From the NCBI GenBank assembly GCA_964252035.1, contig OZ176206.1: a DNA stretch of 64,000 nucleotides. One strand, 5' to 3'. The DNA comes from Podarcis erhardii. Lineage: Eukaryota. This document shows, piece after piece, positions 1-64,000 of the stretch. Position numbers and translations under genes: made by a program. The notes under the pieces were generated by a model, which saw nothing but the letters and a program-made list of their open reading frames with translations, was not told where the DNA came from and made no database searches. Every line of letters begins with the position of its first letter. Positions within the stretch are counted from its first letter, which is position 1.

Positions 1-617
1 ATAGGATGGGCTTAAGGGATAGAGCTCTGGAGTCTTCTTGCTGCCAAACAAATCCAAGACTTCTTTCTTGCTTTAGTTCAAGGTGAAAAATTTGTAGTGG
101 GTGTCAAACTTGCAGGTGCACCGTATGATCATGAGAGCCAGCATGTTGGACTGGATGCAAGATTGCTGTGGACCTCAGATGCACCAGCTGAATCTCTGCT
201 CAGCCATGAGTTGCTCAAAAGCCTCAGTCTGAGATGAGACAATCCCCCACCCTGCATCTCTGGGCTTCTATATCAGAAGGCATAGCCCCCAGCAAGGTTG
301 AGCCGTAGCACATCTCAACACTATACCATGCTGGCTTTCTGTTTAAGAGTCAGCTGTTTTAAAGATATATTTATTGCTATCTAACAGAGTGAGCCCAGGG
401 GTGTAACACCTATGGGGGTCATCCAGCTGTTGTTGTTGGACTCCAACTCTGATCAGCCCTATCAACTGATATGGCCAAAGCTCAAGGGTGGTGGGAGCTG
501 GAGTTCAGCAATGCTTAAATGGCCACTGGCTCCCCACCCCCCAATTGCTTTAAATAATTCTCCTTTTTTGTAGTTGTTTTGCAGCCCTTTGGGCAGTGGG
601 GAAGGGCACAGCTTTAG

Positions 618-5800
<5,183 letters not shown>

Positions 5801-6594
5801 AGGTGCCTTTCCTTGGCTGGAGGGAGATGGCACAAAGGAACATGGCAAGCCCAGGATGCTGGGTTTCACCTGTACTTGCCTGGGAGGAGATCAGCCCAGA
5901 TTGGCAAGGAGGAGAACCTTCACAGGAATGCAGCTGGGAATGGCTTCTCTAAAGGTTCCGGGAAATGATGCTGCAGGACAAGTGTCCTAGACTCTCTCTT
6001 ACTAGAAGAGCCTTTGAGACTGCTCAGCACATCAGACTTTGCAGACTCTCCCTACCTGAAATCATGAGTTCAAGAGAGCACTGTCCTCACAGGACACAGG
6101 TTTTTGGGTGTGAGGAGGACAAGCTTTTGGGCCAGGGTTTATTCATGGCAGATCCTGCTAGGCTGAAAAACATTGGAGAAAGGGCCGACTGACTGTGATG
6201 CGAAACATTTGCTAGCAGCTTTCCTCGGCTGTTGCTTATTAACGCCACCGCTCTATGCTGGCACATAACATTGAGAGTGCCCCTGTGGCTTCCGTTTTGA
6301 CAGTGATACATCAGCATGGAAGATGATCCGAGGCAGGTGGGCTTAGGGGTTATATGATATCTAGAATTCATTCCCTCTAACTTAGATGCATAAAGTATCT
6401 GTGCTGGAGATCAGGTATGCGGGAGAGAAGAGAAGATGCCCTTTTCTCCTTCACCATCCCCATGGCTTTTGGTGATGGCAACACAAGGACTGGATGGATG
6501 ATGAACTTGGAACAGACCCCAACAGCCAGTGAGACGAGACTGGAGTGGGGCACTTCAACCACAGTAATTTATCACGAGCACTAAAATCACTTTA

Positions 6595-6600
6595 AATAAA
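6595..6600 (+). terminator. Candidate DEF8 polyadenylation signal AATAAA
   Basis: AATAAA about 800 nt after the DEF8 stop; usage not verifiable from sequence. Confidence 0.5.
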
Positions 6601-8092
6601 GCCGTGTGAAACTCTGGCTGCGTTACTATGATTTTAAGTTCTGCCTGCACAGACCTTGTCTTCTGCAAATATGTTACCTTCCTTTTCCTCTCCTGGAAGG
6701 CTCTCCTGGAAGGCTTCAATGTTGCATCCTCTGGAGCTATTCAAGACAGTTTGTGGCCAAACATAACATGAGGGCAGATAGCTAGTGCCACTACTTATTA
6801 AGATAAATTAACTTGAGATCACATGTCCAAGTAATGGAGACCATGTTGTAAAATGTGGTGCATATGTGGTAGTTATCTGCTTTTCATTCTCGGGGTGCCC
6901 TTAGCCCCTTTGTCTCTATCTGAACTAAGGAGCTTCAGGTGCAAGGAAGTTGCAAATACAACAGGTTCATCTCTGCTATGTGTACAGCTCAGTAACTTGC
7001 AAATTGTGTTAACTGTAACATGATTTTATTCAGTGGTCTGAAAGCTCCAAGTGATCTGTTGTAGCTGTTTCATAAATGTAAGTACATAGCTGATAAGTAG
7101 GCATGTGCAATTTCAGCTTGAATTATAGATGGGTTGTAGAGGGATGTGGGAAGAGGAAACATGGGTTTCAACTTCTATCAGCTGGTTGAATAGAGAGTTA
7201 TTTTAACATCACAAAGCTGCTATTATCCTAGGCTCAGCCAAGCAAGTACCAAAGTAGTCCTGCTGCCTTTGGCTTGATACGACAACACAGTGTTACCAAA
7301 AAAGCTTTCCTTGCCCTACCACAACCTATTGGGTATACTGGGCAGAAGGGACGAGGTACATATGAGATTTAGCAGCCAGGTAAGAACCAAAGAGTCCTGC
7401 TCCCAACTGACAAAATGGCTATCTAGACCATTATATAGTTTGTCACAGTAACTAACTCCATGTTTCTTGAAAGCCCATAAGCAGGAAATAAGCACAAGAG
7501 CACTCTCCCTACTTGTGCTCCCCAGCAACTGGTGTTCAGAGGCTGAGCACTTCCAGTATTGGGCTAGCCCCCAGGCATAATGGTTGGTAGCCACTGGTAG
7601 CCTTATTCTCTATTAATTTATCCAATCTGCTTTCAAAGCCATCTTGGTTGGTGGCCATTGCTACCATCTTGTGCTAGCAGATTCTATAGTATCAAAGTAC
7701 ACGGAATTGTGAGCAGTGAGAGCTTTTGTAACATGAGGCAGAATATCTTGATTCTATACATCTCTGAGCAAGTCCTATGTACTGGATTCCTAGTTCATAG
7801 CATTCTTGACACAACCTCCCCCATATTCTGGGGGTTGTACCATCTCTGGCTGACAATGTGAGGGTAAAATGTGGGTGCTGCTGTATCTCTAGTTGATACA
7901 GGAAAAAGAAGATGGAAAGACATACTGGGCTGAGAACCCAAGCAGAGGAATTCCTGAGCAAGGGCTGATTGTTAGGAAATGCTCGTTATGCCTTGAATAT
8001 TTTCTGTTTCAAGGCTGGCCCTGGGCCTCTGCATAGCTTCAGAGTAAATTTCCCTGAATACTGAGTAGTCATAATTAGAAAGGTTGCCACAA

Positions 8093-8180
8093 CTTCAGAT
8101 CTTCAGGTATCTGAAGAAGTGTGCATGCACACGAAAGCTCATACCAAGAACAAACTTAGTTGGTCTCTAAAGTGCTACAA
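8093..8180 (+). mobile_element. Penelope-like retroelement terminal-repeat fragment
   Basis: tctgaagaagtgtgcatgcacacgaaagctcatacc...ttagttggtctctaaagtgctac; the same family occurs at 55711-55869; its continuation gctacctacctg resumes at 8401 after the SINE. Confidence 0.65.
8106..8145 (+). ncRNA. Minimal type I hammerhead ribozyme motif in a Penelope-like element fragment
   Basis: Stem I GGTAT(8106-8110)/ATACC(8141-8145); core CTGAAGA(8111-8117) plus extra A; stem II GTGTG-catg-CACAC; GAAA(8133-8136); palindromic AGCT stem III; cleavage triplet ending TC(8139-8140). Confidence 0.65.
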
Positions 8181-8400
8181 GGGACGTAGGTGGCACTGTG
8201 GGTTAAACTACAGAGCCTAGGACTTCCCGATCAGAAGGTTGGCGGTTCGAATCCCCGCGACGGAGTGAGCTCCTGTTGCTCGGTCCCTGCTCCTGCCAAC
8301 CTAGCAGTTTGAAAGCACATCAAAGTGCAAGTAGATAAATAGGTACCACTCCGGTGTGAAGGTAAACGGTGTTTCCGTGCGCTGCTCTGGTTTGCCAGAG
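8181..8400 (+). mobile_element. Sauria SINE (3'-truncated)
   Basis: gggacgtaggtggcactgtgggttaaac...ggttcgaatccc (tRNA-like B box)...ctcctgccaacctagcagtttgaaagcac...gtgcaagtagataaataggtacc, matching the lacertid Sauria SINE as recalled. Confidence 0.85.
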
Positions 8401-8749
8401 GCTACCTACCTGAATCCACATTTGCATAAATAGGTTTGGGGTGGGGAGATGTACTCTTCACCCCAGTAAAATGCCTCAAAAAATCTGCATTTCACGTGTA
8501 CTAAAGCCATTATTTCGCCTTTCATCCGCTAGGCTCTGACAAAATTTTCTGGGATACGAGGCCAAATTCAATGCCGGAACTACATGTCGCCACATCAGGG
8601 TGCTGCAGCCTGTTTTCCTGGTTACACAACTTGGTTCACATACCTCCTATACGGTAGTGAGAAACGAGAAATATAGCGCCTGCGCAGAGCAAGCCCGTAA
8701 GATAAACAAAAAGCGCATGCGCTTACGGCGCCTGAGTGATAGGACAATA

Positions 8750-21591
<12,842 letters not shown>

Positions 21592-23447
21592 GGAAAGCAG
21601 GGCCAGCCTGAAAAGAAACGCATGGCACATTGTCCATTGGTCAAGCACCAAGGCCTGTTTCTTTGGCTGGGGGCAGCATTGCCGAGAGACCAGCTGAGCC
21701 TCACTTTGCCATGGAATCATGGGACACTGTCAGGCTCCCCTTCCACCAAAGGACCAGCAACAATGTTCAAGGACCACTGTCTGCAGCAAGCAACCTTTCT
21801 TCAGTTCTCCCCCTCCAACGAAGGACATGAACTGGGATGGTTGCTTGGAGCAGAGAAAAGCAGGTGCCACAAACAGCCTCTGTGCCTCCAGTAAACTCAT
21901 TGACCATCTGACGCACACAGACCCAGCAGTCTGGGAAGGTAAGAGCAGGAGAGGAGTATCCTTTCCAGGAGACTGCTCTGCTCAAGGGACCAAGGGCTGC
22001 CTTATTATGCTCAGTGCCTTCACTCCAGCTTCCCCCCTGCTTTCCCTTCCCTTCCCTTCCCTTCCCCTCCCCTGCCAGCCTGCCTTGCAAATGGGCAAGA
22101 GTGAACAGCAGAAGAATTTCTGTGAACCTTGAGAACCCCGTGGACTTATCTAAGGGTTGAAGTGAATAGGAACATGGTGCTAGTTTAAATGGTGCTACTT
22201 GAATCCTTAGCTTCTAGCTCTGTTGACATAAGGGGCCCCAGAGGATCCAGGGGGCAGGAGCTCCAAGCAAATCCAATAGGGCCACTCCAGACCATGGCTG
22301 TCCTGTGTGCAACATCAGCTGCTTTCCCATTGTCTGCGGAGCAACCTCCTTTACACAATGCCTGTTATTTCTCACCACCAAATGCCTTCCCTGCAGAGGA
22401 GGCTTTGTCTTGAGGGCAGCAGTGCAGGAACTCCCTCCTGCTTGTTTAGGCAGTTTATACTTCAGTCTCACCTGAGTCCCTGCAAAGGAGCAGCTCAGGG
22501 CCCCTTTGGGCCCTTTACTTCCTGCTGATTTTGCCTCAGAAATGTCACCTATGGTGGGCAACCAGTGGGCTTCCATGCAAGACATCTTAGTGGCTTTGGG
22601 GCTCTATCTCCTAGATCAATGTTGGAGCAGTCAGGGCAGGAGGATATGCAGCCCAACTCACCCCCCCCCCCCCACTTCTAGCACTCCTTTCTTGGCACCT
22701 TGTGCTCAGTCACCAAAAGGCTTAGAATCCGTACCTGTGAGGGTTTTGATTTGGGTGTGTTGTGCCAACTCTCTTGTAGCTGCTGCCTTTGGAACCAAAT
22801 CAACCTGGCATTTGCCCATGTATTGCCCACTGGGCAGAAGTCGTCCTGAACCCCCTGCCCCATGTTGGCAAAGCCTCCCATGTAAAACCTGTGCGTCGGC
22901 TCGGCCTTGCCCCTCCCCCCCGCCTCCACTCCACCCCCACTGCTAGCTGCTTCTGCTGTTTACTCACTTGAATGCTGGCCGTTCCAAAGCATTTGACCGA
23001 CCAGCTTCTGAAAAAGTGACTCAGCAGAAACAACGCTGACTAGCTCAGCAAAACTGCTGGCTTTACTGAAAGTCATATTTGCTACATTCAAAGACCAAAA
23101 TAAGTTTGGGCACCACCTTCTTCCAGGAGTCCAGCATAGGAGCCGTCTTCTGCATGATGAGTTGCTTTTTTCTTTCCCTGTCCTTGAGAACCTTTGCAGG
23201 GAGTCACATTTTCACATGAAAGGTGCCCCATATCTACCATATAAGTATAGGTCAGACGTATGTGTCCTTCTTGCCCAGTAATGCTGCATACCCCAGCCTT
23301 TCCCACCAGTGGTCCTCCAGATGTTTCAGAACAGGGGCTGATGGGGGCTGTAGTAATTGTAATGGTCTTGTCTGTTTTTATAGTCTTTTCTGTTGTTAAA
23401 ACCTGACCTGGGACCTTAGGGTTGAACAGCGGGCCACAAATCTTATA

Positions 23448-23453
23448 AATAAA
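23448..23453 (+). terminator. Candidate AFG3L1 polyadenylation signal
   Basis: AATAAA about 1.9 kb after the AFG3L1 stop. Confidence 0.4.
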
Positions 23454-26400
23454 ACAGCTCAGAGCATCTGAAGAGAACCAGGTTGGGGAAGGCCGGCCTG
23501 CCCTGACTGTTGCACCTCTCCAGGGTCTTGAGCAGAGGTCATATGGATTGTGGGCACCTCTGAGACACCTCTTGGCTTGCACTCAGTTCAGTAGGTTTCC
23601 CCTTCTCTCCTCTTCAGCTTTTTGTGCACATCCCATAAATTTAGCCCTGTATAGAAGGAGAGACAGTGTGCTGCTGAAGTGTGTGCAAGCATAACCTAAT
23701 TTAAAAATGAAACGCTAAAGCCAGCCCCCAAAAGACAACCAGGTTTCTAAAAAGGAAAACATATATCTTTTGTAAACAAAGGCAGATGTGCAAACCTTGG
23801 TAAGCAGATCTGCAGGGAGGGCAACAAGGAGCAATAAATAAAGTACCAAGAACATTACAGATAGCAGTGGTGTGATGTCTAAGTGTGGACACTACTGAAT
23901 ATATATCTCAGGTAAAATGGGAAGTATATGGAGGCTGAAGGAGGCGGGCAGGATTAGCAGATTGTGACAAAGCCACTGATGAGGGGGAACAAATCAGGTT
24001 GGGCACAAGTCACCCCCAGTTGAGCCTCAGTGTTATCAGTAGGGAGCAAGAAAACAGAGTTTGCAAAAAGCAGATTTTGTGGGTTTTCCAGCTGCTGGCT
24101 GGAAACCTACAGCACCCCCTACCACCTCACTTCCAATGTGCTGTGGATTCTGACTTCAGCAGCCTTTCCTCCCATGCAAGGACTAGGGAAGGAATCTATT
24201 GGACTTGGGAATGCAAGTGTATTTATTTGATAAACAGCCTGTTTTCTTCTGCATGTGGGTTTGTTTGTTTCCTTGCTTCATAAGAACAAAGCAAAACAAC
24301 AGAAAAAGCAATGATTTTGCTTTAATGGTTCAGACTACATTGCCAGGACAGGACACACCCTGTGATCTATTGCTGGGTCTGTTCCACAGCTTTAGAGGCC
24401 ACTGCTGTCTGACCCCAGGGGTTGGAGGGGGGCAGCAATAAACCATAACTGGGCACATTCAAACTTCAAACCCCAAGTGCAGAAACCTGGATTATACACG
24501 TCTGTTGGGTGAATGACAAGACAGTGGTGTGCAGGGCATCATCAAGGTCAGACCTGGGTCTGCACGGTTGATTGGGCAGTTTTCCTGCTCATGGCACCAG
24601 CAAGTGGATTGTGTGACAGAGTCAACGCTGCGGCCCAGCCCCAAGAACAGCAAAGGACACGTTGGGTCATCGTTAGGTGATATCCAGCACACTTCTGATT
24701 GGCTCCTGTAAAAGCTGTAGTTCTGCCACACTGCCTCAGCCAGAGCAACTGAGACTTTGTTTTGCCAGCTCTTACACCTTGCCCAATGAGAGGCCTAGAG
24801 CTGGGCAAGAAGTATCTGGAAGTGCCACCTCCTGCCTTCCTGACCCCTGTTCATTGTGTGCCTGCAGAAAAGTTCTGCTTGGTCCTCTGTGCCCAGGTAA
24901 ATACTGTTGCGTGTGCTGAGTATTTCAGAGGGAGCAAAGGCGCCCCCAGCTGAGCAACTGGCTGGACCTGTTGGCATGAGGAAGGAGGGAGCGAGAGAAC
25001 GGTATGGATCATTCTAGCTGCTGCTCCTGGAAAATTTGGTACTGTGGCTTTAAGAAACCCTGCTTGCTGTGAAGGACAGCCTCCAGCAGCTCTTGAGCGG
25101 AGACCCCAGGGGTGATCTGTCAGGGTTATTGAGGCCGCCTTCTCCCAACTGTGCACAATGCAAGTCCTCAGGAATTGTGCTTTGCCAAGAGTGAGCAACC
25201 CAGAGGTGAGTCTCCAAGCATGAAGGGGCTGGACTTGATGGAAACATGAACTCGCCACCTGGAAGAGCTTCATGGCCTTTGCCTTCAAGTGGCCTTGATG
25301 CTGTCGCTGTGCCAAGTGAGAAAAATGCAGCGCACCAGGGAAGTGGCTTTGGCTCCCCTGCTCCCCTTGCCTCTGGGCCTCTGTTATTGTGCTGATCTGA
25401 TGGTGTCCCTGCTGCAGCTTCCTGCCTCCACTTTGGCCAACAAAGCTGACTGTTCCTCAGATCATAGCAAGGATGAAACCAGCCTCACGTCCTCCAGAAG
25501 TGGCTGCTTTTCGGTGATGTCCCTCTTCTGCCACAAGCCCCAGTTAGATCCAGTTTAAATTGGCACAGGGACTCAGGGTTCCAGGGTTGGCTTCTGGTTC
25601 CTGTGTTATAAACAACAAACTGGGTTTTGTGAACTGGAAGGGTGTGGATGCACTTGAGAGCATCCCTGCAAACAGCTGAATTTGGCTGTGGAAGCAAAGG
25701 ATCAATTTGGGAAGCAGGCAGCTGTTGTTCTTCCTGAGCCCCCTCTCAGCACATGCACACACACACACACATTCCCTGGTGGCTCACATGTCATCTGGGC
25801 ATCATGATACACCAGCATTTCCACTTCAGCTGGCTGTGAGATCAGCTTGTGCTGCAATCAGCAGATGCTTATCTGTTAAGCCGTGAAACTCTGGACAGGC
25901 CTCAGAGTCCTCGTCATCTATGCTCTGCGCTCCACAATGGGGCTTGAAAGTTTATCTCCTCTGGTGTGGCAGGCAAAGTGGAGAGGGCTGAGGGCTGTGC
26001 ATTTTTTAATTCCCAAAGAGGAGGAAGGAACGCATCTGCAGCTCCATTTGTCTTGACACAAATCCCTCTTGCCTTAAGATGCCAGCATTTTGCTGCAGAG
26101 GATGGAGGCTGCTGCTTGCTACAGACTCATCCCAGGAATGCATGAGAAGATTTTGTCGCCCTCTGATCTGTTTGGCAAGGAAACCGGCTTTAAACTAAGG
26201 CCCAGACCACCTCTCTTGGTGGCTGTAAAGAAATGCAGCGTTCCCTTCGCCCATGGCTACTGTGGTGTCTCAGGCTGTGGAGCCGTTACCCCCCCCCCCC
26301 CAGAAAGATGCAGTCACCCAGAACAGGGCTGTGCAGTTACTCTGTAGGCTTTGGGGCTTGTGCAGTGCCCCCGTCTCCCTTGGAGGTCCGGAGAGTCAGT

Positions 26401-27840
26401 GTGGTTGATGGATCAGAGGGCTGGGCTGAGCTCTGGCCTGTGGTCCCACCTAACTGAATGGCCTCAGCTGCAAGTTGCCACCTCTCAGCCTCCGGTTCAA
26501 TGTCACTGACAGGCATGTTTTGATAGCAAACCCAGTAAGGACTGCGGCACATTTGCAAAGTGAATGGAGCAACATGATTTGAATGGTGTCGGGCTGGGAG
26601 AGAGAAGCTGCTGTTCCTGCCCCATCCTGGCTTTCCCATCCTGAGAGGGAGAGGAGAGGGGGAGAGAGGGGATGCAACCCTCTGGGTCTAGCTAACTGGA
26701 TGCCAACAGCAGGTGCCCAGTCTGCCAAGCGGCAACACCAAGTGGCTGACCAGCCATGGTGAGGAAGGTAAGGTAAACTGGACAGTGGACCCCCAAAGTT
26801 TCTGAGGCCCCCAAACCTCAATAGGGTACAAGAGGGTGTGTAAGCCTTGGAAGGAGCCTGTGCTGAAGGGGACCCCAGAGACTGAACTAACTCCCTGTCC
26901 CTGCTACAAGGGCATTCAGGCACCAGAGGGCCACCACTAGGGAAAACACAAGCTGAGTCCAGCACTTGGCTGAGAGCTTCTGGTTTAAAGCGTGCCTCTT
27001 TCCACTGGCACAAAGAGGCCTCCCCAGTTCACAAGGGGACGTACTTAGCTGCTCAATTCGGTCCTGCTCCTTCCTGGCTTCAAAGCAGTTGTGAGAATGC
27101 ACAGAGTTGCAGGAGGAGAAGCGTGCAGCTGCCCTGATGCTGAGCCAGGCCAAGCCTGTGGATGCTGTGTGCTAAGAAGACCAAAACCCCAAAGCAGCAG
27201 CTGGGAGTTAAGGCCACTGGGAAGAAAATGTGCTTTCGGAAGTGAGGGCTGGTTCCACCCTTTCCCAGCAGGTCCTCCTGGCAGCTGGACTTTTGGCTTC
27301 ATCACATATCCTGGAAGTGTTGTAGAAATGGTTCTGAGTTCCCCCAGCTTCCTTTGGTATAACAAGGTTCCTTTCCCTGGCTGAGACGCTGCCTCCTATC
27401 ACCCCAGCATTGCTCAAGGCACGTGGCTGAAGAAGGGGAACTTTTTCTCTATTGCTGTGTGCTTCAAGCCGCTCTCCCTTTCCCCAGCAAGGTAGCCTCT
27501 TGTTGGTGTGTCCATCGCCACTGGCTTTGTTGAGAAGGTAGCAGCAAAAGGTTCAAAAGTGCCTAAAGGAAACAGGGCTGCAGCCGTCTCCCCTAGACGT
27601 GGCATCTGCTGCTTGGTGTTGATGGCAATGCAGAGAAGGTCCTGATGGGCAAATGTAACTCATGGCCGGGGGCTAAGCGAAATGATTTTTACACAACCAG
27701 CAAGACTGGCAAATGTCTTGACCTGGGAGGGAGGGAGGGAGGCAGAGGAGGAGGCAGAATGAATGTCTCTTAAGGTCACAAATTGCTTGGAATTTGTGGT
27801 TAGTGCAAGAGTGAGTGTTGGCACCTTGGTCTGGCTCTCG

Positions 27841-30800
27841 TTATTCTTCTTTCGGCTTCTCCACAGTAAGGAAAGTGTCTGCTTTGCTGGCCTGGAGCTC
27901 CGAGTCGCTGAGGTGCTTCTTCTCCCGGCCCTGATCACCTTTTGACCTCGTCCAGGATGGGGAGCGCAGGTAGCCAGCCCGGGGGTTAGGGTGGGGGTGG
28001 GGGTGCAGACCTATGCCGAGAGAAAGAAAGGCAGGTCGGGACCTGACCAGCACACCTGGTTGCTTCCTCACACCGACAGACCTTTTGTCAGGACTGCCGT
28101 ATGTCCGGAATTTCCCAGACATATCTGGGGATTTGTCCGCCAAAAATAGCGTCCAGGCAGAATTTTCAGAAATCGTTTAGAATGTTTGGGAAAATCCAGG
28201 TATATGACAGCCTACATGGGAAGTGTTGGTTTTTTGTTTTTGTTTTTGCAAATTTCCTGTTTTAAAAAGCTCAAAACTTTCCTTCTTTCTTTCTCTCTCT
28301 TTCTTTCTCTCTCTCTCTTTCTTTCTTTCTTGGAGATTTTGCAAAAATCAGGGCTCAGCCACACTTTCGTCTACCCGTATTTTGATTGCATCGTGTACCA
28401 ACTAATTCCCCCAGGTCTAAGAGTTTCCCCATTGTTCTGTGGCTGTGCCTTGAGAAAAATCCATTGTACCCGTTGACTCAGAAGCTCGGTAAGCAACATC
28501 TCTCTTCGGATTTTCCATGCATCTGAGGAGATCCAGTTCAGTGGGTAAGAACTGGTTTTTGCAAGGCACAGCTGCAGAACAATGAGAAAACCTCTCGGAC
28601 CCTGGGGAATTACCGTATTTTTCCATGTATAACACGCCCCCTATTTTGGGGGACTTCAAATTAAGAAAATGGAAAATGGCAGCCAATCGCCAGCAGCCCT
28701 TCTCACAGCCACCAATCACCAGCACTATTGCCACTGAGAATCTCCTGCTCGCAGCTGTGACCAATCGCCCAACCCCACTCTGCACTACCCAAGTATAAGA
28801 CGAGGGATAATTTTAAAGCTAATGTTTAAATTAAAGACCCTCATCTTATAGATGAAAAAGTACAGTAATCAGGGCAGAATGCAATCAAAATACAAGTCAA
28901 GTTTGGACGAGCCCTTCCACATACTGGGTGTCAAAGGCAGCTATCTGAAGCAATGTACAATAAAAACAAAACAAATATCCAAAGCAGATAAAACAACAGC
29001 AGAGCAGAAGAGAAGCAGATTAAAACAGTAGCCAACTTAAAATTCTCAGTGAGAAACACAAAGTCCTCCCACTCCGGCGAGGGGAAGCTAGTCATGCGCA
29101 GCGCCAGCTCCCAGCTGTGTCCACATCAAAGGACACATCCAGCTAGTTCCGTGGGGCCTTGATGAGCAGCTCACATGGGTCTCCCTTGCTGTACTTGCGG
29201 CCTGTGCAGCCAATACATTTTGCAAGGCCTGCTCAAAATCAAATAGGCTCCCTTTCCAGACACAGCCTCCCAGTGAAAGAGGGAGGACTTTGAGCCCCGC
29301 ATTTTCTGTGAAGAAGTAGAACAGAGGTGTGGGATCCACTGGGTGTTTTTGGCAGATCCCCTGAGAGTCTGCTCGCCTCATTCTGTGTGATCCATGCACA
29401 TGATGGCCAATAATAACAAATCAAAAAGCCAACCTGCAGCCTGGATTTCCCTCCCTGCCTCTTCTTGTCTGCTGAGAGTGCAGGGAACTCTCCTCATTAA
29501 TTCCACTCACACTTTCCCACCAAGGAGGCTGATCTGCATTTCCACTCCATCTGTGTCACTGGGATGCAGCTGCTGCCTCCGTAGACACCATCGCAGACAC
29601 CCTCTTCATACCCCTCTCAGCACAGCTGCTCATCGTGCCATTGCTCTGGGAGGGGCAGGAGAAGAGGGCCTGTAATCATGGGATGGGGAGCCCTCCCTCC
29701 TCCCTACACACACAGCGCACAAGCCCTCCCTAGAGCAATAGCTTGCGCATCATCCTCAAGCAGATAATGAGGACATCATTACTCAGAGGAGAACCAGCTT
29801 GCCCCAGGGAGAAGCTTGATATTTTCCACAATCAAAGAGAACATCCTCTAAGCCAAAGTGTCTCCTTTTCTGAGACACCTGTCAAATGCTATCTGTTTTC
29901 TGAGACTCTTGGCACAGCTGGGCTGCTTAATGAGGCGCACACACACCCCTACCGGCATGCTTGATTAAGCAGATTTCACACTGTCACTCCATGCTTGGGT
30001 TCCTTATCATCACAGGTGGGGTTGATTGGCTCAGGTGACCTTTCTGCCGCAGCAGCTCTGCCTGGGGTGATGTGCAAGCCCCACAAGGCAGTTGCCAGGC
30101 ACTCTTCCCCCTGCCACTGCCCTAGTCTTTGTGCCCTAGATCTTGCCTAGCTGATTAAAAGCATCTTACTCTGTTTGCAATCCTGTTGCCACTTAACTGG
30201 GAGTAAGCACCATAGAACTCAGTGGGACTTACCTCTGGCTAGAGATGGATAAGATTACGCTGCAAGACTTGGGCCTCATAGACTCACTCTTGTGCACTGA
30301 ACATCAACAGTTTTTAAAAAGTAATTTTGAGAATTAGATGCATGACGAAAAGGAAAAAGGAAATTAGGGCACCTGAGTACAGAAACATATTTTGCGGAGC
30401 CATAAGGCACCATACAGAGTTGCCATTTTGCAATTGAATATGCTTCAGGTTGGAAGGCAACAGATCTCAGGGCATACATCTGATGCTTAGGCCCTTTGTG
30501 GCATCATGTCTGAACTGCTTCTTGTTAAACTTAAAGCCTGGGGAGGGGAACAACAGACCAGAATTATACTGAAATCAATAAAATCCTATTGAATGGGGTA
30601 ACAGCATTAATCCCAACCAGCAGGAACTATGGTATAAAAAGGAAAGCATTCTAAGAAGCTGCAGAAACGGCAACTTTGTTTGTGGTTTGAAAATTTTCTA
30701 GGATCAAAACTGGAGAGCAGAGTCGCCTCTCGAGATATGCTTCTCCTAAGTAATCTCACACTTGCAAGTGAGATTACTAGAGGGTGAGATTACTAGAGGC

Positions 30801-33761
30801 TGACCCCCCCCCCCCAGGATAAGGCACTTGCTTAGCTGCTTTGTAAAGCCAATTTATGTGACACTGCCTCTGCCCACATGCCTAGCAGGATGAGTGCCAC
30901 ATTGATCATTAGATCTGCAGCCGTTGGCTCGACCCACCAGTCTCATCTTGTGCTCTTTTGTCAAGGATGATAGGAGTTGTAGTCCAGCAACATTTCAAGG
31001 GCCACAGCTTGCTGATCCCTCTTTTGAATCCCAACATGTTTCTCCCCCAACCTTTGGAGCTATCTTAGGTCTATGCAGATGTATGCAGTTGGAATTGACT
31101 AATTAGTTCCTCCATTTTAAAGCTTGCATAATTAATTGGTTTACGATTAAATCGAGCAACCACACTTACCAGCAGGGGATTCATTGCCTGTGTTCTCATC
31201 ATCAGAGTCAGCAAAGACCTCCGCTAGCTCCTGGTCAGACATGTCTGTAAGCTCAGTTAGGTCCAGAAGGTCAAAGTGCACCTCGAGGGAGGAGACACTG
31301 CTCAAAGGTTCTGTGGAGACAAGATGTCAGTGAGAACCATGACCAGTTAGGCAGTGTGGGAACAGACGAGAAGGCCCTCTGATAGGGTCAGTTGTCCTGG
31401 ACTCGGACATGCCCTCCCCACACTGCAGATGGTCTGCAGATGGTCTGCAGACTGAGGCTGGAGAGGGAACACTGGCGAGTTAATGGCAGAGGCAAGATTT
31501 GAGCCAGGGACTTTCCTGATTCCGTAGCTCAGCCTTTTAGCCTCTGCACTTTAAATGAATGCAAAGTATGCTTCTTATTTGCGGTAAGCTCCCAGGTGGA
31601 CCTTTCTGCAGCTCTCAGGAGATGCAGCTGTAAGGGAGTCCAGGGTCTCAGGGGGAGTTGCTGAGCTGGGCTAGGGGCCCAAACAGGTCTTTGCCTTCTC
31701 CTACAGCCAGCAGAGAGCCAACTCCTTCCTTCCAGGTTTTACTTACGCCTGCGCTCCGCAACCTGCAGCAGCCCAGAAGTGGGGATTGGGATCCCTCCTT
31801 CTTCCTCAGCAGGGGGGCTGTGGGGCTCTTCCACCAGTCCATGTATGGGTACAATAATGGGGGCCAGCCGCTCTGGCGTTTGGGCCCCTTTAATCAGCTC
31901 TGAAACGACAAAGGATTGCATCTGCTTACAGGAGACATGGTAGGAGAGCAGAGGGAGAATCACTGCGCAGGCCTGATCAGACCCACCCGGCATCAGCATC
32001 CCTTTTCAGTTCAGGTGGATACAGTTAGGCTTGTTGGCCAACAGGTAGGAGAGGCCTGTTTCCCATACAAGCCCCCCCCCCCCAATTGGCAGGAAGGAAA
32101 CTGAGCGGGACTGCCCTTTGTTTCTGCAGCGAATTCTGGGAACAGACCCCTAAACTGACCACCAGCCTGGATGGCTACTAGCCACGATGGTTCTGCCTCC
32201 ACAGTCGGAGGCTGTAATGCTTCTGAAGACCACTTGCTGGGTGCTATTGTGAGGCATCTAATCATAAGCCTGCATTTTTATCAAAGCTTCTATATGTTTA
32301 ATCAGGGCTTGCATTTTAAAATAAGCTTAAAGATTTTCAAATGTTTCATGCCAGGCAAAAGACCAGCTGCCTAAAAGGCCTTGGCAATGTTTTTCCTCCT
32401 AGGAAAGGGGCCCCCTGATTTATAGCAGAAAAACAATTCTCAAAGTCATAAAAAAGGGAGTTACAGACCTGACCTTGCATGTTGCAAAGTACTAAATTAA
32501 GGGTGGATAAATGGGTAAAATAACACCATTTGCCTCCCAGTAAAATGAGCCATATCTTCTTCCTAAGGTTGAAAGGCCAAGAGCAATGGAGAAGCATCTA
32601 GCTGGCTGTGAAAGGAGGGGTGTAAACTGAAGAGGCTTCTTTTAAAGCTGTTTTTTACTGAGTTCCTTTTTTACTTTATTCCTTTTAAAAGGCTACCTAT
32701 GATAATGTATGAAATATATTAGCTTAAATATATTGGCTTAAATGTAATTATGCAAAGGATTTAAGAAATGCTAGATTCTTATTTCATAGAGTCATATTGC
32801 AATAGGAGACCAGAGGGGCAAATGAGCCCAGCCTCCTGCCAGACAGGAGACGCCATCGAGCACTCCTGATATATAGTTGTCAGGCCTTTTTGTTTAGAAA
32901 CCATCAAATGAAGGAGATCTTTCAATGTTGATGTGAACTCAAGATCCTTGACATCTGTTGAAGATAAAAATTTAAGATTAACCATCTGTTTTAGAAGGCA
33001 ATAGGGCAAGGAGGGCAAGAGGTGAGCTGGTAATTAAGATTCCTTGTTGAGACATATGTAAGATATATTACTACTTATTTGTCATTTATAGATGTAACAA
33101 TATATAGCTCTTTGTGTTCCATAAAAGGGCGAGGAAATGGGTGTATCTCTTGTGATTGGTTCTAGCAAACAGCCAATAGGAATTTCAACTAGGCTGATTG
33201 GACAGAGGCAGCCAAAGGAGGAGCAAGGGGGCTGGATTAAGGAAATATAAGTGCTGGCCAGAATGGCAGGAGGCCAGGCCAGAGCTTGGTAACCATGTAC
33301 CACTGAGCCTCTCATTTATTTGTCTGACAAATAAATTATTATTTTAATTTCTCTATTGCTGCGTTGAATATTTCATTCCAGCTAAGCGTTACCCACAAGC
33401 AGGGTGCTACAATTGCACTCAGGTTCTGCTTGAGGGTTTCCCACAGGCACCTCATTGGCCACTGTGAGAACAGGATGATGGACAGGCTTTTCTAATGCTT
33501 CTCTGTCCTTAAACTCCAGCTCCTTATCCAGGCCACTCCTGCAACTTATTCATGGCAGATGAGAAACCAAGGAACAACTTCCACCTCCCGCTTCTACCAA
33601 AGCTCAGATGTTGGGTCACCATTCGGCTGAGCTACAGCATTCCTCTTTTCTTTGGCTCTCCATTTTTGCATTTCTTCACCCTCCTGTGCTGAATTTGGCT
33701 GCAAGGATTAATCCAGCCTGCCGCGTCAACCATGTCTAGCTGCAACTTGGCTGTCTCCCCC

Positions 33762-33792
<31 letters not shown>

Positions 33793-36700
33793 ATTCCCTC
33801 CTTGCATCTAGCAGAGACTGGCACCATGTCAAAAGCGTCTCCCACGGTTCTGCCACTTAAACTTCAGCTTAAGATATTTGCTGTTGCTCTTCCTGCAGGT
33901 TCCTCCTGCAGCCTCACTCCTTAATAGCTTTCTGTTCGGCTCCAAGCCCTTAACCAAGCCTCTGCCAACCAAAGGCCTTCCAGATTCATGGATGGTAAGT
34001 CTGTCAGTGGCTCCTAGCCACGATGGCCATGCTCTGCCTCCACAGTCAGAGGCAACCTGCTTCTGAACAGCAGTTGCTGGGAATCAAAGTGAGGAGAGGG
34101 CTCTTGGGCTCAGCTCCTGCTTGAGGGTTCCCCACTGACATCTGGGTAGCTACTATGAGAAAAGGACGCCTGGCTGTACATCCATACATATAAAATTTCC
34201 TATGGAAATCTGTGCCCTCTTTTTTACGTAATTGGAATGCCAACCTGCAATACCCCTGTGGTCTTTGTCCTCTCATCTTCCCTTCCCATTTCCCTCTTTA
34301 TGTGGCTCCCGTTCAGGCCAAGCCAAGCCACACAGATGCACCTCTGCGGGCTCATGGTCTTAGAATCATATAATTGTAGAGTTGGAAGGGACCCGGAGGA
34401 ACATCTAAGTCCCACCCCCTGCAATGCAGGAATAGGCAGCTGTCCTATACTAAGGTTACCAGATTTTTAAAATGAATCCGGAGACACTTATTGTTTGCTA
34501 TGTACATGTGAATGCTGAGAAAGCTGTAAATCTGGGGGCTGTCCCCGGGAAACGGGGACATCTCGTAACCTTATCCTATACAGGGATCGAACCTGCAGCC
34601 TTGGCATTATCAGCACCATGCTCTAACCAACTGAGATATCCAGGCTTCAAAGCATCATTGTGCAGCTTTCTTCTAGGATGGGCACCCCAAACTGAAAAAG
34701 GGGGTAAATGAGCAAAGCTGCACAATCTGCCGCAAGAGGCTCTTTGCAGCTGTGAGGCTATTAACAAAGGGGCTGTGTTTGCAAAGGCAGACACCTGATA
34801 CACCCCTCCCTAGCCCTTGTTTCCTTCCTTCTCCTTGCCCTTTCTTCTGTTTGCTCAGCCTTGGATGAAGAGCTCATCCAGGAAAGGGGGAGGGGCCTTA
34901 TCTCCCCCTTCCCCAGTATTAAGCACCCCCTGCCTCATAACTCTAAAAGGACTCCTAGAGCTACCCAGAGAGATGTGGGACAAAACAGGAAGCGCAGCAG
35001 CTGGCTTTGCCTGAAGAGTGGCAAAGGAAGAAAGGTTGGCACTTTCTCCCAGGGCAATTTACAGATGGGTACCAAGAACCTGGGGCTCCTGCTAAGGAAC
35101 CAGCTGCTGCTGGGAGTTGCAATGACAAAAGACTGGTCTGTTTGAGAGCAGGGTGGCAGGCAGACCCAGAACAAAGCCTGGTCTGTCAGGAGGGAGGAAG
35201 ATGCCACCAGAGCCACTGTCCTGACTGTGAGCCATGGGCTGTGTGTGCTCAGATGTCTCCCCACTGACCCCCTACTCCATGGCCATCAGTTTTGTACCCA
35301 AGGGGTAGAAGACATGCCAGCAGCCTTGGCTTCGGTATGTGCAGGTAATCCCAGCAATGCAATTGCACAAGAGTCTAGAATAGTCACACAATGAGAGACT
35401 CTGAGCCAGCAGCTTTCCCCAACCTGATTCCCTCCAGCTGTTTTGGTGTATGATTTCCATCAGCAGCACTGGCTGGGGATGATGAGAATTGTGGTCCAAA
35501 ACAGCTGGAGGGCACCAGGTTGGGGAAGGCTCCTGTAGTAAATCCTATTCTTTGGTGTTCCCTGTAGGTCATAGCTCTGGTCTCCCCAGATGCTCTGATG
35601 AGACGTTCACTTTGCCCAGTGTTGGCAGCTAAGTCAGGGGCTTGTTGTGGTACACATGACCCTCCCCAGGAGCTAGGACTTTGCATGTGTGCCCCCTCTC
35701 CCTCTTTACATCATGGCTGGTGCCAGAAAGGCTGTGTCTGCACAGTCCACTCATATAAAGGGCTCAGCTAGAGAGACACAGAAAAGCAGAACCTCTGAGC
35801 TTGGGAAATCACTCTCCGCCTCATCCATTGTGCCAAGGCCACACACAGGCACTGCCCCAGCACTGTGCCAGCTATCAGGCAACTGGCACCCTACAACAGG
35901 GGCACATGAGGTTTGTGCTACAAATGATTGGCAGGCTGGGTCCTACCCGCTCATTCACAGGCAGGATGTTGGTGCTGTTACCCAGAACATAAATGCAAAT
36001 CCCAGCTAGCTAAGCATGCATGTTGATGTGCTGGCAGGACCCATGGTCAACGCTGCTCTCGTTTTTCACATCACTCTCCCCCACAAAACTACCCTCCTCC
36101 AGCACTTGTGTCCTGAATTTGAGTCCTCCAACGTACCCTTACATGATTGCAAGTGTGCGTGTATATGTGCACTTACAGAATTTTGCTGTAGCATCCCTGC
36201 ACATCACGCTGGAAAAACAAAGTGCTCTTTAATTTCCATGCCTCCTCCTCTCATCCACAGATGTGCAGCAGCAGCGCAATGTGCCCAGCAGGAGGAGGGT
36301 GGGGGAGTTGGGCATTGATTCCCAATAGAGATGTACTAGCAGCACTGAATGAAGCGAGGGGCAATATTCCCTAATGGACTGGAGCTAAGGGGAGAGGGAG
36401 CCCACAGCCCTTGCTTGCTCCAGGGGCAATGAAACTATTAGCATTGAGCAGAGAGAACAAGAAGTCTCCATTTAGCCAGCTCAAAGCAAGGGCAGTGAAA
36501 GGGGGAATTTCAGTGAGAGCAACATCTTCTTTTCCTGAGCTGCTGACAACATTTGGGGTTTGAGAATGCCTCCCAAACTACGTTGTGAGCAATCAAGCCA
36601 TGGATCCAAAGCTGCTGCTGCTGCTTCTTTGCTAGTTCTGCAGTCAGCATGCTCTGATCTATTTGATTGGGATGATGGGGCCCTGGGGAATACATGGACT

Positions 36701-39700
36701 AGTGTGGGTAACAATCTGGTTGTTTTTTAACCTAAGAGTCATGAAGGGGCTTTGGGGGTGCAGCACTGCCAGCAGAGGTGATGCTCATTTCAAAGGAGGC
36801 CCCCAACATCCAAGAGCATCCACTGTCCTTTTCCAACAGTAGAGACAGAACAAACACGCTTTTCTCCTAGCCCAAACAGAGCTGTTTATTTAACTGTGTC
36901 TGGATTCTGTCCAAACTCTTTGCATTTCATCCAACCCATTCTACAGGTTGCAGAACTCCTTGCTGAGTCAGAATTGCCTGTTTAACCTGCAGCAGCTCGT
37001 GGTGATCAGCAGATTCCACCTTACAAACAGCTCCAGAAAAGAGAAGTACCAGGGCTACGGTTTGTCTTGAAACTCACCCCCATTGGTTGGTTGATTTTGC
37101 TGGTTAATTTTCTGCGTACATATGTAGTCTGCTTTCCTGGTAAAGTGGCCACCAATGCAACCATTTAAAATCATCTTAATAACCAAACTAAACAAAATTA
37201 AGACAGATGTTTAACCAGCTAAGTATTTGGGGATTTGCTGCATCCCAGTGGTAAACAAAATATTCTCTGCACATGTTCAGAGGTGCTGAACATGTTCCTC
37301 ATTCTGCAGCTGAAACCTGGCATGGGAACCATTTTCTGGGCATATCTGGAATTTTGAGGGCGTGCCAATGCCTCTTATCCCGTCTCTCCCTAGAACATCC
37401 CCCATCCCGAGAGACAGAAAGAGTGAAAATGCTCACACGCACACATATGCGTTCTGCTTTTCCAAAGGATCTAAATAAAATACGTAATCTGAGCCTTGAA
37501 AAACATATAGAAGTGAAAGAGGATGTGGGAAAGAGCAACATTCTTCCAACTTCCTCCTTTAGTGCTATAGCTATACACTTTTCAAGGGGAGAAAGTAGGA
37601 CCACCCCCCTCACAACTTTACAGGCAATAAGACATTGAATGTGGGTGGGTAGGCCAAAAGCCTTTGTGGACACCCAAGCAAGACCTCAAGGGTGCCATTG
37701 TGCTCATGGGTGCCAAGTTGCCAACTCTTGGCTTGTGTACGTGTATTATTATATAGATTCACATGTTATTCCAGTCTAGGGGAAAGGACAACAATTCCCC
37801 CCAACTCTTCTTGCTGAGCAGAAGTTGCCAGTCTGAGTCAGGATCCTCTTTTCTTCTTTACAGTATTGACTCATCCTTAAGCCTTGGTTCCTTTTTGAAA
37901 TATCACTGATATGCTTTTGGTTGGCTCAAAACAAACACAGTAGCCCAGACTCAGGAGGTCACTAGTAACAGCCACATCTAAATGTCAGATTTATTTCTCT
38001 AAAGGAGGATATGCACTGTTAATAAGGAAATTTTCCTGCTGCTGGGGGTGGGGGTGGGGCAGGAAAGAAGGGACATGCTGTGTTAAAGGGTCTTATTTCT
38101 GCTTGCTCCCCAATGGAGCACCATAATGCAAAAATCATTCCTTCATAGCGCGTTTCTATCTCTAACAAAAGAGTTTTAGATAAGGTTTTGTATTCTCATG
38201 TGCCTGCTGCTTTTATGATCTCTTCTGCTTCCTCTGAAATGAATGCATATCCTTCCCCATCTACCCCACCAGTCTCCATCTCCCTTCCCTCCCTCTGTTG
38301 CCTCTTCTGTGTCAGAAATGTAGGCTGCAAAGCAGGGGCAGGGACAACCTGCGGCTCTCAGGCTCATTGCAAAAACGCTCTGCAAGCCATCAGTTCAAGC
38401 CTCTGACAAGAGGGATCTGTTCCTCCCCTGGCAGTCTGCTGGGTGGAGAGGGAGAGGAAGCAAGAAGAGGGGTGTCAGAAAGAGAGAGGAGGGGTGTCAG
38501 AAAAAGACGAGGGGGGGAGGAGGATGTCAAAAAGACAGAGAGAACAAAGGGTGCCAGAAAGAGACAGTGGTAGGCAGGGGAGGGGGAGAAGGGGCTGCTG
38601 GAGACAGGGAGAGGTGGAGAAGAAGGGGTGCCTAAAAGTGAGAGAGAAAATAGGCAGCAGTGGAAAAAATGGATAGCAAAAACAAAGAAAAGGAAATGTC
38701 ACTGCCCATTTTTGACCCTAGCCCCACCCACTGCTGTTATCTGTTTTGCCAACCAACAGTATGTAAACCCTACAGATCACCCTATGGAAGGAGGCCCTTG
38801 CCTTGATAGAGAGAGAAAAGTTCTTTGCTGCTCCTGCCAATGAATGCCTGGACTCCTCCTGCTCAATAGATTCCTCACCTATCTGTGCCAATAGGAGGCT
38901 GGTCTGCGCCAGCCCTTGTGTATGTAAAGTGGCCCCCGAGGGCTGGACTCCAACAGGAGAGGTTCTGCTAACTCCAACTATACTAGAGCCATCCCTGGGT
39001 GTCAGATGAAATGCCTCTGGCCAGATCTTGGAATCAGGTTTGAAAATGTGTGCGTGTTTAAATGTTAAAATCGTGCCAATGCATTATAAGGCATTAATGT
39101 TAAGCATCTGCTTGCCAGATTCAGAAATTGCATCCTTCTTCTGAGGCTCCTAAATCTGACAGCATCCCTAACGGAAAATGTTGAGAAGGAATCCAATTAG
39201 GAGAATTTGCTGGTGACTGTTGAGTTGGAAGGACTGGAGCTGTCTGGGGAAATCACCCCAGCTGCTCTGCGCTGGCTGCCCCTTCCCCCTGCAGCCCCCT
39301 CCCCAATCTACATCCTCCCCCCAAAAAGGAGGGAGCCTGCCTGCTTCTCTCAACTCCCATCATCTCAGCTCCTCTCCCAGCCTGCCCCCTCCAGCAGAAG
39401 GAAGGGGGCTTGGAGGAGGGGTGTGTGTGTGGAGATTCTCACAACTGCTGCTGACTCATATTACGTGAAAGGCGCTCCAGGTCACCGGGCCTGGACTGAT
39501 GGAAGCTGCGCGTTTGGTACGGGGAATAAACGGCTGGCTGCGGATACTCAAAGCAAGAGCTGCCAGGAATCAGGCCAGTCAGAGATGGAAGCCTTTCCAT
39601 AAATGTGTATGGGGTGGAGTGAGGGGAGGAGGAAGAGAGCAGGGGCCTGAATGAAATTCACGCTTTATCTCTCCAATACTATTCAGCACCCCTTCCCGCC

Positions 39701-40938
39701 CCCTGCTGGTGGCCAAGAGAGTTGGGGTAAAAGGGCAAGACACGCATCAATCAGCAGCTCAAGCCCTGGGGAGGGTGCTGGTTGAGTTTATTCAGCGAAA
39801 AGAGCACATGCTCAAGGGCGCTCTTGTGCGAGGCCTGTAATTAAAAACAAGCAAAGCCCAGCGGGGTCCTGGGCCAACTCGCCTCATCCTGAGCCTTTGT
39901 GAAGCACAAGGGGGCCCTTGTTGCGGGTTCCGATGCTGGGCCTGTCTCGGCATCTTCCCAGCGGCAGAGCAGCAGCGAGGAGGCGCTTCCCTCCGGCGGC
40001 GGAGCCCCAGCCTGCCCGCGGGGTTGCCCTAGTCAGGGGAAGGTGGCAGGGCATCGGGCTGCTGGGCTGCCTTTCCTCGCCTGCTGGGCTCCAGATGTGG
40101 AACAGGGACGATACCCTCGAGGGAGGGGTGCCCCAGCTGGGGCAGCTGAGAGACCTTCTGCCTGCTTCTAGGAGGGATAGGGAAGAGATCTTTCTCCAGC
40201 TTGGAGCAAAGTGGAGAGGGCGCACACTACTTGCCCTGGGCAAGACCCCTGGAACTGCTGCCTCCCTCCCGCTCCACTCAAAGCAGCCGGCCAGGCTACT
40301 TGCAGCCCCAAGTGCCAAGCAGGCGCCCCGCAAGGCAGCCAGCTCCGCCGGGCCCTCCAAGTAGGCATCACCCCGGAGCCTCTTGCAAAGCGGCAATGGA
40401 CAAACGCGCCCAAAGGCGACCTCCCCACCGCGCCCAAGGCAGCCACACCCTCCCCGGCCCCGAGGTCCAGGCTCCACTCCGGGAGCATTCCGGTCACACC
40501 CCACTGCGCGCCCCATCCATCCTCTGCGGACACACTCCGCGGCGCCTCGCCTAAGTTGGGGGCGCGCGGATCCCCAAGGCGCCCTCCGCCCGAGTCACCA
40601 CCAACTAGCCACTGGCCGGGTGATCCCTATGATTTGCGGCCGGGGACTGGTCAGTCCACTTGGGGACCCTTCCTGGCCAGCGCGGGGAGGGAGAGGATGG
40701 CGGCCCCGTCCAACTGCCCCCTCGGAGTGTCCGAGGCGCCCTCCTGCCCGTCCGGACAGCTCCTGCGCAGCAGCGCCCGCTGCAGGCGAGACGGAGCCCC
40801 TCACCGCAGCATCGGGGCGGCGGCCCCACTTGCTCCAGTGATCCACCAAGCTAGGGAGCGAGGGCGCCCGCTAGGGCTGCGTCCCCCGTCGCGAGCGGCG
40901 CACTTACCCGGGGTGGCGGCCCCTCCCGGCCCCTCCAT
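27841..40938 (-). CDS. DBNDD1: Dysbindin domain-containing protein 1; 4 coding exons, 164 aa
   Basis: Exons 40938-40908 ([10 protein letters not shown]), 31899-31747 (...[20 protein letters not shown]), 31310-31170 ([40 protein letters not shown]), 28010-27841 ([12 protein letters not shown]...[12 protein letters not shown]); all GT-AG, phases 1/1/1, total 495 nt. Confidence 0.95.
28089..28214. mobile_element. Short hAT-like MITE
   Basis: Degenerate TIRs aggactgccgtatgtccgga / tccaggtatatgacagcct; no TSD seen. Confidence 0.45.
28611..28867. mobile_element. Tc1/mariner-type (Tc2/pogo-like) MITE
   Basis: TA-flanked degenerate TIRs taccgtatttttccatgtataacac / tcttatagatgaaaagtacagta. Confidence 0.6.
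33045..33411 (+). mobile_element. Probable solo LTR in DBNDD1 intron 1
   Basis: TG...CA ends, clustered CCAAT/ATTGG boxes, TATAAG and then AATAAA in LTR order; no clean TSD. Confidence 0.5.
33762..33789. repeat. (TG)n microsatellite
   Basis: Directly visible. Confidence 0.9.
34369..34641 (-). mobile_element. tRNA-derived SINE (Squam3-like), interrupted by a MITE
   Basis: Minus strand has a tRNA-Ile-like head (tcagttggttagagcatggtgctgataatgccaaggctgcaggttcgatccc) and the tail ...ggtcccttccaactctacaattatatgattct. Confidence 0.75.
34451..34573. mobile_element. hAT MITE (123 bp) nested in the SINE
   Basis: 14-bp TIRs taaggttaccagat / atctcgtaacctta (1 mismatch); exact 8-bp TSD tcctatac at 34443-34450 and 34574-34581. 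Confidence 0.9.
38445..38700. repeat. Purine-rich (GA/AG) low-complexity tract
   Basis: Near-absence of pyrimidines with repeated gggtgtcagaaa units. Confidence 0.7.
39697..39709 (-). promoter_or_regulatory. CTCF core motif CCAGCAGGGGGCG
   Basis: Exact match to the CCASYAGRKGGCR consensus on the minus strand. Confidence 0.6.
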
Positions 40939-41400
40939 GTGTCCGGGCTGCTGCAGCCGCTGCGCTCGTGCGCTCCTCCGCCTGACGAGCCGTCGCCGCC
41001 TCCGTGCGCGCTGCTCTGGTCACTGCACCAGCCGCGCCAGCAGCCCGAGCGCTCATCGCCGGGGAGGAGCAGGAGCGGGCCCGGCCGGCCGGCCGGTTCG
41101 GGCGGGGGGGCGAGGCAGGAAGGCAGGCGCAGCAGAGCAGCAGCGGCCGCGGCAGCCCCCCACCTCGGCCGTCGAGGAGCGCCGCTAGGCACTGGCCGAG
41201 GGGAGGGGACGGGGGCGGGCTGCGCGGGAGGCGGCCGCGCCAGCGAGCGAATGGCTCGCCCGCCGGTCCGCACCACCGGCTCACCCAGCGGGCTGCTGGG
41301 CTGACTTGGGCGTTCGGCTCCCTCCGGAACCTTTTCCGACCGCCTCGCGAAATCGGAGCCCTGGAACGTCGAAAAGCTGAGCGCCTCTGAGCACGTGCAG
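40170..41400 (-). promoter_or_regulatory. DBNDD1 CpG island / promoter
   Basis: Very GC- and CpG-rich; contains coding exon 1 and GC boxes. Confidence 0.75.
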
Positions 41401-44269
41401 AGTTCCCGGCGCAATCCGCATCCCGCTGAAGTCAGGGGAAGAGACCTTCTGGATGGCAGGCTTGCAGCTGGGCTGCTGGACCCATGGCCAGGGAGAAGCA
41501 GAGACGGAGGCCTCCTTCAGAGAGGCGGGGAGAGGGCGCTGCGCGGCCTTCACTCCTTTCTTGTGAGGACCCCGGAGACAGCACTGGGTGAAGACAGCCC
41601 TTGGTCTCACCCAGAACCTTAGCCTTGTTTTGACATTCTTATGGAGAAGTCTGTTGCTAAGAACGAAAAACCTCCAGTTTCAGGGACAGTCTACCAGAGC
41701 ATTTCAGTTGCTGGGTGGGGCAACAGCAGAGGAGGGCTGGGAGTTGTGGGTTTGAGGGTGGAACGAAGATGATGCCTGTGGGCATCAGACTGAGCACTGC
41801 AAGAAATTCATAAAGAATAAGGCTGTCCAGGACTGCTGATTATGATGGCCTGTACAGGATCAGATGCAGCTGATAGGAGTCACAGGTGAGGAGACAGCTC
41901 CTGTTGTACTTAAGTTCCACTTCTGGGCTTCCCATTGGGGCACCTGGCTGGCCACTGTGAGAACAGGGTGTGGGAGTAGATGGGCCTCCAGCAAGGCTCC
42001 TATTACGAATTTACTGCACCCCCAATAAATCTTTGGACTCCCTAGGACAGCACCACTTCTCTGTGTAGACATTAAAACCCGCCTGTCTCCCACCAGGCTC
42101 AGTATCCCTGGGGAACCAGCAAGCCCAGATGGAAATTTGCTTTTCTGTTTTTTCTGGAAGAGCCACAGAGAAGCTTCTTTCTCATCAGTCATACTTTGCA
42201 CCTCCCATGTCCCCAGCGGGGAATGGAGGGAAGCTGGCTGCCAGCTGAGCTGCACTAGGCTTTTATTCCAGTCTCTGGCTACAAAACCTCCATTTTCTTT
42301 ATCCCACCCCACTCTACTCCACCCCACCCCCAAGCAAGAGCTTCTAAAAACAGATCCAAGCGGAAAGCCCCAATTAAGCAATGCCAACAGGAGAAACCCC
42401 CTGGCTGTTGTCTTCCTGGAACAAGGTATCCGTGCAGGACCGAAGCAGAAGGCAGAAGTCTAAACACTGCTCTAGCAGGCTTAGGGTGAAAGCGAATAGT
42501 GGGAATCAATGTGCCATAGGCAATGCATGGCATCCTAAGCTAGGCAACTGGGTCCCAATGTTTCCTGGAATCCAGCCTCTATCAGAAATCCTTTAGTTCC
42601 ACCATAGAATAAATACAAATCAAATAACTCAGTGAAATAATGGTTGATTAGTTGACCCTGCAGGTGCACTCTGCACACTGTCAGAAGTGCTCTCCACATA
42701 GCTGTGTGAAGCAGCAGGTCACCCTTTTTCACTGGTGGGGTCACTTTGCTTGCTTACCCGTTTCCTTCCTTCTCACCACATGAATCTCAACAAATGTTAC
42801 TCGCTTAGGGTCAAGACCAGCCTCCCCCAGCTTGGATCCTCTAGATATTTTGACCTGCAACTCCTGTCAACTCCAGCCAGCACAGCTGTGCTCCCATCAG
42901 CCCCCAGCATCCTGCAGCTCTGCTGGCTGGAGGTGATGGGAGCTTTAATCCAGGTTTGGAAAGGTTGGCTAATGCAGGAGCTGCATGTCCCTGGCCTCTC
43001 TGGGAGGTCAAAGTGGTCCATTCTGTGTACAGTACACAAATAGCTTCTACCATCAGTACCAGAGGGAACAATGCCATGACGGACGACCCCTCAGTGGGCT
43101 AGGGGTGCACAGGTGGACAGAGCTGATGAAGGGAAGCCTCTTAGCCTGGGCAACCAAGCAATTTAGCTAGAGGATGGGGCTTCTGGGTACGGTAATTAAC
43201 ACAAGGCCATTGGGGTCAAGGCTAAATGTGAGGCCATTGTTTCAGCCTTGGAGATTAAAACAAACTTCGAGAGCTCAGCAGGCAAAGCTGAGGAGGCCTG
43301 TAATTGGACTCCACCTGCCTCTCTCTCATTGCCTCTGCCTAAATCACTCAAAATCTTGTTTCCTGGCTCAGACACTTTCTGCTCCTCTTCCTGATTCCCC
43401 CTACCACCACCTTGGTGATAGCCCCTCCTAATCTCAGAGTGCAATTGAGAAACAGGTTACCTAGTGGTTAAAGAAGTGTGCTCTCCACATACCCAGAAGC
43501 ATTTTCCTTGTTCTCAGTGGACATTTTTCTGGGCTGAGCTCCAGCATCCCAGACTCAAATTGGTGGTTACTCAAGAGGGTGTGGGGGCAAAACGCAGGGA
43601 TGAGGAATCTGTGGCTCTCCAAATGTTTCAGGATTCCAGCTCCCATCAGCCCCAGTCCAACATAGTCAGTGGATAAAGGCAATGCAAGCAGGAGACAAAA
43701 CTACCAGGAGGTCCCCTAGTTTTAAAGCACAGTTGCAGCAAAATCAGCAATGGGCAAATATTTTCAATAAGCATCTGCAAATGGTCCAAGTAATTCCTTG
43801 ATCTAAACCTCTAATGTTTTGATACTTGTCCTATTCCTGTCACTGTATTTCGTTGCAATGGACTGTGATTAAAAGCAATAAAAACGACTTGCTTGCTTGT
43901 TTATACATTTATGCATACTGTGCCATCTTCCATGGTGCCTTGTAGGGTTGCACAGGCGGCGAGGCAGCTTCCCTGCTCCCACAGAGCTCACCACCTAAAA
44001 CTGCAAGGAAACCCGCAGAGGTGGCGGCGGCGGTAGGCAGCTGCCCTTACTAGACATCAATGAATTCTTATTGCTATTGTCGTCGTCGTAGCCAATTGAG
44101 TCATAAACCTTCCTTGTTTTGCTGCATCACTGGCAAGGTCTGCCTCCACCATTTCCCAGCCCTAGAAGTCCCACAGAGTCCCATAGGGCTTACTCCCAAG
44201 TCAGAAGAAGGCGCAGTTCATCTTCCAAGGGCTGCAAGCGAGGATGAGGCTGACAACGGGCAAGGGGTG

Positions 44270-44570
44270 GGGCTTCTGGGCCTCCGTTGCTAGGGCTGGG
44301 GCTCGTTGCCAGGGGCGGGCCCGGCGGAGCCGGAACTCTCGCGAGGCCGAGGCGGCGGTTGCTCGGAGACGCGGCGACTCCGAGCCCGGGCAGCAGCCGG
44401 AGAGGGGACTCAGTCGCCACCATGGTGAGGCCGGAAGTGGGGGGCGCTTGCGATGAGGGGGCCCCGGGGGGCTCCCCCAAAACCGGGGCGGTGCTGGGGC
44501 TCCTGCCCGCCAAGAGGCCGCGACCCTCCACCCCGGAAGCGCGGGGGCTGGACGTGCTCAGCGACAGACT
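44270..44570 (+). promoter_or_regulatory. GAS8 CpG-island promoter with RFX X-box-like motifs
   Basis: GTTGCTAGGG 44286, GTTGCCAGGG 44305, GTTGCTCGGAGAC 44358-44370; Kozak gccaccATG at 44422. Confidence 0.65.
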
Positions 44571-47500
44571 GAACTCTGCACATGCTCAGGGGCATTCCTT
44601 CGTCACTCTTCCTTACGCGTGCCAAGAGTAAGCCCTGATATAAGCCTTGAGCCCCGGTAAGCACTGCTCTCACCACCACCACCACCCCCTATTTTACAAG
44701 TGTGCCTCTTCAACGCCATGGAGCAATTGCACAGGCAAGTAGGTGCAGGCAGCCAGAACCCATTTGTCCTTTGGAGAGAGGGAGGGATGCGTGGATCCCT
44801 TTCCTAGAGAAAACGGTACTTCATTGTTGCTCAAAGGGGTTATGAACATGAATTCACAGCCTCCTTCCTTCCTTTGGCTTAATCCATCACACTGAAGATG
44901 CTCTCTTCTCCTCTCTTGTCCTCTCCCCCACTACCGCGTTTGTTCAGGCTCCCAAAAAGAAAGGAGAAAAGAAAGGTGGCAAGAAGAAAGGTGCAAAAAG
45001 CCCTGTGGTGGATGCCGTCTCCCCGGAGGGCATGACCAAAGAGCAGGTGAGAAGGGGGTCACTTTGCAGTGGTAACAGAGAGGGTACATTCTTAAAAATG
45101 TGTGGATGGGAAATAGAAAGTACAATGCAAAGTGGTTTCTTGCCAACAAGAGGGAAACCAATCTACCTAGAGTTACTTAGGGGACTCCATTTCCTAGCAG
45201 CCCCAGGATGATGGGAGTTGTAGTCCAGCAACACCCTGCAGGCCACTCACGTTTCCCACCCCTGGCCTGTATCACATTAGAGAATGGTCAAGGTGTCTCT
45301 CATTTTGGGGTGGAGTGATGTATGGGGTGCTTGGCCTACCCTCATTATCTCCGACCTTCCTGGCTAGGAGTAAGACGCAAGTGTGAGTCATGCAGTCCCT
45401 CAGCTGGCTTGTTGCAGGTCCACTCTTTCCATCCCTCTGACACTTCACTACAGCACTGAGGACCAGCATTGGGAGAAGCCACTATTTTGCCAGGGGTCCA
45501 TGTTGTTCCTTACTACACCCTTCTGCATTCCATAGGGTAGCAAAACTAGGCACCTCTTCAGTATAGCTAAGCTCACAGTTCCATTTTACAGTTTGGGTAC
45601 AGGTATTGTGAGAATATTGCACAGGAACAGCCTTTGCCATCCTGATGCCTTCCAGGTGTTTTGGGCTGCATCTCCCATTAACCCCAGCCAGCAAACCCAT
45701 CAGTGTAGCTGATGGTAGATGACAACCAGCACTTCTTGAAGGTACCAGGTTGGCAAAGACTGCCCTAAACATTCTAAGCTGATTTATCCACTTCCAGAGA
45801 GCAACAGACTCATGGAGCCAAGCCTCTCTCTAACCAGATAATTCATTCACCTATTTATCGTGCATTCTGAAATGAAACAGTTGCACCCTTTCTGGAATTA
45901 GCCATGCTTCCCATCCCAGTTCACAGGAAAGCCTTGGCTTGAAAAGAAAAAGCTTTGGAATTCACTGAGTCAGAAAAGGCACAATGCCAGTAGTGGCGAT
46001 GGTGGGCTCCCAGTCCTTCCTCTCGGCTCCAGCCCGACTGTTGGCTGACCCTCTTCTTGGCTTTGCAGCTGGAGGAACACATGGGCCGCATTCGGGAGGA
46101 GCTGGACCGTGAGCGGGAAGAACGCAACTACTTCCAGCTGGAGCGAGACAAGATCCACACCTTCTGGGAGATCACTCGGCGGCAGCTGGATGAGAAGAAG
46201 GCTGAACTGCGCAACAAGGACCGCGAGATGGAGGAAGCCGAAGAGCGTCACCAGGTGGAGATCAAGGTAAGAGCCTGTGGACTTCACAGATCACAGAACT
46301 GTAGAGCTGGAAGGAATCCTAAGGCTTATATAGTCCAACCCCCTGCAGTGCAGGAATCACAGCTAAAGCATCCCTGACAGGTGAGGGATAAAAACATGAG
46401 CTGCTTTGTATGGAGTATGTAGTTAAGTAAAATAAAACATTTCCATTGGTACGAACCCAACAACCTTTTACTAGGGACCTTTTGCCTGTGAAACATGCTC
46501 TCTGCAACCATTGACCCATGCTGCCTCCACTTGTGGTTGAGCAGCTAGATATTGGCTTCGCCAGCCCCGCAATGTTGTGGATGGAAAGTGGGGAAATGGC
46601 TACGGCATTGGAAGGGTCTATTCTTTTGGCATAAAGACATAGAGGCTCACATGCTCCTGAATCTTCTTCAGTTCCTGGTACTTGATTAATTTGGAGCCAC
46701 GGTGCTGCAGACAGAGTTGGTCACCAGCTTGGTTGGTCTGGCACCCCTGGCTGGGGCACCTCAACCGACTTCCATCCCCTTCCCCTGAGTAGCCACAAGT
46801 GCCTCTCATTTACTCAGGCCTCTGCAAAAGAGAGTACCTTGGCCAATGAGGGCCAATGCCTGCCTCGTCTTCCTTTTGTCTCAGGTTTACAAGCAGAAGG
46901 TGAAGCACCTGCTGTATGAGCACCAGAACAACATCACAGAGCTGAAGGCAGAGAGTACAGTGTCTATGAAGCTGGCCCAGAAGGATCACCGGTCCCAGGA
47001 GATGGAGCTGCGTAAGGACATGCGCACCTTGAAGGTGGAGCTGAAGGAGCAGGAGCTGTCCAACGAGATGGTGGTGAAGAACCTTCGGCTGGTATGTCTG
47101 AAGTGATGCCGGACTTGGCTCTTGGGCTGGGCTCAGGCCAACTTTCGTTGAGTGCATGGTGTGCGGGTGGGAAGGAGAGGGGTGGTGGTTCTTAAACCTC
47201 AGTTGTTCCTCCAGCGCAAACCAGCCTTGGCTTTGCTTCTGAGCTAGGAGGAGGAGGCCTTTGTATATGCAACATCTGTCACTAACCAGTATCATCATCT
47301 TGGCAGAAACAACAAGAAGACATAACACGATTGCGCAATGACTTTGAGAGGCAGGTGAAAGGTCAGTTCTGGGGCTCGCCACCAAAAACTGTGGGGTTTG
47401 GGTTCAGAAGGGAAGGCTATCTTTGTGCCCAGGGAAGGATCAGTGGGCCACAGTGTCACTTCATCCCTTGGGCGCCCTTTCTCGCACACATGCAGTGACA

Positions 47501-50500
47501 AGGGAGCTGCTTCCTTATGGCACAGTCTCACTCTTCTGGAAGGTGTATGTGTGTGACTTTGTAGCCATGGTGTGTAAGGCCCATCTCATGAGTCCGCCCT
47601 ATGTTGTGTGTAAATGAGGCTAAGTAGCAGCTTGATAGAGAGCACTGATTTGTGTAGGGCCTGTCTTGCATACCAGCTCCTGTCTGTTTTGCAGTCATTC
47701 CGAGGGAGGGGCCTGAGGCTTCCTTGAAATGCCACATGCATTATAAGGTGGAACATGACAGCAGTTCTAAGCTCCTCATCAAATTAAATGTGTCAAAATA
47801 GCTAGGCACGGGAGTGCCATTTGCTAGGCCTTCTATGAATTCCATCTCTGCTGGGAGCTTTCTAGAAAGCCAGGCTCCATGGGCCCATCCTTTGCTCAGA
47901 GTTGTTTATATATAGTCTGAGCACTTCCAGTACCTTTGGGTGACAACATTTTCCAGTCAGCCGAGAGTCTTGCTTCGCCCTCTTGTTGGAGCTGGAGAAC
48001 ACTTTGCCCCATCTCCTCTTCCACACAGCATAGAGAAACAGCCCACAGATAGAGGCATGCATAGCCTTGTCACTTTTTTGCCTAGTAGAGCACTCAGTCT
48101 GCCCTGGGTGCTGCTTCCCCAGAGATCGAGGCCAAGTATGAGAAGAAGATGCGGGTTCTACGCGACGAGCTAGACTTGCGCAGGAAGACTGAAATCCATG
48201 AGATTGAGGAGAGAAAGAATGGACAGATCAACACACTGATGAAGAATCACGAGAAGGCTTTCAGCGACATCAAGAACTACTACAACGATGTCACTCTTAA
48301 TAACCTGGCACTTATCAACACCCTCAAGGTAAAAGACATGCACCACACGACACCATCCCCAAATCAGCCTGTTGCCAGGTAGTGGAAGGTCAAAGTGGAT
48401 GGTGTTCATTGGGCTTTCTGTGTTTTGTTTTTTGTTCTGCTTTGGCTGATTTCTGTACTGCCATTGCTTTAGAGCCACTACATGTTGCATTTGTTTGCTC
48501 TGCCATTGTGGATACCTTGAGTCCTGGAGCTCCTCTCTTGTGCATCTCACTATGGACCAACCCTTGTTGTAGTTGAAGGTCATGTGTTTCTCATTTGGGG
48601 AAACGAACCTTTCTGGTTTGGGGAGAAAGTCTGTTTCTATATTTTATATGTCAACTGCGACCTTGTTTGTTTGGAAATTTGTTCCATTCACTTCAGTGGG
48701 CCAGTCAAATGAGTCAGGGTGCAGGCTTGGTTATCCTCAGGTGAGTCAGAGCTGTTGTTTCTCTTTGCCTTGGTGGTGGTGGGTCCCATGGGAGGTTTGA
48801 GGAAGCATGTTCCAGGCAGGTGGTCAGGACTGGTGGGATGGGGCTTGCTGCCTGTTTTTGAGGACCTGAGGCACACACAGCCTCCTTTCTCTGTGTGTGT
48901 CTTGGAGTACAGGAGCAGATGGAGGAGATGAAGAAGAAGGAGGACCATCTGGAGAAGGAGATGGCTGAAGTGCTGCTGCAGAACAAAAAGCTGGTGGAGC
49001 CACTGCAACGAGCCCGTGAAGAGGTGGCGGAGCTGCAGAAGAAACTGGCGCACTATGAAAAGGACAAGGCCATGTTGCATGTGAGTCCCAGGGCTCTGCA
49101 TTCACCTTTGCTTCCTGTGTGTCCTGGCCAATGAACTCTGGGTTACTTAGTAGGACTGACTCTCTGCTAGTTTGGTGTGAACAGCATTGGGCTATTTCTG
49201 CACCAGCCCACTTTCATGCCACAGATTTTTATTTCCACTTTTGGTAGCAGTTTGCATTGTCTCTATTCTCATGTGCCCTTTATTTCCAGAGTTTGGAAAT
49301 TTGTACTGTGTGAAACAGGCACCACCCTTTCTGTGATGTCCTTCAGTGCTAACAGTGGTCATTTAGAGTCTAGACAAATGTTACTGCTCCTTCCATTCTA
49401 GTTGTTGTCCAGCACTTTGCTTTTTATTTTTATCAGTGTTTCAAGATGAGAGTTTCGTGATTTTACATGCAGCCACATACTCACGACCAGAGATCTCTTT
49501 TTAAGTTTTGTTCCCTTTTGATGCTGCACACTCCACCAAAATTGTTGCTGTGTCTGAATGCACAACAGTTTTGCCATAATCAAAAACAGACTCATTCAAA
49601 ACACAACTGCAGAGCAATTGAGTTACTATGTGAAGAGGAAGGCAGGGGGCCATAAGGATCATGAAACATGCTGGAAGTTGGGGGCAAGAGACCCCTGAGC
49701 TGATGTTTCCAGGATGAGGGACTTGAATGGTTCCCAGTCCCTGTGGAGCAGATAGAGGAACATAGTACTTTCCCACTCCTTTGCACTGTCTAGTTTGGAG
49801 GTCAAAACTCATCAGTCCCTTCTGTGCCCTAGGAACTGTGTGCGGCTGCTTTAACCTCCTTCTCTTCCCTCTCCAGCACACACATGCCCGTTTGAAAGTC
49901 ACCGAGAAGGAATTAAAGGATCTCCAGTGGGAACATGAAGTGCTGCAGCAAAGATTCATCAGGGTAGGGATCAAGAATCACTGTTGTGCTGTGGCTGAAC
50001 TCAGAGTTGAAAGAGGGTTGGATTTGATGGGTGGGCTGTGGGACAGGATGAAAAGTATGGGCCCATTTTCTGCAGATATCCAGTAGAGAGGTCTATATAC
50101 CCACCCACCATCCATTGGGCCTTGAGAATTCTGTGGTCCTGGTTGTTTCTTGATGAGACCTTTAGAGCAGATGGACAAGTCTGAGCCAAAACTGCCTGCA
50201 ATAGGCATTCCCTATCATCTCCAAATTAGCTGTGTAAATTTTTGCAGTTCTTTTGGATTGCTTGAGCAGCTGGACTTTGTGTTTGTCTGAACAGTGGCAT
50301 TTCTACTGCTGGGCTGGTCTAGTCATCAGTATGACTTAAAGAAGTGGGGACTGTGATACTGGGGAGGGGCAGCTCCCATCAGAGGGGGGGATGGAAGGGA
50401 GGGGCTCTCTTCAGTATAATTCATAAAGACTTGGGGACAGGTTTGCGTGCCATTCAGCATAGATCTGAGACCTCATTAGCTGCCTTTGAAAACTGGCTGC

Positions 50501-53500
50501 AGTGGTCCTGTCTTAATGAGGGGGTCTCTTACTAACAAGAATTGGGTCAGGCTGCCTCCCATCCCTCCTCCCCCACAGATCCTTGCAAAGTGCATTGGGA
50601 GAGAAAGGAGGCCTTTCTGTCCCCAAAGGCATCATTCTCTTGCTCCCCTGAAGCTGCTTAAAGCCCATGGCCTAGTCTGCCATGCCTTGCTGGGTGGTCT
50701 GTTTCTGTTCCTGAAATGGGGGAAAGAGGTTGCTGCAGATTCCTCAGTTCTCTGGCTTCTGAGGAGGAGACAAGCAAGCGTGCTGGGGGCTTCCCTGGAG
50801 CTGCCCTCTTTGACTGCTACAAGGCCGGGGGTTGAAAACAGGGGCTTGACTCTTCCTGATAAAGGTCAGCATATGGGAGCACAGCAAGGCAGTGGGTGGG
50901 CATTTGCATGGCATGTGCGCACACACACATGCACACACACACACACACACACATATAGCACAATGCAAGAGGATGGTTTTAACTGATAAAAACCTAATCA
51001 CCCCCAGCCCTGTCTTCCAGCTCCCACTGCCTTCCCTAATAGCCTGAGGGGCTGCCTCAGAGCTCTGCATTGCTCCTCCCTCTGTGACTCACTAAAGTCC
51101 CAACTTTTGGAATCATTGCAACATATTTTCATCTGTGTTGGTTTGTGACAGAGGGGTTGGGCAGCTGTTGTCATTGGGTAGCTGGCTTTTTATTTTTGGA
51201 AGAAGACTTTTACGCATGAATGTTAGGACTATAGACAGTTGCCTAAATACACACCCAGACCCTTGGTCCATGCAGCTCCGTCATGTCTATGCACTGACTG
51301 GCAGTGGCTCTCAAGGCTTCACCTTTCCCAGCCCTCCCTGGAGATGTGCGGGATGCAACTTTGGACATTCTGTATGCCAAGCATGTGCTCCACCACTGAT
51401 CTCCAGCCCTTTCCCATGTGCTCACAGTGGACAAGCAAAACACACAAAAACCCAAAGCGCTTTATTAACAGACAGGATACCTGGTTTAGGGGCTTCATGG
51501 GGCACCAGTCTGTGCCAAGGCTCAGAGCAGTGCTCTCTTTTACTCTGGGGTTGATGGTTGTTTGCACAGGTGCAGGACGAGCGAGATGACCTGTACCAGA
51601 AATTTACCAAAGCCATTAACGAGGTGCAGCAGAAAACTGGCTTTAAGAACTTGTTGCTGGAGCGGAAGCTTCTTGGCCTCTCCAACATCCTGGAGAAGAA
51701 GGAGGTGCAGCTCAACGAGGTCCTGGCTGCCACCAACCTTGATCCCGGTGCTCTCAGTGTGGTCACCCGCAAGCTGGAGGTACTGTGCTTCTAATCACCA
51801 TGGGGATTATAGAGAAAGTTTATAGATATTTTTCTAATACCCTTCAGTTAAACAAACAGCTCCCAGGCCAGATTAGAACAATTGGTCAGATTCCTTCTTG
51901 CTGCTGTTTCAGATGGGGTTTGTCCCTGGGTTTCATATTACCAAGATGGATTAGGCAAGATCTAGGTAAAACCTTGCAATGCACAGGAAAAAGGTGCACT
52001 GGCTAAAAGGGAGCTGCCAGGGGCTCAAGGTGTGGGCAAGTGCAGGGAGCCATCCTATAATAGACTCTGCCCAACCTGACAAGGGGAAGTTAGTTTTTCT
52101 CTGAGCACTCCCCCTCATTCAGGGGCAATTAATAAATGTAGCCTGCGCAGTATTTCAGAGGAGCTGCGCTTAGTTGTGCACAAGAGGCCCACAAGCATGA
52201 AAAGACTTTGCCTCAGCCCTCCAAACAATCAGAGCATGTACAGTAGTACCTCAGGTTACAAACGCTTCGGGATACAAACGCTTTGGGTTACAAACTCCGC
52301 TAACCTGGAAGTAGTACCTCGGGTTGAGAACTTTGCCCCAGGATGAGAATGGAAATCGCACGCCAGTGGCACAGCGGCAGCAGGAGGCCACATTAGTGAA
52401 AGCGCGCCTCGGGTTAAGAATCGTTTTGGGTTAAGAACGGACCTCTGGAACGAATTAAGTTCATAACCCAAGGTACCACTGTACCAACATTTCCATTTGC
52501 CAAGCAGGTTCTGAATGCACACGCACACAACTGGCCTCCAGTTGCCTCGGGTTGGCTAGAAGTTGCTGGGAGGTGTTTGTTTCCAGCAGCAGCTATAGAA
52601 GACAGCCACATGGGCAGGACTGTGGGCAAAAGGGACCCTCGCAGCAGTGACTGAACCAGTGGTGGGGTGAACTGCTCCACTGGGGAATGCTTTCCCTTCC
52701 TATCTGACCTGAGCCTCTTTGGTGCTTTCTTGGGACATGGAATGCACAAGCAGTCAGCAAGTGTCTGTTGTGCTTCTGGCTGTGAGAATACACTTGGCAT
52801 GAGGGTGCTGTGCCTGGGGAAATCTGCAGGAGCCAGATTGAAAGGGGAAGTTCCAGTGGTCAGAGACTTCAGTTTCTTTTCCCTCTGGCTGGTGGAGTTG
52901 GAAGAGATTCTACATGCAAATCTGCTGAACCTATGTGCCATTTATTCTGGTCCCAGAATCCGTTCAGTACACAGAGCACACATGCCCCTTTGCAGCATGA
53001 GAACTGTGAGAACTGAAGCGGCAATGTGCCCTCGTTGCCAGGGCGGTGTTTCCTGCTCTGCTGCTCAGTCTCCAGTGGAGATGGAAAGGGAGAGAGAGAA
53101 TGAGCTCCTGGCTGCCTTCTCGGTTCCTTGCCTCCCTCCTTCTCTCCCTGCGGCCACTTGGGACTGTCAGAATCTTTTAGCCACACAAGCATGGCTTGGG
53201 GACCTCTTGCTGCACAGCTTTCTCTCAACTCGTTCCACTCCATGGGGTTTCCCTGGTTGCTGATTTCCTAGCTGCCCGCTTTCTTTGCTAAGGTTGGGTT
53301 CTCTCTGACAGCGCCCTGGTACACAGCAAGGCGATCTGCACTTTCAAAGCATTCCCCTGGCACGTCATGTTGTTTCTGGGGAGCAGGGGCTGCCCATCAC
53401 ACTGCCAGGGCCCCTCCCCTCCGTGTTTCCAGCCCCAAGAGCCAAGGGAGGTTCTCCACCATAGGGACCTCTGTGGCCTCCTCACTCTTCAGGCTTCCTG

Positions 53501-55104
53501 TCCTGCCCAGTCTCTGAAATGCCTGATGGGATGGAAACAGAGTTATCTCCCGTGACTTGGCCTGCCTGGGAAGGGGGCTTAGTTAGCGGCTTCCACATTC
53601 CAAGCACGGCTGGCGCCAGTAACTGGAGATTCTTCCCAGAGGCAGCTGCTCCTTCCAGCAGGCCTCCCACATTCCTACCTTCAGCTGCTGCTTGCGCAGG
53701 AGGCACATCCACAGGGGATTCCCTGGGTATTGTAGCACCAGATCCTGTGCCAAATAGGGCAAAAAATGGCTTGGTGGCAGAAATGCCAGCCCACAGCTCT
53801 CATCTCCCATTACTGGCGGGCAACGCAGATGAGCCTTAATTTGAGTCACAAAGAGGAAATTGTGCAGGGAGGCAAGAGGCGCATTAGCTCCTGTTTGTGG
53901 ATGGAGTGCTCCACTGTGATTGCTATGCCAAGTGTGGAATGCAGTACTGTATACAAAATTCAGCACCCGTGAGAATCTCGGGTTTTACCTGATTTTGTAA
54001 AAGCAGGTTTCTAAACCTCATGGCCGTAGAGAGGCTTGGAAATACGTTGGCACTGCCTAATGAAATCACAGAAGCCAACCACAGACAGATTAGGACTTTC
54101 ATCATGCAGAATTTGTAGAAAGGAAAAGAGTCAAGCACAAGACTGTGCTGCAGAAGGGCACCTAACTTTGCATAGGCCTGTCGTGGCCCATTAAGAAATG
54201 GCCAGAAGCTCTGGCTGGGCCTTGACTAGTCCCCTTGTGGGCCAGTTCACTTGCCTGATGTGTTAACACCCAAACAACCTTCCTTCACAGGATGTGCTGG
54301 ATTCGAAAAACAATGCCATCAAGGATCTGCAGTATGAGCTAGCCAGAGTGTGCAAGGTAAGAGCTCCAGCTGAGGAGAACCCTGTAATTGTACTTGAATG
54401 TCTGTTGGAGCAAAATGTAGAGAGCAGGTCTCTTTAGACACAACCCAGGAAGGAAATATATTTTCCCTAGCGGTTGGCTTTTACTTAAGCCTTGTTTGAA
54501 AGCCATTTATGCCAGCAGGAATTCACTATCCTGTGGCAGTGAGTTCCATAGGTTAATGCCAAGAAGTGTGAATAAGTACTTCCCCTGTCTTTTCTAATGC
54601 CCACTGCCTACCCATCTCAGTGAACGGCTGATGGGTTTGACAAATGTTGTACTAGCCATCGCTCCATCTGACCTACCAAGTTGCATTGTATTCACCTTCA
54701 GCCCCATTTTTCTAAGTTAACAAGTTTGTTCTAAGCATTTGTTCCTTGAGATGGTCTAGCCTGCAACCATTTTAGTTGGCCTTTTCCTGCTCTCTTGCAT
54801 CCTTTTGGAGAAATATGGATGCAGCCGCCACTGCCATGGGTCCCTTGGGCTGGCTATTACCAGAGCATAGACAAGAGAAGTTGCCTTAGATGGCTGTGTT
54901 ATGGTATGTGATGTTTGATCCCTCTCCTCAACCTGCATTTGCCTCCCATTGCAGGCCCACAATGACTTGTTGCGGACGTACGAGGCCAAGCTCACAGCCT
55001 TTGGGATCCCTTTGGACAATTTGGGCTTCAAGCCCCTGGAGACCTCCGTGATCGGCCACACGCTGGGCCAGGGCCCTGCTGGGTTTGTCTCAACCCCCAC
55101 GTAG
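44422..55104 (+). CDS. GAS8: Growth arrest-specific 8 / dynein regulatory complex subunit 4; 11 exons, 482 aa
   Basis: Exons 44422-44424 (ATG only), 44948-45046, 46069-46266, 46885-47091, 47307-47361, 48123-48328, 48913-49080, 49877-49963, 51570-51779, 54291-54356, 54955-55104 total 1449 nt. MAPKKKG...[26 protein letters not shown]...[14 protein letters not shown]...[24 protein letters not shown]. Confidence 0.96.
52241..52481. mobile_element. Tigger-like Tc1/mariner MITE
   Basis: TIRs cagtagtacct / aggtaccactg flanked by TA on both sides (52239-52240, 52482-52483). Confidence 0.85.
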
Positions 55105-55257
55105 CACAGCCTGACATCATACTTTGGAATGCCTTCAGCCTAAGCCTTGTGTGCAAGCAAGCCACTGTCCCGCTCCTGCTGTGGCCGTAGAGGGGAGGGA
55201 GGGAGGGAGAGAGCAGCCCCCTGGAATGAGATTGCGTCTGCTCCAGCCCTCATTTGT

Positions 55258-55263
55258 ATTAAA
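55258..55263 (+). terminator. Candidate GAS8 polyadenylation signal ATTAAA
   Basis: About 155 nt after the GAS8 stop. Confidence 0.5.
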
Positions 55264-55710
55264 GAGGCCCTGTGGTGGGCTATTCAGTCTTCAGTCTCTG
55301 CAAAGCCTCCCTTTTTCTTTCCCACCCACGTCAAGGCAGAGCTTGGGGACTTGAAAAGCATTCTCCTCTTGATTATTGAGCCCCTGGACTACTTAATCTC
55401 ACCTTATCTAGACCCTCCAAAGTCCTCCACACCTATGTTGTGTCCACTCAAGCACCATCCAATGTGAGAACCTCTGAAGAGCCTGGCTTCTGGATCCAGG
55501 CTAAAGGACTACCTAGTCCAGCATCCTGTTTCCCACAGTGGCCAAGCAGATGCCTCTGGGAAGCCCACAATCAGGACGTGAGTGCAGCAGCCCTCTCCCC
55601 ACTCATGTTCCCCAGCAACTGAGGGAGCCCTACCTAATCAGTAGAGCACACATGTTTCAAGGACCCAGACCCAATTCATGGCATCAATTTAAAAGAAGAG
55701 GCTTACAAGT

Positions 55711-55869
55711 GAGTTAGTTCTAGGTATGAGCTTTCGTGTGCATGCAGTGTGCATGCACACGAAAGCTCATACCTAGAACTAACTCAGTTGGTCTTTAAGG
55801 TGCTACTGGAAGGAATTTTTTTATTTTGTTTTGACCATGGCAGACCAACACGGCTACCTATCTGTAACC
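55711..55869. mobile_element. Penelope-like fragment with head-to-head inversion
   Basis: Perfect 36-bp inverted repeat 55711-55746 / 55750-55785; 12-bp direct repeat (TSD) aggcttacaagt at 55699-55710 and 55870-55881; same family as 8093-8180. Confidence 0.85.
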
Positions 55870-56045
55870 AGGCTTACAAGTATCAGTCTTTAGATTACTC
55901 TCACATTTACTACGAGGCAGTTGCGGCTTGGGCCAGAAGTGGCCGTGGATGTAACCACAGCTCTCCAACCGCTGGACTGTGCCAGCTCTCTCAGAACAGG
56001 CACCCCGGTTTGCTGAAGCAGCCCCTCCTGCTGGCCGGTCTCCCA

Positions 56046-56967
56046 CTAGCTTCCCCTGTAGGTGGTGTAGGAATAGGGGCTGAGCAGCAAGGGGATGTGC
56101 ACTTTTTCTTCCTCTGTGATGGTGAAGACGATCTAAAGAGAGAGACAAGCAAGAGGATGTGTAAAGACAAGGGGGGGGGGGAATAGCAGGAGGTTGGTAG
56201 TGCTCTTTGGTCTGAGATCCTTTCTTCGCTGCACTGGGCTTAGCCCAGGAAAAGACATTTGTCAGGGGCACAAATGCCTGGTCTGGAGCACCCCTAGTGC
56301 CCAGTCCTGGCACACTTCTAGCTTTGTGCTCTTTCAGGGATGTCCCATGCACAACATCTAGCTCTCCTACCAACCACCTGGGCCTCTTCCTGCAGGTTTC
56401 TGAGGGACTTCACGGTGTGCAGCCTTCATAATGTGAAGTTTATGCTGATTTCTCCCATTTTCCAACGTTGTGCTTCTCCTGCTAGGAATTATATCCCTCA
56501 AAGGGCAGTGAGTGGTGGTCCCTGCCATCATCAGTCCTCCCTATGTAGGAAGGAGCCTCCCCCCCCTCCAGGTGTGAGTTTCATCTGGGAACCAAACTTA
56601 CTTCCACATAAGGGTAAAAGCTGCTGTATCCTTGTTGCTCCCAGTACTCCCTCGTCTCAAAGCGCAGCTTATAGGTGCCAGGTTTCAGCTCCCTAGGCAT
56701 CGGGCTGTTTCTGTCCAAGCGCCCATCAGGGTTTGTCTTGCTGGAAAAGAATAAATGAGGCTGAAACGGCAACAGCCCCAGCCCTACCAAGGGAGGGAGA
56801 TGGTCCTGCTTCATCCCCTCCTACCTCTTCATGAGCTCTGCCCACGGACGTTGGGGATCCTCCAGCTTAGAGAAGTGCATGGCCAGGCCTTGGGCAGGGA
56901 GGCCGGTGAGCACGTTCAGTGCGTGGACAGTCAGGAAAGCGTGGTGGACCTCATCAGAACTAGCCAC
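56046..56967 (-). CDS. URAH: 5-hydroxyisourate hydrolase (transthyretin-like), 3 core exons; N-terminus unresolved
   Basis: Exons 56967-56825, 56740-56602, 56132-56046. LTVHALNVLTGLPAQG...TNPDGR...PGTYKLRFET..YW...SFYPYVEIVFTI...VHIPLLLSPYSYTTYRGS*. Catalytic His, Arg, His and the terminal YRGS are all present. The start is either the in-frame ATG at 57045 or an upstream spliced exon. Confidence 0.92.
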
Positions 56968-57247
56968 CTGGGATTCAGAATGGAGAGCCGGGTGGAGCAA
57001 AAGCCTCTGTACGAGTTCCTCCCCCTCCCAGTTTCCTAGGCCCATCGATTCCCAAAGGAAGATGTCCTTGCCACCCTCAGCAGCAGGCCCTTATTTTCCA
57101 AGCTCTTTCTTGCTGCCCTCAGCAGTTTTTCCTGTTTTAAAATGTTTGCTTTTTCTGTGTGCATGGGGGCTTTCTGTGAGGTGTTGTGGTTGTGGGGAGA
57201 GAGGGAGCAGAGCTGTGCTGTGCCTGTCAACAGCACCCCACCCACTG

Positions 57248-57303
57248 CTCACCCATCCACCAGCTGTGTATTCAAACACAAACTCTGCTGGTGGATGGGT
57301 GAG
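57248..57303. repeat. Perfect 17-bp inverted repeat with inner 5-bp stem (hairpin)
   Basis: ctcacccatccaccagc / gctggtggatgggtgag; inner tgtgt/acaca. Confidence 0.9.
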
Positions 57304-58438
57304 GAGTTTTGCTGGGGGTGGGGGGGTGGGTTAAGGACAAGATGCCCTCGGCAGACCCTGCTTGCCTTCTGCTGTCCACACTGCCCATTCATTTGCCCAA
57401 ATTGTAGCCCTGCAGCTTGACATAGTGCCTGCCACTGTTTGTACAGAGAAGGCAGGTAAGCAAGTAAATGAAGGTGCAGAGGAGGTTCAGGGGCAGTGAA
57501 GGTCAGCAGTGGTCCCCACTGGCTGTGTCAGGATGGGCCTGGGCAGGTGCCTTACAACACCAGCCCCTTGACAGAAGCCCTGGCTGACAGAAGTGCATTC
57601 ATCCACTCTTAAGCATGGCGGAGCAGTACTCCTGGGTTTCAAACAGAGGTCCTTCCCAGCCCTATCTGGAGATGTTGGTGATGAACCTAAGAACACTGAG
57701 TTATGACCCCTCTCCACCCAGAAGGTGGGCCTGAACAATGGCAGCTCTGCTCCCTGTCCCATGTATGATTTCATTGCCTCCTTAAACATTTGATCCCTGG
57801 CCACAGAGTTCCTTTACTTTCTGGCACATGCCATGAAACTCCCCAAGACAATCAAGAATGTGGCATTCAAGCTTCTTGTTTTTCGTGAGCTGCAAGAAAT
57901 ATACATTCCCATCCCCTTGCCAAGTTTCCCAATGAAACACCAAGGCAGGAAGGCTGTCCCTTCTCTTGGGCTGAGCCCACCCACCATCCTAGGATCTCTC
58001 ACCACCTGGGGTCTCCCTCCTCCATCCCTCTGTGGTAGTTGGTTTCTCTCATCCATTCTGGGGCATTTCTGATGCAGCCCCTCCTAACTCCACTTCCTAC
58101 TTGCCTTCCACTGGCAGGCTGCCTGCCTGTCATGACTCAGCAGAAAGTCTTAACCCTTTTGTTGCCACGAGGGCAGGCTCAATCGGGTGCCCCCTGAAAA
58201 CATGAGAAAGGGGCCCAATTCATTTCATGGCAAGGGGGGAGGGTTCCATCTCCATCTCTACCCAGCCTAATCTGTAAAATATACATTTGAAGTTCTTGGG
58301 ACTTCTCACTGGAGTAAAATGCAGCAAGCATTTTGTGGGAGAACCAGCAATACTGTCATGCCCCAGCAAGAGCAAAAAGGAAGATACAGGAGCAGTTGCA
58401 TGGTTACCCGAGAGTATTTGTGAGTTCCTAATCCTTAC

Positions 58439-60715
58439 TTGGATCACTGCTGTTGCTGTAGTGCTAAGACCTTCTCCTAAGCAGTCTGTAGCCTGCAGGA
58501 TCAGAGTGTATTGGGGGGTTACCTGTAAACAAATATATCCATTAGCATTTGGGCAGAGGGGATCGAAGCACCAGAAGGCAAAGCAGTGTTGTGTAAGATC
58601 CTGAGAGCCCCACTGGCCATGTAACTCGAGGAAACTTCAAACTCACTAGGGTACTTCCAGATACAGCCAACTGAAATGGGACAAAGCTGTTATGCTAGAC
58701 CAGGCAGAGGCAAACTCAGCCCTCCAGATTTTTTGGGACTACAGTTCCCATCATCCCTGACCACTGGTCCTGCTAGCTAGGGATCATGCGAGTTGTAGAC
58801 CAAAAACATCTGGAGGGCCAAGTTTGCCTATGCCTATGCTAGACCACCCTTGTTATTAGGAATATGTGAAAAGAAAATTCTTCATTATTGCAAACCATAC
58901 AGTTAAAGCACATGACTTCCCCCAGAGGATCTGGGCAAATGTAATTTGCCCCTCACAGAGCTACAATTCCCAGCACCCTTGACAAACTGCAGTTCCCAGG
59001 ATTCTTTGGAGGAAGCCATGTGCTGTAAATGTGTACAGCTTATGTCCACTTCATCTTCTGTTTAGGGCAGCCCTCCAGATATTGGAAGGTGGCAGTCATG
59101 CTGTTCATCTGCTCCAGACTCAAAGCCTTCCCTCTTCTCTTTCAGAAATCCCTTGCAAGCCCCTCCCCATCCTGCTTGGTCCCCCTCCAGCTAGCCTCTA
59201 ATCCACCAGTGCCTTATGGCCCAGTGTTTCCACTAGGAGTGAAGCACATCAGCAGAGCCAAGGGTTGCCTTAAAGGGGAAATTTGGCATCATTAATCATG
59301 CCCTCTCCCTACACAGCCAGGACCCAGCCACTTACCGTTCTGTCAAGTCCTGGTTTGTTCAAGCTGATGACCCCTGTTCTATTATCGATGGCAAACATTT
59401 GGCTCTGTGGCTTTGTGGGGGTCTGGATATCGAGGGAGTAGGTGATTACCCCATTGTAGGAATTCACAGCGTCATCTATGTCAGTGGCTGATACTTGTGT
59501 CACAAAGGTACCTGGGTGTGTGTGCCACAAAAGTCCAAAGTTCAGCTTCTGAAGTGCATCACACACATACCCGCAACATAGCCGATCATCCCAGCTTGGA
59601 GGTCAAATTGACTCTGCCCCAGACAGCTCCAAAATTACCTCTTAGCCTCTGAGTGAATGCAAACTGTGCAGCAGCTGGGTGCGATCTGCACTGCTTTTAT
59701 GCCAGTCCGCAAGTTATGGTGGGCTCAGTAGTGACTGCCCAGGCCATACAGGTAGAAAAAAGCATAGTTAGGGGCCTGGGTTTTGCACACATTATACCCC
59801 CTCCCTTTGTGGGTGCTCCTTCCATAAAAAATGGGCAAAGGATATAGGCATTCAGAGGCAAATAGTAGGGGTTTCCATACATTCAGTTTATGCATGTGCA
59901 ACCAGACAGACAGACACGTACCTGGCAGGGCTCCTTCTGCTATGGAGCCATGGAAGATGCTCTGGGTAAAACGGGGCTTGTTGTCATTCTGATCAAGCAC
60001 CTCGATGACTATCTCTGTGGGGTTCCTCACAGGCTGCCCAGTTGCACTTACAGCTTGAAGAAAGAGCTGCAGAGCAAGCAGGGTAGCAATTGAGACACTC
60101 CCCAAAGCTGCCTCTCACCCTCCCAGACACCTTCCCACAAGAGTGTAGAGCTGCCCTTCTCTTCACACCAAGAGCACCCAGGAATTTACATTAGGGGCTA
60201 AAAAGTATTTAGATACTGTATGCTGAGAATTCAAAAATGAAACTAAGCTGAACTTTCTCCTCCTTCCCATAAATAATGGTTGCTAATACTATTGCTTCCC
60301 GGGGATTCCCCAAGAACTGACATAAAGCAGCAGCAAACATGTGATTTCCACTCTTTCCCTGTCCCATAACACGTAGCAGCCTTCCCCAACCTGGTGCTCT
60401 CCAGCAGTTTTGAACTACGAGTACCATCAGCTCCAGCCAGCACAGCTATATGATGCTTGGGCTGATGGCAGCAGTAGTCCAAAGGATCTGGAAGGCACCA
60501 GGTTGGCAAAGGAAGTTTTAAGAGGTGCTGGGAGGTTCCAGGGTGGCAGAAGCTAGCACAAAGGGACTTACAATGTATTTGTCTTTGGTCTCTCTGTCCA
60601 ATGGCATGGTCACCATCAGCCAGCCTGTCTCTCTTTCAAGGATGAAGATGCCTTGAGGAGGTCTGTCTGCACCAGTCCCAGTGACACTGTAGAAAGTCAT
60701 GCCATCTTTACCTAC
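58439..60715 (-). CDS. Truncated type I classical cadherin (CDH1/CDH3-like), exons homologous to CDH1 exons 5-8 (EC1-EC2); open frame but coding status uncertain
   Basis: Exons 60715-60572 (144 nt; [30 protein letters not shown]), 60066-59922 (145 nt; [16 protein letters not shown]), 59511-59336 (176 nt; [18 protein letters not shown]), 58522-58439 ([24 protein letters not shown]). The 145/176-nt sizes and phases match CDH1 exons 6/7 as recalled. Confidence 0.85.
58701..58836. mobile_element. Palindromic hAT MITE (gactacaactcccatca family)
   Basis: TIRs caggcagaggcaaact / agtttgcctatgccta; exact 8-bp TSD tgctagac (58693-58700, 58837-58844). Related copies at about 395-540, 1095-1195, 14980-15070, 30965-31010, 35425-35530, 45180-45270, 45630-45770, 58960-59020 and 60385-60510. 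Confidence 0.85.
59532..59544 (+). promoter_or_regulatory. HNF4 DR1-type motif AGTCCAAAGTTCA
   Basis: Exact match to a canonical HNF4 site; function untested. Confidence 0.4.
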
Positions 60716-61323
60716 CTGGTTGCAAATGAACATGTCAAAACTGAGAAGGTCTGTTTTCTTGTTGCATCCCTCTATGCCTCCCTCAGAGGTAGAACACAGA
60801 GAGGGATTCTGAGCAGGTTCATAGGAGGAAAAGAAGTCCTCCGAGCATAGTGGTTCTGAGCTGTTCAAGGCACATGAAGAGAAAGAGGCAGTTGCCCTCT
60901 CTGTCTATACCTGCAGCAGACGCTTGGGGTAGGGACCGATGCCATTCTCCATGACCAATATTGGAGGCAGAAGTTGCAAATCCCTTTTCTGCCTCTTCAG
61001 ATCAAGTCTGGATTCTGGAAAGGTCAGCACTTCTGCCCAAGCAAATAGGAAGGAGACCTGCAAGGGGGAAAGAGAGTTGCATTATTATTATTTTTAAAAA
61101 AACCTCATTCAGAGCCCAATCCCATGGCATCTTCTATGTGAAGACAAGTTTGGCACTCCTTAAGATTTGTAGGGATCTCGGGACAGGACAGTGCTGAACC
61201 TCAGGATTCAGTCCTGGAACATGTGAAGGAAGACACGTCCTGGAATCTGGACACACCTCTATGTCAAGAGTATCTTCCTTCTATCTTAAATGTCAGTATT
61301 GGGTTTGCATTATTGTTATTTAC

Positions 61324-61408
61324 CTGAAGTCCTTTCACTTCATCTACCTGCCACAGGTAGCAACCAGTCTGTTTTGCAGCCTCTATTGAGCAGTAGTCAA
61401 GGGTAGAG
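61324..61408 (-). pseudogene. Degenerate cadherin exon-4 remnant (furin site / DW.. mature N-terminus)
   Basis: agg ctg caa aac aga (RLQNR, like RRQKR) is out of frame with GAC TGG TTG CTA CCT (DWLLP, like DWVIPP); stop codons in both ancestral frames; intact CAG|gtaaat donor. Confidence 0.5.
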
Positions 61409-63646
61409 CTGATGAGAGTGGAGATGGGCCAAGAGGCCTTGCCATGGCTCCCACACCCATGGCCACCATCTTGTTGACCCCTTGGGCTAGCCTTATTTGT
61501 TTTATCTGATCCCTCTGCAAGGCCAGATGCTTTGCAGTCCATGGAAGATTCATGGTCCCTGTTGACAGTTTAAAGGTTGGTGCTCCCTGGTGGTTGTTTT
61601 TAAAGGAAATGCATGTTTGCTGATTCAACATTAGTTTGGAACATTGGCAACTGCTCTTATCTTCTCGAAACCTATTTGCTTTGAACAACTATGCTGCCGG
61701 TAGAGTACAGTGTAGAGAGACACAAGCCCAATATTATGAAACCTTCCTCAGCCTAGTAACATCCCTATGCTCATTCGATGGTCACATCTCCCCCACACTC
61801 TGTTCATGCTCCTCTTCATCTTTATCCCCACACCCCAGCTCTTCCACAAGGCCATGTTCAACACAGCTGGGGGACAGCACCCGTACTTTGCATGCAGGAA
61901 TTCCCAGATTCAAACCCAGCCGCTGCCATCCTTAAGGATTTCTGCACAGCAAAATCACTGCCTGGAGTCTTGGGGAACTGCTACTAGTCAACACTAGTTG
62001 GACAAAGAGCCCGGCCTGCTGTAATAAGGTTGCTTCATGTGTTGGTACCTCTTCTGCACCTACAAAACCCTTAACCCAGCCCCTCCACCATTAATGCCAA
62101 GAAGATCCTTCTACAACACCAAAGATACTAGCCCCGCTTCGCTTGCTCTTTGGAGGACAATCCTACCTGAGAGTGAAGAACCAGGAAGAGCAGGAGGCTG
62201 ACCCTAAAGAAGCACATTGTCCGGCTTCAGCTCTTGCTCCTTGCCTTCTGCAAAACTCTGGCAAAGGGATGGCAACCCAGGTGACTAAGCTAGAGCAAAG
62301 TCTGCCTGGCAAGTCCTTTTGGAGGAAGGGTTAAGGGCAAATTGGCAGGCCTGGGGTATTTTGACACACCACATGGAAGCAGGCCACAGTTCATTCAGCA
62401 TGTGGGACTAAGTGAAGGGCATGTGCTTGTGCCCTAGGAACATCTCTTGCAGGTGGCACTGCCCTCCATTGTGCAAGTCTCATTTATTCTGGCAGGGTAA
62501 GCATTTATTCTGCTCTCATTTGGGAGCAGGTATTCTCAGGACTCGACCCTCTGAAGCTCTTTCGAATATCAGGGCTGTTTTATGGCCTTTCTCCCTTTGT
62601 TTTGATTCAGAGCAGAAATTTTCAATAAAACATGGAGCGGAGGAAGGTGTTGTTATGAAAACAGAGGAAGCCACTTTCCTTGTGCAGAAAGGGAGGAGGG
62701 TCTGTCCACTCTCCCTTTCACAGTAGCAGGAGAGTGCCATGCCTAGTCCTGACCTCGTGGCAGACATAGCTTCCTCAGAAGGCAAACCAGGTGCCCCACA
62801 GGTTGAGGGCTTTGAGGAGCAGGCAGAGGCTCCTGGAACAAGTGATGAGAAGGGCCCCTGGGGACATACCTGCTTAAGAACCCTTGGAGCTGTCAGAGGA
62901 GGTGGAAGTGCCCCCTGCCCCGCCCCAGCCCTCAAGAGCACTGGTGCCAAAAGCTTTTAGTCCAGATTGAAGAGCAACGATACAGCTTGCATTTATAGAA
63001 CCAGAGCCCCCAGTCTACTTGTGAATGTGAAAGCCTTGATTCTCCTTCACTGCCAGCATTTGTGGTTAGAGAGTGGTTTAGGAGGCTAGAGTATATAAGA
63101 CCCCTCTCCTGCCCTTTGAGCCTTTCAGTTGCCAGAAATAACACAGATCTCTGGCTCCTTGTTCCTGGCTTTGGCGCCCCCACCCCCCTGAACTCCCTGT
63201 GTGATCGACTGTGGACCATTTCCTGACTTTGCTTCTGCATCGCATGTTGGACCTAGACAGATTCTGTCTGCTGGACCTATGGAACTCTGCCCTCTTGGCT
63301 AAGTGTCTTGGTAAAGGCTTTTTACCCTCCTGTGACCGAGGCCCCAGCCCTGGAGGAAAGTGCTGCAAGAGTAAGTAGAAGGAGGCAGACACTCACACAT
63401 GGGCACCACTGTATTATATCAAAAGACTAACCAGGATCTGGTCCTCATTTGTCTTGACATTCTCTTTAAATCCCCATAGCAGAGATTTCTCCATGAAGTT
63501 GTTAACAGCAAGCTGATGTACAGATAGCAGCAGCAGAGGTTTCCACATCGGTGCACAAAGAACGGCTGCCCACCATTCAACTTCTGAACGAGGTTTGTTG
63601 CTTTATGTTATAAACTGGTTTCAAGCTAACACGGTTGGCAGAAGCG

Positions 63647-63672
63647 CTGCACTTGGCCGCCACAAGAGGGCA
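63647..63672 (+). promoter_or_regulatory. CTCF-like motif (CCACAAGAGGGCA core with upstream CTGCA module)
   Basis: One mismatch to the core consensus plus an upstream module-like CTGCA. Confidence 0.45.
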
Positions 63673-64000
63673 CTCTGAGTATACAGAAAGGTTTCAGCCT
63701 CCACTTATTCACCCCCCTCGACCACCAGAGTGGTATTTAAGTAAAAGACCCCAGACTGAGTGATCTGGTGGAAGCACTTCTCCAGGCCAATGCAAAACAG
63801 GTAAGGTATTATTATTATTCCTATCATCATAATTTTAATATAGTAATGGAATAAAGAAGAATAACTGAAAGAAAGGCAGGGTGTAAGTGTAATAAAGATT
63901 AAATTGTTGCTATTATTTATTGGACCTACAATTTTCTCTGCATTTTTATGAAGATTTTAGAAGGAGCTGTCACTTCTCTCAGGCTTATAAGTTAAGAGGC

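What the first reader, a model, noticed from the sequence alone, without database searches (positions are those of the whole stretch)
56046..61542. Candidate cadherin EC1-EC2::HIU-hydrolase (URAH) chimeric gene, spliceable into one 378-aa ORF
Seen in sequence: cadherin homology in exon 8 ends at ...GTG ATC CAA|gtaagg (58439), a good phase-0 donor. The URAH core exon begins after a pyrimidine tract at aatcccag|GTG GCT (56967), also phase 0. The chain 61542-61324, 60715-60572, 60066-59922, 59511-59336, 58522-58439, 56967-56825, 56740-56602, 56132-56046 totals 1137 nt with no stop, all introns GT-AG. The junction reads TATAVIQ|VASS, so URAH's first codon restores the Val that ends the EC2 G strand. 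The URAH core exon has no ATG before its catalytic His, so it needs upstream coding sequence, and I found no convincing separate URAH first exon between the two genes. Established: HIU hydrolases form transthyretin-like homotetramers, and EC1-EC2 is the adhesive unit of type I cadherins. Inference: a tetravalent cadherin-domain enzyme would be an undescribed fusion, plausible in a uricotelic lineage where urate-pathway genes may have been repurposed. Caveat: phase agreement at a junction has a 1-in-3 chance, and URAH could instead start at ATG 57045.
Basis: partly seen in the sequence, partly recalled or inferred. Interest (0 to 1): 0.85.

Follow-up and report, generated by a model that had tools for sequence, protein, structure and literature searches.

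The report
Real cadherin–HIU hydrolase fusion gene
This lizard's urate-pathway enzyme gene (5-hydroxyisourate hydrolase, URAH) is transcribed as one message behind a signal peptide and two cadherin domains. The same fusion is already predicted as 'cadherin-1-like' in many reptiles, birds, amphibians, some mammals and coelacanth, yet I found no paper that describes it.

Summary
RNA contigs of four runs from close relatives carry it at 76-100% of URAH exon depth.

The 5' end was misread. Transcripts include a 147-nt exon (61057-60911: furin site RQKR and the start of EC1). They begin at a signal-peptide exon (ATG 62217-62167), not at ATG 61542. The supported ORF has 9 exons, 1116 nt and 371 aa: signal peptide, short propeptide, EC1-EC2, then an HIUase with all catalytic residues.

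It is 95-97% identical to the RefSeq 371-aa 'cadherin-1-like' proteins of three Podarcis species, so the gene model is already public. Orthologous fusions beside GAS8 occur in turtle, bird and fox. Similar architectures occur in snakes, geckos, amphibians and coelacanth, so it is ancient, not a uricotelic novelty.

In Podarcis the HIUase part is strongly constrained (dN/dS 0.04-0.14). The cadherin part is weakly constrained (0.35-0.85), has lost Trp2, and is largely deleted in Lacerta agilis. ATG 57045 is not conserved. A conserved internal first exon (58056-58003) offers a stand-alone isoform.

I found no paper describing the fusion.

The parts
62167..62217 (-). Coding part of exon 1: ATG plus 17 codons of a hydrophobic signal peptide (cadherin exon-1 homologue). 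Donor GT at 62166-62165. The 5' UTR extends upstream; the transcription start is unknown.
   Evidence: The loose end of an X1 contig at 61060 (depth 541) matches 62194-62170 exactly. Sequence read. 96-97% conserved in three Podarcis species and Lacerta. Same first exon in RefSeq Podarcis models. Hydropathy peak 3.3.
60911..61057 (-). Exon 2 (homologue of CDH1 exon 4): end of the signal/propeptide, furin site RQKR, first 23 residues of EC1 with Leu in place of Trp2.
   Evidence: Joint 60911->60715 in all four runs; joint to 61324 in X2 and X6. Translation. Alignment.
60572..60715 (-). Exon 3 (CDH1 exon 5 homologue, 12 nt shorter): EC1.
   Evidence: Joints 60715<-60911 and 60572->60066.
59922..60066 (-). 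Exon 4 (CDH1 exon 6 homologue, 145 nt): end of EC1, DQNDN calcium linker, start of EC2.
   Evidence: Joints.
59336..59511 (-). Exon 5 (CDH1 exon 7 homologue, 176 nt): EC2.
   Evidence: Joints 59922->59511 and 59336->58522.
58439..58522 (-). Exon 6 = first 84 nt of cadherin exon 8 (end of EC2). Its donor GT lies where intact cadherin exon 8 reads on with a Val codon.
   Evidence: Joint 58439->56967 in four runs at 76-100% of URAH depth. Same break point in snakes and, within 6 nt, in turtles.
56825..56967 (-). Exon 7: URAH core exon (143 nt, also 143 nt in turtle). The acceptor lies 14 codons before the catalytic His.
   Evidence: The acceptor TCCCAG|GTGGCT is identical in six lacertids. Pfam PF00576 on the 95-97% identical P0090.
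56602..56740 (-). Exon 8: HIUase, with the conserved DGR arginine.
   Evidence: Joints.
56046..56132 (-). Exon 9: end of HIUase (HIPLL histidine, C-terminal YRGS) and stop TAG. The 3' UTR continues to at least about 55900.
   Evidence: (contigs reach 55899-55972).
61324..61382 (-). Minor cassette exon: 59 nt here, 63 nt in relatives. Inclusion in this genome runs into a TAG.
   Evidence: Joint 61324->61057 in X2 (61) and X6 (7), and 'CTGG put in at 61345' in X2. P. muralis isoform X1. Sequence.
58003..58056 (-). Alternative internal first exon (begins MDERNQ; donors at 58006 or 58003) that would give a stand-alone HIUase of about 140 aa without a signal peptide.
   Evidence: The block 58120-57960 is 95-99% identical and gap-free in six lacertids, against an 87-92% background. 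Used in Lacerta agilis X1/X2. Homologous N-termini in Pogona and Anolis models. No splice from it appears among the joints shown.
57043..57045 (-). Not conserved.
   Evidence: Removed by a 30-nt deletion in P. raffonei and a 15-nt deletion in Zootoca. The intron-retaining contig has about 4% of the spliced depth in X1 and about 5% in X2.

Best explanation
This is the lacertid orthologue of the vertebrate URAH (5-hydroxyisourate hydrolase) gene. It lies tail-to-tail with GAS8, as the human pseudogene URAHP does (the human position is from memory).

Shown:
- Its main transcript starts at a cadherin-derived first exon (ATG 62217).
- It runs through four cadherin-derived exons and the first 84 nt of cadherin exon 8.
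- It then splices in phase 0 into URAH, 14 codons before the catalytic His. The result is one 371-aa ORF in 9 exons.
- The ORF is intact in four Podarcis-type genomes. Turtles have the same 9-exon plan.
- The HIUase part keeps its catalytic His, Arg, His and C-terminal YRGS, and it is under strong purifying selection.

Inferred:
- The N-terminal hydrophobic segment sends the protein into the secretory pathway.
- A furin-type protease cuts after RQKR.
- The HIUase domains assemble into the usual homotetramer, displaying four calcium-stiffened EC1-EC2 arms.
- In this lineage the arms have lost Trp2 and Lys14, so they probably no longer make classical cadherin dimers. Here the cadherin module may matter mainly as the supplier of promoter, signal peptide and spacer.
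- A conserved internal first exon (58056) probably supplies a minor non-secreted HIUase isoform.
For: - Splice joints 58439->56967, 59336->58522, 59922->59511, 60572->60066 and 60911->60715 occur in RNA contigs. The fusion joint has depth 872 vs 983, 296 vs 296, 187 vs 245 and 17 vs 20, compared with the internal URAH joints.
- Exon 1 is supported by a contig overhang that matches 62194-62170 exactly.
- The ORF is 1116 nt and all splice sites are GT-AG.
- It is 95-97% identical over its full length to RefSeq 371-aa proteins of P. muralis, P. raffonei and P. lilfordi. The same nine exons are intact in their genomes.
- Pfam finds Cadherin x2 plus Transthyretin/HIUase. The nearest solved structures are E-, P- and EP-cadherin EC1-2, at E about 1e-71 to 1e-77 by sequence and 51-58% identity in the E- and P-cadherin fold matches.
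- dN/dS is 0.04-0.14 for the HIUase part (p about 1e-5 against neutrality) and 0.35-0.85 for the cadherin part.
- The fusion mRNA has no in-frame ATG between the junction and the catalytic His, so a constrained HIUase made from the major mRNA must be made as the fusion.
- ATG 57045 is lost in two lacertids while the acceptor is invariant.
- Fusion genes lie next to GAS8 in fox, guineafowl and painted turtle. The turtle exon plan is 96/144/156/145/176/90/143/136/90 nt.
- Calcium-site motifs, the furin site and the HIUase residues are invariant or nearly so across 25 sauropsid fusion proteins.
- Over long spans EC1-2 identity (47-61%) is about as high as HIUase identity (50-75%).
Against: - The RNA is Logan contigs from related organisms (A and B), not reads from the window's own species. 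Contigs carry no strand, and the short side of the key joint is only 28-30 nt.
- Exon 1 to exon 2 rests on one 25-nt overhang plus RefSeq models.
- There is no protein-level evidence. The signal peptide is judged only from hydropathy and homology.
- Within Podarcis, neutrality of the cadherin part cannot be firmly rejected (p 0.04-0.23).
- Lacerta agilis has lost three of the cadherin exons and joins the signal exon directly to URAH.
- Zootoca's copy of exon 8' is frameshifted.
- Aberrant splice forms exist.
- The long-term similarity of the cadherin module may be kept partly by gene conversion from neighbouring CDH1 rather than by selection on the fusion.
Confidence: 0.75

Rival explanations
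1. The fusion message is real, but the cadherin exons are a decaying, functionally irrelevant leader. They would be a relic of a partial CDH1 duplicate that captured URAH. The biologically important HIUase would come from other isoforms: the internal 58056 first exon, or the signal exon spliced straight to URAH as in Lacerta and Pogona.
For: - Cadherin-part dN/dS is 0.35-0.85 and not clearly below 1.
- Trp2 and Lys14 are lost.
- The Podarcis branch in the EC1-2 tree is very long, 0.78.
- Lacerta agilis lacks exons 2-4 and has a disrupted exon 5.
- There is a conserved internal first exon.
- Non-productive splice variants occur.
Against: - The fusion joint carries 76-100% of URAH depth in four runs, and no joint from 58003/58006 is among those shown.
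- The ORF is intact in four genomes.
- The calcium-site, furin and EC motifs are kept here and across sauropsids.
- The same architecture has persisted in turtles, birds and snakes.
Confidence: 0.2
2. One reading: a 378-aa cytosolic chimera that starts at ATG 61542 and splices 61324 directly to 60715.
For: The chain is open and GT-AG flanked. A joint at 61324 exists.
Against: - 61324 joins 61057, not 60715. Exon 61057-60911 is included in all runs.
- Depth over 61316-61512 is 0-20, against 110-390 over the next exon in X1, X2 and X5.
- RefSeq relatives use only a 63-nt cassette there, and it is out of frame here.
- The major upstream partner is the 62217 exon.
Confidence: 0.02
3. Two separate genes: a truncated cadherin pseudogene, and a URAH gene that starts at ATG 57045. 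The junction contigs would then be read-through noise.
For: There is an in-frame ATG at 57045. An Ensembl 148-aa P. muralis model uses it. An intron-retaining contig exists.
Against: The ATG is deleted in P. raffonei and Zootoca, and no in-frame ATG remains between the upstream stop and the acceptor. The unspliced contig has about 4-5% of the spliced depth in X1 and X2. The junction is conserved from turtles to snakes.
Confidence: 0.03

Closest known systems
RefSeq 'cadherin-1-like' of Podarcis muralis (XP_028595730.2), P. raffonei (XP_053255873.1) and P. lilfordi (CAI5782301.1), each 371 aa
   Same: Same gene: same nine exons, same length, 95-97% identity, same GAS8 neighbour.
   Different: These are automatic models with a misleading name. 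UniProt auto-names some of them 'hydroxyisourate hydrolase'. No function or publication is attached. The window is another, closely related genome.
Predicted cadherin::HIUase proteins of other vertebrates: turtles about 373-391 aa, birds about 365-398, snakes about 372-375, geckos, Elgaria, carnivores 598-682, salamanders and frogs 467-613, and coelacanth '5-hydroxyisourate hydrolase B' 497 aa
   Same: Signal peptide, furin site, EC1-EC2, a break within or just after cadherin exon 8, then HIUase. The GAS8 neighbour was confirmed where checked.
   Different: - Most keep Trp2.
- Amphibians and coelacanth keep the full prodomain.
- Some models carry 3-5 EC domains.
- In several species the cadherin module is nearly identical to that lineage's CDH1, which points to renewal by conversion or re-duplication.
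Classical type I cadherins (CDH1/E-cadherin, CDH3, Xenopus EP/C-cadherin)
   Same: EC1-EC2 fold and exon structure (homologues of exons 4-8). The calcium-site motifs PEN-like E, LDRE, DQNDN and DxD are kept, as is the furin-processed N-terminus.
   Different: There is no EC3-5, no transmembrane segment and no catenin-binding tail. Trp2 is replaced by Leu, with a one-residue insertion. Lys14 is replaced by Ile. The prodomain is reduced to about 20 residues.
Stand-alone vertebrate HIUase (zebrafish and mouse Urah)
   Same: PF00576 domain, catalytic His, Arg and His, and the C-terminal YRGS tetrapeptide.
   Different: Metazoan transthyretin-like proteins are described as mostly PTS2/peroxisomal (Richardson 2015, PMC4324301). 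Here the major form has an N-terminal secretory signal and 250 extra residues.
Transthyretin
   Same: A member of the same fold family that is made with a signal peptide encoded by a separate first exon and is secreted (PMC4324301).
   Different: Transthyretin has lost the catalytic residues and YRGS and binds thyroid hormone. This protein keeps the enzyme signature.
Allantoin synthase (natural Urad-Urah fusion of plants, diatoms and bacteria)
   Same: A precedent for a large domain fused N-terminally to an HIUase domain that still forms the tetrameric core (review PMC13751858).
   Different: The fusion partner there is the next enzyme of the pathway. Here it is an extracellular adhesion module with no known link to urate chemistry.

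Membership tests
HIUase / transthyretin family (PF00576), HIUase branch | Significant match to the family profile over the whole domain | tested here: met
   PF00576 at 117.6 bits, profile positions 1-109 of 109, on P0090, which differs from the window's HIUase part at one residue. The window exons align 74-100% to the Zootoca URAH.
HIUase / transthyretin family (PF00576), HIUase branch | Catalytic His near the N-terminus, Arg of the DGR motif, His of the H-x-P-L-L motif | tested here: met
   TVHALN, DGRL and VHIPLL are present. His264 is invariant and His355 nearly invariant in 25 fusion proteins.
HIUase / transthyretin family (PF00576), HIUase branch | C-terminal Y-R-G-S tetrapeptide, which separates HIUase from transthyretin | tested here: met
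   The ORF ends ...TTYRGS followed by the stop.
HIUase / transthyretin family (PF00576), HIUase branch | Homotetramer and hydrolysis of 5-hydroxyisourate | not testable with these tools
   Only a monomer model was made. This needs expression, size measurement and an enzyme assay.
Classical (type I) cadherin | Tandem EC repeats with inter-domain calcium-binding motifs | tested here: met
   Two PF00028 hits. E of MEN, LDRE, DQNDN, D-I-D and N-S-Y-N-G are present. The fold matches E- and P-cadherin EC1-2 at TM 0.5-0.66 normalised to the target.
Classical (type I) cadherin | Trp2 for strand-swap dimerisation (and Lys14 for the X-dimer) | tested here: not met
   The mature N-terminus reads D-L-Q-L-L-P-P, against D-W-V-I-P-P in nearly all other fusion proteins and in CDH1. 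Position 14 is Ile.
Classical (type I) cadherin | Five EC domains, a transmembrane segment and a catenin-binding cytoplasmic domain | tested here: not met
   The ORF goes from EC2 straight into HIUase. No PF01049 hit. No further cadherin exons lie between 58439 and GAS8.
Secreted protein | Cleavable N-terminal signal peptide | tested here: inconclusive
   Arg5 is followed by a nine-residue hydrophobic core (mean hydropathy 3.3) and an A-W-A motif. The segment is homologous in position to the cadherin signal exon. No dedicated predictor or experiment was available.
Vertebrate cadherin::URAH fusion gene (database-only family) | One ORF joining the cadherin exon-8 region to the URAH core exon, at the URAH/GAS8 locus | tested here: met
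   Joint seen in RNA. The same junction occurs in snakes and turtles. GAS8 lies downstream in Podarcis, Zootoca, Lacerta, turtles, guineafowl and fox.

The most novel reading that the evidence does not exclude
The cadherin-URAH linkage may be older than the origin of transthyretin. If so, the 'signal-peptide exon | HIUase' transcript form seen here (and, stripped of EC domains, in Lacerta and Pogona) would be the route by which transthyretin acquired secretion. Transthyretin's signal-peptide exon and intron 1 would then descend from a cadherin first exon and from the cadherin->HIUase intron.

Supporting leads only:
- TTR's surrounding loci are desmosomal cadherin genes, DSG2, DSC2 and DSC3 (PMC7672937).
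- TTR's exon 1/exon 2 border lies in the N-terminal region, and its 3' splice site has crept 3'-wards from a longer ancestral N-terminus (PMC4324301). That places it close to the acceptor used here, 14 codons before the catalytic His.
- A messy sturgeon model also joins EC2 to a TTR-like domain.

Independently of that idea, the fusion protein itself may be a functional secreted, tetravalent, cadherin-armed HIUase in most tetrapods.
Probability: 0.2. Interest if true: 0.85.

Novelty: new member of a known kind. Interest (0 to 1): 0.6.

Why it matters
URAH is treated in the literature I could search as a small cytosolic or peroxisomal enzyme. Its retention and liver expression in birds and reptiles, which lack OHCU decarboxylase and liver uricase, are unexplained (Mori et al. 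2023, PMC10517255).

The major transcript form here encodes a precursor with a predicted signal peptide and a furin site, fused to cadherin domains. The same architecture is predicted from coelacanth to birds and carnivores. That would move the enzyme, or a new function of it, to the secretory pathway or the cell surface.

It would also give a natural example of a multivalent soluble cadherin fragment. And it would offer a concrete intermediate for how an HIUase could become a secreted protein such as transthyretin.

A 2026 review devoted to fusions of Urah does not mention it (PMC13751858). The gene models carry the name 'cadherin-1-like', which hides the enzyme and misleads anyone who relies on the annotation.

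For this particular window the finding is an ordinary orthologue of an already modelled gene.

Tried and rejected
rejected on RNA joints and depth and on RefSeq relatives.
- **URAH start at ATG 57045:** rejected as the conserved start, because it is deleted in two of six lacertids.
- **Prodomain exons between 62167 and 61057:** tblastn with a full Zootoca pro-EC1-3 protein found none.
- **Zootoca as a direct orthologue for dN/dS of the cadherin part:** rejected. The flanks are 87-92% identical but the cadherin exons only 73-77%. Its module groups with lacertid CDH1, so it is a replaced segment.
- **A single origin of the cadherin module, tested by tree:** not supported. The 'fusion' label needs at least 9 changes on the tree even counting only well-supported branches. 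Gene conversion or renewal makes the tree uninformative about the age of the fusion, so age rests on the shared break point, exon plan and synteny.
- **Literature:**
  - HIUase + cadherin: 0 papers.
  - URAH + cadherin: 4 papers. The two chicken papers I read only list the genes as neighbours; the other two were not read.
  - The search (min_terms 1) was swamped by 'coelacanth' hits. No listed paper held 'HIUase B' or 'hydroxyisourate hydrolase B'.
  - Forconi et al. 2014, the source of the coelacanth 'HIUase B' name, is not held. I cannot say whether it noted the cadherin part.
- **Other points:** the bacterial promoter/terminator scan was irrelevant to a vertebrate locus.

Full report
**What is in the sequence.** They total 1137 nt, contain no stop, and every boundary is AG|exon|GT. 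The cadherin match stops inside exon 8 immediately after ...AVIQ. The URAH core exon has no ATG ahead of its catalytic His. It reads ...AEVLTFPES..KRQKR|DLQLLPP..., which is the end of a cadherin propeptide, the furin site and the beginning of EC1.

**Transcript evidence.**
- *Source of the RNA.* Sixteen RNA runs hold 6-17% of the sampled words of 55800-61700. The DNA runs with 97% of the words belong to another organism code. The RNA therefore comes from close relatives, not from the window's own species.
- *The key joint.* I laid Logan contigs of four runs from three studies and two organism codes. All four carry the joint 58439->56967, at depths of 872, 296, 187 and 17. The internal URAH joints in the same runs have depths of 983, 296, 245 and 20.
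- *The other joints.* 59336->58522 and 60911->60715 are present in all four runs. 60572->60066 is present in three and 59922->59511 in two. So the 147-nt exon is part of the message.
- *The true first exon.* The major X1 contig (depth 541) continues upstream of 61057 with 25 letters that match 62194-62170 exactly. There the sequence reads ATG plus 17 codons of a hydrophobic leader followed by GT.
- *Unspliced form.* A contig that retains the 58439-56967 intron has about 4% of the spliced depth in X1 and about 5% in X2.
- *Limits.* Contigs are not reads, they carry no strand, and the short side of the key joint is 28-30 nt.

**The supported gene model.** The exons are 62217-62167, 61057-60911, 60715-60572, 60066-59922, 59511-59336, 58522-58439, 56967-56825, 56740-56602 and 56132-56046. 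Together they give 1116 nt and 371 aa, and all splice sites are GT-AG. In order, the protein has:
- a signal-peptide-like segment (hydropathy peak 3.3);
- about 20 residues of propeptide ending in RQKR;
- EC1-EC2;
- a linker of about 10 residues;
- a complete HIUase domain.

**It is already modelled.**
- *First search.* A phmmer search of 1.84 billion representative proteins with the URAH exon returned several long proteins with the match at their C-terminus. They have Cadherin plus Transthyretin/HIUase Pfam domains. They are RefSeq 'cadherin-1(-like)' or 'B-cadherin-like' entries of Zootoca, a snake, a gecko and turtles.
- *Wider searches.* Two word-index searches added birds, many snakes, Elgaria, Hemicordylus, Rhineura, geckos, carnivores (fox, meerkat, wolverine), salamanders, frogs and both coelacanths. 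One of the coelacanth entries carries the name '5-hydroxyisourate hydrolase B', which does not look like an automatic name.
- *Closest match.* A 371-aa 'cadherin-1-like' cluster from Podarcis lilfordi, P. raffonei and P. muralis is 95-97% identical to the window's ORF from first to last residue. Their genomes hold the same nine intact exons. The window is thus a Podarcis-type lacertid, and the gene model is public.

**Age and orthology.**
- The fusion gene lies tail-to-tail with a GAS8-type gene in Podarcis, Zootoca, Lacerta, two turtles, guineafowl (followed there by a dysbindin-domain gene) and fox. From memory, this is the position of human URAHP.
- The painted turtle gene has the same nine-exon plan, 96/144/156/145/176/90/143/136/90 nt, against 51(coding)/147/144/145/176/84/143/139/87 nt here.
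- The break falls at ...AVIQ|V in snakes and Podarcis, at ...AVIEVQ|V in turtles, and at the same spot of exon 8 in a newt and a frog. In coelacanth it falls a few residues later.
- The fusion is therefore not a squamate or uricotelic invention. It goes back at least to the amniote ancestor by synteny and exon plan. By architecture it probably goes back to early sarcopterygians.
- A sturgeon model hints at an even older origin, but that model is messy.

**The cadherin module is labile.**
- An ML tree of EC1-EC2 from 28 fusion proteins and 24 classical cadherins does not unite the fusion modules.
- The modules of Elgaria, Eublepharis and Paroedura sit with their own CDH1/B-cadherin, at 98%, 88% and 91% identity. 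Zootoca's module sits with lacertid CDH1.
- Neoavian, turtle, snake and Podarcis modules are old, diverged copies. The Podarcis stem (0.78) is the longest internal branch.
- CDH1 lies about 45 kb upstream, head-to-head, in P. lilfordi. A full-length cadherin lies 2.3 kb upstream in guineafowl. Chicken papers list URAH, DBNDD1 and CDH1 as neighbours.
- The simplest reading is repeated gene conversion or re-duplication from the neighbouring cadherin.
- Within Lacertidae three states coexist:
  - Podarcis has the diverged EC1-EC2 module.
  - Zootoca's flanks are 87-92% identical to the window. Its cadherin exons are only 73-77% identical, it carries a prodomain plus EC1-3 module, and its relic of the old exon 8' is frameshifted.
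  - Lacerta agilis has no match to exons 2-4 and a disrupted exon 5. Its RefSeq isoforms join the signal exon directly, or via exon 8', to URAH.

**Selection.**
- Among the window and three Podarcis genomes, Nei-Gojobori dN/dS is 0.04-0.14 for the HIUase part. For the largest comparison, 2 non-synonymous against 10 synonymous differences gives p about 1e-5 against neutrality.
- For residues 1-249 dN/dS is 0.35-0.85 (p 0.04-0.23). The two parts differ (Fisher p = 0.01 for the window versus P. raffonei).
- In two turtles both parts are only weakly constrained (0.61 and 0.46), and the turtle enzyme has changed the DGR arginine and the YRGS arginine.
- Over deep time the calcium-site motifs, the furin site and the EC framework are invariant or nearly so in 25 sauropsid fusion proteins. 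EC1-2 identity is as high as HIUase identity. Conversion from CDH1 could contribute to that.
- In the window the inter-domain calcium ligands are all present, but Trp2 is Leu (with a one-residue insertion) and Lys14 is Ile. The two canonical cadherin dimer interfaces are probably gone.

**Other ways to start URAH.**
- ATG 57045 is in frame, but a 30-nt deletion removes it in P. raffonei and a 15-nt deletion removes it in Zootoca. No in-frame ATG remains between the upstream stop and the acceptor. The acceptor is identical in all six lacertids.
- The residues just upstream of the acceptor (...ALHSESQ) match the N-terminus of the stand-alone Sceloporus model (MALSESQ). So the acceptor arose inside what used to be URAH's own first coding exon, and the old ATG is gone here.
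- A different start is conserved: ATG 58056 with donors at 58006/58003. It lies in a 160-nt block that is 95-99% identical and gap-free across six lacertids, is used in Lacerta models, and has homologous N-termini in Pogona and Anolis models.
- That start would give a protein of about 140 aa without a signal peptide. No joint from it is among the 15 joints shown (16 others were not displayed).

**How it most likely works.**
- *Shown:* a cadherin-derived promoter region and first exon drive the main URAH message. A donor inside cadherin exon 8 is spliced in phase 0 to an acceptor 14 codons ahead of the catalytic His. The major mRNA has no in-frame ATG between the junction and that His. The strongly constrained enzyme can therefore be made from it only as the fusion.
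- *Inferred:* ER entry through the leader, furin cleavage after RQKR, and tetramerisation through the HIUase domains. The natural Urad-Urah fusions are a precedent for an N-terminal partner on a tetrameric core (PMC13751858). The result would be a secreted enzyme with four calcium-rigid EC1-EC2 arms.
- In Trp2-bearing orthologues these arms could bind classical cadherins. In Podarcis they probably cannot, and the module may persist mainly as leader and spacer.
- The monomer model (mean pLDDT 70.7; EC2 and HIUase mostly 80-90, EC1 50-74) matches E- and P-cadherin EC1-2 structures.

**Literature.**
- No paper in the searchable library combines HIUase with cadherin. Of the four that combine URAH with cadherin, the two I read only list neighbouring genes.
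- Mori et al. [quoted passage not shown] They do not mention a fusion.
- Richardson 2015 describes transthyretin-like proteins of plants and most metazoans as peroxisomal (PTS2) and contrasts them with secreted transthyretin.
- Biscotti et al. [quoted passage not shown] The original coelacanth paper is not held.
- A 2026 review centred on Urah fusions covers only Urah-Urad.

**Verdict.** The 5' end, the protein length, the claimed absence of another first exon, and the lineage-specific rationale are wrong. For this window the feature is an orthologue of an already modelled gene, so it is a new member of a known, database-only kind. The family itself looks unstudied and is of real interest. The most novel reading left open links it to the origin of transthyretin's secretion signal. 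That reading is a lead, not a result.

Noticed in passing
window 58696-58950, 60400-60520 and 55800-55870: SINE-like repeats inside the introns and downstream of the gene. RNA word depth runs into the thousands to tens of thousands. The two intronic copies are inverted relative to each other: the joints at 58736/60414 are of the 'opposite strands' kind.
   Followed up: no
window 60716-60910 and 60572-60715: In run X5 (organism B) one contig retains the 195-nt intron after the furin-site exon. It then skips the next exon by using the GT that forms that exon's first two bases as a donor (joint 60066->60716, depth 84 against 127 for the normal joint). The retained intron opens with GTA TAG, so this form is non-productive.
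   Followed up: partly
window 61324-61382: The cassette exon is 59 nt here and 63 nt in relatives (CTGG inserted at 61345 in run X2; 21 extra residues in P. muralis isoform X1). It is either a species difference or an assembly slip. Inclusion here gives a premature TAG.
   Followed up: partly
window about 50012-55434 (+ strand): The 3' part of a GAS8-type gene, tail-to-tail with the fusion gene. It is 92% identical to the Zootoca stretch where a PF13851 gene is called.
   Followed up: partly
window about 618-1937 and about 12510-12839 (+ strand): ORFs with C1-domain/DEF8-like motifs and AAA-protease (AFG3L1/SPG7-like) motifs. They are consistent with the gene order of the human 16q24.3 end (DEF8, AFG3L1P, DBNDD1, GAS8, URAHP). 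The names come from motifs recalled from memory and were not searched.
   Followed up: no
L001 (Zootoca vivipara) 10001-24600: Zootoca carries a CDH1-like prodomain plus EC1-3 segment in place of the Podarcis EC1-EC2 exons. Downstream of it sits a frameshifted relic of the old exon 8'. This is a recent replacement of the cadherin module within one lizard family.
   Followed up: partly
P0133 (Acipenser sinensis model, 974 aa): A sturgeon gene model joins cadherin EC2 (...TATAIITVTD) to a transthyretin-like domain that lacks the catalytic His. The model is repetitive and flagged UNVERIFIED_CONTAM.
   Followed up: no
P0014, P0022, P0032 (turtle fusion proteins): Turtle HIUase domains have His or Asn in place of the DGR arginine and end in YKGS instead of YRGS. 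Their dN/dS is 0.46, so the enzyme may be relaxed or changed in turtles.
   Followed up: partly
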